NCBI GenBank assembly: GCA_964444345.1
Contig: CAYUGU010000001.1
Span: 6,861 to 70,860 of the forward strand
From: an uncultured Bacteroides sp.
GTDB taxonomy: Bacteria > Bacteroidota > Bacteroidia > Bacteroidales > Muribaculaceae
Direction: 5' to 3'
DNA length: 64,000 bases
Part shown: positions 1 to 64,000 of the stretch, one piece after another
How the letters are laid out: each line of letters opens with the position of its first letter
How positions within the stretch are numbered: position 1 is the first letter of the stretch
Position numbers and translations under genes: made by a program
Notes under the pieces: generated by a model
Database searches by the model: none
Told to the model about the DNA's origin: nothing
What the model saw: only the letters and a program-made list of their open reading frames with translations

Positions 1-221
1 TTAGAGGCGAGGGCTTCAAGTTCGGGCGCCGGGAGGGTGAAGCCGGAGATTATGGTGACCTCCTTGCCTCCGCGGCCTTTGCGCTCGTAGGCAATTGTCA
101 GTCGGTCAGCGGGTTTCTTCGCGGTCGGAGCGGGCGCTGCGGGTTCCGGGGTTTCGCCTTCGGGGAGACTCCCCGAGTTGAGAAGGGCGCCGAGGGCCCC
201 TTGCCAGTCATTGGATGCCAT
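1..221 (-). CDS. Translation initiation factor SUI1/YciH family, N-terminal part (gene continues past left edge)
   Basis: Absent from the ORF track because it has no stop in the window. Minus-strand ATG at 219-221, open to position 1: MASNDWQGALGALLNSGSLPEGETPEPAAPAPTAKKPADRLTIAYERKGRGGKEVTIISGFTLPAPELEALAS. The ERKGRGGKxVTxIxG core is the bacterial SUI1/YciH signature. The start overlaps the stop of ORF 208..702 by 14 nt. Confidence 0.7.
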   Translation of the reverse strand, partial: MASNDWQGALGALLNSGSLPEGETPEPAAPAPTAKKPADRLTIAYERKGRGGKEVTIISGFTLPAPELEALAS

Positions 222-702
222 GGGCGTGAAAACTGATTGAGTCGACGGTCGAGTCCTCGCCGTCGTCGTTGATTGAATAGACAACCCCGGCCTCGCGGGC
301 GCTTACGGGCCGCAGGAGTTGGGTGAGAAAACTGATGTAGCGATAGTCGTCGGAGGTCAGTTCGCGGACATAGGCCTCAGTGGCCTCCGGGGCCGAGTTC
401 AGGGCGTGGCGATAACATTTGAGGGCAAAGGCGGTGAACTCGTCTGATTTCTCGGAGTGTTCGCCTAGACGCACCATTGCGACGGCCAGGCCGCAAAGGC
501 GCTCAACTCGCATCGAGTCGACCACTCCCGAGCGGGCCGACATCAGTTCGTTAGCGTGGGCCATTGCAGCGTCAAAATTGCCGTTAGCCACCTGAGCGAC
601 AATCTCGTCGGCGGTCTTGTCGGGCGTATTTGCGGGCTTGCAGGCCCAGCAGAGGGCGGCGACAGCCACAAGGAAGATGAAGATAAGTTTTGGGTTAATC
701 AT
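208..702 (-). CDS. Hypothetical lipoprotein (helical, no recognised family)
   Basis: 164 aa. N-terminal signal peptide with a Cys-containing lipobox-like end (FLVAVAALCWAC). Coding-like composition, coupled to the downstream SUI1 gene. Confidence 0.6.
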   Translation of the reverse strand: MINPKLIFIFLVAVAALCWACKPANTPDKTADEIVAQVANGNFDAAMAHANELMSARSGVVDSMRVERLCGLAVAMVRLGEHSEKSDEFTAFALKCYRHALNSAPEATEAYVRELTSDDYRYISFLTQLLRPVSAREAGVVYSINDDGEDSTVDSISFHAHGIQ

Positions 703-706
703 AGCA

Positions 707-714
707 CAAAATTA
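707..714 (-). promoter_or_regulatory. Bacteroidetes -7 box TAATTTTG for ORF 208..702
   Basis: Plus strand reads CAAAATTA, which is TAATTTTG on the minus strand and matches the TAnnTTTG consensus. It lies only 4 nt upstream of the ATG (700-702), implying a leaderless or near-leaderless mRNA. Confidence 0.4.
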
Positions 715-750
715 GCGAAAATTCCGCTAACCGCCAAATTTTTCCTTGCC

Positions 751-799
751 GGTTTAGTGTTTATGGTTTATGGTTTAGTGTTTATGGTTTATGGTTATG
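751..799. repeat. Heptanucleotide tandem array, 6 units plus a partial unit: GGTTTAG TGTTTAT GGTTTAT x2 (21-nt higher-order unit)
   Basis: Direct reading: GGTTTAGTGTTTATGGTTTAT repeated twice, then GGTTATG. The last unit contains the stop codon (795-797) of the methyltransferase gene. Same unit family as the array at 63103-63228. Confidence 0.85.
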
Positions 800-1871
800 G
801 GATTGAGGTGAGGAAGAGGAGGAGGCGGCTGGTGGGGGCGGCGGTCAGGGCGAGGAGGCGGCGGGTGGAGGATTCGGTCGATTTGAGTCGTTTGGCGAGG
901 TCGGCGGCGGTTATGGGGAGATTTTTGACGGCTACGGAGGCTTGGATTTTTTCTTTGGCGAGTCGCTTGATTGTCGACGAACTGAATTCTTCGATGCGGT
1001 CGATGCGGTAGTTCTTGCCGGGGAAGTCGGGCCCGGGGTTGAGCCATAGGTGGGTGTCGGGGTGGAGTTTGCGGCCGGGGATGAGGGTCCAAGGGGCGGC
1101 TTTCATGACCGTGGGCCACGGTTCTCCGATTGTGTCGCCGAGGTTGATTTCGACGTCGTAGGGCGCGGGAGGAAGGAGGAGCGAGCGGCGGAACCGGAGG
1201 GTAGGGTGGCCGACGGTGTGGACGAGGATTTCGGGCTCGTCGACTGGACGGAGGCCTATTTCTGCGACTAATTCTTTACATTCGGCCGCAGTGCCCATCA
1301 CGTGGAGGCGCTCGGTCAGGGGAAGTTCGCGGAGCACACGGTCGATGTCGAGCATGGGCGACATCTTGACTATCACCTTCGGGGCGACGCGCTGAATTGC
1401 CGGCAGGAGTTCGACTATATCGGGTTGGCAATCGTGGAGTGAGAAGAGGCGGCGTCCGGAGGCGTCGCGCCGGGCGGGGTCGATAAAGGCCACGTCGAAG
1501 CGCTCCGTGCACTCCTTGAGCCAGAGGGTTGAGTCGGCACAGAGGGCCGTGACGTTGGTCAGGCCGAGGGCTGCGGCGTTGGGAAGAATGGCGTCGGCCA
1601 CGAGGGGGTCGCGGTCAATGGCCAGGACGGAGGAGGCGCGGCGGGCTATATGGAAGGCGTCGATTCCGAGGCCGCAGGTGAGGTCAACGACTTTGGCGCC
1701 TTCGGGGACCAGGAGGGCGTGGAGGTCGGCGAGGTCGTCGCCGGTCGATTGCTCGGCGCTCAGGGCCGTCGGGAACCGGAAGTCGGGAAATGACAATGTC
1801 GCCGCGAGTTTTTTGGCAACCCGCCGGCGACATTGGTTTTGAAAGTCTTGTTGGAAGTCTTTGCGGGCCAA
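795..1871 (-). CDS. Class I SAM-dependent methyltransferase (THUMP-like / RsmD-like family)
   Basis: 358 aa. SAM-binding motif VVDLTCGLGID followed by AIDRD and FIDPARR. No in-frame ATG in the first ~165 codons. A TTG at 1869-1871 directly abuts the prs stop codon (1872-1874), so the exact start is uncertain. Confidence 0.75.
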   Translation of the reverse strand: MARKDFQQDFQNQCRRRVAKKLAATLSFPDFRFPTALSAEQSTGDDLADLHALLVPEGAKVVDLTCGLGIDAFHIARRASSVLAIDRDPLVADAILPNAAALGLTNVTALCADSTLWLKECTERFDVAFIDPARRDASGRRLFSLHDCQPDIVELLPAIQRVAPKVIVKMSPMLDIDRVLRELPLTERLHVMGTAAECKELVAEIGLRPVDEPEILVHTVGHPTLRFRRSLLLPPAPYDVEINLGDTIGEPWPTVMKAAPWTLIPGRKLHPDTHLWLNPGPDFPGKNYRIDRIEEFSSSTIKRLAKEKIQASVAVKNLPITAADLAKRLKSTESSTRRLLALTAAPTSRLLLFLTSIP

Positions 1872-2816
1872 TTACTTGATGAGATACTGGCTTGAGATTG
1901 ACTCGTTGTTGTGGACGCGACGGATGGTGTCGGCGAAGAGATGGGCAACCGTGAGGATGGTGGCCTTTTTACATTCCTTGGTGAAGGGAATTGAGTTGGT
2001 GAACATCATTTCGCTGAGGGCGCAGGCGTCGACGCGTTCGGAGGCGGGGTCGCTCATAATTGCGTGGCTGCAGAGGGCGCGGACGCTCTTAGCGCCGTTT
2101 TCTTTCATAAGGTCGGCGGCTTTGGTGATGGTGCCGGCGGTGTCGACCATGTCGTCGATAATGATTACGTTCTTGTCCTTGACGTCGCCGATGACGGTCA
2201 TTTTCTCAACGACGTTGGCCTTTGCGCGCTGCTTGTGGCAGAGAATCAGGGGGACGTTGAAGAACTTGGCGTAGGAGTTGGCACGCTTTGCGCCGCCTAC
2301 GTCGGGCGAAGCAATCACGAGGTCTTCGAGTTTGAGGCTCTGGATGTAGGGGATGAAGACTGACGAGGCGTAGAGATGGTCAACAGGGACGTCGAAGAAG
2401 CCTTGAATCTGGTCGGCGTGGAGGTCCATAGTGATTACGCGGGTAACGCCGGCGGCGCTGAGGAGGTCAGCGACGAGTTTGGCGGCGATGCTCACGCGGG
2501 GCTTGTCCTTGCGGTCCTGGCGGGCCCAGCCGAAGTAGGGGATAACGGCAACCACCGAACGGGCCGATGCGCGCTTGGCGGCGTCGATCATCAGCAACAG
2601 TTCCATCAGGTTATCGGTATTGGGGAAGGTAGACTGAACGAGGTATACTTCACATCCGCGGATAGATTCTTCGAAACTTACTTCAAATTCGCCGTCGGCG
2701 AAGTGCTGGATGTTCATCTGTCCGAGGGGAACACCGAGGTCTTTACAGATTTCTTCGGCCATATAGCGCGACTTAGTGCCTGAAAACACCTTGAACGGTG
2801 GTAACTGTGAGTTCAT
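1872..2816 (-). CDS. prs: Ribose-phosphate pyrophosphokinase
   Basis: MNSQLPPFKVFSGTKSRYMAEEI..., DLHADQIQGFF, and the PRPP-binding loop VIIIDDMVDTAGT. The track ORF extends to 2900 but would then overlap the tRNA. ATG at 2814-2816 chosen. Confidence 0.93.
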   Translation of the reverse strand: MNSQLPPFKVFSGTKSRYMAEEICKDLGVPLGQMNIQHFADGEFEVSFEESIRGCEVYLVQSTFPNTDNLMELLLMIDAAKRASARSVVAVIPYFGWARQDRKDKPRVSIAAKLVADLLSAAGVTRVITMDLHADQIQGFFDVPVDHLYASSVFIPYIQSLKLEDLVIASPDVGGAKRANSYAKFFNVPLILCHKQRAKANVVEKMTVIGDVKDKNVIIIDDMVDTAGTITKAADLMKENGAKSVRALCSHAIMSDPASERVDACALSEMMFTNSIPFTKECKKATILTVAHLFADTIRRVHNNESISSQYLIK

Positions 2817-2861
2817 TGTGGTTGAAATTAGTGATTTAATAGGGTGTGAATGAATGATGAG

Positions 2862-2943
2862 TGCGCACGGGGGGACTCGAACCCCCACGTCTTGCGACAC
2901 CAGATCCTAAGTCTGGCGCGGCTACCAATTACGCCACGTGCGC
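2862..2943 (-). tRNA. tRNA-Leu, anticodon UAG (class II, long variable arm), no encoded CCA
   Basis: Reverse complement folds as a cloverleaf: acceptor GCGCACG/CGTGCGC, anticodon stem CCAGA/TCTGG with loop CTTAGGA (anticodon TAG), 13-nt variable arm TGTCGCAAGACGT, T-arm GGGGG-TTCGAGT-CCCCC, discriminator A. Confidence 0.93.
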
Positions 2944-2959
2944 CCGGGGTTTGCGACTG

Positions 2960-2967
2960 CAAAGTTA
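2960..2967 (-). promoter_or_regulatory. -7 box TAACTTTG upstream of tRNA-Leu
   Basis: Plus strand CAAAGTTA. The box ends 16 nt upstream of the mature tRNA 5' end. Confidence 0.4.
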
Positions 2968-3028
2968 CCAAAATTCGCGCAAGCGACCAAAAAATTGGCT
3001 TAAATTTTTTAGGTTCAAAAAAAATCCC

Positions 3029-3036
3029 TACCTTTG
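3029..3036 (+). promoter_or_regulatory. -7 box TACCTTTG upstream of the ECF sigma gene
   Basis: Matches TAnnTTTG. The GTG start at 3041 in the track lies at the predicted transcription start, which favours the ATG at 3056. Confidence 0.45.
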
Positions 3037-3055
3037 AAGCGTGAAAACGGAAGAA

Positions 3056-3589
3056 ATGTCGCTTGAAGAGCGCTTGCGCAATCCCGAAACGCGTCGCGGG
3101 GCGTTTGCTGACCTTATCAATAAGTTCAGCGAGCCTCTCTATTGGCAGATTCGCCGTATGGTTCAGAACCATGACGATACGGATGACCTTCTGCAGAACG
3201 TCTTTATGAAGGCGTGGCAGTCAATGGATATGTTTCGGGGCGAGGCGAAACTCTCGACCTGGCTCCATAAGATTGCTATCAACGAGGCGCTGACGTTTAT
3301 CCAGAATCGCCGCAAGCGGCAGACGGAGAGCCTCGACTCGGAGGAGAGCGCCGCCGCGCGCGCAATCGAGGCCGACGAATGGATCGACGGCGACGAGGCT
3401 GCCCTGGCCCTTCGCCGGGCCGTTGCGTCGCTCCCGGCCAAGCAGCAGTTGGTCTTCAACATGAAATACTTCGACGAGATGAAATATGAGGAGATTGCCG
3501 AGATTACGGGAACCTCCGTCGGCGCCCTCAAGACGTCTTATCATCTGGCCGTTAAAAAAATTGAGCAATTTTTAGAGTCGCAGGGTTAA
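3056..3589 (+). CDS. RNA polymerase sigma-70 family, ECF-type sigma factor
   Basis: About 177 aa. Region 2 (DDTDDLLQNVFMKAWQSMDMFRGEAKLSTWLHKIAINEALTF) and region 4 HTH (MKYEEIAEITGTSVGALKTSYHLAVKKI). Confidence 0.88.
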   Translation: MSLEERLRNPETRRGAFADLINKFSEPLYWQIRRMVQNHDDTDDLLQNVFMKAWQSMDMFRGEAKLSTWLHKIAINEALTFIQNRRKRQTESLDSEESAAARAIEADEWIDGDEAALALRRAVASLPAKQQLVFNMKYFDEMKYEEIAEITGTSVGALKTSYHLAVKKIEQFLESQG

Positions 3590-3636
3590 ACCTTCCGGCG
3601 CCGGCGGCGTCTAAGAGTTAAAAAGATATAAAAACT

Positions 3637-4044
3637 ATGAACGAAAACAACCATAAACCAAATCAGGCGGACCCTACGGCCGGTTGGCCCCGCAAGAGCG
3701 GGATGACCGTCCCTGAAGGTTATTTTGAGCAGTTTGCCTCGAAGATGATGGAGCGGATTCCGGCCGATGAGCCCCGGGTGGTTGAGATGCCCCCGCGGAG
3801 CCTCTGGCAGAAGGTGCGCCCCTACGTCTATATGGCGGCAATGTTTGCAGGCATTTGGCTGATGATGAATATGTTTACGCTCTTCTCGCCCGTCTCCTCG
3901 TCCTCGATTTCCGGCTCTTCGAGTTCGCTGCTGGCCGAGGTTAAGTCGTCGCAGTATATGGCTGATTATATGGCCGATATAAGCGACTATGACCTCTATG
4001 ACGACCTCTATGATTCCGGCTTCGACATCCCCGATTCGCTCTAA
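3637..4044 (+). CDS. Putative anti-sigma-like membrane protein
   Basis: 135 aa, directly after the ECF sigma gene. One central hydrophobic helix (VYMAAMFAGIWLMMNMFTLF) and the PEGYFEQF motif common in Bacteroidetes genes that follow ECF sigma genes. The functional call rests on context. Confidence 0.5.
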   Translation: MNENNHKPNQADPTAGWPRKSGMTVPEGYFEQFASKMMERIPADEPRVVEMPPRSLWQKVRPYVYMAAMFAGIWLMMNMFTLFSPVSSSSISGSSSSLLAEVKSSQYMADYMADISDYDLYDDLYDSGFDIPDSL

Positions 4045-4061
4045 TTTAAAAAGTACTTGAT

Positions 4062-4544
4062 ATGAAACACCTTCTTTTAGCGCTTCTGATGGCGTTGGCC
4101 ACGATGCCCGTTTTTGCCCAGCCGAAAAATCATTCCAAGCCTGACCGCAAGGAGTGGATGGCTAAGATGCGCGAGGTTAAGCATGACTTCATAGCCAAAG
4201 AACTCCAACTGACCGACGCCCAGAAAAAGGACTTTTTTGAGGTCTACGATAAATGGCAGGCTGCCCGCCACGGAGTTGAGCAAGACGCCCGCCAACGCGA
4301 AAAGGCCGTCGAGGAGAAGGGCGATGCGGCCACCGATGCCGAACTTGACGCCGTGATTGCCGACCAGTTCGCGGTTGAGGAGCGCCTCTCGAAGGTCGAT
4401 AAGGAGTATCTGCCACAGTTGCGAAAGACGCTGACCCGTCGCCAGTTGTCGAAGATGAAGCACGCCGAGCGAAAGTTCCTGCGCAAACTGATGGATAAGC
4501 ATAACGATTCCGCTCCCGGCCAGCACAGGAAGCAAGGAAAATGA
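4062..4544 (+). CDS. Periplasmic Spy/CpxP-like (LTXXQ motif) protein
   Basis: 160 aa. Signal peptide (LALATMPVFAQ), helical and charged, LTDAQ motif (LQLTDAQKKDFFEVYDKW). Confidence 0.6.
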   Translation: MKHLLLALLMALATMPVFAQPKNHSKPDRKEWMAKMREVKHDFIAKELQLTDAQKKDFFEVYDKWQAARHGVEQDARQREKAVEEKGDAATDAELDAVIADQFAVEERLSKVDKEYLPQLRKTLTRRQLSKMKHAERKFLRKLMDKHNDSAPGQHRKQGK

Positions 4545-4591
4545 AGAGTTTTTAAGGCCCGCCGAGGCCTTGCCAGTCAAAACCAACACAT

Positions 4592-7500
4592 ATGAAGAAG
4601 TCGATTTTTATTGTCATACTTATGTCAATATTCTCTAATTTATCGGGTTTGGGGGCACAGCCTGCCAAACCCGATTTTGCTTTTCCGAAGACCGTCAGCA
4701 AGAACGCCGAGGCCGACCTCAAGACGGCGCTCCACGCCAAAAACGGCCCGGCAACCCTTAACGCCCTGATTCGCTACTCGTTGGCTCAGACGGCCATTAA
4801 CCCCGACGATACGGAGAAGGTCAGCGAATATCTCCAAAAGACTTCGGCCAAGGTCTCTGACCCCGCCACGAAGGCTATGATTCGCCTGCTGGAGGCCGAG
4901 ATGACCCATGATTCGAACATGGCTCTTGAGGTTTGGCAGCAGCAGGCCGACGCGCTCAAGTCGCAGCCCGTGGAGGATTGGAAAGAGGTCGTCGTGGCTC
5001 AGCCGCAGTTCTTCCCTACGCTCTATGACTTTGCTGCCGTGAAGGCGCCGTTTGACTCCGTATCTCTTGCTATGTCGGAATTTTACGCCGAGCGCCCTCT
5101 TCCGCGCCTCTACTGGCTCATTGGCGGAGGCTTCTCCTCGCGCGAAACCCTTCTGAAAAACTATCAGCAGATGAAGTCTTACCCCGAGTCGGCCTATATG
5201 CTCGCCGATTTGCTCAATAAGGGGTCGCAACCCAGGGAATACGCCGAACTTTACGGCCTGATGCAGGAATGGATTGCGCTCCACGGCTCCTCGCCCTATC
5301 GCAGCGATGTCGACAATATGGTTAAGCATATTTGCTATCCGATGCTCTCCGTGGAGTCGGCCGACGTGATTGCCAAGGGTAAGACTCTGAAAGTCAAGGT
5401 CACGGCTACCTGCCTCAACGCCGGCACGCTCCGCATTCAGCAGGTTAAGGGCACGGGTGCCCGCTCTGAAAGCATCAAACTGAACTTTGAGGGCACGGGC
5501 TACTTCAACGCCGACACGACGCTTGAACTGCGTTTTGATAACTATGGCGTCTATCGCCTGACTCCCGAGTTTGACGGCCTTGATAAGAAGGACCGAAGTA
5601 GTTATTGCGAAGTGACCGTAACCGACCTCCTTCTTTGGCGTGAAACCTTTGGTTCCAAGACCTTTAACTATGCTCTGGACGCCCTCAACGGCGCCTTGCA
5701 GACCGATGTGGAAATTGCCGAGGTTGACCGTCGGCTCCACGGCTACAGGGGCGCCGACCGGTTTACGCCGTCGCTCTGGGCCGGCAAGCGGTACGATTAC
5801 CGGCAGGGGGAGCGCCTGTATGCGCGGGTCTTCACCGACCGCGGAATCTATCATCCGGGCGATAGCCTCCGCTTCGCCGCGACGATTATTGAACTCAAGG
5901 GGCGCAACTCCTCTCTCGTCGCGGGCCGAAAGGTTGATGCAATCCTATATAACGCTAATCATAAGGCGGTCGACACTCTTTCGCTGACCTCCGACAACTT
6001 CGGGCGCGTCAACGGCCAATTTTTGCTTCCCTCCGACGGCCTTACGGGCAATTTCAGCGTAGAGATTCCCCGCCTCGGCTCCGCCTATGTAACCGTCACT
6101 GACTATAAGGCGCCGACCTTTGAGGTGAAGGTTGATTGCGAGCGTATTTCCGCGACTTTAATCCGCGTTTCGGGCGAGGCTATCGGCTTTAACGGCTTCC
6201 CGATTTCCGACGCCGAGGTCGATATCCTCGTTGACCAACTCCCCCGCTGGGTCTGGTTCCGCAACTTCCGCAACGAGGTAGAGAAAGATATTACGTCCGC
6301 TACGGCCCGCACCGGTGCCGACGGCCGGTTTAGCCTCGACCTGGAGATTCCCGACTGCTCCGACGAGAGCCTGAGCGTCAGGGCAATAGCCGCCTCGCCC
6401 ACCGGCGAGACTCAGGAGGATTTTGCCTTCGTACCCGCTAAGCCTTATTATATCTCTGCCGAGATTCCGACCTATCTGGAGCGGAGCCAAGCCCCGACAA
6501 TCCGCGCGCTCGACGCCAAGGGCAATGAGGCGAAGATTCCGCTGAGGGTTGAACTTATTTCGCAGGCTTACAGTGCCGTAGTCATAGCCGACTCAACCTG
6601 GACCAATGTCCCCTCCGGGCTTTATAATGTGAAGATTACGGCCGAGAACGATTCGCTCGCCTTCCCCTATACGCAAAACAGCGTCTATGTCTACGGCCTG
6701 AAGGATAAGATGCCTCCGGCCGAGATGAGTCTGTTCGTGCCTCAGCGCAAGGTTGCCCCCGGCGATAAACTTCTTGTTGGCACCTCGTTTGCCGACTCGC
6801 ATATCTTGAAAACCATCTGGACCGACGAGCGGATTCTTTCGCAGGAATGGCTCGCGCCCGCTCAGGGCAATATGCAGATGAAAGTGGAGTTGCCCGACTC
6901 GGTCAAGTCGGCGAAAATCACGCTGATGACCCTCCGCAACTATCAGACGGAGGTTGTATATATAGATGTGGAACGCCCTGATATTCTTTGGTCGTTGAAC
7001 CTGAAGTTCAGTTCGTTCCGCGACCGTATGGTTCCGGGCGAGCGCGAACGGTGGACAATCTCCGTTGCCGATAATCTCGGACAACCCGCTGAGGCGGCCG
7101 TGATGCTCGATGTCTATTCCAAGGCATTGGACGCCATTATGCCGTTCGGGTGGAGTTTTAACCTGATTCACCCCGGAGGCAACCATCTGAATCTCGACTA
7201 TTGGTTTACGCGCGACATATCGGCCTCCAACGCAAAGTATTTTTATATCAAAAAACCGCTACGAATCTCTGTTCCTACCTTTGAACTCTACGGCCGCAGT
7301 TGGTCTTTTATAATGGCGCTTGAGTATCAAAACGTCGCGTTTGGGTCGGCCTCTGTGATGATGATGGAGCCGGACATTGCAGTTGTAAGGGAACTCAAGT
7401 CGGCTCCAACCGCTGCCTCAGGGGCGTTTGGCGATTTTGCATCAGCCGATACTTCGGAGGCGGAAATGTACGATGAGGGCGCCGAAAATGGCGCCGCCGC

Positions 7501-9619
7501 TCCGGTCCAACTTGAGGAGTATCGCCTGCCGGAAGTGGCCGTGGCCCTCTGGGCGCCAGCGCTGACTACTGCCCCCGACGGTTCGCTGCAGGTTGAGTTT
7601 GAGGCCCCGAACGCCAACACTACCTGGAAAGTGATGTGTCAGGCCTACGACCGCCGCCTGCTGACCGGCTCAAGCGTGGCCGAGATTGTTGCCGCCAAGC
7701 CGCTGATGGTGCAGCCTAACGTGCCCCGCTTCCTTCATGTCGGTGACCGCACGGAGTTGCGCGCAATGATTATGAACGCCTCCGACAGCGCCTTGCAGGC
7801 CGCGGCCTTCATCGAGACTTTTGACCCTCTGACCGGCGAGATTTTTGCCCGTCAGGACTTTGACTGCACCCTCGCTCCCGGCGCTTCGCAAACGGTTGCC
7901 ATGCCGCTGCAGGCCCCTGACCGTTCGATGCTCGGCGTCCGCGTAAAGGCCTCGAATGATAATTTCTCCGACGGCGAACAGACCGTGATTGCGCTGCTTC
8001 CCGCCGTCATTACGGCGCGTTCGGCTAAACCTCTCTTCTTTGCCGCCGATTCAACAGCGATTGAGTTTGAGGCGCCTCGCGGCTCGGTTGTTCAGTTGAC
8101 AACAAATGCCGCCTGGGAGTGCGTGACTGCCCTGCCCGGTCTCGCCGCCTCCGAGAGCAAGAGCGCTTTCGCCGCTACTTCGGCCCTGTTCTCAGCCGCA
8201 GTGGGCCGCGGCTTGGTCCGGACTTATCCGCAGATTGCTTCTGCTCTGGCAAAGTGGCAGCAGGAGGATTCCGTACTGATTTCAAAACTGAGCAAGAACG
8301 AAGACCTGAAGATTGCGCTCCTTTCGCAGACTCCCTGGCCTGCCGCGGCCCAAAGCGATTCCGAGCGTATGGCCCGTCTGCTTCTGCTGCTTGACCGCAA
8401 GGAGGCCGACCGGGTGATTGACGGAGCAATTGAAAACCTCGCCAAACTCGTGCGCAAAGGAGGCCTCGGCTGGACGCCCGACTCCGAAGAGGCCTCGCAG
8501 TGGGTCACCGAGGAGTTCCTGATGCAGATGGCCCAACTGCGCCGCCTCGGCTACCTCCCCGCCTCGTCCAAACTGCAGCGCATAATCTCCGGTGCCCTGG
8601 ATTATCTTGACCGCGAAGTGGCCCGCGATTACGCTAAATATAAAGGCGAATATCCCGACTATGCCGAACTCCGCCCGCAATTTCCCGAGGTGGCCCAGTC
8701 GGCTCCGGCCCGTCGCGCCCAGGCCCATACGGTTCAGTATCTCATAAGCCACTGGCGCGACCTCGGCTTCACCGGCCAGGCACAGGCGGCGCTGATTCTC
8801 CACGCTAACGGCTACCAAAAGACCGCCCGGACAATCCTTGAATCGCTCCGCCAATATGAGGCGTGGCGCCAAACCGGCCTCAACGCCGAACTCCTCAACG
8901 CCTTTGCGGCCATAGAGCCCGAGGCCGCCGAAGTTGACCTTATCCGTCAGTTCTTTATCGAGCGCAAGCAGGCGATGGAGTGGGGCGACGGCCCGCAGAC
9001 GTCTAACCTGATAGCGGCAATTCTCTCCTCGGGGAGCAACTGGCTTGTGCCTGCCGAAAATCAGATGTCGCTGAAGGTCAACGGCCAGGAGGTAAAGCCC
9101 GAAGCAGAAGCGATGCTCGGCTCCTTCCGCCTGGACCTCAGCCAAGGCGGCAAGGTTGAACTGACCAAGGGTGAATTTCCCGCCTGGGGCGGCATCTTCA
9201 CGTCGCTGACCGACAGCGTGACCGAGATTCCCGCCTTCGAGAGCGAAAAACTGAAGATAACCCGCCGCCTGGAGGGCGAACTGACCGTCGGCTCAAAGGT
9301 CAAACTCATCCTTGAGATAGACGCCACTCAACCGCTTGATTATGTGATTGTAAAGTCGCCAAGAGCCGCTATGTTCAGTGTGGTCAATCAACTTCCCGGG
9401 CGTATGTGGCTCCCCGGCTCGTCGGTCTATCGCGAGCCATGCTCAACCCTGACCAACTGGTTCTTCTCGCGCTTGATGAAGGGCAAGACAACCATTGAAG
9501 AAGAATTCTACATCACCTCCGAAGGCGACTTCCTCCTGCCTCCCGCCGAAGCCCAAAGCCAGTACGCCCCCGAATTTCACAGCCACACCGAAGGCAATGA
9601 AATTAAAAATGAAAAATAG
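4592..9619 (+). CDS. Alpha-2-macroglobulin / MG2-domain family protein, thioester-less
   Basis: 1675 aa, signal peptide, large beta-rich repeat architecture similar to the 24006..29477 paralog. The thioester position reads AWECVTALPG and no CxEQ occurs anywhere. The last 6 codons (EIKNEK) run into an A-rich 19-mer. Confidence 0.82.
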   Translation: MKKSIFIVILMSIFSNLSGLGAQPAKPDFAFPKTVSKNAEADLKTALHAKNGPATLNALIRYSLAQTAINPDDTEKVSEYLQKTSAKVSDPATKAMIRLLEAEMTHDSNMALEVWQQQADALKSQPVEDWKEVVVAQPQFFPTLYDFAAVKAPFDSVSLAMSEFYAERPLPRLYWLIGGGFSSRETLLKNYQQMKSYPESAYMLADLLNKGSQPREYAELYGLMQEWIALHGSSPYRSDVDNMVKHICYPMLSVESADVIAKGKTLKVKVTATCLNAGTLRIQQVKGTGARSESIKLNFEGTGYFNADTTLELRFDNYGVYRLTPEFDGLDKKDRSSYCEVTVTDLLLWRETFGSKTFNYALDALNGALQTDVEIAEVDRRLHGYRGADRFTPSLWAGKRYDYRQGERLYARVFTDRGIYHPGDSLRFAATIIELKGRNSSLVAGRKVDAILYNANHKAVDTLSLTSDNFGRVNGQFLLPSDGLTGNFSVEIPRLGSAYVTVTDYKAPTFEVKVDCERISATLIRVSGEAIGFNGFPISDAEVDILVDQLPRWVWFRNFRNEVEKDITSATARTGADGRFSLDLEIPDCSDESLSVRAIAASPTGETQEDFAFVPAKPYYISAEIPTYLERSQAPTIRALDAKGNEAKIPLRVELISQAYSAVVIADSTWTNVPSGLYNVKITAENDSLAFPYTQNSVYVYGLKDKMPPAEMSLFVPQRKVAPGDKLLVGTSFADSHILKTIWTDERILSQEWLAPAQGNMQMKVELPDSVKSAKITLMTLRNYQTEVVYIDVERPDILWSLNLKFSSFRDRMVPGERERWTISVADNLGQPAEAAVMLDVYSKALDAIMPFGWSFNLIHPGGNHLNLDYWFTRDISASNAKYFYIKKPLRISVPTFELYGRSWSFIMALEYQNVAFGSASVMMMEPDIAVVRELKSAPTAASGAFGDFASADTSEAEMYDEGAENGAAAPVQLEEYRLPEVAVALWAPALTTAPDGSLQVEFEAPNANTTWKVMCQAYDRRLLTGSSVAEIVAAKPLMVQPNVPRFLHVGDRTELRAMIMNASDSALQAAAFIETFDPLTGEIFARQDFDCTLAPGASQTVAMPLQAPDRSMLGVRVKASNDNFSDGEQTVIALLPAVITARSAKPLFFAADSTAIEFEAPRGSVVQLTTNAAWECVTALPGLAASESKSAFAATSALFSAAVGRGLVRTYPQIASALAKWQQEDSVLISKLSKNEDLKIALLSQTPWPAAAQSDSERMARLLLLLDRKEADRVIDGAIENLAKLVRKGGLGWTPDSEEASQWVTEEFLMQMAQLRRLGYLPASSKLQRIISGALDYLDREVARDYAKYKGEYPDYAELRPQFPEVAQSAPARRAQAHTVQYLISHWRDLGFTGQAQAALILHANGYQKTARTILESLRQYEAWRQTGLNAELLNAFAAIEPEAAEVDLIRQFFIERKQAMEWGDGPQTSNLIAAILSSGSNWLVPAENQMSLKVNGQEVKPEAEAMLGSFRLDLSQGGKVELTKGEFPAWGGIFTSLTDSVTEIPAFESEKLKITRRLEGELTVGSKVKLILEIDATQPLDYVIVKSPRAAMFSVVNQLPGRMWLPGSSVYREPCSTLTNWFFSRLMKGKTTIEEEFYITSEGDFLLPPAEAQSQYAPEFHSHTEGNEIKNEK

Positions 9620-9767
9620 GTAGGGCGGGGGCGATGGGGTTAGGGAGGAGAGGCTCCCGGCTCTCCTCGGGCCTTAGACCCGTTTCAGTCGTCGCGTTTA
9701 CGGCGGCGGGACGCCGCCTTTCCCTTGGTCCCCGTGGCGGCGCTTGGAAATCGCCGCCTCCCTACCT
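9618..9767. terminator. 150-nt GC-rich multi-hairpin element between convergent genes (probable compound bidirectional terminator or REP-like element)
   Basis: Terminal inverted repeat AGGTAGGG (9618-9625) / CCCTACCT (9760-9767). Internal hairpins: GAGGAGAG-N8-CTCTCCTC, GGCGGCG-GGA-CGCCGCC, GGCGGCG-N9-CGCCGCC. A-rich tract on the left (9599-9617), T-rich tract on the right (9768-9799). Confidence 0.5.
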
Positions 9768-9799
9768 TAATTTTGTCTTTTGTATTTTAACTTTTGTAT

Positions 9800-11329
9800 T
9801 TAGAATGGGGTTTCCGGGGTGCCGGAGAGGTCGGCGGTGCCTCCGCCGAAGGGGTCGGAGTCGCCGGCGGCTAAGGCTGTGTTGAGGGCCGAGGCGGCTG
9901 TTGACTGGGTAAATTCGGTACCGTTGTCGGTCCAGTTTTCGAAGCGTGCATACTTGGCGCGGAATCGCAGGTTTACGTCGCCCACGGCGCCCGAACGGTG
10001 TTTAGCAATGATAAATTCGGCGAGTCCACGCTTATCGGCGGCATCCTCGTAGGCCTGCCCGTGGAGGTAATATTCCGGGCGGTGGATGAAGCAAACAATG
10101 TCAGCGTCTTGTTCAATGGCGCCTGATTCGCGGAGGTCACTCAACTGCGGACGCTTGTCTTCCGAGCGCGATTCGACCGAACGATTCAACTGTGAAAGGG
10201 CCACAATTGGGATATTCAATTCTTTGGCTAACTCCTTGAGCGAGCGGGAAATCATCGAGACTTCCTGTTCGCGCGAGCCGAAGCGCATACCGGAGGCGTT
10301 CATCAACTGCAGGTAGTCAATCACGATAAACTGCACGCCCTTTTCGCGTACAAGGCGTCGCGCTTTCGTGCGCAATTCGAGAATACTCAGGCCGGGCGAG
10401 TCGTCGATAAAGATAGGCGCGGAGTAGAGGTTTTTGATGCGGGTCATCAGTTGCTGCCACTCGACTTCCGAAAGGCGTCCCGACTTGATTTTTTCGCCCT
10501 CGATTTCGCAGACGTTCTGAATCAGACGGTTAACAAGTTGGAGTTTTGACATTTCGAGCGAGAAGATAGCCACATGGGTGCTGTAATTGACCGCCATATT
10601 CTTACACATCGATAGCACCATTGCGGTTTTACCCATAGCCGGGCGGGCCGCAATAATGATGAGGTCGGAATTTTGCCATCCGGAGGTCATCTTGTCCAGT
10701 TCGGGGAAGCCGGTGTTGAGGCCGCTGAGGCCTGATTCGCGGTTGGCTGCGGTCTGGATGCTTTCGATTGCCTGGGAAATAATCGGGTCAATCTGGACCA
10801 CTTCCTTCTTGACGTTTCGCTGGCTGAGTTCAAAGAGGCGTCCTTCGGCCTGTTGGAGCACATCGTCAACGTCGAGTGTAGAGTCGAAAGCATTGTTAGT
10901 CACCTGAGAGGCAAACGAAATCAGTTCGCGCGAGAGATATTGCTGGGCGAGGATTCGCGCGTGCCATTCGATATTGGCGGCGGAGGCTACGCGCGAAGTG
11001 AGTTCGGCAATAAAGGGGACGCCCCCCACTTCGTCGAGAGTATTCTCCTTGCGTAGTTGCTCCGTGACCGTCAGCATATCGATAGGCAACTGGGCGGCGC
11101 CGAGGGCCTGAATCGCCTCATAGATTTTCTGGTTGGCGGGTTCATAGAAGGTCTCGGGGCGTAGGAGGTCGCAGACCGTCGGGTAGGCGTCTTTTTCGAG
11201 CATAAGACCGCCGAGTACGGCTTCCTCCACGTCTTTATCGTGGGGCGGGACGCGTCCGGCAACGTCTTGTGAGGGAGTATGTTGAGGCTTGTTCCGGTTA
11301 ACGGAGCGGTTATTGTCAAATGGGGGCAT
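9800..11329 (-). CDS. dnaB: Replicative DNA helicase DnaB
   Basis: 509 aa. N-terminal PPHDKDVEEAVLGGLML, Walker A GARPAMGKT, and IVIDYLQLM, ISRSLKELAKELNIPIVALSQLNR. Confidence 0.95.
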   Translation of the reverse strand: MPPFDNNRSVNRNKPQHTPSQDVAGRVPPHDKDVEEAVLGGLMLEKDAYPTVCDLLRPETFYEPANQKIYEAIQALGAAQLPIDMLTVTEQLRKENTLDEVGGVPFIAELTSRVASAANIEWHARILAQQYLSRELISFASQVTNNAFDSTLDVDDVLQQAEGRLFELSQRNVKKEVVQIDPIISQAIESIQTAANRESGLSGLNTGFPELDKMTSGWQNSDLIIIAARPAMGKTAMVLSMCKNMAVNYSTHVAIFSLEMSKLQLVNRLIQNVCEIEGEKIKSGRLSEVEWQQLMTRIKNLYSAPIFIDDSPGLSILELRTKARRLVREKGVQFIVIDYLQLMNASGMRFGSREQEVSMISRSLKELAKELNIPIVALSQLNRSVESRSEDKRPQLSDLRESGAIEQDADIVCFIHRPEYYLHGQAYEDAADKRGLAEFIIAKHRSGAVGDVNLRFRAKYARFENWTDNGTEFTQSTAASALNTALAAGDSDPFGGGTADLSGTPETPF

Positions 11330-12173
11330 ATTTTGATTTGATTAGGGTTTGATTATCGTTGTAGGCTTTCGTTTCAAGGATTTGGCGGGCGGAGACTCCG
11401 GTCTCTTTCGTGTAGGCTCGAACGATTTTCAGCGCGAGAAACAGGGCTGCCTGGCCGGGCGCGTTGCCGCTCAGAAGATTTGAGTTGGGCGCGGGGCGCA
11501 GAAGTCGGTCGGCAACTGAGGGGTCGGTTGAATAGAGAAGATCGTGGCCCACGAGCGATTGCCATAGCGCCGCTTCGTTTTCTTCACACCATTTCAATTC
11601 TTCGGGAGTCAGGCCGATAATCGTAGAGTCCGGCGCATCCATATTATCGTTGGCGGCTTGAAGCAGTGCGCCCTGATAGAGCAGACGGTTGAGCAGCGTA
11701 GGGTTGGCGCCGAATTCGGGCGGAAAAAGCGAGGCGATGCGGGCCTGCATAACCTCTGAGGGCAGACGGCTAATCGTCTTTCGATGGCGCAGATAGGAGG
11801 GGAAGATGCCTCGATAGCCTTCGTAATCTTCGCCGAGATAGTGATTTAGGCCAATATATATATGTCCGCCGGGAGTTGTAATCACGCTTTGGCGATAGGG
11901 GATAATCACGCCATAGAGGGTCACTCCGCTGTTGGGGCCAAGGGCGCGCCCAAGCACGGCCTCAACCGAGTCGAGCGGGGGGAGGAGCCTCTCGACGTCG
12001 GGCCCGAAGACGGAATCGGCGCGCTCGGTGGACCCGAGAATTTCGCGAAGTTCGGCGCGGGCTGCGTCGTCTGCCTCAAGAATAGAGTGCGGGGCCGATT
12101 GGGGCTCGCGGCGACATCCGGCAAGAACCAACAGGAGCAGAAAAAGTGGATAAAATGGCAGATTTTTTGGCAT
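11316..12173 (-). CDS. GldB-like / DUF2268-like lipoprotein
   Basis: Lipobox LVLAGC. The segment LTPEELKWCEENEAALWQSLVGHDLLYSTDPSVADRLLRPAP resembles Flavobacterium GldB as I recall it. The track start at 12182 is TTG; ATG at 12171-12173 chosen. The stop overlaps the dnaB start by 14 nt. Confidence 0.55.
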   Translation of the reverse strand: MPKNLPFYPLFLLLLVLAGCRREPQSAPHSILEADDAARAELREILGSTERADSVFGPDVERLLPPLDSVEAVLGRALGPNSGVTLYGVIIPYRQSVITTPGGHIYIGLNHYLGEDYEGYRGIFPSYLRHRKTISRLPSEVMQARIASLFPPEFGANPTLLNRLLYQGALLQAANDNMDAPDSTIIGLTPEELKWCEENEAALWQSLVGHDLLYSTDPSVADRLLRPAPNSNLLSGNAPGQAALFLALKIVRAYTKETGVSARQILETKAYNDNQTLIKSKYAPI

Positions 12174-12202
12174 TTTTGGCAATTTAGTTAGTTTTTCAGT
12201 TG

Positions 12203-12210
12203 CAAAGATA
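12203..12210 (-). promoter_or_regulatory. -7 box TATCTTTG for the GldB-like/dnaB unit
   Basis: Plus strand CAAAGATA, about 30 nt upstream of the ATG at 12173. Confidence 0.4.
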
Positions 12211-12233
12211 GTTCTTTAACCGTAAAAAATCAC

Positions 12234-12241
12234 TAATTTTG
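12234..12241 (+). promoter_or_regulatory. -7 box TAATTTTG for the amidase gene
   Basis: Matches TAnnTTTG. The TTG start in the track (12239) is part of this box, so the ATG at 12272 is preferred. Confidence 0.45.
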
Positions 12242-12271
12242 CAGAAGTTTTTTTCACAAGTTTTGAACGTT

Positions 12272-13339
12272 ATGCGCCCAAGGGTGATTTTTCTATATAT
12301 TATTGTGCTGTTGCTGACGTCCGTTTCGGTGTCGGCCAAGAATTTCACCGTCGTGCTCGACCCGGGCCACGGCGGCAAGGACTATGGCGCGGTCGGAGCC
12401 CTCACAAATGAGAAAACCATCAACCTCGACGTGGGCCTTGAGTTGCGTCGGCTGCTCAACGAGCAGGAGGGGATGAAAGTAGTGATGACCCGCGACGACG
12501 ACCGTTTCATTACGCTCCAGGAGCGCGCGGCGATTGCCAACCGCAACCATGGCGACCTCTTCGTCAGCATCCATGTCAATTCCGTAGACCGCAAAAACAA
12601 GAATCGCACCTCAGTTCGCGGCGCGTCAGTCTATGCCCTGGGCCTCCACCGGTCGGCTTCTAACTTCGAAGTGGCCAAGCGCGAAAACTCCGTTATGGAA
12701 CTTGAGGCTGACTTTTCAACCCGTTATCAAGGCTTCGACCCGAACTCGACCGAGAGTTATATTATCTTCGAACTGAGCCAGAACAAGCATCTCGACCAGA
12801 GCATCAGTTTCGCCGAAATGGCCCAAGGGGAACTTGTCAACACGGCCGGACGCGCCGACCGCGGCGTGCTGCAGGCCGGCTTCTGGGTGCTCCATGCGTC
12901 GGCAATGCCTGCCGTACTTGTGGAACTCGACTTTATCTGTAACCCGACTATGGAGCAATATCTTAACTCCAAGAAGGGCAAGCAGGAAATGGCGCGTGCC
13001 CTGGCCGATGCAATCTGCCGCTATGCCGGAATGAGCAAACCCGCAGTGCCCTCCATAGCGCCGACCGAGCCTGAGGGGCCGCAACCTGAGGCGGGGACTC
13101 CGGATTCGTCGGCCGTAACATATCGGGTGCAGTTCATCGCGTCGGACCGTAAACTCCAGAAGTCGGCCTTCAAGGGAGTTGAAAACGTTGACTATTACCT
13201 CCACGGAGGAATGTATAAATATACTTCCGGAGGCGATTTTGCTTCCGAGGAAGAGGCTGAAAAATATGCGTCGAAGATTCGCTCAAAGTTCCCGCAGGCT
13301 TTCGTAATCAAGTGGCAGAACGGGACGCGCCTCATGTAA
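12272..13339 (+). CDS. N-acetylmuramoyl-L-alanine amidase (Amidase_3) with C-terminal SPOR domain
   Basis: VVLDPGHGGKDYGAVG, DLFVSIHVNS, and a C-terminal VTYRVQFIASDRKL...KIRSKFPQAFVIKWQNG SPOR-like domain. Confidence 0.88.
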   Translation: MRPRVIFLYIIVLLLTSVSVSAKNFTVVLDPGHGGKDYGAVGALTNEKTINLDVGLELRRLLNEQEGMKVVMTRDDDRFITLQERAAIANRNHGDLFVSIHVNSVDRKNKNRTSVRGASVYALGLHRSASNFEVAKRENSVMELEADFSTRYQGFDPNSTESYIIFELSQNKHLDQSISFAEMAQGELVNTAGRADRGVLQAGFWVLHASAMPAVLVELDFICNPTMEQYLNSKKGKQEMARALADAICRYAGMSKPAVPSIAPTEPEGPQPEAGTPDSSAVTYRVQFIASDRKLQKSAFKGVENVDYYLHGGMYKYTSGGDFASEEEAEKYASKIRSKFPQAFVIKWQNGTRLM

Positions 13340-13384
13340 AAACAATTCTAACTGAAACCGTAACCTAAAAAGTAATAAAGGCTT

Positions 13385-14278
13385 ATGAAATCAAAAAAAC
13401 TGGTCTACATCGGCTTGTCGGCCATTATCGCTCTCCTTATTCTCGTCTTCGGCATCAACTTCCTGAAGGGTATCAATCTTTTCCATACCTCCAACTATTA
13501 TTTTGTGAGTTATGAGTCGGTTACCGGCCTTAACGTCTCGGCGCCCGTGACTGCCAACGGCTTCAAGATTGGTCAGGTACGCGAAATGAACTATGAATTT
13601 GACAATCCCGGCCATGTCCGTGTAGAACTCGCTCTCGACCCCGCGCTGAAAATACCGGAAGGCACAGTGGCAGTGCTTGGCACAGACTTGCTCGGCACGG
13701 CTACCATCTCGCTCGATATGCCTAAGTCCACGAACTATGTCGCCGTAGGTGAGCAACTTCCCGGGCGACTTGCCGGAGGCCTTATGGATAACCTGCAAAG
13801 CGACCTGATGCCCTCGATTGAGGGAGTAATGCCTAAGGTTGATTCGCTGCTCGCGGCTCTCACGGCTGTTGTTACCGACCCGTCGCTTCAAGCCGCTATT
13901 ACCCGACTCGATAAGATTTCGGCCGACCTGCAGACGCTTTCGGGTAATATGGCCGAGGCTACAAAGCCGCTCCCGGCCGTTGTTGGTAAGGCTGATAAAA
14001 CTATGGCCGAATTGCAGGTTATGTCCGGACGCCTGGACTCTTTGTCGGCCACGCTCAACGCCCTGCCTTTGGAGTCAACCGTAGCCAATGTGGAGGCTAT
14101 TTCGCAGAACCTCAAGCAACTGACTGCACAACTGCAGACCAAGGATTCTTCGCTCGGCTTGCTGATTAACGATCGCGGCCTCTACGATAATCTCAACAAT
14201 ACAGTCAACTCGCTCGACTCGCTCCTGGTCGACATCAAAGCCAACCCCAAGCGCTACATCAACGTCAAAGTCTTCTAA
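13385..14278 (+). CDS. MlaD/MCE family protein
   Basis: 297 aa. N-terminal TM helix, MCE domain (YFVSYESVTGLNVSAPVTANGFKIGQVREM), helical C-terminus. Confidence 0.85.
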   Translation: MKSKKLVYIGLSAIIALLILVFGINFLKGINLFHTSNYYFVSYESVTGLNVSAPVTANGFKIGQVREMNYEFDNPGHVRVELALDPALKIPEGTVAVLGTDLLGTATISLDMPKSTNYVAVGEQLPGRLAGGLMDNLQSDLMPSIEGVMPKVDSLLAALTAVVTDPSLQAAITRLDKISADLQTLSGNMAEATKPLPAVVGKADKTMAELQVMSGRLDSLSATLNALPLESTVANVEAISQNLKQLTAQLQTKDSSLGLLINDRGLYDNLNNTVNSLDSLLVDIKANPKRYINVKVF

Positions 14279-14283
14279 ATTTG
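14276..14283 (+). promoter_or_regulatory. -7 box TAAATTTG for the KilA-N gene
   Basis: Overlaps the MlaD stop codon. The ATG at 14300 lies 16 nt downstream. Confidence 0.4.
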
Positions 14284-14299
14284 TTTAGAATTTAAGGCT

Positions 14300-15118
14300 A
14301 TGGCAAAAATAATTGTCAAGGATACTAATATATCTATTCTCAATATTGGGGGTGAAGACTTCGTGTCCTTAACTGATTTGGCCCGACATAAGAGTGATGA
14401 CCCAACTGCGGTTATTGGGAATTGGTTGCGAAATCGTAATACAATAGAGTTTCTCGGCATTTGGGAAAGTCTCTATAACCCGAATTTTAAACACCTCGAA
14501 TTCGAGGGGTTTAAACGAGAAGCCGGTTTGAACGCTTTTACTTTATCGCCGAAAAAATGGATTGAATCCACAAATGCAGTTGGTTTAATTTCGAAATCAG
14601 GAAGATACGGGGGAACTTATGCCCATAAGGATATTGCATTCAAGTTTGCCGGTTGGATTTCAGTTGAGTTCGAATTGTATATTGTTAAAGAGTTCCAACG
14701 CCTAAAGGCGGAAGAACAAAAGACATTGGGATGGTCAGCGAAACGTGAATTGTCAAAAATCAATTATCGTATTCATACCGATGCTATTAAAAATAATCTT
14801 ATTCCGCCGAAAGTAACTAAAACTCAGGCTAGCATGATATATGCAAGTGAGGCGGATGTTTTGAATGTTGCTTTGTTTGGATTGACTGCACAACAGTGGC
14901 GTCAGGCTAATCCGGAATTGAAAGGGAATATACGCGATTATGCTTCAGTGAATGAATTAATCTGTCTTTCAAATATGGAGAACCTAAATTCTATTTTCAT
15001 TGAGCAAGGAATATCACAGCCTGAACGACTTGTTAAATTAAATCAAATTGCAATACATCAGATGAGGGTGTTGGAGAACACCGAAGGAGGCAATTACAGG
15101 CATTTATTAAAAAGTTAG
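14300..15118 (+). CDS. KilA-N domain-containing protein
   Basis: 272 aa. N-terminal ...FVSLTDLARHK...NWLRNRNTIEFLGIWE...GGTYAHKDIAFKFAGWISVEFELYIV fits the KilA-N DNA-binding fold. The gene is strikingly AT-rich compared with both neighbours. Confidence 0.75.
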   Translation: MAKIIVKDTNISILNIGGEDFVSLTDLARHKSDDPTAVIGNWLRNRNTIEFLGIWESLYNPNFKHLEFEGFKREAGLNAFTLSPKKWIESTNAVGLISKSGRYGGTYAHKDIAFKFAGWISVEFELYIVKEFQRLKAEEQKTLGWSAKRELSKINYRIHTDAIKNNLIPPKVTKTQASMIYASEADVLNVALFGLTAQQWRQANPELKGNIRDYASVNELICLSNMENLNSIFIEQGISQPERLVKLNQIAIHQMRVLENTEGGNYRHLLKS

Positions 15119-15133
15119 TTTAAATAATAAATA

Positions 15134-15170
15134 ATTATAGCGGCATCAGAGTTCCTGATGCCGCTATAAT
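15134..15170. terminator. Bidirectional hairpin terminator (16-bp perfect stem)
   Basis: ATTATAGCGGCATCAG-agttc-CTGATGCCGCTATAAT between the convergent KilA-N and patatin genes, with A/T-rich flanks. Confidence 0.75.
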
Positions 15171-15186
15171 TCTGTCCTCTATGGGT

Positions 15187-17409
15187 TTATTTGAGGAATT
15201 GGGGGGCGAGGACGAAGATGCCGAGGGTAATGCCGGCGTGCCAGCCGCGTTCGGCGTGTGAACCCGTGCGATAGTTGGCGTAGGCGCAGAGGTTAACGAT
15301 TTTAAGTTTGTAGACTGCGGCAATTTCGCCAAAGAATTCCGGGGATTTCACTCCGCCGTCGCGCCAGGGAGTGAAGCAGTGCATTGCGCCGCGGAGTTGA
15401 AGATTATTGACCACTTTCCATACCGGGTCTACGCCGACGCCCAGAAACGAATAGGCGCGGAAGCCGGGGTTGAATGCGTTGAAGCAAGAAGGAGTGGGAG
15501 CATAGGTCGGGGCGTCGGCCGAGGCCACTTCGGGAATCTTCGAGGGCTTGCGGGTCGAGGCTAAGAGTTCGCCTTCAACTCCCAGTGCAAAATGGCGGCT
15601 GAAATCCCAGTATTTGCGCACGGTGGCGTCGAGTTGAATCCATTTCTTGGTGGCCTTGTCGCTCTCTACGAAGTGATGGCCGTAGAGGCCCTTGAGTGAG
15701 TAGCGCATCTCAAGGCCGGAGGTCGGGAAGTTGATGCCGTCGAGCGTGTTGTAGTCATAGTTGAGGGCAACCTGGCCGAGTTTATAGGTCGACTTGATTT
15801 TCTTCATCTCGTCGTTGACAAACGAGTTGCGCTCATAGCCGTAGCCTACGGAGACCACGCCCATTGCGTGGCGCCCGAGGGGCACAGTGAAGAGGTTGGC
15901 GCGTCCGAATCCTTGGAAGTCGCGCACGAACTTCGGCTCGTTGGCCTGATAGAAGAGACGTTCGCTCTGGTTGAAGCGGTGGTTGCTCACGACGCCTTGC
16001 AGCCCGAGGCTATAGGGTTTCTTGCCACCGAAACGAATCTTGGCAAGCAGTTGGGCCGCGGCGTAACTCTGGCCAATCCAGGCGCCGAAGGTGCCGTCGA
16101 TGGCACGGGTGCTCAGATTATGGTAATTGATTGCCGCATAGAGCATTGATGATGTGCTTGAAGAGATGTAACCGCCAAGGTCGACGCTCCAGTTCGATTT
16201 AGGATAGGCTTTGAGCATCATCTTGAATTCGCCGGTTGAGTCCGGAATGGCGGCGATTGTCAGGTTCTGGAGTTTATTGCCGGAGATGGCACGGTAGTAG
16301 CCGTTGCGGGCGTGGTGGAGGTCATATTCCTGACCGTCGTGTTGCTGGAATTGCGATACGATATATTCGTTTTGGCGCTTGGTTCCGCCTTCACATTCGA
16401 TTGAGGAGAAGTTGATTTGCGGCAGGCGGCGACGAAACTCGATTCGCCGGCGGGTCACTTCGCTCAGAGGGCGGCGAGCCTTGACGCGCGACTTGATGCT
16501 GTCGACCATTTCGAGTCCCTTGCGATAGCCGATGGCGTAGATTTCCTTAGCCTGGGGGAAGTCGAGGAGCGAGTATTGCGAGAGGTCGATATGGATGTGG
16601 ATACCATCCTTGGCCGGCAGGTCATAGGTCTGCGGGCGCATCGCCAGGTTGCTGATCTGGTTGATTGCGTTGGGCACTTGCGGTCCGTCGTTATGAACGT
16701 CGATGCCAATCATTATGTCGGGGTTGAAATCTGCTTTCATGACGTCGACGGGAAAGTTATCGAAAATGCCGCCGTCGTAATGGAGCGTATCGTTTATTTC
16801 AATCGGGCAGAAAACGATGGGGAACGACATGGAGGCGCGGATAGCGTCGCTCATCGAGCCGCCGCGGGCAACTTCGCCCCTCTGGGCCTCCATATTTGAA
16901 CTGACCGTGCGCAGCGGAACGAACAGATTGTCGAAGTTTCCGCCGCAGGCTGCCGTCTCGGCCGAAAAAAGTTCCATAAACGGGAAGTTCATGGCCAGGG
17001 GGGAGATAAGGCTTTGAGGAACCTGCTTGGCCACGGAATCATTGCCCACGGAGAGGCTCAAAACCGTAGGTGACTGAGGCGGGGTAGTGAAGTAATATTT
17101 AACGGAGGGATTGATTGTGCCCGTACTCCAATAGGCAAAGTCTTTGCTCGTGATAAGTTGCATCATTTCGGCGGGAGTATAGCCCGAGGCGTAAAGACCG
17201 CCAACAATGGCGCCCATCGAAGTGCCGGTCACATAGTCAATTGCTATATCGTTTTCCTCCAATGCCTGAATCATACCGATATGGGCAATACCTTTAGCGC
17301 CGCCGCCACTGAGGACGAGGCCGACGGTTTGCTCTTTGGCTTGAGCCGAGAAGCCGAGAAGGAGGGAAGTCGCCAAAGCGATTATTTTCGAAGTTCTGTA
17401 CATAAGCAT
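15187..17409 (-). CDS. Patatin-like phospholipase fused to an outer-membrane barrel-like C-terminal domain
   Basis: 740 aa. Signal peptide, oxyanion GGGAKG, nucleophile GTSMG (GxSxG), Asp dyad YDGG. The C-terminal ~400 aa is beta-rich and ends ...VLAPQFLK. Confidence 0.88.
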   Translation of the reverse strand: MLMYRTSKIIALATSLLLGFSAQAKEQTVGLVLSGGGAKGIAHIGMIQALEENDIAIDYVTGTSMGAIVGGLYASGYTPAEMMQLITSKDFAYWSTGTINPSVKYYFTTPPQSPTVLSLSVGNDSVAKQVPQSLISPLAMNFPFMELFSAETAACGGNFDNLFVPLRTVSSNMEAQRGEVARGGSMSDAIRASMSFPIVFCPIEINDTLHYDGGIFDNFPVDVMKADFNPDIMIGIDVHNDGPQVPNAINQISNLAMRPQTYDLPAKDGIHIHIDLSQYSLLDFPQAKEIYAIGYRKGLEMVDSIKSRVKARRPLSEVTRRRIEFRRRLPQINFSSIECEGGTKRQNEYIVSQFQQHDGQEYDLHHARNGYYRAISGNKLQNLTIAAIPDSTGEFKMMLKAYPKSNWSVDLGGYISSSTSSMLYAAINYHNLSTRAIDGTFGAWIGQSYAAAQLLAKIRFGGKKPYSLGLQGVVSNHRFNQSERLFYQANEPKFVRDFQGFGRANLFTVPLGRHAMGVVSVGYGYERNSFVNDEMKKIKSTYKLGQVALNYDYNTLDGINFPTSGLEMRYSLKGLYGHHFVESDKATKKWIQLDATVRKYWDFSRHFALGVEGELLASTRKPSKIPEVASADAPTYAPTPSCFNAFNPGFRAYSFLGVGVDPVWKVVNNLQLRGAMHCFTPWRDGGVKSPEFFGEIAAVYKLKIVNLCAYANYRTGSHAERGWHAGITLGIFVLAPQFLK

Positions 17410-17804
17410 AAATAAATAGTTTTTCTTTATAACGCTCCGCGCCCGGAAAAAGTTCGGGGGGATAAAAAAGCCAAAAGATGCCTACCTCACGGCCGTCATC
17501 TTTCGTATATAAAATCACATTTAATTTATGTCCTTGTGTGCCCTTTTTCTATTCCATAGAATTGGAATAAGATATAGGGTTAACGGGCCGACGGTTGAGG
17601 CGTCGGCCTATCAATTAGTGCTTTTTATCAAAAATCGTTATCGGTTGAATAGGGGTAACCCTGCTGCCGCAATTACGGCAACCGGGGGGGTAATTTGCTG
17701 ATTATCAACAAGATAGGTTTGCATAACGATAGACTTGCTGTTTGTTTTTCAACGCAAAGATACAATCAAAAATCCGAATTTGCAAATTTTTGCGCTGAAA
17801 AAAA

Positions 17805-18824
17805 TCAGAGGAGGGTAATCCCGGCAGCGGCGCAGGCAGCAATCTGCTCTTCGGGCCAGAGGCTGACCTGAACCTCGCCGATATGCGCTTTCTGGAGCAG
17901 GAGCATACAGAGGCGGCTCTGGCCGATACCGCCGCCAATCGAGGCGGGGAGTTCGCCGTTGAGCAGGCGTTGGTGGAAGCGGCGTTCGGCATAATGTTCC
18001 TTGCCTTCAATCGAGAGTTGGAGGCGGAGCGCTTCGGGGCTCACGCGGATGCCCATCGAGGAGAGTTCGAAAGGAATGTCGAGAACATGGTTCCAGACGA
18101 GGATGTCGCCGTTGAGGCCTCCGTTAGTGGTCCAGTCGTCATAGTCGGCGGCGCGCCCGTCATGCTTCTGACCGTCGGCCAGTTTGGCGCCGATGCCGCG
18201 AATGAAGACAGCGCCGAGTTCGCGCGTGATTTCGCGCTCGCGTTCGCGCGGCGAAAGGTTCGGATAGCGCTTAAGGAGTTCTTCGGCCGTGATAAACGAG
18301 ATTTCGTCGGGCAGATAGGGGGTAATGTGTGGATAGCAGCGGTAAACGTCAAGTTCCGTGCGCTTTATGGCGGAGTAGATTTTGCGGACGGTGTCGTAAA
18401 GATAGGAAACAGTGCGCTGGTCGGGGCGGATTGTCTGCTCCCAGTCCCATTGGTCAACATAGAGCGAATGGAGATTGTCGAGGTCTTCGGTGGCGCGGAT
18501 AGCGTTCATGTCCGTGTAGATTCCGAAGCCGGGAGCGATGTCATAGTCGGCCAGTTTCATACGCTTCCATTTAGCCAGCGAGTGGACCACTTCGGCCCGA
18601 CGGCCTCCGAGGGCCGGAATGTTGAACGATACGGGAGCCTCGACGCCGTTCAGGTCATCGTTGACGCCCGTTCCCTCCAGCACGAAGAGGGGCGCGGTTA
18701 CGCGGCGAAGGTTGAGGGCTTCGGCCAGGGCGCGCTGAAACGAGTCCTTTACGAGTTTGATTGCGATTTCGGAGGTTTCGGGGAGGAGTTTGAGTTTATA
18801 GCGTGAGGGAATGATTAAAGCCAT
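17805..18824 (-). CDS. asnA: Aspartate--ammonia ligase (asparagine synthetase A)
   Basis: 339 aa, AsnA-type class II synthetase-like sequence (…VTAPLFVLEGTGVNDDLNG…, GGGIGQSRLCMLLL). Confidence 0.93.
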   Translation of the reverse strand: MALIIPSRYKLKLLPETSEIAIKLVKDSFQRALAEALNLRRVTAPLFVLEGTGVNDDLNGVEAPVSFNIPALGGRRAEVVHSLAKWKRMKLADYDIAPGFGIYTDMNAIRATEDLDNLHSLYVDQWDWEQTIRPDQRTVSYLYDTVRKIYSAIKRTELDVYRCYPHITPYLPDEISFITAEELLKRYPNLSPREREREITRELGAVFIRGIGAKLADGQKHDGRAADYDDWTTNGGLNGDILVWNHVLDIPFELSSMGIRVSPEALRLQLSIEGKEHYAERRFHQRLLNGELPASIGGGIGQSRLCMLLLQKAHIGEVQVSLWPEEQIAACAAAGITLL

Positions 18825-18855
18825 AATTGTAAATCTTTCGGGGTTAATTTTTGCG

Positions 18856-18863
18856 CAAAATTA
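18856..18863 (-). promoter_or_regulatory. -7 box TAATTTTG for asnA, embedded in palindromes
   Basis: Plus strand CAAAATTA. Overlapped by TTTTGCGCAAAA (18849-18860) and by CGCAAAAT-N7-ATTTTGCG (18854-18876). Confidence 0.45.
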
Positions 18864-18939
18864 GCGAAATTTTGCGAAGCAGCCAACTTATTCGGGCGGA
18901 AAAATGTTTTAATCGTATAATACAATAAAAATTGAACAT

Positions 18940-19800
18940 ATGAAACTCAGTAAAATCCTCGCGCCGGCCCTCCTTGCTGCCGGCCTTGTCTGCGGTCTTT
19001 CGGCCTGTAGCGACGACAAAAATGACTCTCCCGAGGAGTCAATCATCATCAAGGATGAGAATGGTAATATCTCCCTGACTATCAAGAATCCTGAAAAGTG
19101 GGTAGCAGCGGCCAAGTCTGTGGCTCGCGAACTCCATAAGGATGCAACCGAGGAGATGCACGAATGGGTAACCGAAAAGACCCGCGAACTGGCCACTCAG
19201 GCCCCCTCAGAGAGCGTCAGCGAGATGGTCGACGAATGTGCCGACGAGGTCAACGATGTTGCCACCGAGAAGATTCCCTCGCCGCTGGCCGTCTTCACTA
19301 CGGGCGATGATTGCGTTGCCAATCTCGGCTCCGTGCGCAATGTCCTCTTAGGGTCGACCGACGGCAGCGTCAATCCCGCCTCTATTATGGCCTACACTTC
19401 CGTTGCGAATCCCGCACTGGCTCAGAAGGTTTCAACCCAGTTGGCCGATGCCGTAGCGAAGATTCAGGCTATCCCGGCCCCTCTGCGCGATAATTCAAAC
19501 TCGGCCGAGGCTAAGGCCGCCATTGCCGCCTGCAAGACCTTGGAGCGCACCCTTGAGACCGAACTTGAGCCTATGTTTACCACCCTTACGGGCCACGACG
19601 CTGAACTCAAGGCTATTGTCAAGCAGTATGCCGAAGGGGTTGTCACTCCCTCGCTGACTGCCGCCCAAACTGCTGCCGACGAACTCCTCGCCGCCGTTGA
19701 GGCCCTCCCCGCGCAACCCACCGAGGCCCATATTCAGGCTGCTATAGCCGCCTACATCAAGGCCCGCGCCGCCCTCGACCTCTGCGCCGCCTTTATGTAA
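18940..19800 (+). CDS. Hypothetical Ala-rich helical lipoprotein
   Basis: 286 aa, lipobox GLSAC, helical Ala/Glu-rich sequence. No catalytic motif recognised. Confidence 0.6.
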   Translation: MKLSKILAPALLAAGLVCGLSACSDDKNDSPEESIIIKDENGNISLTIKNPEKWVAAAKSVARELHKDATEEMHEWVTEKTRELATQAPSESVSEMVDECADEVNDVATEKIPSPLAVFTTGDDCVANLGSVRNVLLGSTDGSVNPASIMAYTSVANPALAQKVSTQLADAVAKIQAIPAPLRDNSNSAEAKAAIAACKTLERTLETELEPMFTTLTGHDAELKAIVKQYAEGVVTPSLTAAQTAADELLAAVEALPAQPTEAHIQAAIAAYIKARAALDLCAAFM

Positions 19801-19847
19801 ATTAAAAATTAAAAATACAGAATACAAAATACAAAATATAGAATTGG

Positions 19848-19877
19848 AATGCCCGGCCTTCATTGAGACCGGGCATT
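19848..19877. terminator. Bidirectional rho-independent terminator
   Basis: AATGCCCGG-N12-CCGGGCATT, followed by TGATTTTATTT on the plus strand and preceded by a long A-rich tract (T-rich on the minus strand). Lies between convergent genes. Confidence 0.7.
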
Positions 19878-19882
19878 TGATT

Positions 19883-21169
19883 TTATTTCTTGTTTGAGAG
19901 TTTGAAGGTAATCGGGATGGTGTACCAAACTCTTACCGGCTCGCCGTTCATCGTTCCGGGGGTGAATTTCGGGAAGGTGCGCACAACGCGTATTGCTTCT
20001 TCGTCAAGTTGCGGGTCTTGGGGGCGGACAACCTTGGCTTCGCCGACTGAACCGTCTTTTTCAACAACGAACTGAACGATAACACGGCCCTGGATGTTGC
20101 GCTTGGCGCAATCTTCGGGGTATCTGATGTTCTTGGTAAGATGTTCATACATCTTCATTTCTCCGCCGGGAAATACCGGGGCAACTTCGACTTCAGTGAA
20201 GACTTTGTTATTGTCGGCCTTGGTAGTGTCCGCCTTAGCCTGAATGACTTCTACTTTTGCGGGCATAAGCGATTCGGCCTGGTGGGCAAGTACCGGAGTC
20301 GTTGCGAACGCGAGGACAAGAAGACTCGCGGGCAAGAGCGCGAGGCTGCGGAGCAACCCGGGGCGCATAAGGGATTTTTTCTGCATCATAATTATGCGTT
20401 TTTTAAGTGAATGATTATTTATGCAGTCGGCAACGGAGTTCGCGAACCTCCGACCGGATGCTTTCGAAATAAGTAGTAACTGGTAGGCACGTGGGTCATA
20501 TCCCTGGCTGAGAACGACGCTGTCGGCCTCAAACTCGTGGGCCATCTGGAGTTCACGTCGAATAAGTCTTGCGGCAGGGCAATACCACGTCAGGCAGCCC
20601 AAAAGGTTGAGAATCAGCAGGTCGAGCCAATGGTATGCGCGCAGGTGGGCCTCCTCGTGGGTCAGCAGCATTTCTGCCGCAGGCGTATTGAGGTCATCGC
20701 GACTAATGAAAATCATCCTGCCCCAACTGAAGGGCGAAAAGTCGCCGCGGTCGCTGAGTATGATGTTTCCTCTGCGCTCCGAGCGGGCTGCAATCAGCAG
20801 GATGCGCCCTATGGTGATTAGCAGGCGGAGAAGTGCCGCGCCGAGACCGATTGCGTAGACGATGCTGAGGGCGCGCAACGGGGCGAATTTCCAACCGGAA
20901 TCAAGAGAAGTCGGCTCGTTGATTCCGTCGAACATCTCGGGAGTTAAGGGCGAGTATGGTCCAATCTCAAGGATGATTGTCTTGCGCGAAAGCCACGCAA
21001 TCAGCAGCGGAGACGCGGCCGCCAGCGCTACGGTCAGCACCGAGACGAGTATCGTGACCCGGCCCTTTGGCGCCGAGGCGACGCGACTATAGCGGATAAC
21101 GCCATAGATCAGGAGCAGTTCGACGCTGAAAATCAGCGAGTAGAGGAAGAGGATTTTGAGGGTAAACAT
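19883..21169 (-). CDS. BlaR1/M56-family metallopeptidase sensor fused to a TonB C-terminal domain
   Basis: 428 aa, multi-TM N-terminus, HEXXH (THEEAH) plus downstream EFEAD, C-terminal TonB-like domain (VAPVFPGGEMKMYEHL...GRVIVQFVVEKDGSV...PGTMNGEPVRVWYTIPITF). Confidence 0.85.
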   Translation of the reverse strand: MFTLKILFLYSLIFSVELLLIYGVIRYSRVASAPKGRVTILVSVLTVALAAASPLLIAWLSRKTIILEIGPYSPLTPEMFDGINEPTSLDSGWKFAPLRALSIVYAIGLGAALLRLLITIGRILLIAARSERRGNIILSDRGDFSPFSWGRMIFISRDDLNTPAAEMLLTHEEAHLRAYHWLDLLILNLLGCLTWYCPAARLIRRELQMAHEFEADSVVLSQGYDPRAYQLLLISKASGRRFANSVADCINNHSLKKRIIMMQKKSLMRPGLLRSLALLPASLLVLAFATTPVLAHQAESLMPAKVEVIQAKADTTKADNNKVFTEVEVAPVFPGGEMKMYEHLTKNIRYPEDCAKRNIQGRVIVQFVVEKDGSVGEAKVVRPQDPQLDEEAIRVVRTFPKFTPGTMNGEPVRVWYTIPITFKLSNKK

Positions 21170-21181
21170 AGCGCAACGAGT

Positions 21182-21550
21182 TTACTTAGGGCGTTTAACC
21201 ATTTCGATTAGTTCGCGGATTTCCTCATCAGATAATCTTTCGTCGGCAACGAGGGCCGAGATTGCTCCGTGAAGAGAGTCGTTGAAATAGCGGCTTATGA
21301 CGTTGCGCAGGGCCGAGCGGGAATATTCGTCAGCGCTTATGAGCGGGTAAAACCTATGGTTATGCCCAATGGCCTCGTGGGCCAGGACTCCCTTTTGCTC
21401 GAGGATGCGCACGAAGGTAGCGACGGTGTTCACATGGGGTCGCGGCTCGGGGAGCAGCGCAAGAAGTTCGCGGACAAACATAGGTCCGTTTTGCCAGAAG
21501 AGTCTCATCAGTTCCTCTTCGCGTTCGGTCAGTTGAATATGATTAGCCAT
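21182..21550 (-). CDS. BlaI/MecI/CopY family transcriptional repressor
   Basis: 122 aa winged-helix protein (LTEREEELMRLFWQNGPMFVRELL...VNTVATFVRILEQKGVL), immediately upstream of the M56 sensor gene. Confidence 0.88.
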   Translation of the reverse strand: MANHIQLTEREEELMRLFWQNGPMFVRELLALLPEPRPHVNTVATFVRILEQKGVLAHEAIGHNHRFYPLISADEYSRSALRNVISRYFNDSLHGAISALVADERLSDEEIRELIEMVKRPK

Positions 21551-21582
21551 AGATTTGCGACATTAAAAAGAGTTTCACGCCG

Positions 21583-21608
21583 CAAAGTTAAACTAAATAT
21601 TTTAGTTT
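21583..21608 (-). promoter_or_regulatory. blaI promoter: -7 box TAACTTTG (21583-21590) plus a 19-bp perfect palindrome AAACTAAA-TAT-TTTAGTTT (21590-21608), a candidate operator
   Basis: The palindrome occupies the spacer immediately upstream of the -7 box, where a BlaI-type dimeric repressor would occlude the polymerase. Confidence 0.45.
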
Positions 21609-21639
21609 TCCAACTAATTCTCTTAGTTTTTTTCGAAAA

Positions 21640-21670
21640 AATTTAAAAAGGCGCGGTTTGGAGCCGCGCC
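21640..21670 (-). terminator. Terminator of the AAA+ ATPase gene
   Basis: On the minus strand: GGCGCGG-ctccaaa-CCGCGCC followed by TTTTTAAATTTTTT. Confidence 0.6.
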
Positions 21671-21693
21671 TCAGGTGTGTGTTTGGGGTAGTA

Positions 21694-23781
21694 TTAGAGG
21701 TGGAAGCCGACTTTAGGAGAGGGGCTGCCGATTTTCTCTTGAGTACATAAGCGGTTGATTTGCAGGACGTCGGGTTGACGGCCTTCGAGTATTTCGGCCA
21801 TCAATGCCTTGCGTGCTATGTTGTCGATTTCGCCGCCGCTGAAGTCGTAGTCAGCAGCCAACCTGAGTGCCTCCTCGTCGCTCAACAGGGGGAGTTTGTC
21901 GCGCCATATGCGCATCTTAGCCTCCGTAGAGGGGCGGTTGAAGCGGATTTTGAAGAGGAAGCGGCGCTCGAAAGCCTTGTCGAGATTGTCGGCGAGGTTG
22001 GTCGTGGCGATAAGGATTCCTTCGAGTCGCTCCATCTCTTCGAGGATAATGTTCTGAATTGCGTTTTCCGTTTGGTCGAGGCTGCTGTTATGGCCGGATG
22101 ACTTGCGCGTAGAGAATATCGCGTCCGCTTCGTTGAAAAGGAGAATAGGCGTGAGGGCCGAGCGGCGACATTGTCTCCGATAGTTAATGAAAATCTCCTT
22201 GATTATTTTCTCGCTCTCGCCGTACCACATGCTTTTGGATGCGGATATGTCGACGTGGATAATGTCGCGTCCGGTGTTACGGGCCCATTGCATGACCGAT
22301 TCGGTTTTGCCGGTGCCCGGCGCGCCGTAGAGCAGTATAGCCATACCCTTCGGGAGTCCCTTCTCTTCGAGGCGTGAGGTCAGGGTTCGGTAGTTTTCCT
22401 CGATAAGCGAGTTGCCTACGGTCTGCAACTGTTCCTGCTCCTCGGGCGAGAAAAAGAGGTGTTTCTCCTTGATTTCCCCGGCGGCGATGAGGTTCTTCTT
22501 GTCGGTTTTTTCGATGAAGAGCGAGGCGTCTTCGCCGAAGTAGAGTTCTTTCCCTTTGTCGGTCAGTTGGATGACGTTATATTCTCCGAAAATCGACGAT
22601 TGGGAAACCATCTCCATGAGGTCGAGGCGCTGGAGTTTATGAACTTCCTCCTTAAACTCCTTGATTGCCTGATTACGCTGTTTCAGGGGGTAGAGTCGTC
22701 CCAGTTCGCGCGAAAGGCTGAGGTCGTCGGCGTTAGCGCAGGCGTCGGCCGCCATATAGAAAAGCGCGCGCAAGTCCTCTTCCGAAACAATTGATTTAAC
22801 CTTGCTGATGGACTCCATTCCGCTGTTTGACTCCTCGATGCAGCGGATTTTCTCGGCCAGACGCTCCATTGATTTAGCGTTGTCGACGTCGTGTTCGTCG
22901 CTATGGACAAACTCCTTGACTTTCCGGGCGAACGAGTAGATATTGAGCCCGTTATATTCCGGAGTGAATGCTCCGAAGTCGGCCCCGAGAAAGAGTTTCT
23001 GGCCGGCCACGGTCAGCCGGAGTTCCTCCTTGTCGCCCGTCAGTTCAATCAGGCCGGCGCTCAGGAGCGGATGGTTCCCGTCGAGCAGCGATTTGCGTTC
23101 GCGCAGACGCTGGCCGAAAGACTGATACATATCGCGCATTGTGCTTACGATACCGGTGCGACCGTTGCCGTCGCGCTCGATGTAGTCTTTGCAAATATCG
23201 TAAAAGAGCGTGCGCTCTGCGAGGCCCGGAATCATCTGTTTCAGCATCTTGACCAGGGGCATCGACTCGTTTTCGCTTTCTAAGGTCTCGACAAACTGAA
23301 GGAGCAACTCGATTGCCACATCGTCGTCTTCAACCTGCTCCCCGATCTGTTTGCAAAGGTCGTAGGCGTCAAACTCCTTTTCCCGGCTCTTTTGGCTGCC
23401 AAGGTCAGGCTTCTTGTTGTCGAGAATACAGCCGACTACGTAGTTGGTGACCAGAAAGTTCTGGCGCACGAGCCTGCATTCGCTGCGATTAGAGAGCATA
23501 ACCAGTCCTCGGGCTTGAAGTTGTCTGAGCGCCGGAACGTACTCCATAATGTCGAGTTGGGGCGAGTCGAAATAGTCGGCGATGTCCTCCAGGTCCGAAC
23601 TGCGCCCTGAGCAACTGCGGTCGAATATAGCCGTGAAGATGATTGCTTCCTCTTTGGTTTCCAATCCGAGCGACTCCATTATGCCCTTGAGCGATTCGCT
23701 GATTTCCTTTCCGTCCAGTCGGTTGAGTTTGCCGGCTTTCAGTTTGGCGGCTGCCTTCTTGAGATGTTGAATCGAGTTCAT
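21694..23781 (-). CDS. AAA+ ATPase (classical AAA clade) with a ~450-aa uncharacterised N-terminal region
   Basis: 695 aa. Walker A LLYGAPGTGKT, Walker B ILLFNEAD, sensor/arginine region ATTNLADNLDKAFERRF. The N-terminus contains three similar modules ending in ...GL[VI]xL...L.LT..G..L[FY][FL]G-like segments. Confidence 0.8.
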   Translation of the reverse strand: MNSIQHLKKAAAKLKAGKLNRLDGKEISESLKGIMESLGLETKEEAIIFTAIFDRSCSGRSSDLEDIADYFDSPQLDIMEYVPALRQLQARGLVMLSNRSECRLVRQNFLVTNYVVGCILDNKKPDLGSQKSREKEFDAYDLCKQIGEQVEDDDVAIELLLQFVETLESENESMPLVKMLKQMIPGLAERTLFYDICKDYIERDGNGRTGIVSTMRDMYQSFGQRLRERKSLLDGNHPLLSAGLIELTGDKEELRLTVAGQKLFLGADFGAFTPEYNGLNIYSFARKVKEFVHSDEHDVDNAKSMERLAEKIRCIEESNSGMESISKVKSIVSEEDLRALFYMAADACANADDLSLSRELGRLYPLKQRNQAIKEFKEEVHKLQRLDLMEMVSQSSIFGEYNVIQLTDKGKELYFGEDASLFIEKTDKKNLIAAGEIKEKHLFFSPEEQEQLQTVGNSLIEENYRTLTSRLEEKGLPKGMAILLYGAPGTGKTESVMQWARNTGRDIIHVDISASKSMWYGESEKIIKEIFINYRRQCRRSALTPILLFNEADAIFSTRKSSGHNSSLDQTENAIQNIILEEMERLEGILIATTNLADNLDKAFERRFLFKIRFNRPSTEAKMRIWRDKLPLLSDEEALRLAADYDFSGGEIDNIARKALMAEILEGRQPDVLQINRLCTQEKIGSPSPKVGFHL

Positions 23782-23810
23782 AGTTATAACGCTTTTATCA
23801 AATTACACCG

Positions 23811-23818
23811 CAAAATTA
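23811..23818 (-). promoter_or_regulatory. -7 box TAATTTTG for the AAA+ ATPase gene
   Basis: Plus strand CAAAATTA, about 30 nt upstream of the ATG at 23781. Confidence 0.4.
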
Positions 23819-24005
23819 AACGCATAATGTCTCACTCCGTGATACAACATAAAATAAATGAAAAAAAATGCTGAATTGCGGGTATTTTTTGATTTTGAAC
23901 AGCAAAGGGGGGATTTCATACAATGGGGCCGGGATTGCTTGGCGGCGTGATTATTTTTCGGGAAATTTGCGGCCATAAAAAAAATCATTATTCTATTCTT
24001 TCGGT

Positions 24006-27000
24006 ATGAGGTTTTCTGTTATTGCGCCGCTCAAACGTCTTGGAGCGGTTTGGGTGGTCGCCGCAATCTCGGCGGCTTTGGTTGTTTCGTCGTGTTCCCG
24101 CAGGGTGATGGCCGATGAGGAGGCGGAGCGTTGGGTCGCCGCCTACACTCCGGCCCATATTGACCGCGAAGCGCGCATCAGGTTGGAACTTACCGACCTT
24201 ACGCGCTCAAAGGTCGATACGGCCCGGTCGCTAAAGGGAGTTTTCAGTTTCTCGCCCCGCCTGAAGGGTGAGGCCGTCTATTCGCCTGACCGTCGGTTCA
24301 TCGAGTTTATCCCCGAGGAGGCGATGGAGCAGGGGCGTAACTATAAATGCAGGGTCGATATGCGGGCGCTGACGGAGGTTGATTCGCTTGCCGACTTCGC
24401 TTTCGATTTCTATGTCGATAAGCGCGAGATGCGTTTCGACGACGTGACCGTTACCGTCGACCCCGACAATGTCGCCCTTATGACCGTCAGGGGCCGTCTG
24501 GTCTACAGCGTTCCTGCCGGCGACAGCATTACCGCCGACACTACTTTGCTGCGCTGCGACTATCCAGGCGTCAGGATTACTATGGACCCGAAGCCCGACA
24601 AGCAAACGCGCGGATTCCGCATTACCGGAATCAAACGCGGAGAGAAGGAAACCGCGCTGACGCTCTCACTGAACTCTCTGGCCGGATTTGCCGCCGAGGA
24701 TCGGAAAATCACTATTCCCGCAATTTCCGGTTTCACGCTCCTCAGTTCCGAGCGCGTCGAGGCCCCCGAACCCTACTTAAACCTTGAGTTCAGTACTCCG
24801 CTCTCTTCTCAGCAGGAACTCGACGGACTGATTACCATTGACAATCTCCCCGACATCAAGATTGAACGCTCAGGGACCAACGTGAAGGTTTACTATCCCC
24901 GAAACGGAATAAAGAATCTCACCCTCCGGGTCTCCGACCTGCTGAAGAACAACGACGGGCGCTCGCTCGACGAAGAACTCGTTTGCCACTTCCATCAGGA
25001 GGTCATTCCTCCGACTATCAAACTCCCCTTTGAGGGTTCAATCCTTCCCGATAGCCGCAACCTCAAGTTGCCCTTTCGTGCCGTGAATCTCGCCGCTGTC
25101 GACGTTGAGGTGGTCAAGATATTTCCCTCAAACGTGATCTCCTTTCTGCAGACCAACGACCTCTCCGAAACCTGGACGTTGCGCCGCTACGGTCGCCTGA
25201 TTTATCATCAGACCGTGCGCCTCGACCGCGATAAGTCGCTCAATCTCCACCAATGGCAAGACTTTTCAATCGACCTCAAGGACCTTTTTGCCCGCGAGCG
25301 CGGCGCCATATACAATATAAGGTTGACCTTCCGCAAAGCCTATTCACTCTATAACCGCGCCAAGCCCGAAGACTTTGAAGAGATCAAAGGCATTACCGAC
25401 GATGACCGCAAAACGTGGGATAAGAACGACCCTTATCTCTTCCGCGCAACGCCCGACTATTGTTGGGAAAAATTAAATTGGAACGAAACCGACGACCCCA
25501 CAAAAGACTCCTATTATATGTATGAATATGACCGTATGCCGGAGGTCAATCTGGTCGCCTCAAATATCGGCCTGATAGTCAAGCGGGGCGATGACAATTT
25601 GCTCAGAACCATAGTGACCGACATTGTCGAGGCGCGGCCTCTTGCCGGAGTGACCGTGACGGCCTATGATTTCCAGATGCAGAAGGTCGGCTCTGCCCGT
25701 AGCGACGAAAACGGATTTGCCGACATTCGCGCTGACCATAATCCCTTTTGGGTGACCGCCTCCGACGGCCGGAGCACAACCTACCTGAAAGTTACAAACT
25801 ATAACGAATTGTCGCTGAGCAACTTCGACGTCGCCGGAAAGACCTATAATGGAGGAATCAAGGGTTTTACCTATGGCGACCGAGGCGTCTGGCGCCCCGG
25901 CGACGACATTCATCTGACTCTCATTGTTGAAGACAAGCAAAAGGCGCTCCCCGATAATCATCCCGTAGTTATGGAACTTTATAACCCGGCGGAGCAAATC
26001 TATGAGCGTCAGGTGATTGAAAAGGGCGTAGACGGCTTCTATGTATGCCATATCCCTACGGATGAGTCCGCTCCTACCGGTCTCTGGACCGCCAAGTTCT
26101 CTATTGGCAATCAGACGTTTTACCATCCTGTTCGCATTGAAACGATTAAGCCGAACCGCCTGAAAGTCAACATAGAGGCACCTGAAGTTATTCAGGGCAA
26201 TGCTAAGAACGATTTCCGGCTCGATGCGCGTTGGCTCTCCGGCCCCGTAGCCAAAAATATGCGGGTATCGGTCGATATGAATCTGTTCACTAACCCTAAC
26301 CCCTTTGAAAAATATAAGAATTATACCTTCCGCAATCCTCTGGTCGAGTATACTTCGACGGAGAGCACGCTTTTTACGGGCCAAACCGACAGCGTCGGCC
26401 ATCTTATCCGCCGTTGTGCAATCGGGGCCGACCTCAATTCCCCGGGAATGTTGATGGCCAACCTGACGGCCAAAGTGACCGAGCCCGGGGGCGACGCAAG
26501 TATCGTCTCGAAGTCGGTGCCCTTTTCGCCCTTCGGAGTCTATGTGGGTCTCGATATGCGCAAAAAGGAGTTTTTGACCGACGAAGAAATCGCACTTCCC
26601 GTAGTGGTCGTGAACCAAAAAGGCGCGCGGATGAAGTCCCGCGAACTGGAGTATAAAATCTACCGCCTGGACTGGGATTGGTGGTGGGAAGGGAGTGCCG
26701 ACGACCTGAGCCGATACGTCAAAAGCACTTCGGCCGAAGTGGTCGCCTCCGGAACCCTTACGGCTGAAAACGGGTTTGCCACCCTCCGCTTTACAGTTCA
26801 ATATCCGGAGTGGGGCCGATACCTGATTCTTCTGCGCGACTCCAAGGGCGGACATGCAACCGGCGGAATCCTCAACATCGACTGGCCCAATTGGCGCGGA
26901 CGGAGCAACAAAGCGAGTGCTTCCGGTAGCACCGAGTTATCGTTCACGCTCGATAAACGCCAATATGAAGTCGGCGAAACCGCAAAAGTCTATTTGCCGA

Positions 27001-29477
27001 AATGTCCGGGCGGACGCGTCCTCCTTTCGATTGAAAACGGCGACCGCGTAATCAAGCGCCTTTGGGCAACTCTTTCCGGCACCGAGGAGACCGGATTCGC
27101 ACTCCCGGTTGACGCAAGTATGGCGCCCAACTTCTACGTAACCGCAACGATGCTCCGGCCTCATAAGGAGACCGACTTCAATACTCCGATTCGCCTCTAC
27201 GGGGTTCGCTCCGTGAAGGTTATCAATCCACGCTCGGTACTCAATCCGCTGATTGAGATGCCTGACGAACTCCACCCGCAGCAGCCCTTTACCGTCCGCG
27301 TCCGCGAAAAAGAGGGTAGGCCGATGACCTACACCCTGGCGATTGTTGACGAGGGACTGCTCGACATTACCAACTTCAAGACCCCCCGCCCGTGGGAGGC
27401 AATGAACCGCAAGGAGGCCCTGAAAGTGCGCACCTGGGATATGTTTGACAACATTATAGGCGCTTTCGGCTCCAACTTCCGCTCAATCCATAGCGTCGGC
27501 GGCGACGAGGCCCTCCGCACGGCCGCCGGCAAGGAGAAGCGATTCAATCCCGCCGTAAAGTTCCTGGGCCCGTTCACGCTTACGGGCGGCGCGCAGTCCC
27601 ATCGCATTACCCTTCCCAACTACGTCGGCTCCGTCCGGGTGATGGTTGTTGCAGCCCATGACGGCAACTACGGAAGCGCCGACAAGACCGTGCCCGTAAC
27701 CTCGCCGTTGATGATGCTCTCAACCTTGCCGCGCGCCCTCGCCAATTGCGATACGGTCGAAATGCCAGTCAACATTTTCGCAATGAAGCCCGAAATCAAG
27801 AACGTCTCGGTCAATATCGACGTGACCGGCCCCGTGAAGGTTCTCGAACCTGAGAGCAAGAGTATTCTCTTTAAAGAAGCGGGAGAGCAACTGACCTCGT
27901 TCCGCCTCGCGTGCGATAAGTCAGTCGAGGGGAAGGCACGCATAATCCTGACGGCCGCGGCCAACGGGCATACCACCCGTGACACTACCTTCATCGAGGT
28001 TTCAAACCCGATGCCGACCCTTTACGAGACCGTCGAGCGGACTCTCGGCGCCAACTCCTCGACCGAGTTCACCCTTCCGAAAGGAGGATCCGAGAGCCTT
28101 TCGCTCCAGGTGGGTGCAATGCCGTCAATGAACTTTAGCGGCGTCGCTTCATTCCTCGAAGGTTATCCTCATTACTGCACGGAGCAACTTTCGTCCAAGG
28201 CGCTCTTTACTCTTTTCGGGCGCAAGTTTCTCGACGACGAAACGCGTGTGCGCCTCGAAGGTCAACTTCCGGCCCTGCTGAAACGGATTCGCGGTCGACA
28301 ATCGGGCAACGGAGGGTTCCGCTATTGGCCCGGAAGCGCTGAGGAAGATGAGTGGGTGACTTCAATGGTCGGAATCGTGCTGACCGAAGCCGCGCGTCAG
28401 GGTTTCCGTGTCGACAAGCAGTGCGTCGACAAGTGGAAGACCTATCAGGAGGCGCGGGCCCGCAACTATCAGTATACTCTCGAATCAGACCTCAATCAGG
28501 CCTTCCGCATCTACTCCCTGACTGTGGCCGGAGCCACCCCGACGGCTGCGATGAACCGCCTGCGCGAGTCGAAACAACTTTCGCAGACCGCCGCCTTTGC
28601 CCTTGCTGCAGCATATGCCGAAGCGGGGCGAAAGGACGTGGCGCTCAAACTGATTGAGCGGGCCAACCGGACCGAGTCTACCCGCTCAAATGATGCTTTT
28701 TACTCGAAGTTACGCAATAAGACCATAGAACTGGAGGCCCTGACTCTCTGCGATTTGCGCCCGGAGGCGTTACGGATGGCCCGCGAGGTCGCCGCCGATT
28801 GCAGTGGAAACTATGTGACTCAGGAGGTTGCCTTCGCAACCGTGGCCTTCAACCGCTTGAGCGCTTTGCTCGGTTCCGGAGCCAACTCTTTGCGCGTAAG
28901 CCCGAAGGGGCAGACGCCTGTCTGCCTCAACGGATTCAGGGACGTGAAGAATATCGCCCTCAATCCTTCAACCGAGAGTCTTAAAGTCGAGAATCTTAAC
29001 CCACGGGGCGCCCTCGAACTGTCGCTGCTTTCGGCGCGTCGCCCGTCTGCCGATGAAACCCTAAAAGCATCGGCCAAGGGCCTGAAATTGACCGTCCGCT
29101 ATACGGACCTGAGCCACAAGCCGATTGCTGTGACTGACCTCAGGCAAGACTCGGAATTCTATGCCGAAGTTACCGTGACCAATCTCGGACGCGACGTGGA
29201 AAATATGGCCCTGACTTACGCCATTCCCGCCGGTTGGGAAATTTGGAACGGACGCCTTTACGGCTCGGCCGGCCCGGACTCGGACAATGAGGATATCCGC
29301 GATACCGCCTGTAACTTCTATTTCCCGCTCAGGCGCGGCGCCTCCAAAACCGTCCGTGTGCGCCTGCGCGCCGCCTATCCCGGCAACTTCATTCTGCCGC
29401 CTACGGTCTGCGAGGATATGTATAACCCCGGCTGTCGCGCCGTGACCGCCAACCGCCGCGTAACCGTCAAGCCATGA
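24006..29477 (+). CDS. Alpha-2-macroglobulin family lipoprotein with intact thioester motif (YfhM/ECAM-like)
   Basis: 1823 aa, lipobox VVSSC, thioester CTEQ in GYPHYCTEQLSSKA, MG-domain-like repeats. The stop overlaps the pbpC start (ATGA at 29474). Confidence 0.9.
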   Translation: MRFSVIAPLKRLGAVWVVAAISAALVVSSCSRRVMADEEAERWVAAYTPAHIDREARIRLELTDLTRSKVDTARSLKGVFSFSPRLKGEAVYSPDRRFIEFIPEEAMEQGRNYKCRVDMRALTEVDSLADFAFDFYVDKREMRFDDVTVTVDPDNVALMTVRGRLVYSVPAGDSITADTTLLRCDYPGVRITMDPKPDKQTRGFRITGIKRGEKETALTLSLNSLAGFAAEDRKITIPAISGFTLLSSERVEAPEPYLNLEFSTPLSSQQELDGLITIDNLPDIKIERSGTNVKVYYPRNGIKNLTLRVSDLLKNNDGRSLDEELVCHFHQEVIPPTIKLPFEGSILPDSRNLKLPFRAVNLAAVDVEVVKIFPSNVISFLQTNDLSETWTLRRYGRLIYHQTVRLDRDKSLNLHQWQDFSIDLKDLFARERGAIYNIRLTFRKAYSLYNRAKPEDFEEIKGITDDDRKTWDKNDPYLFRATPDYCWEKLNWNETDDPTKDSYYMYEYDRMPEVNLVASNIGLIVKRGDDNLLRTIVTDIVEARPLAGVTVTAYDFQMQKVGSARSDENGFADIRADHNPFWVTASDGRSTTYLKVTNYNELSLSNFDVAGKTYNGGIKGFTYGDRGVWRPGDDIHLTLIVEDKQKALPDNHPVVMELYNPAEQIYERQVIEKGVDGFYVCHIPTDESAPTGLWTAKFSIGNQTFYHPVRIETIKPNRLKVNIEAPEVIQGNAKNDFRLDARWLSGPVAKNMRVSVDMNLFTNPNPFEKYKNYTFRNPLVEYTSTESTLFTGQTDSVGHLIRRCAIGADLNSPGMLMANLTAKVTEPGGDASIVSKSVPFSPFGVYVGLDMRKKEFLTDEEIALPVVVVNQKGARMKSRELEYKIYRLDWDWWWEGSADDLSRYVKSTSAEVVASGTLTAENGFATLRFTVQYPEWGRYLILLRDSKGGHATGGILNIDWPNWRGRSNKASASGSTELSFTLDKRQYEVGETAKVYLPKCPGGRVLLSIENGDRVIKRLWATLSGTEETGFALPVDASMAPNFYVTATMLRPHKETDFNTPIRLYGVRSVKVINPRSVLNPLIEMPDELHPQQPFTVRVREKEGRPMTYTLAIVDEGLLDITNFKTPRPWEAMNRKEALKVRTWDMFDNIIGAFGSNFRSIHSVGGDEALRTAAGKEKRFNPAVKFLGPFTLTGGAQSHRITLPNYVGSVRVMVVAAHDGNYGSADKTVPVTSPLMMLSTLPRALANCDTVEMPVNIFAMKPEIKNVSVNIDVTGPVKVLEPESKSILFKEAGEQLTSFRLACDKSVEGKARIILTAAANGHTTRDTTFIEVSNPMPTLYETVERTLGANSSTEFTLPKGGSESLSLQVGAMPSMNFSGVASFLEGYPHYCTEQLSSKALFTLFGRKFLDDETRVRLEGQLPALLKRIRGRQSGNGGFRYWPGSAEEDEWVTSMVGIVLTEAARQGFRVDKQCVDKWKTYQEARARNYQYTLESDLNQAFRIYSLTVAGATPTAAMNRLRESKQLSQTAAFALAAAYAEAGRKDVALKLIERANRTESTRSNDAFYSKLRNKTIELEALTLCDLRPEALRMAREVAADCSGNYVTQEVAFATVAFNRLSALLGSGANSLRVSPKGQTPVCLNGFRDVKNIALNPSTESLKVENLNPRGALELSLLSARRPSADETLKASAKGLKLTVRYTDLSHKPIAVTDLRQDSEFYAEVTVTNLGRDVENMALTYAIPAGWEIWNGRLYGSAGPDSDNEDIRDTACNFYFPLRRGASKTVRVRLRAAYPGNFILPPTVCEDMYNPGCRAVTANRRVTVKP

Positions 29478-31690
29478 AATCGCTCAACCGAAAGACCCTG
29501 ATAGCCTTGTCGGCAGGAGGGATTCTCCTGCTGATATGGCTGTTTTGCCTGCCGTCTGACTTGTTTGGGGGCACACCTTACTCTACCGTAGTGACCGCCA
29601 AGGGTGGCGAACTTCTCGGCGCGCGTGTGGCCGACGACGGGCAGTGGCGTTTCCCTCCCTGCGACTCTATCCCCGAGAAGTTTGCCAAGGCCGTGGTTGA
29701 ATATGAAGACCGCACTTTTTATTCTCATCCCGGCGTGAGTGCCCGCGGCCTTTTTCGCGCCTTTTGGCAGAACGTCACCTGCGGGCGCGTTGTCAGCGGC
29801 GGAAGCACTATTTCCATGCAGACCATCCGACTGCATCGGCGCGGTAGGCGCAACATCGTCGAGAAGGCGATTGAAATGTTTATGGCCACGCGCCTTGAGG
29901 CCCGCTTTTCTAAGGATGAGATTCTACGGATGTATGCCTCTCTTGCGCCCTTCGGCGGCAATGTCGTCGGAATTGACGCCGCCCTTTGGCGCTATCTCGG
30001 CAATAATGGCAGCGAAATGTCGTGGGCCGAGGCCGCAACCCTCGCAGTGCTCCAGAATGCGCCGTCGGCAATTCATCCTTCCAAAAATCGTGACCGACTG
30101 CTCGAAAAGCGTAACCGGCTGCTGCGTCGCCTTTTTGAGAAGGGAGAAATGACTCCCGACGAGTATGAACTCGCCGTGGAGGAGCCCCTGATTGGAACCC
30201 CTTACCGGATGCCTCAACTGGCCCCGCACTATGTAGAACTGATGAACCGCACTCGCCACGGTCAACTCTCGCATACCTCGATTGACTTCGCACTTCAGCA
30301 GCGGGTCGAGGCGCTGACCGCCCGCTGGCGCGAAGACCTTTCTTTCTCCGGAATCAACGACCTCTCGGCCGTGATTGTCGACGTTGCTACGGGACTTCCG
30401 GTTGCCTATTGCGGAAACGCCGATATTAGTGCCGAGCGCGAAGGGCGGTGGGTCGATATTGCCCGCGCGCCCCGCTCGTCGGGGAGCATCCTGAAGCCGC
30501 TGCTCTACTGCGCGGCCCTCAGCGAGGGCGTCATCCTCGAAAATACCCTCCTGCCCGATATTCCTATGGATTTCGGCGGCTTTGTCCCTAAGAATTTCGA
30601 CGGCACTTACTCCGGAGTGGTGGAGGCCAAAACCGCACTGGCGCTTTCGCTGAATATTCCTAACGTCCGGCTGCTCAAGGAGTTCGGAGTTTCCCGCTTT
30701 GCCTCGCTGCTAAAGCGCTGCGGGCTCTCGACGTTGACCAAGCCGTCCGACGTCTACGGCCTTTCTCTGATTCTCGGCGGAGCGGAGGTCACATTGACCG
30801 ACATTGTCTGCTGCTACGCCAACCTTGCGCGCTTCAACCCCGATTTTCCCTTGAACGACAGCGTCGCAATCTACTCGATGCTCGACGCTATGCGCAACGT
30901 GAATCGCCCCGACCAACTCGACTGGAGCCGCGCTTCTTCGGTTCAGAATATCGCGTGGAAGACCGGAACGAGTTATGGCTCACGCGATGCCTGGGCTATC
31001 GGAATCACGCCCCGCTATGTCGTAGGCGTATGGGCCGGAAATGCCGACGGTCGCGGCGTTGCCGACCTGACGGGTGCAAGAACTGCCGGGCCGGTAATGT
31101 TCGATATTTTCAATCTCCTCCCCGCGAGTAAGTGGTTCACGCAACCGGGCGGAACGCCCCTGAAGGTCTGCGTGCGCTCCGGCCAACTTGCCGGCCGACA
31201 TTGCGCCGAAACGCGCCTTGAAGTCGCCCCGCGCAATGCACTGAAGTCGCCCCGATGCAGTTACTGCTCCGAGATTCCCGTCTCGCTCGACGGGTTGCGT
31301 CGCGTTGTCGACGCCTCGGAGCCTGCAATAATGAAATCTTTCTTCCAACTCCCTCCCGTCCATAAACACTACTATAAGCAGACCCATGCCGACTATCTCG
31401 AACCGCCCGCCGACCCCCTCGACAATCCCGCCAACCTCCGCATTATCTATCCGGCCGACGGCGCAGTGATTGCCCTTCCGAGGCGACCCGACGGGACCCA
31501 AGCCGAACTGACCTGCAAAGCCGCCCACTCAAGCCCCGGCGCCCGCCTCTTCTGGCATCTCGACGACCTCTTCATCGCCTCCACCACCGACATACACCAA
31601 ATCAGCATAACCCCCGCCCCCGGCCTCCACACCCTGACCGTCTACGACCAAAACGCCACCCGCCAAACCCTCCGCTTCCAAACAAAATAA
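29474..31690 (+). CDS. pbpC: Penicillin-binding protein 1C
   Basis: 738 aa. Glycosyltransferase motif EDRTFYSHPGV, transpeptidase SxxK (SGSILKP), C-terminal PBP1C-type domain. Coupled to the A2M gene as in E. coli yfhM-pbpC. Confidence 0.9.
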   Translation: MKSLNRKTLIALSAGGILLLIWLFCLPSDLFGGTPYSTVVTAKGGELLGARVADDGQWRFPPCDSIPEKFAKAVVEYEDRTFYSHPGVSARGLFRAFWQNVTCGRVVSGGSTISMQTIRLHRRGRRNIVEKAIEMFMATRLEARFSKDEILRMYASLAPFGGNVVGIDAALWRYLGNNGSEMSWAEAATLAVLQNAPSAIHPSKNRDRLLEKRNRLLRRLFEKGEMTPDEYELAVEEPLIGTPYRMPQLAPHYVELMNRTRHGQLSHTSIDFALQQRVEALTARWREDLSFSGINDLSAVIVDVATGLPVAYCGNADISAEREGRWVDIARAPRSSGSILKPLLYCAALSEGVILENTLLPDIPMDFGGFVPKNFDGTYSGVVEAKTALALSLNIPNVRLLKEFGVSRFASLLKRCGLSTLTKPSDVYGLSLILGGAEVTLTDIVCCYANLARFNPDFPLNDSVAIYSMLDAMRNVNRPDQLDWSRASSVQNIAWKTGTSYGSRDAWAIGITPRYVVGVWAGNADGRGVADLTGARTAGPVMFDIFNLLPASKWFTQPGGTPLKVCVRSGQLAGRHCAETRLEVAPRNALKSPRCSYCSEIPVSLDGLRRVVDASEPAIMKSFFQLPPVHKHYYKQTHADYLEPPADPLDNPANLRIIYPADGAVIALPRRPDGTQAELTCKAAHSSPGARLFWHLDDLFIASTTDIHQISITPAPGLHTLTVYDQNATRQTLRFQTK

Positions 31691-31720
31691 GCGGACCCGG
31701 GGTGCAGGTCCGCTTTTTTA
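31691..31720. terminator. Bidirectional rho-independent terminator
   Basis: GCGGACC-cggggtgca-GGTCCGC followed by TTTTTTA, preceded by AAAATAA. Lies between the convergent pbpC and AEC permease genes. Confidence 0.75.
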
Positions 31721-31738
31721 TGGAGAGTTTTGGGGGGA

Positions 31739-32716
31739 TTAGATGAGTTTGAGGACGGTGTCGGTCAGCCAGATCCAGAGGGGGCAGAAGCCTACGAAGA
31801 GGATTACGCTGAGGGTCAGTGAAGAGGTACCCGTCGCTACGTAGGTGTCGTTTTCATCGGCAATAATAATGCCTGAGAATGCCGGGGGAAGGGCGGCGGC
31901 TACTACGAGCATCTTGAGGTTTTCGGGGTCCATCTTGAAGAGGAGGCCGAGGGCTAGCACTACGGCAGGCATTACGATCATCTTCATGATTGAGCCGAGA
32001 ATTACCTGCCAGTTCATCGAGAACTTGATGGCCGAGAGGGTGATACCGGCTGAGAAGACGGCGAGTGAGGCGTTGGCTTTGGCCATAAGGTCAAACGACG
32101 GGCTCAGTTCTTTCGGCCAAGGAATTCCGACGAGTACCCAGACTACGGCGAGGATAGGGGCCCACGCTACCGGTTGGGCAAGGGCGTGGAGCACCGGTTT
32201 CCAGGCTGATTCTTTCTTGCCGGTGGTGTTGCCTTGTTTGGCAAGTGAGGCGTTCATCAGCGAGAGGCCTACAGGGATGCCGACGGCGTTAACGACGATG
32301 CCGACAATCGCAACTACGAGGGCTACGGCGGGAAGGCCTACGGTGGAGTCGAAGATAGGCTCCAGGACGGCGAATCCAAGGAAGCCGATGGTAGGCGAGC
32401 CGCTAATCAGGGCGCTGACGGCGGCGTCCGCGCCGGTATTTTTCTTGAAGCAGTAGCGGAAGACGAAGTAGACGAGCATAAAACAGCCCATGATACCAAG
32501 CAGGGAAACAATGGTCAGGTTGACATACTTGGCAAGGTCGGCGCGCGACGACTGTACGATGGAGACGAACAGGGCGGCCGGGAGGGCGAAGTCGAGGACG
32601 ACTTTGTTGAACTTCTTGGCGTCTTCGCCCGTGAATGCGCCTTTCTTACCGGCGATGAAGCCGGCGAGCATAATGACCACAATCGGCACTATGGCGTATA
32701 GAATAATGTGTGTCAT
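31739..32716 (-). CDS. AEC (auxin efflux carrier) family permease
   Basis: 325 aa, about 10 hydrophobic helices, typical AEC N-terminus (IILYAIVPIVVIMLAGFIAGK). Last gene of the frc-oxc string. Confidence 0.85.
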   Translation of the reverse strand: MTHIILYAIVPIVVIMLAGFIAGKKGAFTGEDAKKFNKVVLDFALPAALFVSIVQSSRADLAKYVNLTIVSLLGIMGCFMLVYFVFRYCFKKNTGADAAVSALISGSPTIGFLGFAVLEPIFDSTVGLPAVALVVAIVGIVVNAVGIPVGLSLMNASLAKQGNTTGKKESAWKPVLHALAQPVAWAPILAVVWVLVGIPWPKELSPSFDLMAKANASLAVFSAGITLSAIKFSMNWQVILGSIMKMIVMPAVVLALGLLFKMDPENLKMLVVAAALPPAFSGIIIADENDTYVATGTSSLTLSVILFVGFCPLWIWLTDTVLKLI

Positions 32717-32766
32717 AATTCACAGAGTTTAAGGTGAATAGTTGAAATTTTTGAGTTGAAACTTAT

Positions 32767-34530
32767 TTATACAGTGTACTGAATCAGAGGGGTAGGATTC
32801 AGATAGCCGATGTGGCCTGACTCCTTGCCTGAGTCGGCTGCGAGTTGAACATTGATAAGCGACGGGCGCTTGGAGGCGATTGCTTCGGTGAGGGCCTTTG
32901 AGAGTTCTTCGGGGGTCGATACGTAGTAAGCGTCGCCGCCGAAGGCTTCGGCCATCTTGTCGTAGCGGGCGTTGATGTCGAGGGTGGTAGGTGCGGGTTC
33001 GTCCGTGCCGCCGGGGTTAACGCCTACGCCGTTATAGATACCGCCGTTGTTGAAGATAACGACCGTGGCGGGGAGTTTGTAGCGGCAGATGGTTGCAAAT
33101 TCCATGCCTGAGAAGCCGAAAGCCGAGTCGCCTTCAACTGCTACGACGCTCTTGCCCGTAGCAACGGCGGCGCCGATAGTCGAGCCCATACCCATACCCA
33201 TGATTGACCATGAGGCGCAGTCAACGCGGTGGCGAGGAAGGGCCATATCGACGGTGTCGCGGGTATCGTCAAGGGTGTTGGCGCCCTCGTTGATGAGGAT
33301 TACGTCGGGGTTTGCTTCGAGGATAGGCTTGATGGCGCTCAAGGCAGTCCAGTGGTTCATCGGGCTGGCGGTTGAGGCTGCCTGAAGGCGTGCGGCAAAC
33401 TTCTTGTTCTTTTCGGCGCTTTCGGCCTGGAGGGCGGGTACCCAGGTGGGGTCGAAGGCGGGTTTATACTTGGTCAGTTCGGCAAGAATGGCTTTCAGCG
33501 ATTCGTTCATATCGCCTACGACAGGAGCGGCGACGGGAACGTTGCGGTCAATTTCGCGAGGCTCAACGTCGAGTTGAACAAACTTCACGTTCGGGTTCCA
33601 TTTACCCTTACCGAAGGAGAGCATCCAGTTGATTCGGGCGCCGATGACGATAACTACGTCGGCCTGCTCCATGATTGTCGAGCGGCAGGAGAGGGCGCTC
33701 AAATCGCCGTTGTCGGGCAATACGCCCTTGGCCATCGACATTGCCAGATAAGGAATCTTATAGGTGTCGCTCAACTGCTTGATGAGGTCTTCGGCCTGGG
33801 CCTGAGCGGCGCCTTTACCAATCAGGATTGCGGGCTTCTTGGCCGAGGCAATGGTCTGGGCGGCGCGGGCAACGGCGTCGGCGTTAGGTGCAACCTTTGA
33901 GTAGACGTCGACCGGGGTGAAGTAGAGTTTTTCGGCGTCTTCGCGGTTCATCACTTCGCCCAAGGCAGGAGTGGTCATATCAATATAAACGCCGCCGGGA
34001 CGTCCGCTGACTGCGGCGCGATAGGCGCGGGCAACTGCGGCCGGAATATCCTTGGCGTGGCTGCAACGGAAGGCGGCCTTCACGTAGGGGCGGGCAGCGT
34101 TCAACTGGTCAAGTTGCTCGTAGGTGCCCATATCCATATCGACCATCTGAGGGTCGGAGGCGCCTGAAATCTGAATCATAGGATAGCAGTTGACCGTAGC
34201 GTTGATCGTGGCGGTCAAGCCGTTGAGGAAGCCGAGCGACGAAACGGTCAGCAAGACGCCGGGCTTGCCGGTCAGATAGCCATGGGTGGCGGCTGCCATA
34301 CCGGCCTGCTGCTCAAAGCGGAAGCCATAGTAGTTCATACCGATTTTCTGCATCGCATAGGCTACTTCGGTTACGGGGATGCCGACAAGGCCGTATACGT
34401 CCATAAGGCCGAGACGGCGAAGCGATTCGGCGAGTATATACATTCCGGTTACCTGCTCCGGAAACTGAGGAGCGGCGGGAGTGGTTGTTGCGGCGGTTGC
34501 TGCTGCATTTGAGTTAGTTGTAGTACTCAT
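32767..34530 (-). CDS. oxc: Oxalyl-CoA decarboxylase (ThDP-dependent)
   Basis: 587 aa, ThDP-enzyme architecture, ThDP-binding motif GDSAFGFSGMEFATICRYKLPATVVIFNNGG. Adjacent to frc. Confidence 0.9.
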   Translation of the reverse strand: MSTTTNSNAAATAATTTPAAPQFPEQVTGMYILAESLRRLGLMDVYGLVGIPVTEVAYAMQKIGMNYYGFRFEQQAGMAAATHGYLTGKPGVLLTVSSLGFLNGLTATINATVNCYPMIQISGASDPQMVDMDMGTYEQLDQLNAARPYVKAAFRCSHAKDIPAAVARAYRAAVSGRPGGVYIDMTTPALGEVMNREDAEKLYFTPVDVYSKVAPNADAVARAAQTIASAKKPAILIGKGAAQAQAEDLIKQLSDTYKIPYLAMSMAKGVLPDNGDLSALSCRSTIMEQADVVIVIGARINWMLSFGKGKWNPNVKFVQLDVEPREIDRNVPVAAPVVGDMNESLKAILAELTKYKPAFDPTWVPALQAESAEKNKKFAARLQAASTASPMNHWTALSAIKPILEANPDVILINEGANTLDDTRDTVDMALPRHRVDCASWSIMGMGMGSTIGAAVATGKSVVAVEGDSAFGFSGMEFATICRYKLPATVVIFNNGGIYNGVGVNPGGTDEPAPTTLDINARYDKMAEAFGGDAYYVSTPEELSKALTEAIASKRPSLINVQLAADSGKESGHIGYLNPTPLIQYTV

Positions 34531-34564
34531 AGTGATGTTTTTTGAACGTGTGTTTTGTTAGAAA

Positions 34565-34623
34565 ATAAGAAAAAGAGGGGTGACCTGCGGGCAGCCATAT
34601 CGTTTACGGTCAGCCCGCAAGTC
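34565..34623 (-). terminator. Intra-operon hairpin (attenuator or partial terminator) between frc and oxc
   Basis: On the minus strand: GACTTGCGGGC-N20-GCCCGCAGGTC (11 bp including one G-U), then ACCCCTCTTTTTCTTATTTTC. Confidence 0.45.
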
Positions 34624-34642
34624 GCCGGAATGTTACGAGAGT

Positions 34643-35977
34643 TTATTTCTGAGCAGTAGTTGCTGCGGGGGCTGCTGCGGGAGCAACAGGAGCCGTAGTG
34701 CCGTTCTTGGCAAAGGAGTCAATCTCTTCCTGAGTGTAGCCCAGAGAGGTCAGAACCTCCGTGGTGTTTCCGCCCAGTTCAGGAGCAGGACCGTAGGTAG
34801 GCTGATAGTTCGAGAAGGTGAACGGGCAACCGACGGTTACGAACTCACCGATTTCGCCGCCCTGGTTAATGCGGACGAGGGTGTTGCCGTCATAGAGCGA
34901 TTCGTCGCTCATCATCTCCTTGGTCGACAGCACGGGACCTACGGGGACACCGGCCTTGCCGAGAATTTCGGTTACTTCAAACTTGGTCTTGTCGGCGGTC
35001 CACTGGCCAATGCGCTGATAAATCTGCTGTTTGTGGCGATCGCGGGCGTCGGCCGTGTTGAAGTCGGGGTTGGTCAGCCAATCCTGGAAGCCAACGGCGT
35101 TGCAGAAGAGTTCAAAGTCCTTGGCGCCACGCTGAAGCACGATGTAAACATAGTTGTTGGCATCGATTTCCGAGTCGAGGCCGCCGGCAGGCTTACACTT
35201 ATAGGTCCAGCCGAGCACGCCGCCACCTTCGATGTTGCCCGAACGGGGAACGCAATCACCGAACTTGCCGTCAGGATACTGCGGGAACTGGGTCAGATAA
35301 CCGATCTTGTCGAGGGTCAACTGGTCACGGGTCTTGATACGGCAGAGGTTCAAGCAGGCATTGTGCATCGACTGATAAACGTAGACGCCTTCGCCGGTCT
35401 TTTCACGCTGAACAACTGCGGCGAGCAGGCCGATAAGAAGGTGCATACCGGTGTTTGAGTCGCCAAGGGCTGCGCCGCTCTGCGTAGGAATGTTATATTC
35501 GCCGTCATACCAGCCGGTAGTCGAAGCGGCGGCTGCGGTAACCTGGGCGATAGGCTCATAGGCTTTCAAGTCCTTATACTTTGAGGAAACAGGGAAGCCC
35601 TTGATGGTACCATAAATACAGCGAGGGTTCAGGGCATGAACGGCTTCCCAACTGAAACCAAGTTTGTCCATTGCACCCGGGTGCAGGTTTTCAACGAAGA
35701 TATCACACTCCTTGATCAGTTTCGTAAGGATAGCCTTACCGTCAGGAGTCTTTGCGTCAAGAGTCAACGACTTCTTGTCGCTATTGAGTTGCAGGAAGTA
35801 GTAGCTGGGCAGGTCAGGATTAAACTGCAGTTCTTTACGCGTTGCGTCGCCAACGCCCGGACGTTCAATCTTGATTACGTCGGCGCCGAGCCAGGCTAAC
35901 ATCTGTGTGCAAGAAGGGCCGCTCTGGACTTCGGTGAAGTCAACAACTTTCAGGCCCTGAAGAGGTGCTGTATTCAT
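34643..35977 (-). CDS. frc: Formyl-CoA:oxalate CoA-transferase
   Basis: 444 aa. N-terminus LQGLKVVDFTEVQSGPSCTQMLAWLGADVIKIERPGVGDATR closely resembles Oxalobacter Frc (family III CoA-transferase). Confidence 0.9.
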   Translation of the reverse strand: MNTAPLQGLKVVDFTEVQSGPSCTQMLAWLGADVIKIERPGVGDATRKELQFNPDLPSYYFLQLNSDKKSLTLDAKTPDGKAILTKLIKECDIFVENLHPGAMDKLGFSWEAVHALNPRCIYGTIKGFPVSSKYKDLKAYEPIAQVTAAAASTTGWYDGEYNIPTQSGAALGDSNTGMHLLIGLLAAVVQREKTGEGVYVYQSMHNACLNLCRIKTRDQLTLDKIGYLTQFPQYPDGKFGDCVPRSGNIEGGGVLGWTYKCKPAGGLDSEIDANNYVYIVLQRGAKDFELFCNAVGFQDWLTNPDFNTADARDRHKQQIYQRIGQWTADKTKFEVTEILGKAGVPVGPVLSTKEMMSDESLYDGNTLVRINQGGEIGEFVTVGCPFTFSNYQPTYGPAPELGGNTTEVLTSLGYTQEEIDSFAKNGTTAPVAPAAAPAATTAQK

Positions 35978-36123
35978 AGTAAATACGTTTAAAAGTGGTT
36001 AAATAGTTTTTTTAGTTTTTGTGTTCGTTTGCAATAAAAACACCCCCGCCCCCAAAAAAGTTCCCTCCACCCCTGTTTTTTCTTATTTTAATTTGGAAAG
36101 TTGTTTATATTAGAAACTTTTCT

Positions 36124-36131
36124 TAACTTTG
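36124..36131 (+). promoter_or_regulatory. -7 box TAACTTTG for the DUF3791-DUF3990-DUF3791 cassette
   Basis: Matches TAnnTTTG, 17 nt upstream of the ATG at 36149. The track start at 36101 lies upstream of the box. Confidence 0.45.
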
Positions 36132-36148
36132 CGAATAAAATTTCAATT

Positions 36149-36397
36149 ATGACAACCAAGTTTGACCGGAAGCCGGCACAAAACGTATCTCCTGACATTA
36201 TTCATTATATAGTAATGAGTCTGGGAATGTTTGCACGGAAATTTAAACTTACTAATAGGGAGGCCTGCAATTATCTTGCACGCTTTAAAGGTTTACAATT
36301 TTCGATTGATAATTATGAGGCGGAACATCAGTTGTCGCTCAGCGAATGTGTTGACGATATGTATGCTGTATGTAAAAGAAACGGAGGCGACCTATGA
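36149..36397 (+). CDS. DUF3791-like small helical protein
   Basis: 82 aa (MTTKFDRKPAQNVSPDIIHYIVMSLGMFARKFKLTNREACNYL...). The stop overlaps the next start (CTATGAA). Confidence 0.65.
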   Translation: MTTKFDRKPAQNVSPDIIHYIVMSLGMFARKFKLTNREACNYLARFKGLQFSIDNYEAEHQLSLSECVDDMYAVCKRNGGDL

Positions 36398-36867
36398 AGT
36401 TATACCATGGCTCAAACTGTCTGATTGACGTAATCGACCTATCTTTTGCCAAGAAATATAAAGACTTTGGCCCCGGATTCTATACAACTCATCTTCCGGA
36501 ACAGGCCCTCTTTTGGTCACGTCGAATCGCTGAGCGTTTTGGTGGTTTGCCGACCGTAACAGAGTTTGAATTTGATCTTGATACGGCGATTGACGACGGA
36601 TTGAAGATAAAGGTTTTTGAGCATCCCGATAGGGAGTGGGCTTTGTTTGTGATGGCCAATCGGAGACAGGACGGAGAGGAGTTCAAACACGACTACGACA
36701 TAGTAATAGGTCCGGTAGCCGACGATAAGATGGCTCGATTATTCGGACTTTATGATTTAGAGATTATCGATTTGGATGCGGTTGTTGCCGGATTGGTCTA
36801 TAAGGATTTAAATTCGCAGTATTTCTTTGCTACGGAGCGTTCTCTCAAATATATTAAACGTCTATGA
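36394..36867 (+). CDS. DUF3990-like protein (possible ADP-ribosyltransferase-fold)
   Basis: 157 aa. MKLYHGSNCLIDVIDLSFAKKYKDFGPGFYTTHLPEQALFW... The family assignment is from memory of the DUF3990 N-terminal YHGS / GxGFY pattern. Confidence 0.72.
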   Translation: MKLYHGSNCLIDVIDLSFAKKYKDFGPGFYTTHLPEQALFWSRRIAERFGGLPTVTEFEFDLDTAIDDGLKIKVFEHPDREWALFVMANRRQDGEEFKHDYDIVIGPVADDKMARLFGLYDLEIIDLDAVVAGLVYKDLNSQYFFATERSLKYIKRL

Positions 36868-37094
36868 ACAATGCGGAAAGCACCTTTACCTTTTTAGTGG
36901 AATATATCACTTCAAAGGTGGTTGAATGGCTTATTCGAGATAAAAATATGAGCCTTGAGGAGGCTTTGGTCCTTTTCCATAATTCTGAGACATTCGGGAT
37001 TTTAAGTAATCCGGAAACGGATATGTATATAGAAAGTCCTGCTTATGTCTACGAAATTCTAAAAGGAGAGTTGCGTCGAGGTTCAATCCGGTAG
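36864..37094 (+). CDS. DUF3791-like small helical protein (second copy)
   Basis: 76 aa (MNNAESTFTFLVEYITSKVVEWLIRDKNMSLEEALVLFHNSETF...). The start overlaps the previous stop (CTATGAA). The 3' end overlaps the convergent GT2 gene by 12 nt. Confidence 0.65.
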   Translation: MNNAESTFTFLVEYITSKVVEWLIRDKNMSLEEALVLFHNSETFGILSNPETDMYIESPAYVYEILKGELRRGSIR

Positions 37095-38084
37095 AGCGGG
37101 AATTTGCGAGAAGCGGCGGCGCCCCAGGAGGTAGTAGGCCACGAGGATGTTCGGGCGCCCGTTCAGCAGATTCTCGCGAGCGTTGGCCAAGCGCGCTTCC
37201 GGAGCCATTGAACGATAGTCATTGTGGGCTTTTAAAATCGCTTTGGCGTCGGCAAAGTTGAAGGTCAGCACTGATTTAAGCCAAGCAATGGTGTCGAGCA
37301 GGCGGCGGCGTATGAGCGCTTTCTTGCGGTCGGCTTCCGGCAGGTTCTTATGAAGCAGCAGCAGGTTGTTGCGGAAATTGAGATAGGTTTTTCTCGGATT
37401 GCCCATAGGGAGCGAACCGCCCCCGAGATGCATGACTTCCGCGTCCGGACATACCATTACCTTAAATCCGGCAAGGCGTATACGCCAGCAGAGGTCTATT
37501 TCCTCCATATGCGCGAAAAAGGATTCGTCGAGCCCGCCAACCTTCTTATAAAGGTCGGTGCGGACCATAAGAGCGGCTCCAGTGGCCCAGTCAACTTCAA
37601 GGGGGGCTTGATATTGTCCGTTGTCGGTTTCGACCGTACCGAAAATGCGTCCGCGGCAAAAGGGATAGCCGTTGCGGTCAAGGAAGCCGCCACACGCCCC
37701 GGCATATTCAAAGCGCTCAGGGTTATGCCAACTGAGAATTTTTGGCTGGCAGGCGCCACACTCCGGGTGGCTCTCCATAAACTCCAGCAGCGAAGTGTCC
37801 CAACCCTTGCGCGGGGCGACGTCGGAGTTCAGAAGAACGGTATATTTCGATTCAATCTCTTCGAGGGCAAGGTTATATCCGCCGGCAAAACCATGGTTTT
37901 CATCAAAGCGGATAAGGGGCAAACCGAGCCAGCGCACGTAGTCACATGAGCCGTCGGTCGACCCGTTGTCGGCAACGATTACCTCGCTGATTTCCAGGTC
38001 GGTGGCCTCCAGAACGCGCGGAAGAAACTCCTTCAGGAGGTTAATGCCGTTCCAATTGAGAATAACTACGGAAATAGGTTTCAT
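37083..38084 (-). CDS. Glycosyltransferase family 2
   Basis: 333 aa. SVVILNWNG...VADNGSTDGS...LLNSDV, a GT-A fold pattern. Confidence 0.85.
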   Translation of the reverse strand: MKPISVVILNWNGINLLKEFLPRVLEATDLEISEVIVADNGSTDGSCDYVRWLGLPLIRFDENHGFAGGYNLALEEIESKYTVLLNSDVAPRKGWDTSLLEFMESHPECGACQPKILSWHNPERFEYAGACGGFLDRNGYPFCRGRIFGTVETDNGQYQAPLEVDWATGAALMVRTDLYKKVGGLDESFFAHMEEIDLCWRIRLAGFKVMVCPDAEVMHLGGGSLPMGNPRKTYLNFRNNLLLLHKNLPEADRKKALIRRRLLDTIAWLKSVLTFNFADAKAILKAHNDYRSMAPEARLANARENLLNGRPNILVAYYLLGRRRFSQIPALPD

Positions 38085-38090
38085 ATCTGC

Positions 38091-39380
38091 TTATTCAATA
38101 ACGGTTCCGGTGAATTTATCGCCTTCGGGCGAGAGGCTGTCAAGTCGCACGTTGACGACCTTATTGGCCAGGTCGGGGCGAGGCGAGGGGAGTTCAACGC
38201 GAAGATAATTGTCGGTGAATCCTCCGGTCTTGCCGTGGCTTACGTGCTCAATCAGTACGGGGCGCACTGTGCCCTCGAATGGACGGCTGAACTCAATCTG
38301 GTGGCGTTGGCTTTCGGCGAGCATCAGTTCAAGGCGGCGATGCTTCTCCTCGGGGCTGACGGCGAAGTCAATGTCGGTCAGCGCGCGCGTTCCGGGGCGC
38401 TCCGAGTAGGGGAACACGTGGAGGCGTGAAATCGGAAGCGAGCGAACAAACCTCAGGCTCTCTTCAAATAGTTCCTCTGTTTCGCCGCGAGAGCCTACTA
38501 TCAGGTCCACACCTATAAATGCGTGAGGAATCAGCCGTCGGATGCGGGCGATTTTTTCGGCAAAAAGGGAGGTATCGTAGCGGCGGCGCATCAGTTTCAG
38601 CACCTCGTCAGAGCCGGCTTGGAGCGGAATGTGGAAATGGGGCATAAAGCGTCCGCCGCCTGCAACTATGTCGATTATGCGGTCGGTCAGCAGGTTAGGC
38701 TCAATTGAACTGATGCGGAAGCGTTCGATGCCTTCAACCTGATTGAGCGCCTCGACAAGGTCTGAAAAGTTGCGGTCGGTTCCGTGGCCGAAGTCGCCGA
38801 TATTGACTCCCGTAAGGACTATCTCCTTGCCCCCTTCGGCTGCCACTTGGCGCGCCTGACCTACCAGTTGCTCAATCGTTCCGGAGCGGGAGCGACCGCG
38901 GGCTGCGGGGATGGTGCAATAGGAACAAAAGTAATTACAACCGTCTTGAACCTTAAGGAAATAGCGCGTACGGTCGCCGCGCGAGCAGGATGGCATAAAT
39001 TCGCGCAGACTCTTGGAGGGGACAACCGGAGCCGGTTCGGCCAGACCTGCGCAATAGTCGGCAATGCGCATCTTGTCGTTGATGCCGGCAACGAGCGTGA
39101 CCCCCGGGAGCGACGCAACTTCAACGGGCTGCAACTGTGAGTAGCAGCCCGTTACGACGATTTTTGCCTCCGGATAGCGGGTATGGAGCGAGCGTATCAG
39201 CCGTCGACATTTGCGGTCGGCCTCGGCCGTGACCGAGCAGGTATTGACCACGCAGAAGTCGGGGGCCTCGCCCGGGGCAATGCGCTCGATGCCCCGTTGG
39301 GCCATCAGTTGCGCAATGCTTCCGGTTTCGGCAAAGTTAAGTTTGCAGCCTAAAGTGGCGTATAATGCTTTCTTATTCAC
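38091..39380 (-). CDS. mtaB: tRNA (t6A37) methylthiotransferase MtaB (radical SAM)
   Basis: 429 aa. UPF0004 N-terminal domain (LGCKLNFAETGSIA), radical-SAM CNYFCSYC, C-terminal TRAM-like domain. Confidence 0.87.
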   Translation of the reverse strand: MNKKALYATLGCKLNFAETGSIAQLMAQRGIERIAPGEAPDFCVVNTCSVTAEADRKCRRLIRSLHTRYPEAKIVVTGCYSQLQPVEVASLPGVTLVAGINDKMRIADYCAGLAEPAPVVPSKSLREFMPSCSRGDRTRYFLKVQDGCNYFCSYCTIPAARGRSRSGTIEQLVGQARQVAAEGGKEIVLTGVNIGDFGHGTDRNFSDLVEALNQVEGIERFRISSIEPNLLTDRIIDIVAGGGRFMPHFHIPLQAGSDEVLKLMRRRYDTSLFAEKIARIRRLIPHAFIGVDLIVGSRGETEELFEESLRFVRSLPISRLHVFPYSERPGTRALTDIDFAVSPEEKHRRLELMLAESQRHQIEFSRPFEGTVRPVLIEHVSHGKTGGFTDNYLRVELPSPRPDLANKVVNVRLDSLSPEGDKFTGTVIE

Positions 39381-41361
39381 TAATGAAGTTAGTAACTTTC
39401 AGGTTGGTAACCTTTGAGTTGAAGTTGCCGACGTTTTCCAGCGGGAAGACGAGCGTACGAACCTGGGCCATCTTCTTCGAGCCGCCGTTGTAGGAAACCC
39501 AACGGATGTTGAGGTCGTCGACGAGTTTGTCGTTCACATAGAGTTGGGTGCCCTTGTTAGTGCCGGTAATCTTCACGTGGAGTTTCTCGCCGGGAAGGAT
39601 ATTCTGGCGGAAGGTGTTCAGGTGGCCTTCGCGGCTGAAGGCAAGGTTGCCGCTGATGGGGTCTGAGAGCCAGAACGTGGCGTTGGGACTTTCAAAAAGT
39701 TTGGTACCGAGGGCTTCTTCGGCGCCTTCAATGTCGAACTCAACGGTGTAGGGATAACCGATTTCCTTAACGGGATAAACGTCGCCGGGCGAAACGAAAG
39801 CCGGCTCAAGAATTACCATAGGCTCATTGCCGTAGCGGGCCAGATAGTTAAGGCCCGGAGCCTCCGAAAGTTGACGGCTCAGAGAGTCGAACTCGGCAAA
39901 CGGAACGGTCACTTTATCCGCATTCCAGGTCTTGGCGGCCATAGTGGGGAGCGAGTGCATTACGCGGTGGTGGATGTCCTTGACGGTCAATCCGTTGTTG
40001 GGGTGGTCATTCCATACGGCAAACATACCGCCCTCAATCTGCTTGATAGTATCGCCCGTAAAGACGGTTCCGCCGATGTTGGCCGGAGTCCACTTGTTGT
40101 AGAGCATCTGGTTGTTCAGATAGTCATAATAGTAACCGGCGGAGGGAACGATATAAACGTAGCCGTCGGGAATCGAAACCATCTTGTAGCCCTGCTTGAT
40201 CATGTCGCGCGGATTGGCATAGCCGTTGCTCCAGCCATACATAAGTACGCCCTCGCTTTCAACCGGAGTCTGACCCTTGGCGTGAGTCAGCGAGCCCCAG
40301 ATTGCAGGTTTCTTGCCGTGCTTTTTAGTGAACTTGATGTAGCGGTCGGTGAAGCCGCGGAATTGCTCCATCGTGAGCGAGTCGCCCTGATATTCGTCCG
40401 TGCCGATATGGAAGCGGGGCGAAGAGAATACCGGGTCATCGCCGCCGATATATTCTTCGAGAAGAGTTTCGAGGAATTCGTGAGTCTCGGGCTTGTTGAT
40501 GTCGAGGTGGTCCTGGCCGTTGCTTCCGGTGCTGGCAATTTCAGGCTTCAGGCGGGTGAAGGCGAGCGAGTGGGCCGGGAAGTCGATTTCAGGGATTATC
40601 TCAATGCCTTTCTTGGCGGCATCGTCAATGAATTTGCGGAATTCGGCCTTGGTATAAGAGCCGTCGCGAGCCGTAAGTTCGGGATAGTTGCTGCTCTCAA
40701 GGCGGAAGGCGGCTTGGGTCTTGTCCCAATCGTCGTCGAAGTAATACTTGAAGCCGTTGTCGTTCAGATGAACGTGGAGCGTGTTCATCTTATAATAGGA
40801 GAGGGCGTCAACGAGTGCATAGAGATATTCCATCGGAATATATTTGCGGCCAACGTCGATCATAAAACCGCGGAGGGCAAACTCCGGCTGGTCATTGATA
40901 ACGCCGACGGGGAGCGAGAGGTCGTCGGAGAGTTCGCTCATCTGCAGCAGGGTACGCGTTGCCCAATAGAGTCCCTGTTCGGTAGGAGAGGTAACGACCA
41001 CTCCGGCGGGAGTTACTGTGATTGTATATGATTCAGGGTTGGCTTTCTTATTAGGCTTGACGGCAAGCGAGATGTCGCCTTTAGATGCCTTCGAGCCGAT
41101 TGCCACCGGGATTGATTTGCCGGTAAGCGTAGTGTAATCCTGACCGAGCATCATTGCGATGCGGGCGGCTTCCGAGTCCTTGGCGTTAGTCACTATGCGG
41201 CTTGAGGTTGAGGGCACGAATCGACCCTGACCGCCCTTCCATGAAGAGACTTCCGGGACGGTGAAAGGTTTCTGATTGACGTCGGCCAATGCAGGGATTG
41301 CGCAAAGCGTAGTGCCTGCAAAGAGCACCGCAGCCTTAAGCAATGATTTCATAATAGTCAT
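39373..41361 (-). CDS. Beta-N-acetylhexosaminidase (GH20)
   Basis: GH20 catalytic HIGTDE in SPRFHIGTDEY, signal peptide MTIMKSLLKAAVLFAGTTLCAIPALA. The track start at 41445 lies upstream of the -7 box, so ATG 41361 (or 41352) is preferred. The stop overlaps the mtaB start by 8 nt. Confidence 0.87.
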   Translation of the reverse strand: MTIMKSLLKAAVLFAGTTLCAIPALADVNQKPFTVPEVSSWKGGQGRFVPSTSSRIVTNAKDSEAARIAMMLGQDYTTLTGKSIPVAIGSKASKGDISLAVKPNKKANPESYTITVTPAGVVVTSPTEQGLYWATRTLLQMSELSDDLSLPVGVINDQPEFALRGFMIDVGRKYIPMEYLYALVDALSYYKMNTLHVHLNDNGFKYYFDDDWDKTQAAFRLESSNYPELTARDGSYTKAEFRKFIDDAAKKGIEIIPEIDFPAHSLAFTRLKPEIASTGSNGQDHLDINKPETHEFLETLLEEYIGGDDPVFSSPRFHIGTDEYQGDSLTMEQFRGFTDRYIKFTKKHGKKPAIWGSLTHAKGQTPVESEGVLMYGWSNGYANPRDMIKQGYKMVSIPDGYVYIVPSAGYYYDYLNNQMLYNKWTPANIGGTVFTGDTIKQIEGGMFAVWNDHPNNGLTVKDIHHRVMHSLPTMAAKTWNADKVTVPFAEFDSLSRQLSEAPGLNYLARYGNEPMVILEPAFVSPGDVYPVKEIGYPYTVEFDIEGAEEALGTKLFESPNATFWLSDPISGNLAFSREGHLNTFRQNILPGEKLHVKITGTNKGTQLYVNDKLVDDLNIRWVSYNGGSKKMAQVRTLVFPLENVGNFNSKVTNLKVTNFISE

Positions 41362-41414
41362 AAACGAAAGTGATGAAGTGGTATTAAAAATAGGGTGAAC
41401 TATAAATCCACCCA

Positions 41415-41422
41415 CAAAGTTA
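41415..41422 (-). promoter_or_regulatory. -7 box TAACTTTG for the GH20-mtaB-GT2 unit
   Basis: Plus strand CAAAGTTA, located between the HEPN stop and the GH20 ATG. Confidence 0.45.
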
Positions 41423-41478
41423 ACAAAAATTTCCCAAACCCCCAAACGAAAAGAATATTTCCCGATAAAATCGTAGAT

Positions 41479-41880
41479 TTATTGCTGATATATTAAGTTC
41501 TCAATCTTACCAAGGAGCGCTTCAACTTTGGGCATAATAGGGAGAATATCCTCTTCTTCCCAATCGAAAAGGTCGTCATAATCGCCCGATTGCCGCATAG
41601 TAAAAAGCGTTCGATATAGGCTGCCTTCTTCTTTTGTCAATACCCCGGTAGCGATAAAATTACGGCTGAATATTCCAAAAGTTCCATTATGAGTTTTAGA
41701 CGTCTCTCCTTGTTTTAGATTGATTGCTAAAACCATATAAAACGTTGCGTAATAAAGACGATTAGCAACCAAACTCCAGTTCCCTAATGATGCATTATCC
41801 GAGGCTTCTTTGAACGTATTGTGGGCTTTCTCTACGCGATATGCAATAACAGCCTGTTTGTCATCGTAAGATATTGTCAT
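41479..41880 (-). CDS. HEPN domain protein (toxin-like partner of the MNT)
   Basis: 133 aa, four-helix pattern (…NWSLVANRLYYATFYMVLAINL…, …TMRQSGDYDD…). Lies 24 nt downstream of a minimal nucleotidyltransferase gene. AT-rich. Confidence 0.75.
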   Translation of the reverse strand: MTISYDDKQAVIAYRVEKAHNTFKEASDNASLGNWSLVANRLYYATFYMVLAINLKQGETSKTHNGTFGIFSRNFIATGVLTKEEGSLYRTLFTMRQSGDYDDLFDWEEEDILPIMPKVEALLGKIENLIYQQ

Positions 41881-41904
41881 AATTTAAATTGTAGAGTTAT
41901 GGAC

Positions 41905-42246
41905 TTATTTCTGCAGGAGAATAAGTTTTTCGTTCTCAACGCTTTGATAGAAAGGAAGGAAACTTCGTTTTAGCCATCCTGCGAACGAGTAAAGCCGAGG
42001 AGTTACAATTTCATTAAAAGTCAACCCGAGATCGGAAAAGGGCCAGGCAAACTTATCCCATAAATGCAGCGGAATCCGCTCTTCGCCGGGGATTAGAATA
42101 TGTAAATCCCAATCAGAGTCCGGACGCGCGTCGCCTCGCGCGCGCGAACCATACAAAGATAACCGTGAGCCGGGAGGAAGAATCTCGGCTGCAGTCGCTT
42201 TAATGGCGTCTAATAAGGCTTTATGATTAGTAAGACTTGGCATCAT
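41905..42246 (-). CDS. Minimal nucleotidyltransferase (MNT, antitoxin-like)
   Basis: 113 aa, Pol-beta NTase motif LYGSRARGDARPDSDWDLHIL (GS...DxD). Confidence 0.8.
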   Translation of the reverse strand: MMPSLTNHKALLDAIKATAAEILPPGSRLSLYGSRARGDARPDSDWDLHILIPGEERIPLHLWDKFAWPFSDLGLTFNEIVTPRLYSFAGWLKRSFLPFYQSVENEKLILLQK

Positions 42247-42272
42247 ACACGGGAATAATAATCCCGGAGGAA

Positions 42273-43667
42273 TTAGAACGATTGGCGGGAGAAGGTCAGT
42301 TTGATTTTGGCTTTGGCCGGGAGGAGTTCAACCATTGCCGGCATGGCAATCATCGGGGTGATTCCGCTGAGGGTTGTCTGGGTCGTAGCGTAATAATAGG
42401 ACGATGCGGCGGCCTCGGTAACCATCGAGACGGGAGTCAGCGTGAACGTGAAGTCATCGGCGGTCAGGGGCTCCTCTTTGTCGAGCATCTTGAGCAGATA
42501 TTCGCGCATATCGCCGAAACTGTACGTCTTGGTTGTTGAATTGTAGGTCCCGACAAAAGAAGTGACGTTGTCCGGAAGTTTGTTTTTGGCAAAGAACTCA
42601 TCTTTCTCCTTGCTGAGGACCATCAGTAGATATTCCGGCGGGTTGATTCCCTTGTCGGAGGCTATGGTTGCAGCCGGAAGCGAGAATGTCAAGGTATTGA
42701 TGACGGTCAGGGCGTTGCTCTCGGCGGAGTTGATTTTATTGATAATCGACTCGATGGGGAAATTGAGGGTGACATCATAGCCGGCCGGAGCGGCAACGAT
42801 TGACTTCCCGGCCGTGGCCATAGCCGTCAATTCGGGCGAAACCTGATAGTCGATGCAGGTGTTGCTGACGAGTTCGGGGGCCATTGCCATCACGTAGTTG
42901 TAGAGTTTCGAGATTGAGTCCGTTTCCTGGCCTTTATCGTCCGTAACCTTGAAGGTCTTATGATAGTAGAAGACCATACGGCAGTTGCTTATGCGGGTGA
43001 CGCGACCCGAGCCGAACGAATGATGAACATAAACGCCAGGAAAGAAGTCCTGAAACGCGTAAGGATTGTTGAAAATCGAGGGGTCCGACTTATATTTTGC
43101 GAGGATTTCATCCATCAGTTTGTCGGGCATATTGACATAGGCAAATCGGTAGGGATTGGCCGCTACGGTGTCGTTGACGCTGAGGCCAACGGCCGTGAAG
43201 GCTCCGGAGCCGAGGCGGGCAGAAGGATCGTAGGCCTGCAGGGCCGTCGGGTCATAGTCTGAATAGATAGGGGAGGGGAGTTGCTTGGTCAGGGGGTAAA
43301 CTTCCACTCCGACCGGCGCGAGCGAGTCGCCTACAAAAGCGTTCTTTTCGAAAACGAGTTGAAGTTTGAGCGAGTCGGGGGTGATACCCTCGGTTTCGAT
43401 TGAGTTCGAGGGAAACATCTGGGCGACGAAGTCGGCGCGCAGCGTGCCGAACTCTTTGGCGTGGATTGCGCCGAGAAGTTGAGTGGTTGTGCGGCTCTGG
43501 ATTGCACCGGAAACAACGGAAGCGGTGCTGACCGTGAACGAAGAGTCAACAACGACTTCGATATTATTGCCCACGAGGGCCGAACCGGGCTCGGTCAGCG
43601 AGACGTTTTCGCTTTCGCAGCCACAGAGGGCCAGCGAGATAAGAGCCGGGAGGATGAATTTTTTCAT
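42273..43667 (-). CDS. DUF4270-like lipoprotein
   Basis: 464 aa, lipobox LALCGC. Its position directly after the short glycogen-synthase-like gene is a conserved Bacteroidetes arrangement as I recall it. Confidence 0.6.
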   Translation of the reverse strand: MKKFILPALISLALCGCESENVSLTEPGSALVGNNIEVVVDSSFTVSTASVVSGAIQSRTTTQLLGAIHAKEFGTLRADFVAQMFPSNSIETEGITPDSLKLQLVFEKNAFVGDSLAPVGVEVYPLTKQLPSPIYSDYDPTALQAYDPSARLGSGAFTAVGLSVNDTVAANPYRFAYVNMPDKLMDEILAKYKSDPSIFNNPYAFQDFFPGVYVHHSFGSGRVTRISNCRMVFYYHKTFKVTDDKGQETDSISKLYNYVMAMAPELVSNTCIDYQVSPELTAMATAGKSIVAAPAGYDVTLNFPIESIINKINSAESNALTVINTLTFSLPAATIASDKGINPPEYLLMVLSKEKDEFFAKNKLPDNVTSFVGTYNSTTKTYSFGDMREYLLKMLDKEEPLTADDFTFTLTPVSMVTEAAASSYYYATTQTTLSGITPMIAMPAMVELLPAKAKIKLTFSRQSF

Positions 43668-44500
43668 TTTGCGGGGTTGAGCAGTTTGGCGTAAAATTCG
43701 GCATAGGCCGGGGCCGAAGTATCGATAGGGCCGGGGTAGGCAAGGAAGGGCTTGCCGGAGGCCCGGGCATACTCGATGAGTTCGGGGTCAATGTTTTCCG
43801 ACCCTTGGATGATAGCGTCGGCAAAGTCTATGGCGAGTTTGTTGAGTGCCTTATGGTTGATGTCGGTATTTTTGAGCGAGCCGAGATGGCGGGCATTGAT
43901 TCCGTCGGTTTTAAGTTTCTTGACCAGGTCAGGGTTCAGGTCGGCGGGCAATGTGTCGGCATCGTCAAAGAGCGTATAAATGATGATGGCCTTCTTGTAG
44001 ATAGGCTCATCGTTATAGACCCTCTTGAGGTAGATAGGCGTAAGGGCCGTAACCCAGCCAGTACATTGAATGATTACCGGGTCCCAGCGGAGTTTCTTGA
44101 CCGTTTCGGCAACGCCGCGCACAAAGAAAATCGAGCGGGCGTCGTTCTGTTCGGCGTCGGTCATCGTCTCAAGCAGTTTGTCTGTCGAGGGGTGGCGGTC
44201 AAAATAGTCATCATTGTCAATGAAATAAACCTGCGAGCGCGACGACTGCAGCGTAGCCACCTTGATTACGAGAGGGTGGTCCGTATCGTCGATAATAAGG
44301 TTCATGCCCGAAAGGCGAATCACCTCGTGGAGTTGATTGCGACGCTCGTTGATACATCCGTATTTGGGCGTAAAGAGTCTTACCTCATAACCGCTCTCCT
44401 GGATTTTGCGCGGAAGGTGGTTACAATATTCCGACAAGGGAGTCGACGGCAGGTAAGGCATAATCTCCTGCGAAACGAAAAGTACTTTCTGTTGGCTCAT
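43664..44500 (-). CDS. Glycogen/starch synthase-like protein (short, Glyco_transf_5 domain only)
   Basis: 278 aa. KVLFVSQEIMPYLPSTPLSEY...GYEVRLFTPKYGCINERRNQLHEV. The stop overlaps the DUF4270 start (4 nt). Confidence 0.75.
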   Translation of the reverse strand: MSQQKVLFVSQEIMPYLPSTPLSEYCNHLPRKIQESGYEVRLFTPKYGCINERRNQLHEVIRLSGMNLIIDDTDHPLVIKVATLQSSRSQVYFIDNDDYFDRHPSTDKLLETMTDAEQNDARSIFFVRGVAETVKKLRWDPVIIQCTGWVTALTPIYLKRVYNDEPIYKKAIIIYTLFDDADTLPADLNPDLVKKLKTDGINARHLGSLKNTDINHKALNKLAIDFADAIIQGSENIDPELIEYARASGKPFLAYPGPIDTSAPAYAEFYAKLLNPAK

Positions 44501-44527
44501 TGGCGTTTAATGAAATTAACTAATGCG

Positions 44528-44535
44528 CAAAGTTA
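44528..44535 (-). promoter_or_regulatory. -7 box TAACTTTG for the glycogen-synthase-like gene
   Basis: Plus strand CAAAGTTA, 27 nt upstream of the ATG at 44500. Confidence 0.45.
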
Positions 44536-44620
44536 CGAAAAAATTTTGAAATAAACCAAATTCCCTCCCGATTTGTTATTAAGGTATAAAAAACGTTTAA
44601 CTATTAAATCATCTAAAACT

Positions 44621-45172
44621 ATGAACGAAACAAAATCTTTTTGGGGCACATCCAAGTTGTGGTGGCTCGCCCTTACAGTCGGAATTCTTATGGTAATTGC
44701 CGGATTCGCCTACTGGTTTTTCCCCTCGATTGGCTATGCAGTGGCTTCCGTGCTCTTCGGCTGGATGCTGATTGCCGCAGGCCTTGTGCAGATTTGTGTC
44801 AGCGCCGGCGCTAACCGCCCTAAAGGCTGGGGCTGGTGGTTGACCGGAGGCGTAATTGATATGTTTATCGGCTTTATGCTGGTTCGCAGCGTAACCTTGG
44901 CCGAAGCCGTTTTCCCCTATTTTATTGCCTTTGTATTCGTATTCTGGGGCTTTGGTGCCTTGATCAGCGCTATCCAGGATCGCGGTCGCCGCTACTGGTG
45001 GGTGCAGTTGATTAACGGTATCCTTCTGCTTATCATCGGATTCTTCTTCCTCGAAGCCGGTTATCTCCAGAATATGCTGAACGTAAGTTTCCTGACTTCA
45101 CTGGCCTTCATCTATTGGGGCTTCTCGATTGCCATGGGCTCTTACGACCTCAAACCCTCTAAACAGGAATAA
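44621..45172 (+). CDS. HdeD/DUF308 family membrane protein
   Basis: About 183 aa with six hydrophobic helices and the repeated GxxxIxxG pattern typical of DUF308. The track start at 44573 is TTG; ATG 44621 chosen. Confidence 0.72.
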   Translation: MNETKSFWGTSKLWWLALTVGILMVIAGFAYWFFPSIGYAVASVLFGWMLIAAGLVQICVSAGANRPKGWGWWLTGGVIDMFIGFMLVRSVTLAEAVFPYFIAFVFVFWGFGALISAIQDRGRRYWWVQLINGILLLIIGFFFLEAGYLQNMLNVSFLTSLAFIYWGFSIAMGSYDLKPSKQE

Positions 45173-45206
45173 TTGAAACATTATCAATAACTCTCTTAAC
45201 TGAACA

Positions 45207-45246
45207 ACGGACGCGAAAATCAGCGGTTTTCGCGCCCGTTTTGACA
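45207..45246 (+). terminator. Rho-independent terminator
   Basis: ACGGACGCGAAAA-tcagcgg-TTTTCGCGCCCGT followed by a TTTTGACAGTTTTTT tract. Confidence 0.6.
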
Positions 45247-45286
45247 GTTTTTTAAGCAAAATGCTTGAAATTTAAGAAAATTTGTG

Positions 45287-45294
45287 TAATTTTG
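45287..45294 (+). promoter_or_regulatory. -7 box TAATTTTG for the Trp/Gly-rich protein + barrel unit
   Basis: Matches TAnnTTTG, with TTG 19 nt upstream (GCTTGAAA). The ATG at 45387 leaves a ~90-nt leader. Confidence 0.4.
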
Positions 45295-45386
45295 TCGTCA
45301 TTGATTAAACCTCCTGCTGAGGTTAGGGTCAAAACTTTACAACGATAAATCAACTATTAACTCTCTTAAAGAAAGGCCAAGACAAA

Positions 45387-46883
45387 ATGAAAGTTACTAA
45401 CAAAATGAGATTAGCGCTTGCCGGCGCAGCCATGGCGTTGCTTCCCGTCAGTGTTATGGCCCAGGGCTTCTATGACGACGATATCTATTTTGACGCATCG
45501 AAGTCAAAAGCCAAAAAGACACAGACCAAGACAACTCCGACTCGGTCGACCTCTTCGTCAGCCTCTACCACCGTGGTAACCAACGGCGGTAATACGGTTA
45601 TCAGCGTCCCCGCTTCGGCCCTCTCGAAAGTGACTGCCTCCACTTCGTCCGCTGCAACCGCTTCGCGCCCATCCACGCGCGACGTCGACGAATATAATCG
45701 CCGCGGCTCCTACAAGCCCGTCGAAACTCAGTCGGTTGACGATCTGGGCGAGAACTTCGAATATACCCGCAGAATCGAGCGTTTCTATAATCAGGATATC
45801 GTAAACTCATCTGACGATGATGACCTTATCTATTATTACAATAACGCCAACGACGAACTCGCCGACGTGACCGGTACGGCTCCTACTACTATCAACATCT
45901 ATGTTGACAATCCCGACCCCTGGGATGGCTTCTGGAACCCTTACTACTACAGTTCGGCCTGGAGTTGGGCCTGGCGTCCTACCTACTATAATCCCTGGTA
46001 CTCATGGAACTATGCCTGGGGCTACGGTCCCTCCTGGAGCCTGAGTTGGGGTTGGGGAGGTCCCTCCTTCTCCTGGGGTTGGAGTTGGGGCTGGGGTTGG
46101 AACTATCCCTCCTACGGCTGGGGCTGGAATCCCGGCTGGGGTTGGAATCATCCCGGACACGGTTGGGGTCATCATCATCCCAACTATCCCGGCAACTGGG
46201 CTTGGAATCATCCCCGTCCCGCCGGTCCCGGAGCCTCGCGTCCCTCGGCTCGCCCCGGACAGCACACTCCCGTCTATGGCAACCGTCCTGCTTCAAACCG
46301 TCCTGCTTCAAACCGTCCTTCCCAGAACGGAATCCTGAGTCGACATAATTCGGCCCGCGGCGGACGCGTTCCCTCCTCCGGTAACTCAACCGCCCGTCCC
46401 GGCACGAGTGCCCGTCCCGGCTCAATCGGCGCCTCAACTACCGCATCGTCCACATCCTCGTCGACTTCCGGACTTCGCTCCTCGTCGGCTCGCGGAGGCT
46501 ACGTGCCCGGTGAACAGACCCGCCTCGGCAATATCTCGACTTCAACGTCGACCTCGACCGGACGTGCAACCTCTGTCAATCGCGGCTCCTCTTCGACCTC
46601 CTCTTCGTCAAGCGCCGTTCGCGGTTCAAGCAGCACCTCCTCCGGCCGCTCCTCGTCGGCAACTCGCTCATCCTCCTCTTCGACCTCAAACCGCAGTTAC
46701 GGTTCCGGCTCCTCTTCGTCCTCTTCGCGCAGCAGTTACGGCTCCGGTTCGTCTTCTTCTTCGCGCAGCAGTTACGGCTCCGGTTCCTCCTCTTCCGGCC
46801 GCAGTTATGGCGGCGGTGGCGGCTCCTATAGCGGCGGCGGTCGCTCAGGTGGCGGCGGTGGCGGTCGCGGCGGACGCCATTAA
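45387..46883 (+). CDS. Secreted low-complexity protein: Trp/Gly-repeat core plus Ser/Thr/Arg/Gly/Tyr tail
   Basis: 498 aa, signal peptide ...LLPVSVMAQ. Core ~110 aa dominated by W,G,N,P,S,Y,H (SWGWSWGWGWNYPSYGWGWNPGWGWNHPGHGWGHHH). Tail with SSYGSGSSSS repeats, ending GGGGGRGGRH. Strong third-position bias supports this frame over the alternative-frame ORFs. Confidence 0.7.
   Translation: MKVTNKMRLALAGAAMALLPVSVMAQGFYDDDIYFDASKSKAKKTQTKTTPTRSTSSSASTTVVTNGGNTVISVPASALSKVTASTSSAATASRPSTRDVDEYNRRGSYKPVETQSVDDLGENFEYTRRIERFYNQDIVNSSDDDDLIYYYNNANDELADVTGTAPTTINIYVDNPDPWDGFWNPYYYSSAWSWAWRPTYYNPWYSWNYAWGYGPSWSLSWGWGGPSFSWGWSWGWGWNYPSYGWGWNPGWGWNHPGHGWGHHHPNYPGNWAWNHPRPAGPGASRPSARPGQHTPVYGNRPASNRPASNRPSQNGILSRHNSARGGRVPSSGNSTARPGTSARPGSIGASTTASSTSSSTSGLRSSSARGGYVPGEQTRLGNISTSTSTSTGRATSVNRGSSSTSSSSSAVRGSSSTSSGRSSSATRSSSSSTSNRSYGSGSSSSSSRSSYGSGSSSSSRSSYGSGSSSSGRSYGGGGGSYSGGGRSGGGGGGRGGRH
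46281..46322 (+). repeat. 15-nt in-frame tandem repeat (AACCGTCCTGCTTCA x2.7; NRPAS)
   Basis: Direct reading. Lies inside the low-complexity gene. Confidence 0.8.
46692..46817 (+). repeat. 36-nt in-frame tandem repeat x3.5 (R-S-(S)-Y-G-S-G-S-S-S-S-S)
   Basis: Units begin at 46692, 46728, 46764 and 46800 (partial), each starting CGCAG(CAG)TTACGG. Confidence 0.8.
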
Positions 46884-46920
46884 ACCTAAGTCAAGTTTAA
46901 AACTTACCCCCCTCACGTAA

Positions 46921-48552
46921 ATGAAAAAAATTCTGATATTTTCCGCTTCCGTTGCCTCGGCTCTGGGTCTTTCGGCCCAGAGCGCAATGGACGCCTTTAC
47001 GGCCTCTGAATCGCAACTGCGTGGAACGGCCCGATATGTTTCTATGGGCGGCGCCTTCGGTGCCCTCGGTGCTGACCTTTCGACCCTCAACCAGAATCCG
47101 GCCGGCCTTGGCGTTTACCGCAGCAGCGAGTTCGGCGCTACTCTCGATATTGACTTCCTCAATGCTTCGATGAGCAATACCGGGTCGAATCCGATGAAAA
47201 ACAGCGCTACCCGCGCCGCATGCAATAACTTCGGCTACGCTGGCTCAATGAAGACAGGCTCCTCCCTGATGCCATACTTCTCCTGGGGCGCTACCTATAA
47301 CCGCCTGAACTCCTTCGAGCGCAAATATCGCGGTTATTTCCCGACGCTTCCCTCTTCGTGGACCAACTATGTCGCCTCCTTCTCGGGCGGCTTCTCAGGC
47401 CAGGAAATGTGGGGCGACGAAAACTATGACCCCTTCTTCCAGAGCAACATTCCCTGGATTTCGCTGCTGGCCTACAATAACTTCCTCATCAACCTCTACG
47501 GCAACGGTTATGCCGGCCTGATGCAACCGGGCTCCTACGGCGACGCTTCGATTGAGGTTCATGAGCAAGGCTATATCGACGAATACTCCATCAACTTCGG
47601 CGGCAACTTCTCCGATATGTTCTATTGGGGTATCGGTTTCGGTATTCGCGACCTGAACTATCGCCTGTCAAGTTATTATGACGAGATGATCGATAATGCA
47701 CTCGTCCCGAAGAATGCCGACTCTGACGCCCTCACTACCGGCAATGCCGAATGGGGCATCGAAAATCTCCAGCAGGTCAGCGGCACCGGATTTAACGTGA
47801 AACTCGGCCTTATCTTCAAACCTATCAACGAGTTCCGCCTTGGTCTTGCCGTTCATACTCCTACTTGGTATAACCTCAGTTACAGCACTAACGCCTGGGT
47901 TGATTACCACCTTGGCAAACTTGAGAACGACGGCTATTATACCCTTGACTCTCGGGTTGATGACAATCCCTATACCACTACTAACGCCGGCTATTGGGAT
48001 ATGAAACTCAAGTCGCCTTGGCGCCTGATGGTCAGCGCAGCCGGTGTGCTCGGCGGTCGCTTCATCATCTCCGCCGATTATGTCTACGAAGCCTATCCCT
48101 CAATGGCGTTCTCCGACGGCGACGGAACTCTGACCGACATCTCCAACGATATCAAGCAGTATTATCAGCCCTCCAACGAACTCCGCCTCGGCGCCGAGTT
48201 CCGCCTCTCGCCCAAATGGAGCGTTCGCGCAGGCTATAACTTCAAGAGCACTGCCGCTAAGTCCGAGGCTCGCGAAGGCCGCGAATATATCTATACGACC
48301 GGCACGCAGGCTATGTCTGAATTCAAGGGCGACCGAAACAATGTCTCCGTAGGTCTCGGCTATCGCACCGGTGGCTTCTATATCGACGCTGCCTATGTCC
48401 ACTCCTCGCAGCGAAGCGACTGGCATGCTTTCAGTGCCTTCCCCTCGGCCGACGGCAATTATGCCCTCGCCTCCAACGCCGAGTTCGCCCCCCACGGAAC
48501 GATTACCACCAACCATAACAACCTTGTCCTCTCCGTAGGCTTCAAGTTCTAA
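46921..48552 (+). CDS. Outer-membrane beta-barrel protein, FadL/OmpP1-like (family uncertain)
   Basis: 543 aa. Signal peptide, N-terminal GTARYVSMGGAFGALGADLSTLNQNPAGLG motif, alternating beta pattern, C-terminal ...LVLSVGFKF with terminal Phe. Confidence 0.72.
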   Translation: MKKILIFSASVASALGLSAQSAMDAFTASESQLRGTARYVSMGGAFGALGADLSTLNQNPAGLGVYRSSEFGATLDIDFLNASMSNTGSNPMKNSATRAACNNFGYAGSMKTGSSLMPYFSWGATYNRLNSFERKYRGYFPTLPSSWTNYVASFSGGFSGQEMWGDENYDPFFQSNIPWISLLAYNNFLINLYGNGYAGLMQPGSYGDASIEVHEQGYIDEYSINFGGNFSDMFYWGIGFGIRDLNYRLSSYYDEMIDNALVPKNADSDALTTGNAEWGIENLQQVSGTGFNVKLGLIFKPINEFRLGLAVHTPTWYNLSYSTNAWVDYHLGKLENDGYYTLDSRVDDNPYTTTNAGYWDMKLKSPWRLMVSAAGVLGGRFIISADYVYEAYPSMAFSDGDGTLTDISNDIKQYYQPSNELRLGAEFRLSPKWSVRAGYNFKSTAAKSEAREGREYIYTTGTQAMSEFKGDRNNVSVGLGYRTGGFYIDAAYVHSSQRSDWHAFSAFPSADGNYALASNAEFAPHGTITTNHNNLVLSVGFKF

Positions 48553-48567
48553 ACCGAAATCAACAAT

Positions 48568-48608
48568 GGAGGCGTCGCTCATCGGGCGGCGCCTCCTTAT
48601 CTTTTCCT
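48568..48608 (+). terminator. Rho-independent terminator
   Basis: GGAGGCG-N15-CGCCTCC followed by TTATCTTTTCCTT. Confidence 0.6.
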
Positions 48609-48609
48609 T

Positions 48610-49239
48610 ATGAACCCTTCGTTGATAATTTTTGACTTTGACGGCACTCTTGCCGACACTTCCGAGGCTATCGTCAGGACGTTTCGCGCCGCGGCCGACG
48701 AAAACGGCCAACCATGTGCGCCCGATTCAGTTATTGAGGGAGGCATAGGCCTTCATCTGCGCGATATGTTTCGCGAATTTTGCGGGATTACCGACCCGCA
48801 GATGATTCAGCGTTGCATCGACTCCTATCTGCGCATTTTTAAGGACCATTACGGACTGATTCGCCTCTTCCCCGGAGTCAAGTCTACGCTTCAGCGCCTC
48901 AAGTCGCAGGGGATTAAACTGGCTGTGGCCACGAATCGCGGCGCCGACTCGCTGGTGCCCCTGATGAAGCAACTCGAAATTGACTCGTTAATCGACGATT
49001 ACGTGACGCCCGAATCGGTTAAGAACGTGAAGCCCGCGCCCGATATGGCCCGCCTGCTGACCGCCCGCCTCAACGTGAGCCCGGAGCAGACCCTTGTAGT
49101 GGGCGATACGACCTACGATGTCGATATGGGCCACGCCGCCGGTTGCCAAACCTGCGCTGTCACTTACGGAAGCCACTCCCCCTCCCAACTCGCCGCAGCC
49201 CGTCCCTCCCGCCTGATCTCCCTTTTCTCCGAACTATAA
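48610..49239 (+). CDS. HAD-superfamily hydrolase (phosphoglycolate phosphatase-like)
   Basis: 209 aa. Motif I IIFDFDGTLADT, motif II ATNR, motif III/IV KP...VVGDTTYD. Confidence 0.85.
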   Translation: MNPSLIIFDFDGTLADTSEAIVRTFRAAADENGQPCAPDSVIEGGIGLHLRDMFREFCGITDPQMIQRCIDSYLRIFKDHYGLIRLFPGVKSTLQRLKSQGIKLAVATNRGADSLVPLMKQLEIDSLIDDYVTPESVKNVKPAPDMARLLTARLNVSPEQTLVVGDTTYDVDMGHAAGCQTCAVTYGSHSPSQLAAARPSRLISLFSEL

Positions 49240-49241
49240 GT

Positions 49242-49832
49242 TTAGGGAAGCCAGTAGTGGGGTGGTTGGGATCGGTGGGCGGCAACCCACTCTTCAAGGT
49301 CGGCCATTGAGCGGACGCCGTCGGCAATCACGGCCTCATAGTATTCCACTCCATGGAAGTCCTTCCCCTCCGGAGTCTCAAACTTGAGGCGAAGAATTGC
49401 CAGCCGCTGCTCCGGGGTCATAACCTCAATGATACGGTCAGCCATTCGCTCGAAATACCCGTCATATTCCGTCCCCTCCTCGATATGGATTACGTCAAAC
49501 TGCCATTTTTCGCCCTCATACATATAAAATATATGCCAGGCTATACAATGCTCATCCGTAGCCAAACCGTTGATACATCTGATTTCCGTTACGCCCGGCA
49601 GTTTCGCTATTTGGGCTGCGATAGCAAAACTCTCCGCCTCCGTGATTCCTGAGGAATAGACGTGGAGGTCAATGTCGCGATGAGCCGCAAGCAAGCCCAT
49701 TCTGAGCGACCCGACTATGTTTACGCGACAACCGGCGCTCTCCCAAATATCCGCTATTTTCGAACTCCCGAGCACACGCAGGGCCTTCTCTCGGGCTCGC
49801 TCAGCCAACCCTAAAATTTCTTTTTCTGTCAT
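49242..49832 (-). CDS. Nucleotidyltransferase-fold (Pol-beta superfamily) protein, function unknown
   Basis: About 196 aa. GSLRMGLLAAHRDIDLHV resembles the GS...DxD NTase core. The track start at 49859 is TTG; ATG 49832 chosen, downstream of the -7 box. Confidence 0.5.
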   Translation of the reverse strand: MTEKEILGLAERAREKALRVLGSSKIADIWESAGCRVNIVGSLRMGLLAAHRDIDLHVYSSGITEAESFAIAAQIAKLPGVTEIRCINGLATDEHCIAWHIFYMYEGEKWQFDVIHIEEGTEYDGYFERMADRIIEVMTPEQRLAILRLKFETPEGKDFHGVEYYEAVIADGVRSMADLEEWVAAHRSQPPHYWLP

Positions 49833-49864
49833 AAATCGAAATATCTTTAGATTAAACAAATCTG

Positions 49865-49872
49865 CAAAGATA
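49865..49872 (-). promoter_or_regulatory. -7 box TATCTTTG for the NTase-fold gene
   Basis: Plus strand CAAAGATA. Confidence 0.4.
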
Positions 49873-49904
49873 GCAAAAATTTGCTTTCAAAGAGAAAAAA
49901 TTCG

Positions 49905-49912
49905 TAACTTTG
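49905..49912 (+). promoter_or_regulatory. -7 box TAACTTTG for the 72-aa ORF
   Basis: Matches TAnnTTTG, 33 nt upstream of the ATG at 49946. Confidence 0.4.
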
Positions 49913-49945
49913 CCGAAGAAATCACACACATAATAATTGTAAACT

Positions 49946-50164
49946 ATGCAACTGAATATGCGACTTGAGGATGCGATGGTCTACGTCCTGGCTAACGAGA
50001 AGCGCGGGCTCTCGACCGAAGTGATTGCCTACCTTATCAACCGCGAGATGCTCCACCTCCGTAAGGACGGCGCACCCGTTACGTCCGCCCAGGTCTATGC
50101 GGCCGTTTGTCGTAATCCGGCCGTGTTTGTCAAGGAGGGAGGCATTATTCATCTGGTGATGTAG
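49946..50164 (+). CDS. Small winged-helix protein (HARE-HTH-like pattern)
   Basis: 72 aa. RLEDAMVYVLANEKRGLSTEVIAYLINREML...VTSAQVYAAVCRNPAVFVKEGGIIHLV fits the HARE-HTH layout as I recall it. Assignment is weak. Confidence 0.45.
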   Translation: MQLNMRLEDAMVYVLANEKRGLSTEVIAYLINREMLHLRKDGAPVTSAQVYAAVCRNPAVFVKEGGIIHLVM

Positions 50165-50193
50165 CGCGAATTTTGAAATTATAATTTTTTTAA

Positions 50194-50201
50194 CTAACTT
50201 T
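50194..50201 (+). promoter_or_regulatory. -7 box TAACTTTG for the Wza-like/Wzz/M23 unit
   Basis: Matches TAnnTTTG, with a ~80-nt leader to the ATG at 50286. Confidence 0.4.
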
Positions 50202-50285
50202 GCACCTGATTTGTAGTCTCTCCTCGTTTCAACTCCGCCCCGGCGGTTAAGTGTTAACTTTAAATAAAACTATTTATCATCATAG

Positions 50286-52688
50286 ATGAAATTGAGAAAC
50301 ATAGTTCTATCCCTCCTGACGGTTTGCTCATTGTCGGCGATGGCAATGACGGACAAGGAGGTTATAGATTTTATCAAACAGCAGACCGCTGCAGGAAAGA
50401 CCGAGCAGCAGATTGGTAAAGAACTCATGGCCCGAGGAGTGACTCCCGAGCAGGCCAAGCGAATCAAGATGCAATATAAGGAGCGCACGGGCGAGGACGA
50501 TAACGCCGTCACTATGCCTGCCGCTACCCCGCGCCGAAGCCATACGGTCCTGACCGACGCCGGCGAGACAATCATCGTGGCCGAAGAAGCCCCGACCCCG
50601 GCCCTCGAAGAGTCCGAGGCCCGCAAGATTTACGGCCATAACGTCTTCAACTCCAGTTCGCTGACATTCGAGCCGAGCGAGAATCTTGCAACTCCCCAGA
50701 ACTATCGTCTCGGGCCCGGCGACGAAGTGGTTATCGACATTTGGGGCGCCTCCGAAGACCATATCCGCCAGGTAATCTCCCCCGAAGGTAGCATCATGAT
50801 TTCCCAACTCGGCCCCGTTTACCTTAACGGCCTTACAATCAACGATGCAGCGAAACATATTCGCAAATCCTTCTCCCAGAAATACGCCGGAGTGAGCGAC
50901 TCCGAGACCGACATTCAGGTTACTCTCGGCCAGGTCCGCACCATTCAGGTTAACCTGATGGGCGAGGTCGCAACCCCCGGAACTTATATGCTGTCGCCCT
51001 TCTCCACGGTTTTCCATGCCCTATATCGCGCCGGCGGCATCAATGACATCGGCTCTATGCGTAACCTTCAGGTGCTTCGCAACGGCCGCAAAGTTGCCGG
51101 AATCGACATCTATGAGTATCTCTTTGAGGGAAAAACCAACGGCAATATACGTCTTGAAGAAGGCGACGTGATTATCGTTCCCCCCTATGGTACTTTGGTG
51201 AACGTCGAGGGCAATGTCCGCCGCCCGATGTACTACGAGATGAAGCCGGGCGAAACCGTCAAGGACGTGATTAAGTATGCCGGCGGATTCACTTCCGAGG
51301 CCTACGCCGATATGATTTCCCTCTCGCGCCAGTCGGGCACCGAAAACGAACTCGTCAACATATCGCAGAGCGAGTTCCCCACCTATACTCTTAAGGATGG
51401 CGACGTCCTGACCGTCGGAACCATTCTCAACCGCGTTGCCAATAAGGTTGAACTGAGAGGCTCCGTTTTCCGCCCCGGCCTTTATGCAATTGACAATCAG
51501 GTATCAACCGTTGGCCAACTAATCAAAAAGGGTGCGGGCCTTACGGAAGACGCCTACACCGGCCGCGCCCTCCTTTATCGCGAGGGCGACGATTTGCGCC
51601 CACAGGTGATTCCCGTCAATCTTGACGCCTTGTTGGCCGGAAAGATTGCCGATATTCCCTTGAAGCGCAACGATGTCCTGATAGTTTCCTCGGTCGATGC
51701 CGTCTCTCAACAGGGCGATATCTCAATCCGCGGCCTTGTGGCTAACCAGGGCGTTTACCCTTACGCAAGCGGAATGACGCTCGAAGACCTTATTTTGAGC
51801 GCCGGCGGCCTCCTCGAAGGCGCCTCGACGGCCCGTGTCGACGTGGCCCGACGAATCGTTGACCCGACGGCCGTAAAGCAGACCCAGCAACTCTCGCAGG
51901 TCTTCTCTATCTCGATTGAAAACGGCCTGACCTTAGGCTCCGGAGCCGGATTCCTCCTCCAGCCGTTCGACGAAGTGGTTGTCCGTTCAAGCCCCGGCTA
52001 TGAGCCTCAGCGTTTTGTAAAAATCAATGGCGAAGTGCTTTTCGACGGCGAATACGTAATTCAGAAACGCAATGAGCGCATCAGCGAAGTGATTGCCCGC
52101 GCCGGCGGTATCCTTGAGGGGGCTTACATCCGCGGCGCCCATATGACCCGCCTCCTTTCCGACGACGAACTCGCCGCCAAGCAGGAAGCCGTGCGTCTTG
52201 CCCGTGCCAACAGTCAGATGTCTATGGGCGACTCGATTGCCCTCGACCAGATTCAGATTTCTAAAACCTACAATGTAGGTATCAACCTTGAGAAAGCGTT
52301 GGCCAATCCCGGCAGTTCTTTCGACATTGTCCTCCAGCCCGGCGACGAAATCTTCATCCCTCAGGAGCAAAGCATCGTGAAGATTGCCGGCGACGTTATG
52401 TTCCCCAACGCCGTTGTCTACGAGCCGGGCAAAAAACTCTCCTACTATATCGACCAGGCCGGAGGCTACGGCCAGCGCGCACGCAAAGGCAAAGCCTTCA
52501 TTGTCTATCAGAACGGAACGGTTGCCCGCGCCAAGCGCAACTCCGTCATAGAACCCGGCTGCCAGATTATCGTCCCCTCCAAGCCTCAAAGCGCCGGAAC
52601 GGACTGGACAAAGGTCTTGAGTATGGTGACGAGTTTCTCCTCTGTAGCAACTATGGCGGCTACAATTACTAACCTCTTTAGACGTTAA
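50286..52688 (+). CDS. Polysaccharide export protein, Wza-like with multiple SLBB domains
   Basis: 800 aa. Signal peptide, Poly_export motif (YRLGPGDEVVIDIWG), several repeats of the SLBB pattern (L.DGDV..V; R.GD..IVP), C-terminal TM helix. Confidence 0.85.
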   Translation: MKLRNIVLSLLTVCSLSAMAMTDKEVIDFIKQQTAAGKTEQQIGKELMARGVTPEQAKRIKMQYKERTGEDDNAVTMPAATPRRSHTVLTDAGETIIVAEEAPTPALEESEARKIYGHNVFNSSSLTFEPSENLATPQNYRLGPGDEVVIDIWGASEDHIRQVISPEGSIMISQLGPVYLNGLTINDAAKHIRKSFSQKYAGVSDSETDIQVTLGQVRTIQVNLMGEVATPGTYMLSPFSTVFHALYRAGGINDIGSMRNLQVLRNGRKVAGIDIYEYLFEGKTNGNIRLEEGDVIIVPPYGTLVNVEGNVRRPMYYEMKPGETVKDVIKYAGGFTSEAYADMISLSRQSGTENELVNISQSEFPTYTLKDGDVLTVGTILNRVANKVELRGSVFRPGLYAIDNQVSTVGQLIKKGAGLTEDAYTGRALLYREGDDLRPQVIPVNLDALLAGKIADIPLKRNDVLIVSSVDAVSQQGDISIRGLVANQGVYPYASGMTLEDLILSAGGLLEGASTARVDVARRIVDPTAVKQTQQLSQVFSISIENGLTLGSGAGFLLQPFDEVVVRSSPGYEPQRFVKINGEVLFDGEYVIQKRNERISEVIARAGGILEGAYIRGAHMTRLLSDDELAAKQEAVRLARANSQMSMGDSIALDQIQISKTYNVGINLEKALANPGSSFDIVLQPGDEIFIPQEQSIVKIAGDVMFPNAVVYEPGKKLSYYIDQAGGYGQRARKGKAFIVYQNGTVARAKRNSVIEPGCQIIVPSKPQSAGTDWTKVLSMVTSFSSVATMAATITNLFRR

Positions 52689-52692
52689 TCCC

Positions 52693-53790
52693 ATGGCTGA
52701 GAATCATGAACCTGTTTTGACCCAAGACGACGATCAGGAAATTGACCTGCTCGAATTGGCCTCTAAATTATGGGAGAAGCGCCGCCGACTCCTCTATTGG
52801 GGCTTCATCGGCGCCGTTGTTGGCCTCGTGATTGCCTTCAGTATTCCGCCCGAATATTCCGCGTCGGCCAAACTGGCCCCCGAGGTCGATGAAGGCGGCG
52901 GTCGCACCGGCGGCCTCAGCGTTCTTGCCTCCATGGCCGGAATTGGCGCCGGAACCCCCGGCTCCGATGCCGTCTACCCGATGCTTTACCCCGATATTGT
53001 GTCGTCCGTGCCGTTCATCACCGGACTTTTCGACGTTGAAGTCGAGACCGAAGAGGGGCAGAAGATGCCGCTCAAACAGTATATGACCGACGACATTTCT
53101 TCGCCCTGGTGGAGCAAGATTTTCGCCCTTCCCCGCAAGTTGATTGCGGCATTGTCGCCGTCTGATGCTGTCGATGAGGGTCATATGATCGACAATTTCC
53201 GCCTCACCAAGCAGGAGGCCCAATTGGTCGCTCTTATCTCCGCCCGCGTCTCGGCCGCCGTCGACTCCAAAACCTCGTTGGTCGAAATCGACGTCAAGAT
53301 GCAGGACCCGCTCGTGGCCGCCATGCTGACTGATACGGTGGTCAGCCGCCTGCAGAGTTATATAACCGACTATCGAACCAACAAGGCGCGCAAAGACCTC
53401 GAATATGCCGAGGAAATCAACGCCGAAGCCCGTCAGGAATATTATCGCGCGCAGCAAAAACTCGCCGACTATAGCGACCGCAACCAAGGCCTCGCAACCC
53501 AGTCGGCACGAATTGCCCGCGACCGTCTCGAAAACGAGGCCCAACTTGCCTTCACGCTCTATAATCAGACCGCTCAACATGTTCAGCGCGCAAAGGCCGT
53601 GGTCCAGGAGCATACTCCCGTTTATGTAGTCGTGGTGCCCGCAACCGTGCCCAACTTCCCCGAGAGTCCCCGCAAGGCGATGATTACCATTGGCTGTGCC
53701 TTCGTTGCCGTCGTGGGCTATGCGCTCTGGCTGCTCTTCCTCCAGCCCCTGATTCAGTCACGCAAAGAGGAAAAGAAGCCCGAAGAATGA
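52693..53790 (+). CDS. Chain-length determinant (Wzz-type) protein
   Basis: 365 aa. N-terminal TM plus Wzz motif region (IDLLELASKLWEKRRRLLYWGFIGAVVGLVIAF), coiled-coil middle, C-terminal TM. Confidence 0.8.
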   Translation: MAENHEPVLTQDDDQEIDLLELASKLWEKRRRLLYWGFIGAVVGLVIAFSIPPEYSASAKLAPEVDEGGGRTGGLSVLASMAGIGAGTPGSDAVYPMLYPDIVSSVPFITGLFDVEVETEEGQKMPLKQYMTDDISSPWWSKIFALPRKLIAALSPSDAVDEGHMIDNFRLTKQEAQLVALISARVSAAVDSKTSLVEIDVKMQDPLVAAMLTDTVVSRLQSYITDYRTNKARKDLEYAEEINAEARQEYYRAQQKLADYSDRNQGLATQSARIARDRLENEAQLAFTLYNQTAQHVQRAKAVVQEHTPVYVVVVPATVPNFPESPRKAMITIGCAFVAVVGYALWLLFLQPLIQSRKEEKKPEE

Positions 53791-54458
53791 ATCGCCGCTC
53801 GCTCCTGTTGACAATATTGGCCCCGGTCTTCGCGTTTGGGGCTTTTGCTCAATCGGAGGCCGAGGCCGATTCCGCCTTGATTACTATTCTGAGCCTTGTG
53901 GAGACGCTTTCGGCCGACCCTGGCGAACCTGAGCCGTTCAGTCTCGGTGCGCTCGACTATCTATCGTCGGTCTATGAAGATACCGACTATTATACGAACG
54001 GGACGAGTGCCGACTATGCCCCTCCGCGCGCTGTCGACGACCGAATCTATATCCATGGGCTGCCGGACCATCTCCTGGCCCAGTTTCATCATCCCGTCCG
54101 TGGAAAAATCACCTCCCGTTTCGGACTTCGAAACAGCGGCAAGCGCATGCACAAGGGGGTAGACATCTCCCTCTGTCGCGGTGACTCCATCGGGTGTGCC
54201 TTCAACGGGACGGTCGAAAGGGTAGGCTACGAAAAAGGGGGCTACGGCTATTTCGTTATCGTTAGCCATCCCGACGGGGTCCAGTCACGCTATGCCCACC
54301 TTCAATGCCCTCTGGCCAAGCCCGGCGATCGCGTCCTCTCAGGCGATATCATCGGACTCGGAGGCACCTCCGGCAACTCCACCGGCCCTCATCTCCACTT
54401 CGAAATCCGCCGCTACAACCGCCCCGTCGACCCCACTCCCCTCCTAAATAAAAAATAA
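53787..54458 (+). CDS. M23 family metallopeptidase
   Basis: 223 aa. HKGVDI ... GYFVIVSHPDG ... GPHLHFEIR. ATGA overlap with wzz. Confidence 0.88.
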   Translation: MNRRSLLLTILAPVFAFGAFAQSEAEADSALITILSLVETLSADPGEPEPFSLGALDYLSSVYEDTDYYTNGTSADYAPPRAVDDRIYIHGLPDHLLAQFHHPVRGKITSRFGLRNSGKRMHKGVDISLCRGDSIGCAFNGTVERVGYEKGGYGYFVIVSHPDGVQSRYAHLQCPLAKPGDRVLSGDIIGLGGTSGNSTGPHLHFEIRRYNRPVDPTPLLNKK

Positions 54459-54512
54459 GGGAAAGGCGGCGTCATCGCCGCCGCCCCCTTCTGTAAGGGA
54501 GTGTTTTTTGAT

Positions 54513-54549
54513 TTTGTGGATGTCACGACCGGAGCGTGACATCCACAAA
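54513..54549. other. 15-bp near-perfect hairpin spanning the stop codon of ORF 54523..55026
   Basis: TTTGTGGATGTCACG-accggag-CGTGACATCCACAAA. No U-tract follows on the minus strand. A T-run precedes it on the plus strand. Confidence 0.6.
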
Positions 54550-55026
54550 GGGTCTGCGACCCAATTCAAGTTTGGCTCGTAGAATCCTGAAGCCAAAGAA
54601 GGTTCCCATTTTCGACAACACAATCTGACGCTCGGCGGCATCTTTGCAGTAGATTGCAACCGACCCCAGGCGAGTGGAGTCGATTGCGCTCGGATAGAAT
54701 ACATATCTGATCTCTTCCTTTTGGTCATTGAGATTTTCAATACTTACGCTAAGGTGTGCCGAGCCCTTCTTGTGCGGATATTCCACAGTTACACTGCGCC
54801 CATTGCCTGCGCTACGCTTGATGACGTCGATGATTGAGCGGACATCGCGCTCCATTTCGCTGAGTTTCTTTTCCGCTTTCGGTTTGCGTCGAGCCCTCGG
54901 AACCGCAGGCGTTGCGGGGCTCTTGGAGAGGATTTTGGATACTGCCGAGGCCTTGGCTGCCTTGAGGGCCTTGGCTTCGATTGACTGCAGGGAGAGGGGA
55001 GAGGTGAAGTTAGAAAAGTTTTTCAT
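54523..55026 (-). CDS. Hypothetical protein with Lys/Ala/Pro-rich (histone H1-like) N-terminal tail
   Basis: 167 aa. AKALKAAKASAVSKILSKSPATPAVPRARRKPKAEKK, then a ~100-aa mixed alpha/beta domain. Lower GC than the surroundings. No family recognised. Confidence 0.5.
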   Translation of the reverse strand: MKNFSNFTSPLSLQSIEAKALKAAKASAVSKILSKSPATPAVPRARRKPKAEKKLSEMERDVRSIIDVIKRSAGNGRSVTVEYPHKKGSAHLSVSIENLNDQKEEIRYVFYPSAIDSTRLGSVAIYCKDAAERQIVLSKMGTFFGFRILRAKLELGRRPFVDVTLRS

Positions 55027-55031
55027 ATTTT

Positions 55032-55180
55032 ATGTAAGTTAGAGAATGAATAAAAAAATCCACAATTTTCAATGATCTCATTTTTGACTGTATTACTTGC
55101 CGTCAGGGCATAGCATTGGCTGTCGTTTAATAGTCATTGATTGTGGGAAATTATGCAATCAAGTTTCTCTAAACTTACAT
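55032..55180. repeat. Nested inverted-repeat element (~150 nt) in an AT-rich divergent intergenic region
   Basis: Outer arms ATGTAAGTTAGAGAA (55032-55046) / TTCTCTAAACTTACAT (55165-55180), 15 of 16 with a 1-nt indel. Inner arms TCCACAATTTTCAATGA (about 55059-55075) / TCATTGATTGTGGGA (55134-55148). Confidence 0.55.
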
Positions 55181-55281
55181 ATGTATTCTGATTCGATGCC
55201 GTACCACACCGCAAAATTGGCAATAATTTTTGAAACCTCCAAATTTGTTGTTTTAAAATTGCTTAAATTTCGAAATTTTGC

Positions 55282-55289
55282 TATCTTTG
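55282..55289 (+). promoter_or_regulatory. -7 box TATCTTTG for the PH-domain gene
   Basis: Matches TAnnTTTG, 22 nt upstream of the ATG at 55312. Confidence 0.45.
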
Positions 55290-55311
55290 TAGGCATAAAA
55301 TATATGGTTTT

Positions 55312-55746
55312 ATGGAGAAGATTATTAAGTTCGCGTCGGTTTGGGACGCTTCGACATGGTTTATTGTCGCCGTGACGGGCATTTGCTGCAGCATCGCCTT
55401 CTTTGGTGAGGATACGTCAGTTTGGTCTATGGTTATCTGCGCCGTTATGTTCGTCTTCGTTCTGGTGACCCTCCTCGGAATTTCCTATGGAATCAAGGGC
55501 GATAAACTTCTGGTTTACACGTTTTTCATTCCCCGCGAATATCCGATAGAGAAAATAGCCTCGATAGAGCCCACAAAGAGCGTCCTCTCGTCGCCCGCAA
55601 CTTCCCTCTCCGCCCGCCTTGCAATCAAGTTTACCGACCGCGGCATTCTCCGCAGCGTTATGCCCCTGATAATTTCCCCTGTCCGCCCCGACGAGTTCAT
55701 CCGCGCTCTCCTCGCCGTCAACCCCAATATCCAAGTCAAACAGTAA
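55312..55746 (+). CDS. Membrane-anchored bacterial PH-domain-like protein
   Basis: 144 aa. Two N-terminal TM helices followed by a small beta-rich domain (GIKGDKLLVYTFFIPREYPIEKIASIEP). Confidence 0.55.
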   Translation: MEKIIKFASVWDASTWFIVAVTGICCSIAFFGEDTSVWSMVICAVMFVFVLVTLLGISYGIKGDKLLVYTFFIPREYPIEKIASIEPTKSVLSSPATSLSARLAIKFTDRGILRSVMPLIISPVRPDEFIRALLAVNPNIQVKQ

Positions 55747-55807
55747 GGCCGAAGAGTTTGCATATTTGGTGGGAAATTTGTAACTTTGTGCAATTAAATC
55801 CGCGGAT

Positions 55808-56431
55808 ATGAATTTCTTTAAGCGTTATCCTCTGACTGCCAACCTTCTGGCGATGTTTATCGTCGGAATCGTGTTGATATGCCTCGCAATGTGGGGCCTT
55901 AATATTTGGACTGCTCACGGAGCGGTTCAGGTCGTTCCTGACGTTCGAACCCTCTCGGTCCCCGAAGCCGAGCAGACCCTCAAGGGATGTAACCTCCTGA
56001 CGGAAGTTGTCGACTCCGTCTATGGCTCCCACGGCGCCCCCGGGTCGGTCGTCGAGCAGGTGCCCCCGCCCGGCAATAAGGTGAAGCCGGGGCGCACGGT
56101 CTACCTGACTATCAACGCTTATGAAACCAAGAAGGTGACGCTCCCCGACCTTGTCGGCACTTCCGTGCGTCAGGCCCGCGCTACACTCCAGACGCTTGGC
56201 TTCACCGATATTCGCGAAGTGCGCGTGCCCTCCGACTATCGCGACCTTGTGCTCTCAATCAAGTCTATGGGCGTTCCCCTGCGTGCCGGTACCACCGTGT
56301 CGCTCGGCAGTTCTATCATTATTGAGGTAGGCGAGGGCTTTGATGCCTATTCCGCTTTAAATGACTCGATTGAGGCTATTGAGGAATCCGAGTGGACCGA
56401 CGAAAATCAGACTGCCGACTATTATGAATGA
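55808..56431 (+). CDS. PASTA domain-containing membrane protein
   Basis: 207 aa. N-terminal TM, then two or three PASTA-like repeats (VPDVRTLSVPEAEQTLKG...; LPDLVGTSVRQARATLQTLGF...). Confidence 0.8.
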   Translation: MNFFKRYPLTANLLAMFIVGIVLICLAMWGLNIWTAHGAVQVVPDVRTLSVPEAEQTLKGCNLLTEVVDSVYGSHGAPGSVVEQVPPPGNKVKPGRTVYLTINAYETKKVTLPDLVGTSVRQARATLQTLGFTDIREVRVPSDYRDLVLSIKSMGVPLRAGTTVSLGSSIIIEVGEGFDAYSALNDSIEAIEESEWTDENQTADYYE

Positions 56432-57476
56432 CCCTGAGGTTGACGAACTTGAACTCCCCGGACTGACCGATGCCGACGGAAATCCGCTCTACGAGCATTT
56501 TCGTTTCGTAGCCGACCGCGGTCAGGAACTCCTGCGCGTAGATAAGTTCTTGGTGCTCAGGATGCAAAACGCCTCGCGCAACCGTATCCAGCAAGCCGCC
56601 GAGGCCGGATGCATAATCGTCAACGGGACGCCCGTAAAGAGCAACTATCGCGTCAAGCCGCTCGACGTGGTTCAGATTGTGATGGACCGACCCCGCTATG
56701 AAAATGAAATTATTGCCGAAGATATTCCCTTAGACGTTGTCTATGAGGACGATACGGTGATGGTTGTCAATAAGCCCGCGGGCCTGGTCGTTCATCCCGG
56801 CCACGGAAACTATACCGGCACACTCGTGAACGCCCTCGCCTGGCATTTCCGCAACGACGAGAACTATGACGTCAACGACCCCCGCCTCGGCCTTGTTCAC
56901 CGCATCGATAAAGATACCTCCGGGCTCCTCGTAATCGCCAAGACTCCCGAGGCGAAGACCGACCTCGGCAAACAATTTTTTGATAAGACCACCAAGCGCG
57001 AATATCGCGCCCTCGTATGGGGACAACCCGACCCGGCTGACGGTAGGATTGAGGGCAACATTGGCCGGAACCCGAAGGACCGCCTCCAAATGGCTGTGCT
57101 CCCCGCCGATGACCCCACCGGAAAGCATGCCGTAACCCACTATGAGACAGTCGAGACCTTCACCCATGTCTCCCTCGTCAAGTGCGTGCTTGAAACCGGA
57201 AGAACCCATCAGATTCGTGTCCATATGCGCCATATCGGTCACCCGCTTTTCAACGATGCCCGCTATGGTGGCGATCAGGTCCTTCGCGGCGTACCCTCCT
57301 CAACCTATAAGCGTTTTATTGCCGGATGTTTTGAAACCTGCCCCCGGCAGGCTCTCCACGCAATGACCCTCGGATTCCGCCACCCGAAGACCGGAGAAGA
57401 AATGTTTTTCACTGCGCCTCTCCCCGCCGATATGACCGCCCTGTTGGACAGATGGCGCAAATTATCCTCTAACTGA
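56424..57476 (+). CDS. rluD: 23S rRNA pseudouridine synthase, RluD family
   Basis: S4 domain (RVDKFLVLRMQNASRNRIQQA), catalytic HRIDKDTSGLLV, and TGRTHQIRVH. The track start at 56361 overlaps the PASTA gene; ATG 56424 (MNDPEV) chosen. Confidence 0.9.
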   Translation: MNDPEVDELELPGLTDADGNPLYEHFRFVADRGQELLRVDKFLVLRMQNASRNRIQQAAEAGCIIVNGTPVKSNYRVKPLDVVQIVMDRPRYENEIIAEDIPLDVVYEDDTVMVVNKPAGLVVHPGHGNYTGTLVNALAWHFRNDENYDVNDPRLGLVHRIDKDTSGLLVIAKTPEAKTDLGKQFFDKTTKREYRALVWGQPDPADGRIEGNIGRNPKDRLQMAVLPADDPTGKHAVTHYETVETFTHVSLVKCVLETGRTHQIRVHMRHIGHPLFNDARYGGDQVLRGVPSSTYKRFIAGCFETCPRQALHAMTLGFRHPKTGEEMFFTAPLPADMTALLDRWRKLSSN

Positions 57477-57484
57477 CTGTTGCC

Positions 57485-58699
57485 ATGATAAGAAAAACTC
57501 TCATATTCACGATAATCCTCGCGCTTCCGGCCCTGGCTTTCGCCGCCAAGAAGAAGCGTCAGCCGGCCTTGAACGCCTCCGAACTGATTGAGCAGACCCG
57601 GCAGGCAATTGATGATTATGACCCCGACCGTGCCTCCGATTTGATTGCCAAGTTGCGCACAATCCGCAATCTCGACGAGGAGGCGGAGGTTGATGCGCTT
57701 GAGGCGTGTGCCGACCGCATGGCGTCAATGATGCAGCGCGTCGATGCTATTGAGGTAATTGACTCGCTGACAGTTGGTCGCGACGACTTTTTCGCCGCCT
57801 ATCGCCTTAGCCCCGCTGCCGGTTATATCCTGAGCCCGGCTGACCTGGGCAGCGAATTTAAAGCCGAGCCCGCCTCGACCGTCTATATGTCTGAAAACGG
57901 CTCCGTGATGATTTGGGCAACTGATTCCGGGCTCGCCGAAAGCCATAAGTTGACCGACGGGACCTGGGAAGCCTCCCAACCGCTCTCGGAGTCGCTCAAT
58001 AGCGGCGGTTCGGCCAACTATCCCTTCCTGATGCCCGACGGAATCACGCTCTATTATGCAACCGAGGGCGACGACTCGCTCGGCGGCTACGACATCTACG
58101 TTAGCCGTCGAAATGGCGAGGAGTTTCCCGCGCCGCAAAACTTGGGGATGCCCTATAATTCGCCCTACGATGACTTCCTCCTGGCAATCGATGAGGAGAC
58201 CGGAGCCGGCTGGTTTGCGTCCGATCGCAACTCGCCCGGCGGCGACGTGACGGTCTATATCTTCGTGCCCTCCGAAAGCCGCGTGAATGTTGATGTTGAC
58301 GACCCGAACCTGAGCGCCCGCGCCCGTCTGGCCGACATCGCCCTCTCGCAGACCGATAAGGATTACCGCCCGCTCCTCGACCGCATTAACTCAATTGAGC
58401 CGGGAGCCGGAATGGCCGACAATACCCCCGACTTCGAGTTTGTGCTCCCCGACGGGCGCGTCCTGACCCGCTGGGACGACTTCCGCTCTGACCGCGCACG
58501 CCGCCTGATGGAGGACTATGTCGACTCCCTCGCCGACTATGAGTCCGAGGTTCAGGCCCTTGAAAAAATGAGGGCCAACTATAATCCGAACAGCAAAGAC
58601 GCCGCGGCGCGCATCCTGCGGGCTGAAAATAATCTGATTACCTCGCGCGAGCGACTTAAATCCCTGTCAAATAGAATTATCGAAGCGGAACAGCGCTGA
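57485..58699 (+). CDS. Hypothetical periplasmic protein with PD40/TolB-like repeat signature
   Basis: 404 aa. Signal peptide. ANYPFLMPDGITLYYATEGDDSLGGYDIYVSRR and PYNSPYDDFLLAIDEETGAGWFASDR resemble WD40-like beta-propeller (PD40) repeats. Confidence 0.6.
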   Translation: MIRKTLIFTIILALPALAFAAKKKRQPALNASELIEQTRQAIDDYDPDRASDLIAKLRTIRNLDEEAEVDALEACADRMASMMQRVDAIEVIDSLTVGRDDFFAAYRLSPAAGYILSPADLGSEFKAEPASTVYMSENGSVMIWATDSGLAESHKLTDGTWEASQPLSESLNSGGSANYPFLMPDGITLYYATEGDDSLGGYDIYVSRRNGEEFPAPQNLGMPYNSPYDDFLLAIDEETGAGWFASDRNSPGGDVTVYIFVPSESRVNVDVDDPNLSARARLADIALSQTDKDYRPLLDRINSIEPGAGMADNTPDFEFVLPDGRVLTRWDDFRSDRARRLMEDYVDSLADYESEVQALEKMRANYNPNSKDAAARILRAENNLITSRERLKSLSNRIIEAEQR

Positions 58700-58707
58700 C
58701 CCTCCCT

Positions 58708-60270
58708 ATGCACTCAATCGACGAAAAAATCCTTTTGTTAATCAACGGCGACTATCCGGCGTGGGTTGATGATTTAATGGTTTTGATTTCGGACCGCTTT
58801 ATCTGGATTCCGCTCTATCTGGTTCTGGCCTATTTTGCCATTCGCAAACTCGGCTGGAAGCGCGGCCTCTTTATGCTCGCTTTCTGCGGGGCTGCCGTCG
58901 GCCTCTCCGACTGGGTCAGCGCCTCCGCTATCCGCCCCTACGTCGGGCGCCTTCGACCTCTTAGCCCCGACAATCCGTTGAGCGAGGCCCTCAGGATTGT
59001 TCACGGCGTTCCCCGCTCGTTCAGTTTCCCTTCCTGCCATGCGTCAAACACTTTTGCCTTGGCCACTTTTATGGCTCTTCTGTTTAAAAACCGACGGGCG
59101 TCGTGCGCTTTGTTCATTTGGGCTTTTGTAATTTGTATGTCAAGAGTTTATATGGCCGTCCACTATCCGTCGGACGTGCTTGCCGGCGCTCTCCTTGGCG
59201 CCGCTATCGCCTTGATGTTTTATGCAATTGCCACCCGTCTCGACCGCCGCTTCTTCGTCTCTGCCCTTCTCATCTGCGGGTTTGCTCAGGGCCATGCCGA
59301 AAAGTTCCGGTTCGAATATGGCGGCGAGTTCAAGGCTATTTTCGATAACCGCGAGGGTAAAGGCGCCTATACTCCCGCCAAAACTTACTTCCTGACGCGC
59401 GTCGCTCCCGAAATAGGACTGAGCGTCGACAGCGGGCGTCATCGCGTGATGGTCGGCGCCGTCTGGACCCAGCCAATAGGTTGCGAATGGGACGGCAAAA
59501 GAGTCTCGCCTACAGCCTATTACCGCTATCAGGGCGAACGCGTGCGCGCCAGTTTCGGAATGTTCCCCCGCACTCAATTGATTGAGCCGATGCCCGAGTA
59601 TCTCGTCAGCGACTCTACCCGCTATTTCCAGCATAACCTGCGCGGAGCAATGATTCAGTATGTCGGGCGCGAGGGCTTCTTCGAGGCCGTGTGCGACTGG
59701 CGCGGAATGCAGTCCCATACCCGCCGCGAGGCGTTTGCCCTGATTGGCCAAGGCCGCTGGCAGCGCCGACTGCTCCAGGTGGGCGGCGTCGGGATGCTGA
59801 ACCATCTGGCAAAGGCAAAAAATGCTGAAAACCAGTTCGTTGTAGATAATATTATCCTCAACCCCTACGTGGGCGTGGACTTTATGCCGCTCATCTCCCC
59901 CAAGGCGAGATTTAAGGCGCTGAATTTTAAGGTCGGGCCGATTGCCTCACTTACCCGCAATCGTGAGAATATGAACTGGATAACCTCCGCGGGCGTCCGC
60001 GCCTCGCTCGAAGCCGAATGGTGGCGCTTGCGCCTCAGTAATGTCCTGAGCGTGACCGACAAACCGCTCTTTCCCCTCTATGCCCGATTCAGCAACCTGC
60101 TTAACGAGGGCGAGCCTTACTATGCCTCCAAAGTCTATAACCGCACCGAACTCTCCGGACTCCTCTGCGGTTATCGTGATATAGTTTCGCTCCACGCTTC
60201 GCTTGATTTTCACGTTGCCCGCAGCGAGTTTATGTTCTATCAACGTTTAATTCTTACTGTCAAAATCTGA
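58708..60270 (+). CDS. PAP2-family phosphatase fused to a ~330-aa beta-rich C-terminal domain
   Basis: 520 aa. PAP2 motifs RPYVGRLRP, SFPSCHAS, SRVYMAVHYPSD within aa 1-190. The remainder has no TM helices and an alternating beta-like pattern ending ...RLILTVKI. Confidence 0.75.
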   Translation: MHSIDEKILLLINGDYPAWVDDLMVLISDRFIWIPLYLVLAYFAIRKLGWKRGLFMLAFCGAAVGLSDWVSASAIRPYVGRLRPLSPDNPLSEALRIVHGVPRSFSFPSCHASNTFALATFMALLFKNRRASCALFIWAFVICMSRVYMAVHYPSDVLAGALLGAAIALMFYAIATRLDRRFFVSALLICGFAQGHAEKFRFEYGGEFKAIFDNREGKGAYTPAKTYFLTRVAPEIGLSVDSGRHRVMVGAVWTQPIGCEWDGKRVSPTAYYRYQGERVRASFGMFPRTQLIEPMPEYLVSDSTRYFQHNLRGAMIQYVGREGFFEAVCDWRGMQSHTRREAFALIGQGRWQRRLLQVGGVGMLNHLAKAKNAENQFVVDNIILNPYVGVDFMPLISPKARFKALNFKVGPIASLTRNRENMNWITSAGVRASLEAEWWRLRLSNVLSVTDKPLFPLYARFSNLLNEGEPYYASKVYNRTELSGLLCGYRDIVSLHASLDFHVARSEFMFYQRLILTVKI

Positions 60271-60271
60271 T

Positions 60272-60799
60272 ATGGAAAATTTTCAAGACCTGCTGATCAA
60301 CCGCCGCAGCATCCGCAAGTATACCGACCAAGATATTCCCGCTGAGGATGTCAAGAAAATATTTGAGGCTGCCCTGCTTTCGCCCACCGGCAAGAACTCG
60401 CGCGCCTGGCACTTCATTGCCGTTGACGACCCCGAAATGCTTGAACGCCTGAGCCACTGCAAGGGCTACGGCGCAAGTTCCGTGGCGAGCGCAAAGTTGG
60501 CAATAGTTGTCTGCGTCGACACTACCGCAACCGAAACTTGGGTTGAAGACGGCTCGATTGCAGCCTCGAATATGATGCTCCAGGCCCGCGACCTCGGCCT
60601 CGGTTCCTGCTGGATTGAGATTAACGGCCGTTTTGCCGAAGACGGGACTCCCGCCGAAGATATGGTCAGCGAACTGCTCGAAATCCCCGAGCAGGTGATG
60701 CCCCTCTGCTTCGTAACCCTTGGCTATCCCGACGAGGAGCGCAAGCCGCAAAACCTCGAAAAACTCCTTTGGGAACGCGTTCATATCGGTAAGTTCTGA
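60272..60799 (+). CDS. Nitroreductase family protein
   Basis: 175 aa. LINRRSIRKYT..., and ...SPTGKNSRAWHFIAV... Confidence 0.87.
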   Translation: MENFQDLLINRRSIRKYTDQDIPAEDVKKIFEAALLSPTGKNSRAWHFIAVDDPEMLERLSHCKGYGASSVASAKLAIVVCVDTTATETWVEDGSIAASNMMLQARDLGLGSCWIEINGRFAEDGTPAEDMVSELLEIPEQVMPLCFVTLGYPDEERKPQNLEKLLWERVHIGKF

Positions 60800-61524
60800 T
60801 GAAGATAAGCATTGTCGGCGCCGGAAACGTTGGCTCCAATTTTGCCAAGAAGTTTGAGTCCGAAGGCGTTGAATCCGTCAGGGTTTTCTCTCCGTCGACG
60901 GGCAATATGGCTGAGTTCGACCCCTCGGAGGCCGACGTGGTCATCATCGCCATTACCGATGATGCCATTTCCGGATTCGTTGAACGTCTGCCCGAAGCGC
61001 CCTCGACCCTCTGGCTTCATACCTCCGGCTCCGTGGGGCTCGACGTGTTTCCCGCCGCTAAGTTTCCCCGCCGCGGAGTTCTCTATCCGCTGCAGACAAT
61101 GCTGAAAGGGAATAACCCCGACTGGGAGAACCTGCCAATTTTTATAGAGGGAGAGGACCCGCAGATTGAGCGCCTCGGCCGGATGCTTTCGCCCAAGGTG
61201 GCCCCGCTTGACTCCCTGAGCCGCCGCCGGGCCCACGCCGCCGCAGTCCTCTGCTGCAATATGGCGATGTATCTCTGGAGCCTCAGCGAAAGGGTAATGA
61301 ACGAGGCCGGCCTCGACTTCCGTATGTTGCAGCCCCTCATGGAGTTAACCCTCGAACGTGCTCTCAGCGGCTCGCCCGACAAGGCCCTGACCGGACCGGC
61401 GCGCCGAGGCGACGTCGGAACTATCCGCAAGCATCTTTCGGCCCTCGACCCTGAGACGGCCGAGGTTTACAAACTGCTGTCGCGCAACATTTTGAACCGC
61501 TTTCATCCCGACCTTGAAATATGA
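60799..61524 (+). CDS. Rossmann-fold NAD(P)-binding protein with DUF2520-like C-terminal domain
   Basis: 241 aa. MKISIVGAGNVGSNF dinucleotide-binding motif. C-terminal ...LTGPARRGDVGTIRKHL... as in DUF2520. Confidence 0.72.
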   Translation: MKISIVGAGNVGSNFAKKFESEGVESVRVFSPSTGNMAEFDPSEADVVIIAITDDAISGFVERLPEAPSTLWLHTSGSVGLDVFPAAKFPRRGVLYPLQTMLKGNNPDWENLPIFIEGEDPQIERLGRMLSPKVAPLDSLSRRRAHAAAVLCCNMAMYLWSLSERVMNEAGLDFRMLQPLMELTLERALSGSPDKALTGPARRGDVGTIRKHLSALDPETAEVYKLLSRNILNRFHPDLEI

Positions 61525-62045
61525 GTACAATCCCCTACGACCTGAGCCTTATCCGCGCCTTCGTCTTCGACGTTGACGGTGTCCTGTCGCCCAACGTAGT
61601 CCCCGTGGGGCTCGACGGAAATCCTGCCCGTATGGCAAACGTGAAAGACGGTTATGCGATGCAGTTGGCCCGTAAGCATGGCTATCGGATTGCAATAATT
61701 TCAGGCGCCGACTCCGAAACCGTGCGCCGTCGGTTTGAACTCCTCGGAATCGGCGATGTCTTTATGCGCGTGGCCGATAAACTCCCGGTTCTGGAGCGCT
61801 GGGCCGCCGAATCGGGCCTGACTATGGAGCAGATTGCCTATGTAGGCGATGATGTTCCCGATATTCCTTGTCTCCGCGCCGTGGGCCTCGCGATTGCTCC
61901 CGCCGACGCCGCGGTTGACGCCAAGGCTAATGCCCGCTATGTCTCGCCCCTGTGTGGCGGAATGGGAGTGGCCCGCGAACTGATTGAACAGACCATGCGC
62001 GCACAGGGCGAATGGCTTCACGAAAAAACTGCCTACGGATGGTAA
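61521..62045 (+). CDS. kdsC: 3-deoxy-D-manno-octulosonate 8-phosphate phosphatase (HAD IIIA)
   Basis: 174 aa. FVFDVDGVLS, ...ISGADS..., YVGDDVPD. ATGA overlap with the upstream gene. Confidence 0.85.
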   Translation: MSTIPYDLSLIRAFVFDVDGVLSPNVVPVGLDGNPARMANVKDGYAMQLARKHGYRIAIISGADSETVRRRFELLGIGDVFMRVADKLPVLERWAAESGLTMEQIAYVGDDVPDIPCLRAVGLAIAPADAAVDAKANARYVSPLCGGMGVARELIEQTMRAQGEWLHEKTAYGW

Positions 62046-62617
62046 CCGACAAAAAATATATCCTTGCAAGCGGCTCTCCGCGCCGCCGCGAACTCCTTTC
62101 GATGCTTGGCGTCGATTGCCGTGTTGACACTTCAAAATCGGTTGACGAGATTGTCCCTGAGGGCACTCCGGCCGACGAGGTCCCGGTTCTTCTCTCGCGG
62201 ATTAAGGCGGCTCCTTACCTCGCTGACCTCAAGCAAGATGAGGTGCTGATTACTGCTGATACCGTAGTGATTCTCGACGATGAGGTAATTGGCAAACCGA
62301 GGGATGCAGCCGACGCCAAGAGGATTCTGCACCGCCTTTCCGGGCGCACCCATAGGGTCGTGACCGGCGTCAGCATAGGCCGCGCGGGCGAGCCCCTTGA
62401 AACCTTCTCGGAAACCACCGAAGTGATTTTCGACCCGTTGACCGACGCGGAAATTGACTATTATGTAGATAACTTCAAACCCCTCGACAAGGCCGGAGCC
62501 TACGGAATCCAGGAGTGGATCGGAGCCGCCGCCGTCAAGGGCCTCAAAGGCTCCTACTATAACGTTATGGGCCTCCCGATCCACGCACTCTATCGGAAAT
62601 TAAAAATGAAAAATTAA
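62039..62617 (+). CDS. maf: Maf-like nucleoside triphosphate pyrophosphatase
   Basis: ILASGSPRRRELL, ADTVV, GKP, AGAYGIQ. ATG 62039 chosen (overlaps the kdsC stop). The last 7 codons run into the A-rich 19-mer also seen at 9599-9617. Confidence 0.9.
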   Translation: MVTDKKYILASGSPRRRELLSMLGVDCRVDTSKSVDEIVPEGTPADEVPVLLSRIKAAPYLADLKQDEVLITADTVVILDDEVIGKPRDAADAKRILHRLSGRTHRVVTGVSIGRAGEPLETFSETTEVIFDPLTDAEIDYYVDNFKPLDKAGAYGIQEWIGAAAVKGLKGSYYNVMGLPIHALYRKLKMKN

Positions 62618-62711
62618 AAGTGAAAAATGAGGGCGTGGCTTTCGTGGGCGATCTGCTTTAGGGCCACTCTTCGCCAATTACGGTCGACGAAGAGCGGCGG
62701 CTCCTGCTCGG

Positions 62712-63098
62712 TTAGAACAGGGGCATGAACGAGGGGTTGCGGACGTATTTGTATTCAAACTGCTCGTTGGTCATCGCGAACATCAGTATGCCCTGAATCA
62801 ATGTTATAACGGACCAGATGCCGCAGGAGAAGAGGCCGAGGAAGAGGCTCAGGATGCCTGCGCCGGTCTTGCCCAAGTAGAAATATTGAACTCCAAAGTA
62901 GCCGAGAAGTATTGCCAGCAGTGCGCATACTCCGCGGCTTTTTCCTTCGGGACCCGAGGCGTCAAACGCATTGTCGGTGGGGTAGTGGTTATAACTGTTG
63001 AAGGGCGGGGGAGTGGCCGTGGGTTGGGTGTTTCCGCAGTAGCGGCAAACGATTGCGTCATCTTGAATCTGTTCGGCGCAGTAGGGACATTTTTTCAT
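62712..63098 (-). CDS. Zinc-ribbon + TM2 domain membrane protein
   Basis: 128 aa. N-terminal CPYCAEQI...CRYCG zinc ribbon, TM2 pattern ([26 protein letters not shown]). Confidence 0.8.
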
Positions 63099-63102
63099 AG
63101 TT

Positions 63103-63228
63103 GGTTGATGGGTTATTGTTTAGGGTTTATTGTTTAGGGTTTATGGTTTAGGGTTTATGGTTTAGTGTTTATTGTTTATGGTTTAGGGTTTATGGTTTAT
63201 GGTTTAGTGTTTAGGGTTTATGGTTTTA
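63103..63228. repeat. Heptanucleotide tandem array, 18 units of [GT]GTTTA[GT] filling the whole intergenic gap
   Basis: Read unit by unit: GGTTGAT GGGTTAT TGTTTAG GGTTTAT TGTTTAG GGTTTAT GGTTTAG GGTTTAT GGTTTAG TGTTTAT TGTTTAT GGTTTAG GGTTTAT GGTTTAT GGTTTAG TGTTTAG GGTTTAT GGTTTTA. The last unit holds the stop of the upstream minus-strand gene. The array starts 4 nt from the TM2 gene ATG. Confidence 0.9.
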
Positions 63229-64000
63229 TTGGATTTGGGCGTTGTTGACGCGTTCGAGTTTGATGGGGGCCTGCTGGGGGTGGAATGCCGGATAGTCGCT
63301 GTTTTTCTTGACGGTATTGTTCAGGAAAATCAGGCCGTTGACGCTCTTGGCGTAGAGCAGCGGATTGTCAAACGTCTCAAACAGGTTGTCGGTAATCTTT
63401 ATGCCCGAATGGAAATATTGCTGTTGATTTTCCAAGTCGGGAATCTCAGGATAGATGGATATTACGGCGTTGGTGAACTGGAAGAGCGACGTCAGGGCGT
63501 TGATAAAGCGGTTGCCCGTAATGGTCACGTCGCGGCAGGCGCCGGTTTCAAACCAGCCGTTGCAGTCACCGCAAAGAAGGATGGCCGAGCCGGATGTATG
63601 GTCAAAAAGATTGTCGGCACAGACGGTTTTGCGCGGTGTGGAGAAGAGGGCTCCGCGGGCGCGATTATTGCGTATGGTGTTACGCCGGAACTCTACTTCG
63701 GGAGTGCGCGTGAGGTTTTCAATTCCCTGACCTGCAGCGAGTTCAAGCGGGCGGTCAAACACTATTCTGAACTCCTTGGGATTCAGCGTTTCGATTGAGG
63801 CGACCGTTGCGCCGCACGCACCGATTTCCATTGTTTTCGGCTTGATAATCTGAATTGAGTCGCCCGGAGCGCCCCATTCGAAGCCGTAGGTCTGGCGGTG
63901 CATATATTTCGCAATAACCGTCGTTGAATCAACAACTTCCTGAATCTTAAGATAGGTGCCGTGAACGTTTATTGCATCGTCCATCATCCCTTCGTAGAGG
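63226..64000 (-). CDS. Right-handed beta-helix glycoside hydrolase, C-terminal part (GH110 alpha-1,3-galactosidase-like; gene continues past right edge)
   Basis: Open to the window edge. DDAINVHG, RNNRARGALFSTPR, GDCNGWFETG, and repeated parallel beta-helix pattern (ITGNRF, ITDNLF, LNNTV). The GH110 assignment is from memory of these motifs. Confidence 0.75.
   Translation of the reverse strand, partial: LYEGMMDDAINVHGTYLKIQEVVDSTTVIAKYMHRQTYGFEWGAPGDSIQIIKPKTMEIGACGATVASIETLNPKEFRIVFDRPLELAAGQGIENLTRTPEVEFRRNTIRNNRARGALFSTPRKTVCADNLFDHTSGSAILLCGDCNGWFETGACRDVTITGNRFINALTSLFQFTNAVISIYPEIPDLENQQQYFHSGIKITDNLFETFDNPLLYAKSVNGLIFLNNTVKKNSDYPAFHPQQAPIKLERVNNAQIQ

Follow-up and report, generated by a model that had tools for sequence, protein, structure and literature searches.

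A DUF3791-DUF3990 gene trio in a Muribaculaceae genome as a candidate mobile toxin-antitoxin-type module with a predicted ADP-ribosyltransferase-fold protein

Organization of the cassette

The window, by which we mean the whole 64,000-nucleotide stretch of DNA analysed here, comes from an uncultured Bacteroides sp. of the Muribaculaceae and carries a compact block of three short genes on one strand, referred to below as A, B and C, which encode proteins of 82, 157 and 76 amino acids. The block is bordered by a CoA-transferase III gene (frc-like), a TPP enzyme gene (oxc-like), a GT2 gene and a radical-SAM gene of the MiaB type. Its features are the following.

36097..36148, + strand: conserved promoter region of the cassette and 5' edge of the DNA common to other loci (blastn)
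36100..36117, + strand: decayed 18-bp palindromic operator-like box, GTTGTTTATATTAGAAAC (consensus GTTKCYAATATTRGAAAC)
36124..36131, + strand: -7 promoter box of Bacteroidetes type, TAACTTTG (read in the sequence)
36149..36397, + strand: gene A, 82 aa, DUF3791 domain only, HTH-deleted form (Pfam PF12668, PDC-M13A)
36164..36169, + strand: in-frame deletion junction (GAC/CGG), where about 58 codons, the HTH, are missing (comparison with locus L053)
36394..36867, + strand: gene B, 157 aa, DUF3990, predicted ART-fold effector (Pfam PF13151, PDC-M13B, AF2, Foldseek)
36406-36408, 36481-36483 and 36697-36699, + strand: candidate catalytic residues His5, Tyr30 and Asp102 of B (conservation)
36864..37094, + strand: gene C, 76 aa, divergent DUF3791-like paralogue (PDC-M13C, hhalign against A)

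Both gene junctions are ATGA overlaps within the string CTATGAA, A-B at 36394-36397 and B-C at 36864-36867, and gene C shares its final 12 nt (37083-37094) with the 3' end of the GT2 gene, which runs convergently on the minus strand (37083-38084). The GC content of the trio is 0.415, against 0.56 in either flank of the window. An earlier note on this DNA, made from the letters alone, had described the three same-strand reading frames and their lengths, the two start/stop overlaps, the AT-rich character of the block and its overlap with the GT2 gene, and all of this holds on direct inspection. The note had also begun the block at 36124; the TAACTTTG box does lie there, but position 36124 belongs to this -7 box and the ATG of gene A is at 36149. 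We take the box to be a promoter element from established knowledge of Bacteroides promoters.

The stretch from 36097 to 36148 is 77-89% identical to the DNA just upstream of gene A in three related loci (L007, L053 and L056), and blastn found no similarity to these loci further upstream than 36097. Neither repeats (direct or inverted) nor target duplications nor credible terminators were found to bound the cassette. The arrangement itself is far beyond chance: among 60 loci from other genomes, all 58 complete ones keep the order A-B-C, and the only gene clusters common to different loci are A, B and C.

An ART-fold protein encoded by gene B

Protein B is a full-length member of the Pfam family DUF3990 (PF13151), as the earlier note had stated for the middle protein, with residues 1-155 aligned to positions 1-151 of the 152-position profile (148.5 bits, E 1.6e-43; gathering score 32.2 bits). 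Pfam assigns this family to the ART clan (PMC7955679), and in Serratia and Enterobacter DUF3990 has been described as the variable tip at the C-terminus of Rhs effectors of the T6SS. Other resources were less informative: NCBIfam has no model for A, B or C, searches of the PDB with B by sequence and by profile returned nothing useful, and in PHROGs only B among the three proteins gave a match, a weak one (phrog_4700, 8e-6).

The AF2 model of B (pLDDT 94.1, pTM 0.88) was compared with solved structures by Foldseek. The top PDB matches all have the ART fold (RES toxin, ParT, tankyrase, diphtheria toxin, exotoxin A and KptA), led by the RES toxin 9r35_A with ParT 6d0i next, at E-values that are weak (3e-3 at best, for 9r35_A) and with TM of about 0.5. 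In the viral library, the first match is the unnamed protein A0A0H3UZB3 (30% identity), which is probably a direct homologue of B, and the nearest named structural neighbours are ART-PolyVal domains (E 1.5e-6, TM 0.54-0.57). Some homologues of B also have sequence matches to ART-PolyVal (PF18760) below threshold; the window protein has no Pfam match to this family. Clan assignment and structural matches agree with the ART fold that had been suggested for the middle protein, and we conclude that B, as modelled, has this fold.

Conservation points to the residues that may carry out catalysis. In a diverse alignment of 81 sequences, Tyr30 (motif GxGFYT, strand 29-32) is invariant and His5 (YHGS, strand 2-7) is present in 90% or more, in line with the earlier proposal that these two residues are ART elements. 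The alignment also offers a candidate for the third, acidic residue that the same proposal looked for: Asp102, invariant and located directly before strand 103-106 (IVIG), which, judged by topology and the PARP motif, may correspond to Glu988 of PARP1.

Two DUF3791-like partners

Protein A matches DUF3791 (PF12668) over residues 20-78 (53.6 bits, E 2.3e-14; gathering score 25 bits). Its AF2 model (pLDDT 85) shows a disordered start (residues 1-9) followed by helices across residues 15-77, in five DSSP segments. Foldseek found no credible PDB match for this model (best E 2.8, TM at most 0.4), with no antitoxin among the folds, and A has no Pfam match to the toxin-binding domain of Xre, MbcA or ParS. 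A relationship between DUF3791 and that domain is unsupported, because the Foldseek search with A (best PDB E 2.8) gave nothing credible.

Protein C is more elusive. It has no DUF3791 match in Pfam even at E up to 1, nor a match to any other family, and the 120 C homologues listed are all free of Pfam domains; a C-like protein of C. botulinum reaches 15.1 bits against DUF3791 (E 0.023), below the gathering score. Profile comparison of diverse alignments with hhalign, on the other hand, pairs A and C with a probability of 92.6% (E 4.5e-7, 62 columns), controls against B giving 0.4-0.6%. This value depends on alignment depth, being 1% with shallow alignments and rising to 74% and then 92.6% as fused domains and viral-contig homologues were added. 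Since C aligns with A in this way but has no Pfam match, we regard it as a remote paralogue of A, a superfamily-level relative outside Pfam DUF3791. The earlier reading of both outer proteins as DUF3791 is therefore right for A and, for C, has to be loosened to a distant kinship.

In its surroundings, C is the most constant neighbour of B, and in most of 80 viral loci it comes immediately after B. Natural A-B and B-C fusions also exist (P0157 and P0190 are examples of fusion proteins); they recur in several lineages, keep the operon order and indicate which proteins touch.

Loss of the HTH from gene A

Most relatives have a protein A that combines an HTH_3 domain with DUF3791, which holds for about 50 of the 57 related loci and for the majority of the 120 homologues listed from databases. 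The usual length is 142 aa, as in L033, with the Xre-type HTH at the N-terminus; one full-length relative (L001, 5576-6001) matches HTH_3 at E 3e-17 and DUF3791 at E 3e-16. Set against L053, the window reads ATGACAACCAAGTTTGAC-CGGAAGCCG across the junction where the relative reads ATGGCAAACAAGTTTGAC-(HTH, about 174 nt)-GATCTGAAGCCG. The deletion preserves the reading frame exactly, leaving the start codon and the whole DUF3791 domain in place. The earlier note had missed the HTH form of A as well as its loss in this copy. A proteins that lack the HTH are frequent and broadly distributed in other genomes (P0476, on 428 contigs, and P0497, on 171, are examples), and A is short in most of the trios borne by plasmids and phages.

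Most relatives carry an 18-bp palindrome between the -33 and -7 promoter elements, and TAnnTTTG is conserved 6 nt after it in most related loci. The palindrome, allowing up to 3 mismatches, is present in 48 of 50 loci with an HTH-bearing A, versus 2 of the 7 HTH-less loci, counts that are not independent events because the sequences of the loci are related. The window copy of the box, GTTGTTTATATTAGAAAC, is mismatched at 2 positions, which both fall in the left half-site; no other site of this kind occurs in the window (0.12 expected by chance).

Judged from the sequences, an HTH-bearing A with a palindrome in its promoter matches how autoregulated toxin-antitoxin operons are laid out. At the level of sequence, the relatives have the elements of a putative antitoxin that would bind DNA and autoregulate; the window A has lost its HTH and its operator carries two mismatches. 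As the HTH is lost and the operator is decaying, the window copy is probably expressed constitutively and otherwise intact.

Distribution and genomic context

The low GC content is not restricted to the window, as in the related loci it is 0.44 in the trio versus 0.51 in the flanks. There are about as many contexts as species, with neighbours that differ in nearly every one. The trio is carried by 88 plasmids, among them one of 7.7 kb from Phocaeicola and pCLI of C. botulinum (17.5 kb), and adjoins replication genes on the small ones; it is also present on 109 phage-like IMG/VR contigs. On a Moraxella plasmid, the genes lie in the order B-C-A between hsdM and hsdS of a type I RM operon. Individual B proteins are found on hundreds of contigs from the gut, and for PDC-M13, the PADLOC candidate that the trio matches, a count of 3,324 in rumen MAGs has been given. 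Low GC in most loci, varying neighbours and copies on plasmids and phage-like contigs sustain the view, already put forward from the letters alone, that the cassette is a horizontally acquired islet.

None of 80 loci with the MtaB-GT2 synteny of the window contains the trio, and a metagenome scan with the GT2 protein returned relatives of at most 62% identity, all of them lacking it and too distant for the end-points of the insertion to be placed. No integrase or transposase was found to recur beside the trio.

Defence genes are likewise sparse around the Muribaculaceae copies, whose neighbours are ordinary housekeeping genes. Among 144 neighbour proteins, only 2 each match hsdS, Fic, WYL and PDC-S04, so that the enrichment in defence islands which the earlier note had proposed to survey is rejected for this family. 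As for selection, dN is 0.16-0.27 with dS saturated, which we count as purifying selection; a proper dN/dS ratio is not computable because the synonymous sites are saturated. In the window, the cassette is an ordinary accessory islet with no bearing on the neighbouring oxalate and glycosyltransferase genes.

Proposed mechanism and alternative explanations

The previous analysis leads us to propose, with moderate confidence, that the trio is a self-contained, horizontally mobile, tripartite module of the toxin-antitoxin or abortive-infection type with an ART-fold toxin, corresponding to the candidate PDC-M13. Mechanistically, a single Bacteroidetes promoter (-7 box 36124-36131) would drive one A-B-C transcript, and the two ATGA overlaps would couple the translation of the genes, so that the three proteins would be made together. 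B would act as a small ART-fold enzyme of the H-Y-D/E type (His5, Tyr30, Asp102) that binds NAD+. A and C, distant paralogues of one small helical domain, would bind B and hold it inactive, with neutralisation exerted by either or both, until a trigger, for example phage infection or loss of the element, releases it. The freed enzyme would then either transfer ADP-ribose onto a nucleic acid or a protein that is essential or destroy NAD+, and growth would stop. In most relatives, the Xre-type HTH of A would in turn bind the 18-bp palindrome and repress the operon.

Several observations count in favour of this proposal. Besides the ART fold and conserved candidate active-site residues of B, the mobility of the trio and the purifying selection, these include DUF3990 domains serving elsewhere as the toxin tips of Rhs proteins. 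The ranking of a RES toxin and then ParT as best PDB matches and the HTH form of A with its promoter palindrome argue for a toxin-antitoxin-like architecture; the natural A-B and B-C fusions and the paralogy of A and C argue for physical association of the three proteins; and the PDC-M13 matches of A, B and C, together with the hsdM/hsdS embedding in Moraxella, argue for a link to defence. We found no experiment on any family member in the literature. Counted on the other side are the A model, with no match to an antitoxin fold, the housekeeping neighbours in Muribaculaceae and the weak PDB E-values.

A sharper version of the proposal can be advanced tentatively. The trio would be an abortive-infection system in which a compact H-Y-D ADP-ribosyltransferase is checked by two paralogues of a previously unseen small helical fold, acting as phage sensors or as cis/trans inhibitors and not as labile antitoxins, and in which nucleic acid is ADP-ribosylated on release. 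An invariant His of A, or a Tyr of C, might plug the NAD+ pocket.

A rather unlikely alternative dispenses with the toxin altogether: A, B and C would be subunits of one non-toxic ADP-ribosyltransferase, the DUF3791-like proteins serving as targeting or regulatory domains with no toxin-antidote relationship. Possible variants are a function in establishment or anti-restriction for mobile elements, like that of the ART domains of polyvalent proteins, or a Tpt1-like reaction at RNA ends. The recurrent fusions with conserved gene order speak for such an enzyme; the stable joining of B to A or C can be read equally well as one multi-domain enzyme or as a toxin with a cis-inhibitor. It also draws on ART-PolyVal being the nearest viral structural match after A0A0H3UZB3, with its sub-threshold sequence matches, on the replication genes beside the trio on small plasmids and on a DUF3791 fold unlike any antitoxin. 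However, a non-toxic enzyme does not sit well with a domain used as an Rhs toxin tip, with a first gene that combines an HTH and an operator in its own promoter, the standard toxin-antitoxin layout, or with a module placed inside the Moraxella type I RM operon. The chromosomal copies are moreover scattered, solitary, of low GC and lodged among unrelated genes, as suits a selfish module better than a pathway enzyme.

We consider it improbable that the trio is a toxin-antitoxin system whose B is an NAD+-degrading enzyme, a glycohydrolase or phosphorylase like RES and MbcT, that arrests growth by NAD+ depletion and is not a transferase acting on DNA, RNA or protein. The top solved structure is indeed the RES toxin, RES-Xre toxins are described as degrading NAD+ (PMC6436930), and the layout is alike, in that an HTH antitoxin gene precedes the toxin gene. 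Against this, B carries H-Y-D-type motifs (YHGS, GxGFYT) like the transferases of PARP and diphtheria-toxin type, and not R-E-S, has no RES match in Pfam, and gives comparably weighted matches to ParT, tankyrase and diphtheria toxin, which are true transferases.

Finally, it is very improbable that the window copy has ceased to function and is decaying towards a pseudogene state: the HTH is deleted, two operator positions are mutated and the exact window proteins were found on only one or two contigs, but the three reading frames, both ATGA couplings, the -7 box and every family-conserved residue of B are preserved, the deletion spares frame, start codon and DUF3791, and short A proteins are widespread, also in most plasmid- and phage-borne trios.

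Relation to known systems

Part of this picture is already known in kind, namely the place of DUF3990 in the Pfam ART clan, its use as an Rhs toxin tip and the listing of the trio as PDC-M13. What is new is the HTH on A in about 50 of 57 loci together with the 18-bp promoter palindrome, the clean in-frame loss of this HTH in the window copy, the existence of A-B and B-C fusions, and the near species-specific contexts, to which small plasmids, phage-like contigs and a type I RM operon are added. If our proposal is true, a very common cassette would join DarTG, ParST/Xre-RES and CmdTAC among the toxin or immunity modules based on ADP-ribosylation, with a partner fold that has no solved relative; as an abortive-infection system, it would be highly abundant among Bacteroidales of the gut and microbes of the rumen. 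The comparative data offer testable handles: H5/Y30/D102, the operator GTTKCYAATATTRGAAAC and the natural variants with and without the HTH.

DarTG consists of an ART toxin that ADP-ribosylates single-stranded DNA and a macrodomain antitoxin. The trio resembles it as a mobile candidate toxin-antitoxin or defence module with a small putative ART toxin of the H-Y-E clade, and differs in its small helical partners, with no macrodomain or recognisable ADP-ribose hydrolase. Membership was rejected, there being no Pfam match to DarT (DUF4433) or a macrodomain in A, B or C. CmdTAC is a tripartite toxin-antitoxin-chaperone system whose CmdT is an ART-type toxin, and in CapRel a fused antitoxin domain is the phage sensor. 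The trio resembles CmdTAC in its three genes, which would be co-transcribed, and in its predicted ART-type toxin, whereas it has no SecB-like chaperone and its two partners are paralogues of each other; the A-B and B-C fusions recall CapRel.

In the Rhs tips of Serratia Rhs5 and Enterobacter RhsA, DUF3990 takes the place of the exchangeable toxin, with a small, presumed immunity gene behind it, whereas B is a stand-alone protein of 157 aa with no Rhs or PAAR delivery part. ART-PolyVal domains (PF18760) lie inside giant multi-domain proteins and are thought to serve the invader and not the host. They are the nearest named structures to B in the viral library (E 1.5e-6), whereas the window B stands alone and has no PF18760 match.

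The Xre-RES, MbcTA and ParST type II toxin-antitoxin systems share with the trio a toxin, putative in the case of B, of ART-related fold (9r35_A and 6d0i are the best PDB matches of B) and, in the relatives of the window copy, a first gene with an Xre-type HTH and a small C-terminal domain behind a promoter palindrome; for the P. putida Xre-RES pair, DNA binding is described in PMC12204516. On the other hand, B is a DUF3990 protein with H-Y-D motifs that resembles RES at the level of fold only, its partner domain, DUF3791, matches the Xre/MbcA/ParS toxin-binding domain neither in sequence nor in fold, and the trio has a third gene, C, and in the window no HTH. RES membership of B was rejected, as it has no RES match in Pfam.

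The catalogue entry PDC-M13 is one of 145 PDC candidates obtained by 'guilt by embedding' (Payne et al., bioRxiv 10.1101/2024.01.29.577857). The window copy departs from it in lying outside any defence system, with an A that lacks the HTH of most Muribaculaceae copies. The Moraxella arrangement hsdM-DUF3990-x-DUF3791-hsdS is the kind of type I RM embedding that defined such candidates, and A, B and C, contiguous and on one strand, match PDC-M13A, PDC-M13B and PDC-M13C at E 2.5e-21, 1e-46 and 8.4e-20.

Cassette layout and family identity

The cassette comprises three consecutive genes and a promoter element:

36124-36131: -7 promoter box TAACTTTG
36149-36397, plus strand: gene A, 82 aa
36394-36867, plus strand: gene B, 157 aa
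36864-37094, plus strand: gene C, 76 aa

Both junctions, A/B and B/C, are ATGA overlaps inside CTATGAA, the GC content of the trio is 0.415 (0.56 on both flanks), and C and the convergent GT2 gene (37083-38084) share 12 nt at their 3' ends (37083-37094). The earlier note had read these features directly from the sequence (same-strand ORFs, junctions, box, low GC, GT2 overlap), and its coordinates agree with ours with one exception: 36124 is where the promoter box lies, the start of gene A being at 36149. The annotation also agrees with the frc and GT2 genes it placed on either side; the neighbours are a CoA-transferase III (frc-like), a TPP enzyme (oxc-like), GT2 and a radical-SAM MiaB-type gene. 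Those 12 stop-proximal nucleotides of C also code for the last GT2 residues, so that the GT2 C-terminus may have been remodelled by insertion of the cassette; alignments with GT2 relatives reach residue 328-333 only. Unusual low-complexity tails rich in Ala/Thr/Pro mark the products of the two oxalate-catabolism genes at 32767-35977 (minus strand): MSTTTNSNAAATAATTTPAAP at the N-terminus of Oxc (oxc-like, 587 aa) and TTAPVAPAAAPAATTAQK at the C-terminus of Frc (frc-like, 444 aa).

A second low-GC islet (41479-42246, GC 0.38-0.44) lies 4.4 kb from the cassette, with a GH20-like gene on one side and a lipoprotein-like ORF on the other. Judged by its domains, it would encode a HEPN/MNT toxin-antitoxin-like pair:

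within 41479-42246, minus strand: HEPN-domain protein, 133 aa (PF05168, E 1.6e-10)
within 41479-42246, minus strand: minimal nucleotidyltransferase, 113 aa (PF01909, E 1.5e-6), motif GSRARGD...SDWDL

In Pfam, A matches DUF3791 (E 2.3e-14) and B matches DUF3990 (E 1.6e-43), as the earlier note had proposed for the middle protein; C has no Pfam match, no Pfam family appears in any C homologue among the 120 matches listed, and NCBIfam has no models for A, B or C. All three match a single PADLOC candidate, PDC-M13 (E 2.5e-21, 1e-46 and 8.4e-20 for A, B and C). PDC-M13 is one of 145 phage-defence candidates (PDC) that were predicted from the presence of their genes inside BREX, DISARM or type I RM loci (Payne et al., bioRxiv 10.1101/2024.01.29.577857), and one survey tallied it 3,324 times in rumen MAGs. 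With increasingly diverse alignments, the profile-profile probability between A and C climbed from 1% through 74% to 92.6% (E 4.5e-7, 62 columns, A 16-77 pairing with C 11-72), whereas control comparisons against B gave 0.4-0.6% only; C is thus a DUF3791 paralogue, though a divergent one. The assignment of both outer proteins to DUF3791 therefore stands for A in Pfam, and for C at the superfamily level but not at the Pfam level.

Fold and candidate active site of B

DUF3990 is already listed in the Pfam ADP-ribosyltransferase (ART) clan (PMC7955679), and the AF2 model of B (pLDDT 94.1, pTM 0.88) likewise predicts an ART-fold protein. The structural comparison suggested by the earlier note returned ART-fold proteins only in the PDB (Foldseek), all with modest E-values: the RES toxin of P. 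putida Xre-RES (9r35_A, E 3e-3, TM 0.49/0.52), ParT, tankyrases, diphtheria toxin, exotoxin A and KptA. Among viral models, the top match is an unnamed protein (30% identity, E 1.6e-13), probably a direct homologue of B, followed by ART-PolyVal domains (E 1.5e-6); PF18760 gives below-threshold matches in several B homologues.

Across 81 aligned sequences, with identity down to about 32%, the family-conserved residues are H5, G6, D24, F25, G26, G28, F29, Y30, A38, F75, W82, F85, R90, D102, G106, A109, D111, Q142 and F145. In the model, strand 1 bears H5 (YHGS), strand 2 bears Y30 (GxGFYT), and D102 directly precedes strand 103-106 (IVIG). PARPs carry the motifs HGS, GxGxYFA and E-YIVY, an arrangement that B presumably parallels, so H5, Y30 and D102 are the likely H-Y-D triad. 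The proposed H and Y elements thus prove conserved and suitably placed; for the third acidic residue that had been sought, D102 is a conserved candidate, proposed from its likeness to the PARP motif.

Loss of the HTH domain from A

About 50 of 57 loci encode an A of 141-145 aa (mostly 142) in which an N-terminal HTH_3 domain of Xre type (E 3e-17) precedes DUF3791, a build also found in most of the 120 database homologues listed. The window copy keeps the first six codons (MTTKFD) and resumes at the linker before DUF3791, with AAGTTTGAC joined directly to CGGAAGCCG. In one related locus, L053, these flanks enclose about 174 nt that code for the HTH, so the domain was lost here by a clean deletion in frame. 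The extent of the module is set by the stretches that resemble other loci at DNA level, 36097-36166 (promoter and start) and 36185-37090.

HTH-bearing loci share an 18-bp palindrome, GTTKCYAATATTRGAAAC, upstream of A, which is perfect in two of them (L033 and L041) and ends 6 nt before the -7 box, hence between the -33 and -7 elements. It occurs with at most 3 mismatches in 48/50 HTH-plus loci versus 2/7 HTH-minus loci, a covariation that is suggestive but no statistical proof because the loci are related to each other. The window copy (36100-36117), the sole such site there, has two mismatches, both in the left half. Together, HTH and promoter palindrome are arranged as in an autorepressed type II toxin-antitoxin operon. 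Both the HTH form of A and its loss here lie beyond what the earlier note could see.

The AF2 model of A (pLDDT 85) has disordered residues 1-9 (the deletion scar) and helices over 15-77 in five DSSP segments. Foldseek against the PDB found nothing credible (best E 2.8), so by this comparison DUF3791 would have no solved relative and no tie to known antitoxin domains. One His is invariant across diverse DUF3791 sequences (H60 in A); the equivalent position in window C is Tyr55.

Distribution and mobility

The genome scan gave 60 loci, nearly all in Muribaculaceae MAGs, with A-B-C order kept in all 58 complete ones. Clustering of flanking ORFs left A, B and C alone as common to the loci, each other cluster occurring in at most 3. 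The MtaB-GT2 synteny of the window was found in 80 loci, none with the trio at that place, and mean GC is 0.44 in the trio versus 0.51 in the flanks. From these unshared neighbours, low GC and empty syntenic loci it follows that the trio is a solitary mobile islet, horizontally acquired as the earlier note had supposed, and not part of a conserved operon. The 144 neighbouring proteins carry 181 Pfam families, each in at most 3 of the proteins, and defence-type matches (hsdS, Fic, WYL, PDC-S04) number only 2 each; the suggested enrichment in defence islands did not appear, and in Muribaculaceae the trio is not a defence-island resident.

B homologues occur on 88 plasmids, including a 7.7-kb mobilisable Phocaeicola plasmid containing essentially rep, mob and the trio, and C. 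botulinum pCLI, where the trio adjoins a replication protein gene. On a Moraxella osloensis plasmid (NZ_CP069435.1; L064 4208-8203), B-C-A lies between hsdM and two hsdS in a type I RM operon; the gene in C position, between DUF3990 and DUF3791, codes for a hypothetical protein of 83 aa, and ahead of the three genes is a small HTH regulator. IMG/VR holds 109 relatives, and the architectures among the 80 loci fetched (ABC 27, ABCC 16, BC 15, BCA 7, B alone 9) make B-C the most constant pair and the position of A variable. In Serratia and Enterobacter, DUF3990 also serves T6SS Rhs proteins as their exchangeable toxin tip.

Several variants were seen. Some genomes have a second trio within 4 kb of the first. 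The L024 pair lies at 1681-2632 and 5681-6698; its second copy is just 40-49% identical, and in the copy nearer the query gene A, at 107 aa, seems disrupted. In L031 an additional B (382-807, minus strand, 32% identical) has two small ORFs flanking it on the other strand. On Phocaeicola vulgatus plasmid pMG01-07_1 (L062 3555-4001), A is 149 aa and its N-terminal ~85 residues match no HTH or other Pfam family; it may be a different domain fused to DUF3791. DUF3990 also occurs in natural fusions, with a C-like domain at its C-terminus (P0157, P0259, P0217, P0189, P0191, P0140, P0180, P0159, P0145, P0178, P0206) or a DUF3791-like domain at its N-terminus (P0190, P0205, P0218, P0222). In the 329-aa protein P0213, a metallophosphatase precedes a partial DUF3990. 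Geobacillus virus E3 gp30 (L145 2468-3076; 202 aa, about 30% identity) is a stand-alone DUF3990 homologue; in this 141-kb phage genome an integrase-like gene lies two genes upstream of it, and the A and C profiles detected no partner beside it.

Interpretation and comparison with known systems

We lean, by a modest preference, towards a mobile tripartite toxin-antitoxin or abortive-infection module, in which B would be an NAD+-using ART-fold toxin, A and C would be paralogous binding partners restraining it, and the HTH of A would autoregulate the operon in most relatives, the window copy being without that control. A less probable reading is one multi-subunit, non-toxic modifying enzyme, perhaps in the service of the mobile element. 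It draws on the resemblance of B to ART-PolyVal and on the natural fusions. Rather unlikely is a sub-variant of the toxin module in which B destroys NAD+ like RES toxins. That the window copy is a decaying remnant is very improbable, given intact ORFs, preserved couplings, retained family-conserved residues, low dN and the abundance of HTH-less A forms elsewhere.

The earlier note's central inference, an effector of ART fold with two small partners inside an acquired islet, holds up and repeats what the Pfam clan and PADLOC already imply. New here are the family's HTH and operator architecture, which this copy has lost, the paralogy of A and C, the natural fusions, the constant B-C core, and the scatter over genomes, plasmids and phage-like contigs. 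Another ART toxin module would not surprise a specialist; the cassette is abundant in gut and rumen Bacteroidales and now easily testable. The trio may be likened in working to Xre-RES/ParST, DarTG and CmdTAC, but membership tests set it apart: it has neither a RES nor an Xre/MbcA/ParS_C domain, neither DarT nor a macrodomain, and no SecB-like chaperone. Its sequence places the locus in DUF3990, DUF3791 and PDC-M13, all known from catalogues.

Follow-up and report, generated by a model that had tools for sequence, protein, structure and literature searches.

Within the window, the 64,000-nucleotide stretch of Muribaculaceae DNA analysed here, two adjacent genes raise the question of what an outer-membrane barrel (protein B) might do with an exported partner (protein A) that is predicted to have almost no folded structure. 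The most economical reading is the one put forward when the sequence was first read, namely that the barrel acts as a channel or an anchor for protein A. Bacteroidales dominate the mammalian gut, and the counterpart of this barrel in Bacteroides fragilis is already known for its part in colonisation and in determining who falls to a strain-level toxin. What is new here is the A-type partner, a never-described, disordered, Trp-rich and Arg-rich exported protein, together with the link between the pair in the window and the BSAP-1 receptor locus.

Organization and conservation of the locus

Genes A and B form a genuine two-gene operon, common to gut Bacteroidales. The two open reading frames are as described in the earlier, sequence-only reading (498 and 543 aa, 37 nt apart), and the upstream hairpin, the -7 box and the downstream terminator that it proposed are borne out by folding and by the fit to the consensus (Table 1). 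The -7 promoter consensus of Bacteroidetes is TAnnTTTG. The upstream hairpin was overlooked by a simple terminator scan.

Table 1. Features of the A-B locus, in window coordinates
Feature	Position	Strand	Evidence or detail
DUF308/HdeD-like inner-membrane protein gene	44573..45172	+	Pfam DUF308, 1e-14
Hairpin then U-runs, likely terminator of the DUF308 gene	about 45206-45240	+	-20.5 kcal/mol, z -2.8 vs shuffles
TAATTTTG, putative -7 promoter box	45287-45294	+	fits TAnnTTTG; 93 nt 5' of A start codon
Gene A	45387-46883	+	ORF, 498 aa
A signal peptide, residues 1-25, signal peptidase I site VMA↓QG (A-x-A↓Q)	45387..45461	+	predicted helix 5-22
A mature N-terminal motif Q-x-[FY][FY]DDDIY[FY]-x-x-SK, then Lys-rich stretch	45462..45521	+	conservation
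A conserved acidic head: DVDEYNRRG, (D/E)FxYTRRIERFYNPxIV, P-x-(V/I)NIYV	45672..45920	+	conservation
A aromatic-glycine W/G/Y/P/S/N/H block, residues ~179-275, 97 aa, His/Pro patch at end	45921..46211	+	
A polycationic disordered tail G/S/R/N/T, residues 276-498, 223 aa, plus stop codon	46212..46883	+	composition; pLDDT below 50
A-B spacer, 37 nt, without terminator	46884..46920	+	fold -1.1 kcal/mol, z 0.2
Gene B	46921-48552	+	ORF, 543 aa, C-terminal ...VGFKF
B signal peptide, residues 1-19 (LSA↓QS), and N-terminal hatch, residues 20-69	46921..47127	+	conservation; helical hatch in model
B 14-strand FadL-fold barrel, long net-acidic extracellular loops, terminal Phe	47128..48552	+	Pfam, AF2, Foldseek
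Intrinsic terminator ending the A-B operon	48568-48596	+	13-bp stem, 10 GC pairs, T-run; -26.1 kcal/mol, z -6.5

A check of synteny across Bacteroidales, suggested in the same reading, revealed a conserved unit. The two genes were paired at 76 of 83 loci by automatic scoring and, after inspection, at 78 of the 79 informative Muribaculaceae loci, as well as in three Bacteroides-type or unplaced Bacteroidales lineages. Loci L086, L087 and L090-L099 (Bacteroides-type) and L088 (unplaced Bacteroidales) all have the pair; no partner gene accompanies the distant barrel homolog at L089. Both genes have the same orientation, with a gap of 8-156 nt across members of the module (median spacer of 61 nt in relatives). 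The module is common to Bacteroides, Phocaeicola and Muribaculaceae. No conserved third gene was found at the pair loci, except for an occasional DUF308 gene, which lies immediately 5' of the pair on the same strand in 37 loci and 3' of it in the Bacteroidaceae locus L090. This gene recurs beside the pair and may be linked to it in function; in the window it constitutes its own transcription unit, because a hairpin and a promoter box stand between it and gene A. A BamH-like gene is located 1.7 kb 5' of the pair in the window.

Protein A, a conserved disordered protein

The four parts that had been recognised in protein A (signal peptide, acidic head, W/G block and low-complexity tail) are all real, although the W/G block is 97 aa long, not 110. 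At the cleavage site, A25 and Q26 are nearly invariant across 111 homologs, and a Gln residue at +1 fits the Bacteroidetes 'Q-rule'. The N-terminal motif of the mature protein, which directly abuts the cleavage site in every case and is found in the Bacteroides-type partners too, has invariant D31, D32 and Y34 and nearly invariant I33 and K39 in the homolog alignment. The acidic head bears FYDDDIYFD, DVDEYNRRG and EYTRRIERFYNQD; its residues D101, Y103, N104, R105 and T127 are invariant, and it contains the sole confident helix of the predicted structure (residues 136-162, with a pLDDT of 84-88 at about residues 140-160). The aromatic-glycine block, in which the predicted structure has a pLDDT below 50, consists family-wide of 25% W, 17% G, 14% Y and 13% P, and its repeat unit varies by clade (GPSWGW in Muribaculaceae versus GGYW in Bacteroides). 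The tail has one acidic residue versus 26 basic residues, no Cys, eight RP motifs between residues 277 and 343, and a C-terminal GGGGGRGGRH. RP is 5.4-fold enriched in tails throughout the family and PR is depleted (0.12-fold). The C-termini of 76 partner ORFs end in RR (46), RH (17), HR (9), GR (3) or PC (1), the lone PC ending being an ORF-call artefact.

Protein A is predicted to be largely disordered (pLDDT 50), with no beta structure in the predicted model and no amyloid-type repeats in the sequence. Neither A nor six of its orthologs gave a Pfam or NCBIfam match of any kind. Protein A shows neither a lipobox, nor an export signal of lipoproteins, nor a C-terminal domain for type IX secretion, and its default location is, therefore, the periplasm. 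Comparisons of relatives whose synonymous sites are saturated (pS 0.67-0.96) gave a pN of 0.06-0.10 for the head and W block and of 0.28-0.33 for the tail; for the head, the pN of 0.06-0.10 was obtained with a pS of about 0.8-0.96, and dN/dS is about 0.04 in the W block. Indels between relatives are all in frame, the C-terminus is retained, and profile searches identified at least 869 and 923 homologs with the same architecture. Protein A is under strong purifying selection despite its disorder, and this low-complexity ORF is not a product of chance. An exported, aromatic/glycine-rich and largely disordered product had been proposed from the sequence; the signal peptide, the pLDDT and the signature of selection confirm this, and the frameshifts of a decaying gene were not found in its relatives, in which dN is far below dS. 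Protein A is Sec-exported, selected at the protein level and almost wholly disordered. It would add to the cell envelope of bacteria a case of function borne by a conserved disordered, sticker-rich protein.

Protein B, a FadL-type barrel

Protein B, which had been described as a FadL-like barrel, is confidently predicted to be a FadL-fold barrel, the hatch of which is conserved and the extracellular crown acidic. It matches Pfam Toluene_X (PF03349) with 37.5 bits (cut-off 29.7, E 1.3e-9), a domain carried by many B homologs, and its AF2 model (pLDDT 91.3, pTM 0.86) has a DSSP string of 14 long predicted strands after a helical N-terminal segment (residues 20-69). Foldseek matches are to FadL, TodX, TbuX and BamG (E 4e-18 to 7e-12), the top 27 all being FadL-family chains. 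FadL NPA mutants occur among these matches. Transport-competent FadL is characterised by an NPA motif, and in the hatch of B, N59 and P60 are invariant and A61 nearly so across 82 sequences. The best-conserved parts of the protein are the hatch, NPA and lumen residues; GTARYVSMGGAFGALGADLSTLNQNPAGLG, a motif already picked out in the sequence-only reading, is indeed present and is the best-conserved portion. The regions assigned as extracellular have a net charge of -16, and the periplasmic turns of the model are short (2-7 residues). A DSSP break at residues 313-315 of the model, inside the conserved HTPTWY, might hint at a lateral opening from a strand kink.

Like FadL, TodX and TbuX (PF03349), B has a 14-strand barrel, an N-terminal hatch and the NPA motif, but it exceeds them by about 120 residues, carries large acidic loops on the extracellular side and has a dedicated protein partner; its sequence likeness to these proteins is marginal (PDB profile E 2e-3). 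The BamG-BamH pair provides an example of a FadL-fold barrel docking another protein, and BtBamG is a structural match to the predicted B (TM 0.65). However, B has 543 aa versus about 400 aa for BamG, and A is a disordered non-lipoprotein, whereas BamH is a DUF4270 surface lipoprotein. An identification of B as BamG was rejected: phmmer and a PDB profile search returned no BamG chain at E up to 10 (9hiv, 9hjm and 9n2d included), leaving a likeness at the fold level only. A BamH-like gene was found in the flanks of only 5 of 92 loci, at varying positions. PorV and PorQ, too, are FadL-like barrels, and they bind other proteins at the surface; B has a weak NCBIfam PorV_fam match, but its scores for PorV_fam (28.5 bits), T9SS_OM_PorV (15.7) and T9SS_PorQ (16.2) fall far below the cut-offs of 90, 250 and 220, and A has no type IX C-terminal sorting domain. 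B also has orthologs in B. fragilis, a species lacking a type IX system.

The Bacteroides fragilis counterpart and BSAP-1

On sequence evidence, BF9343_1563, the BSAP-1 receptor (OmpS/B1R-S), is the ortholog of B in B. fragilis, and the ortholog of A is the upstream BF9343_1562. The two barrels can be aligned over their full length (543/556 aa) with 31% identity and 49% positives (E 3e-64). The identity of the B. fragilis gene follows from the agreement between protein size (556 aa, 62 kDa, corresponding to Q5LEV6/BF9343_1563), the mapping of the published BF9343_1564 primers to the gene directly 3' of the barrel gene, and an alternative allele carrying BSAP-1, a 372-aa MACPF protein that has SSKGG at 335-339 and terminates in RSTYRRP. 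The resistant alleles are BF638R_1644/1645 (Roelofs 2016, PMC4999547; JBC 2025, PMC12853789). The earlier statement that neither gene has a described function does not, therefore, hold for B, whose ortholog is the BSAP-1 receptor, but stands for A, whose ortholog is unstudied.

The B. fragilis locus has the same gene order and spacing as the window, with a full-length homologous barrel. BF9343_1562, a homolog of A, has, like A and in the same order, a DDxxY N-terminal motif, DVDEYNRR, Y-x-x-R-I-x-R-F-x-N-P, an aromatic-Gly block, a His run and an Arg-rich tail, in this case ending in RR. The window differs in belonging to another family (Muribaculaceae), with deep divergence, and in the GPSWGW-type units of its W block and the greater number of RP motifs in its tail; no MACPF toxin gene was found near the pair in the window.

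BF9343_1563 serves as the receptor for the toxin BSAP-1 and is a factor in colonisation of the gut (PMC4999547, PMC12853789). The barrel is surface-exposed and required for gut colonisation, and its acidic extracellular groove binds the unstructured, Arg-rich C-terminal domain of BSAP-1 (PMC4999547, PMC12853789). This binding is allele-specific even within B. fragilis, and B would for that reason not be expected to bind the toxin. OmpS alone in heterologous hosts still binds BSAP-1, and published pull-downs, in which only the band at ~60 kDa was analysed, did not report the partner (PMC4999547, PMC12853789). The partner gene alone gives no BSAP-1 phenotype (PMC4999547), and the published work never described the sequence features of the partner or the physiological role of either protein (PMC4999547, PMC12853789). 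A comparison of the alleles shows that the swap between the S and R types exchanges the barrel and the tail of the partner, the head and W block of which are unchanged (PMC4999547).

The Arg-rich, unstructured receptor-binding tail of BSAP-1 resembles A-type tails at the sequence level. The local score of the BSAP-1 C-terminal domain against the S-type partner tail is 65, versus 44.6 +/- 5.4 for shuffled sequences (z 3.8; 5 of 2000 shuffles reach 65), and there is no signal against the R-type tail. The functionally required heptapeptide of BSAP-1, RSTYRRP, matches the tail island RSTYTRP at six of seven positions, a match equalled by 89 of 20000 shuffled tails. The likeness is one between low-complexity sequences, and the score of the B. 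fragilis tail against the BSAP-1 domain is equalled by two Muribaculaceae tails. The extracellular regions of 80 barrels have net charges of -6 to -38, with a median of +17.5 for the partner tails, and the covariation between crown and tail charge is weak (Spearman -0.18, p 0.11).

Possible roles of the pair

It is plausible, if somewhat short of an even chance, that the barrel provides its disordered partner with a docking site, or a means of display, at the cell surface. Protein A would be the barrel's own client, its N-terminal and head motifs docking on or in the barrel, and its cationic tail would be shown at the surface, where RP-type motifs might fill the acidic groove or make contact with other anionic polymers of the surface. 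The barrel could thus both anchor a 'fuzzy' polycationic aromatic coat and give it passage, instead of, or besides, being a small-molecule channel, and BSAP-1 may exploit the groove site by imitating an A-type tail. RcsF is threaded through OmpA/C/F, with a disordered segment in the barrel, providing an example of a Sec-exported protein that is partly surface-exposed. The chain of A might, speculatively, be threaded to the surface in a similar way during barrel assembly; RcsF is, however, a lipoprotein using general porins, with no homology to A, and such threading of A is purely hypothetical. In Bacteroidota, a precedent for a FadL-fold barrel as a docking partner exists in BamG, which binds BamH (PMC12578637, PMC12611786), and for PorV a role in the binding and shuttling of type IX secretion substrates has been proposed (PMC12578637).

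Surface display is favoured by the conserved pairing, the selection on A, its short invariant motifs, the opposite charges of crown and tail, the likeness between toxin domain and S-type tail, the enrichment of RP over PR, and the joint exchange of barrel and partner tail between alleles. Several observations run counter to it. B retains the full hatch and NPA typical of small-molecule transporters, A has no known surface-export signal, OmpS binds BSAP-1 without the partner, and the L089 barrel is partnerless. Crown-tail covariation is weak, and the toxin-tail likeness is one between low-complexity sequences.

A broader proposal, more tentative and on balance doubtful, is that the pair constitutes a new outer-membrane organelle across Bacteroidales, in which the barrel holds, and perhaps threads, the disordered protein, the multivalent RP tail being the natural ligand of the groove and forming a fuzzy coat needed in the gut, and BSAP-1 mimicking this tail. 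Such mimicry would account for the joint replacement of barrel and partner tail in resistant B. fragilis strains. With a strongly selected disordered partner, a module found in Bacteroides, Phocaeicola and Muribaculaceae, and a toxin peptide like the partner tail, the role of the barrel is open to concrete experiments.

Protein A may, alternatively, remain in the periplasm, binding the hatch or periplasmic face of B via its head motifs and gating or serving FadL-type hydrophobic uptake, or tethering peptidoglycan or phospholipid with its tail. This is rather unlikely. It is supported by a Sec/signal peptidase I signal in A, with no signal known to direct surface export, by a conservation of B that peaks, as it does in genuine FadL transporters, in the hatch, NPA and lumen residues, and by the recurrent association of an inner-membrane DUF308/HdeD-like gene with the pair. 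However, periplasmic turns of 2-7 residues leave little surface on offer, and the acidic crown, the likeness of toxin domain and tail, and the joint exchange of tail and barrel between the B. fragilis alleles would all be unexplained.

Secretion of the curli or Fap type, with B as a dedicated channel freeing an A that self-assembles into fibres, a gel or a condensate via aromatic 'stickers' and Arg-aromatic contacts, is distinctly improbable. The comparison made in the sequence-only reading extends to the concept only, that of a low-complexity exported polypeptide encoded beside an outer-membrane barrel (CsgA/CsgG, FapC/FapF). Gene order is that of substrate then barrel, and A, disordered, Cys-free and poor in hydrophobic residues, should be translocation-competent, with a composition like the FUS-type aromatic plus RGG grammar. 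CsgA has an N-terminal targeting segment, which the conserved N-terminal motif of mature A recalls. Nevertheless, B is modelled as a plugged 14-strand FadL fold rather than a CsgG nonamer or FapF trimer, A has neither amyloid-type imperfect repeats nor predicted beta structure, the W-block repeat unit differs between clades, and no chaperone, nucleator or accessory genes (of the CsgB/E/F or FapA/B/D/E type) were found in the pair neighbourhoods. We know of no polypeptide translocation by a FadL-family protein. Membership of either system was rejected, the family matches of B being to FadL and, weakly, PorV, and its fold matches to the FadL family.

There is little likelihood that the two genes are independent neighbours, B being a FadL-type transporter of a hydrophobic nutrient and A an unrelated envelope protein sharing its promoter. 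Such conservation of a gene pair is rare without functional coupling, and adjacency, order and strand are retained across barrels just 31% identical, with all other neighbours varying. In favour of independence, published work shows that OmpS acts as toxin receptor when its cognate partner is missing and that no BSAP-1 phenotype arises from the partner alone (PMC4999547).

The notion that A is not a real protein, the ORF being low-complexity, decaying or mis-called, is refuted by a dN far below dS and in-frame indels, and by the conserved extreme C-terminus and the many homologs of the same architecture, even though other reading frames, too, are open through the repeats and many database entries are partial, these entries coming from assemblies broken within repeats. 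The SSYGSGSSSS repeats of A are themselves underlain by DNA tandem repeats of 33-36 nt.

Organization and distribution of the gene pair

Both ORFs that the sequence-only reading had placed in this region, gene A (the partner, an exported low-complexity protein) and gene B (the barrel, an outer-membrane protein), are present exactly where they had been called, with a gap of 37 nt between them. The region contains a putative Bacteroidetes -7 box, a hairpin closing the upstream DUF308 gene (-20.5 kcal/mol, z -2.8) and a terminator 3' of B (-26.1 kcal/mol, z -6.5), and the A-B spacer was without structure in the fold analysis. These signals indicate that A and B form an isolated bicistronic operon, as had been proposed.

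Features of the gene pair and of the B. fragilis partner
Feature	Position in window	Length or sequence	Remarks
Gene A	45387-46883	498 aa	ORF
A, signal peptide			Cleavage site between VMA and QG
A, acidic head		FYDDDIYFD, DVDEYNRRG, EYTRRIERFYNQD	Motifs
A, W block		97 aa	Residue types W, G, Y, P, S, N, H
A, tail		223 aa	26 basic, 1 acidic, 0 Cys
Gene B	46921-48552	543 aa	ORF; last residue Phe
Putative Bacteroidetes -7 box	45287-45294	TAATTTTG	Consensus fit
S-type partner (BF9343_1562), tail peptides		GAVRSNS...RVIG; RRSTYTRPSSTR	

A barrel-alignment scan of one genome per GTDB species yielded 80 loci, all of the Muribaculaceae type, and five more were obtained from protein look-ups. Automatic BLAST-based scoring detected, in 76 of 83 loci, a W-rich ORF on the same strand that stops fewer than 400 nt before the barrel gene. 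The seven failures were four contig ends, two ORF-calling artefacts containing the partner and one locus (L056) truly without it; after inspection, the partner is present in 78 of the 79 informative loci. Sampling of distant representatives also placed the pair in two Bacteroides-type lineages (L086/L087 and L090) and one unplaced Bacteroidales lineage (L088); a remote environmental barrel homolog (L089) has no partner. Partners are 321–482 aa long, and the 76 scored ORFs end mostly in RR (46), RH (17), HR (9) or GR (3). The barrel family comprises 5918 cluster representatives at E ≤ 1e-3, and a profile of the non-Muribaculaceae partners retrieved at least 869 proteins, including "hypothetical protein" entries of B. 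fragilis, B. heparinolyticus and Phocaeicola. No meaningful Pfam domain was found among the 240 partner matches listed (one stray PF07683, 239 with none). For the B. fragilis partner (the cluster of P0499), the databases contain many "partial" entries of about 200–220 aa; the partner family is systematically truncated in public annotation, because assemblies break where the repetitive tail starts. A 762-aa protein (P0368) considered as a partner-barrel fusion was rejected, its 250-aa N-terminal extension being a gene-calling artefact, an out-of-frame read-through of upstream low-complexity repeats.

The other neighbours of the pair vary, except for a DUF308/HdeD-like membrane protein gene found directly upstream in 37 loci (44573-45172 in the window) and, in one Bacteroidaceae locus, downstream (L090, 6939-7541). 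That such a gene adjoins the pair in two arrangements is a hint of a functional connection, which might concern pH or envelope stress in view of the His patch of A. Toxin-antitoxin pairs of the HepT/MNT type (NTP_transf_2 + HepT-like) adjoin the barrel gene in L001 (7718-8360), L086 (8275-8959) and L087 (3882-4566), that is, in one Muribaculaceae and one Bacteroides lineage, probably by coincidence.

Protein A is under selection and predicted to be largely disordered

The four parts described for A are all present, with an aromatic block and a tail somewhat shorter than the 110 and 230 aa or so originally claimed (see table). The SSYGSGSSSS repeats are underlain by DNA tandem repeats of 33–36 nt. 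With the exception of the signal peptide and one helix (residues 136-162), A is predicted to be disordered (pLDDT 49.9), and its almost wholly unfolded model offered nothing for a fold search; neither A nor six orthologs matched Pfam or NCBIfam, even at E values up to 1. Conservation is confined mainly to short motifs: DDDIYY, directly at the mature N-terminus, DVDEYNRRG, FxYTRRIERFYNPxIV and VNIYV, a strand-like element. The composition of the W block is kept across the family (25% W, 17% G, 14% Y, 13% P), whereas its repeat unit is not (GPSWGW in Muribaculaceae, GGYW in Bacteroides), which favours a sticker-and-spacer region over a fixed fold. Partner tails are rich in G, S, R and N, with about 1% acidic residues and a median net charge of +19. 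They carry a directional motif: the dipeptide RP is over-represented (5.4-fold over expectation in Muribaculaceae, 2.4-fold in Bacteroides) and PR is depleted (0.12-fold and 0.24-fold, respectively); A itself has ten RP and one PR.

Selection was assessed by comparing A with its counterparts in two close relatives, L004 and L084, in which the barrels are 76–79% identical. Synonymous sites are saturated (pS 0.63–0.96), and non-synonymous divergence is 0.06–0.10 in the head and W block and 0.28–0.33 in the tail, with a dN/dS of about 0.04 in the head and W block wherever it could be computed. All length differences are whole codons, without the frameshifts of a decaying gene, and the extreme C-terminus (GGRSGGG..GGRGGRH) is kept. 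Low non-synonymous divergence, whole-codon indels and the kept C-terminus identify A as a real, selected protein and rule out a decaying or untranslated ORF.

Protein B is a FadL-like barrel

The assignment of B to the FadL-like barrels was borne out: it exceeds the Pfam FadL/TodX threshold, and its AlphaFold2 model (pLDDT 91.3, pTM 0.86) can be read as 14 strands forming a barrel, with a helical hatch at the N-terminus, loops that are long on the extracellular side and turns that are short on the periplasmic side. In structure it resembles FadL, TodX, TbuX and, from the Bacteroidota BAM, the BamG subunits. Residues N59-P60-A61, the FadL NPA motif, are conserved; single-sequence and profile searches of the PDB gave marginal TbuX/FadL/TodX matches only. 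B was rejected as BamG or PorV, as it has no sequence match to either. Upstream, 42273-44500 on the minus strand holds a DUF4270 (BamH-like) lipoprotein gene (NCBIfam BamH_bt E 1.5e-36, below cut-off) and, overlapping it by 4 nt, the gene for a 278-aa protein with an N-terminal starch-synthase domain (Glyco_transf_5) only; these two genes are also upstream in the closest relatives (L004, L005, L084) and absent elsewhere. The BamG2/BamH2-like operon that this suggested was rejected, the adjacency occurring in 5 of 92 loci and on the opposite strand.

The BSAP-1 receptor locus of B. fragilis

In B. fragilis, a 439-aa partner and a 556-aa barrel (31% identity to B, E 3e-64) lie between prmA and a dCMP-deaminase gene. 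The published BF9343_1564 qPCR primers (PMC11208268) map inside this deaminase gene, with the stated amplicon of 126 bp, and the barrel (556 aa, 62.0 kDa) has the values given for Q5LEV6/BF9343_1563 (Table S2, PMC12853789). A second partner allele, P0497, is followed by a 527-aa barrel allele (61% identical) and a 372-aa MACPF protein with SSKGG at 335-339 and the C-terminus RSTYRRP, both matching the published description of BSAP-1, the MACPF toxin of B. fragilis. On these concordant matches, the B. fragilis ortholog of B is identified as BF9343_1563 (OmpS/B1R-S), the BSAP-1 receptor; the ortholog of A is BF9343_1562, equivalent to HMPREF1080_01555 and BF638R_1644. The sequence-only reading knew of no described function for either gene; this does not hold for the barrel, but literature searches on FadL-like proteins of Bacteroides and on disordered or Trp-rich partners for them turned up no article that deals with the partner. 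BT_0315/0316, guessed as B. thetaiotaomicron counterparts, were not the right genes, BT_0316 being a reported hemin receptor. Some B. fragilis strains carry a further ORF after the barrel gene; it was rejected as BSAP-1, having no MACPF domain, SSKGG or Arg-rich end, and the true allele was located via the resistant (R-type) partner. The rejected ORF (499 aa; L095, 9368-10867, also in L096, where it is split in two, and L097) occurs in strains with the sensitive (S-type) barrel, fills the barrel-deaminase slot occupied by BSAP-1 in producer strains, and has no Pfam match and no signal-peptide-like start.

The B. fragilis barrel is surface-exposed, and its deletion causes no growth defect in vitro and a strong colonisation defect in gnotobiotic mice (PMC4999547). 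The gene upstream, alone, confers no toxin sensitivity, and sensitive strains differ from producers across a region that takes in the genes for toxin and barrel as well as the 3' part of this upstream gene (PMC4999547). BSAP-1 binds a negatively charged groove in the extracellular domain of the barrel via a 38-aa unstructured C-terminal domain (six Arg, one Lys, no acidic residue), whose terminal heptapeptide matters for activity (PMC12853789). Neither PMC4999547 nor PMC12853789 gives sequence features of the partner or a natural ligand, and the latter (JBC) takes up neither the upstream gene nor mimicry.

The S- and R-type partners differ at three positions in the first ~241 residues and are 52% identical from the first tail residue on. 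The BSAP-1 C-terminal domain, SSKGGAVRNNSRGHNTSSYGNSTRVIGANGNRSTYRRP, aligns to S-type partner residues 272-330 (GAVRSNS...TSSY...TRVVG...RRSTYTRP) with a local score of 65, against 44.6 ± 5.4 for 2000 shuffles (z 3.8; reached by five), and gives z 0.8 with the R-type partner. Its heptapeptide RSTYRRP agrees with the conserved tail island RSTYTRP at six of seven positions, which was equalled by 89 of 20,000 shuffled tails. The receptor-binding tail of BSAP-1 thus appears to resemble the partner tail, though the sequences compared are of low complexity; the score of the B. fragilis tail is matched by two Muribaculaceae tails, so the likeness would be to the "grammar" of the family's tails. Each of the 80 barrels examined has a net negative charge (-6 to -38) in its regions assigned as extracellular, and every tail is basic; charge covariation between crown (the extracellular part) and tail had the expected direction and was not significant.

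Possible roles of the pair

We rate the pair as a FadL-fold barrel with a dedicated protein partner. Our tentative preference is for the barrel as a docking and display partner of A, its disordered client: the conserved head motifs of A would bind the barrel, and the cationic, RP-rich tail would extend to the surface and to the acidic groove, perhaps, speculatively, crossing the membrane by threading during assembly, by analogy with RcsF. Such a role would parallel those of other Bacteroidota FadL-fold barrels reused as protein-docking platforms, as BamG binds BamH and, according to a proposal, PorV binds type IX secretion substrates and shuttles them (PMC12578637, PMC12611786). More doubtful is the view that the pair forms a surface organelle of a new kind, with a ligand site that a toxin exploits by mimicry. 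It is somewhat unlikely that A regulates a true FadL-type transporter or serves as a partner or tether in the periplasm, and a curli/Fap-like secretion of a matrix former by the pair is less probable still. There is little to be said for A and B as independent neighbours, and the reading of A as a non-gene is already refuted. The barrel family has one studied member so far; the literature searched contains no description of the partner family, of how its members are built, of their universal association with the barrel or of their resemblance to the peptide by which BSAP-1 binds its receptor.

Other genes in the window

Bacterial alpha-2-macroglobulin is encoded by two large genes (1675 and 1823 aa), at 4592-9619 and within the 24006-31690 span, the second followed directly by a PBP1C-type penicillin-binding protein (Transgly + Transpeptidase + BiPBP_C), the classical pairing of A2M with PbpC. 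Downstream of the A-B pair, a capsule or exopolysaccharide locus begins at 50286-53790 with genes for an 800-aa Wza-like polysaccharide exporter (Poly_export + SLBB repeats) and a Wzz-like chain-length determinant; a Poly_export gene is also near the pair in L090. A gene for a 740-aa patatin-like phospholipase (15187-17409, minus strand) is likewise found near the pair in L084 (455-2677).
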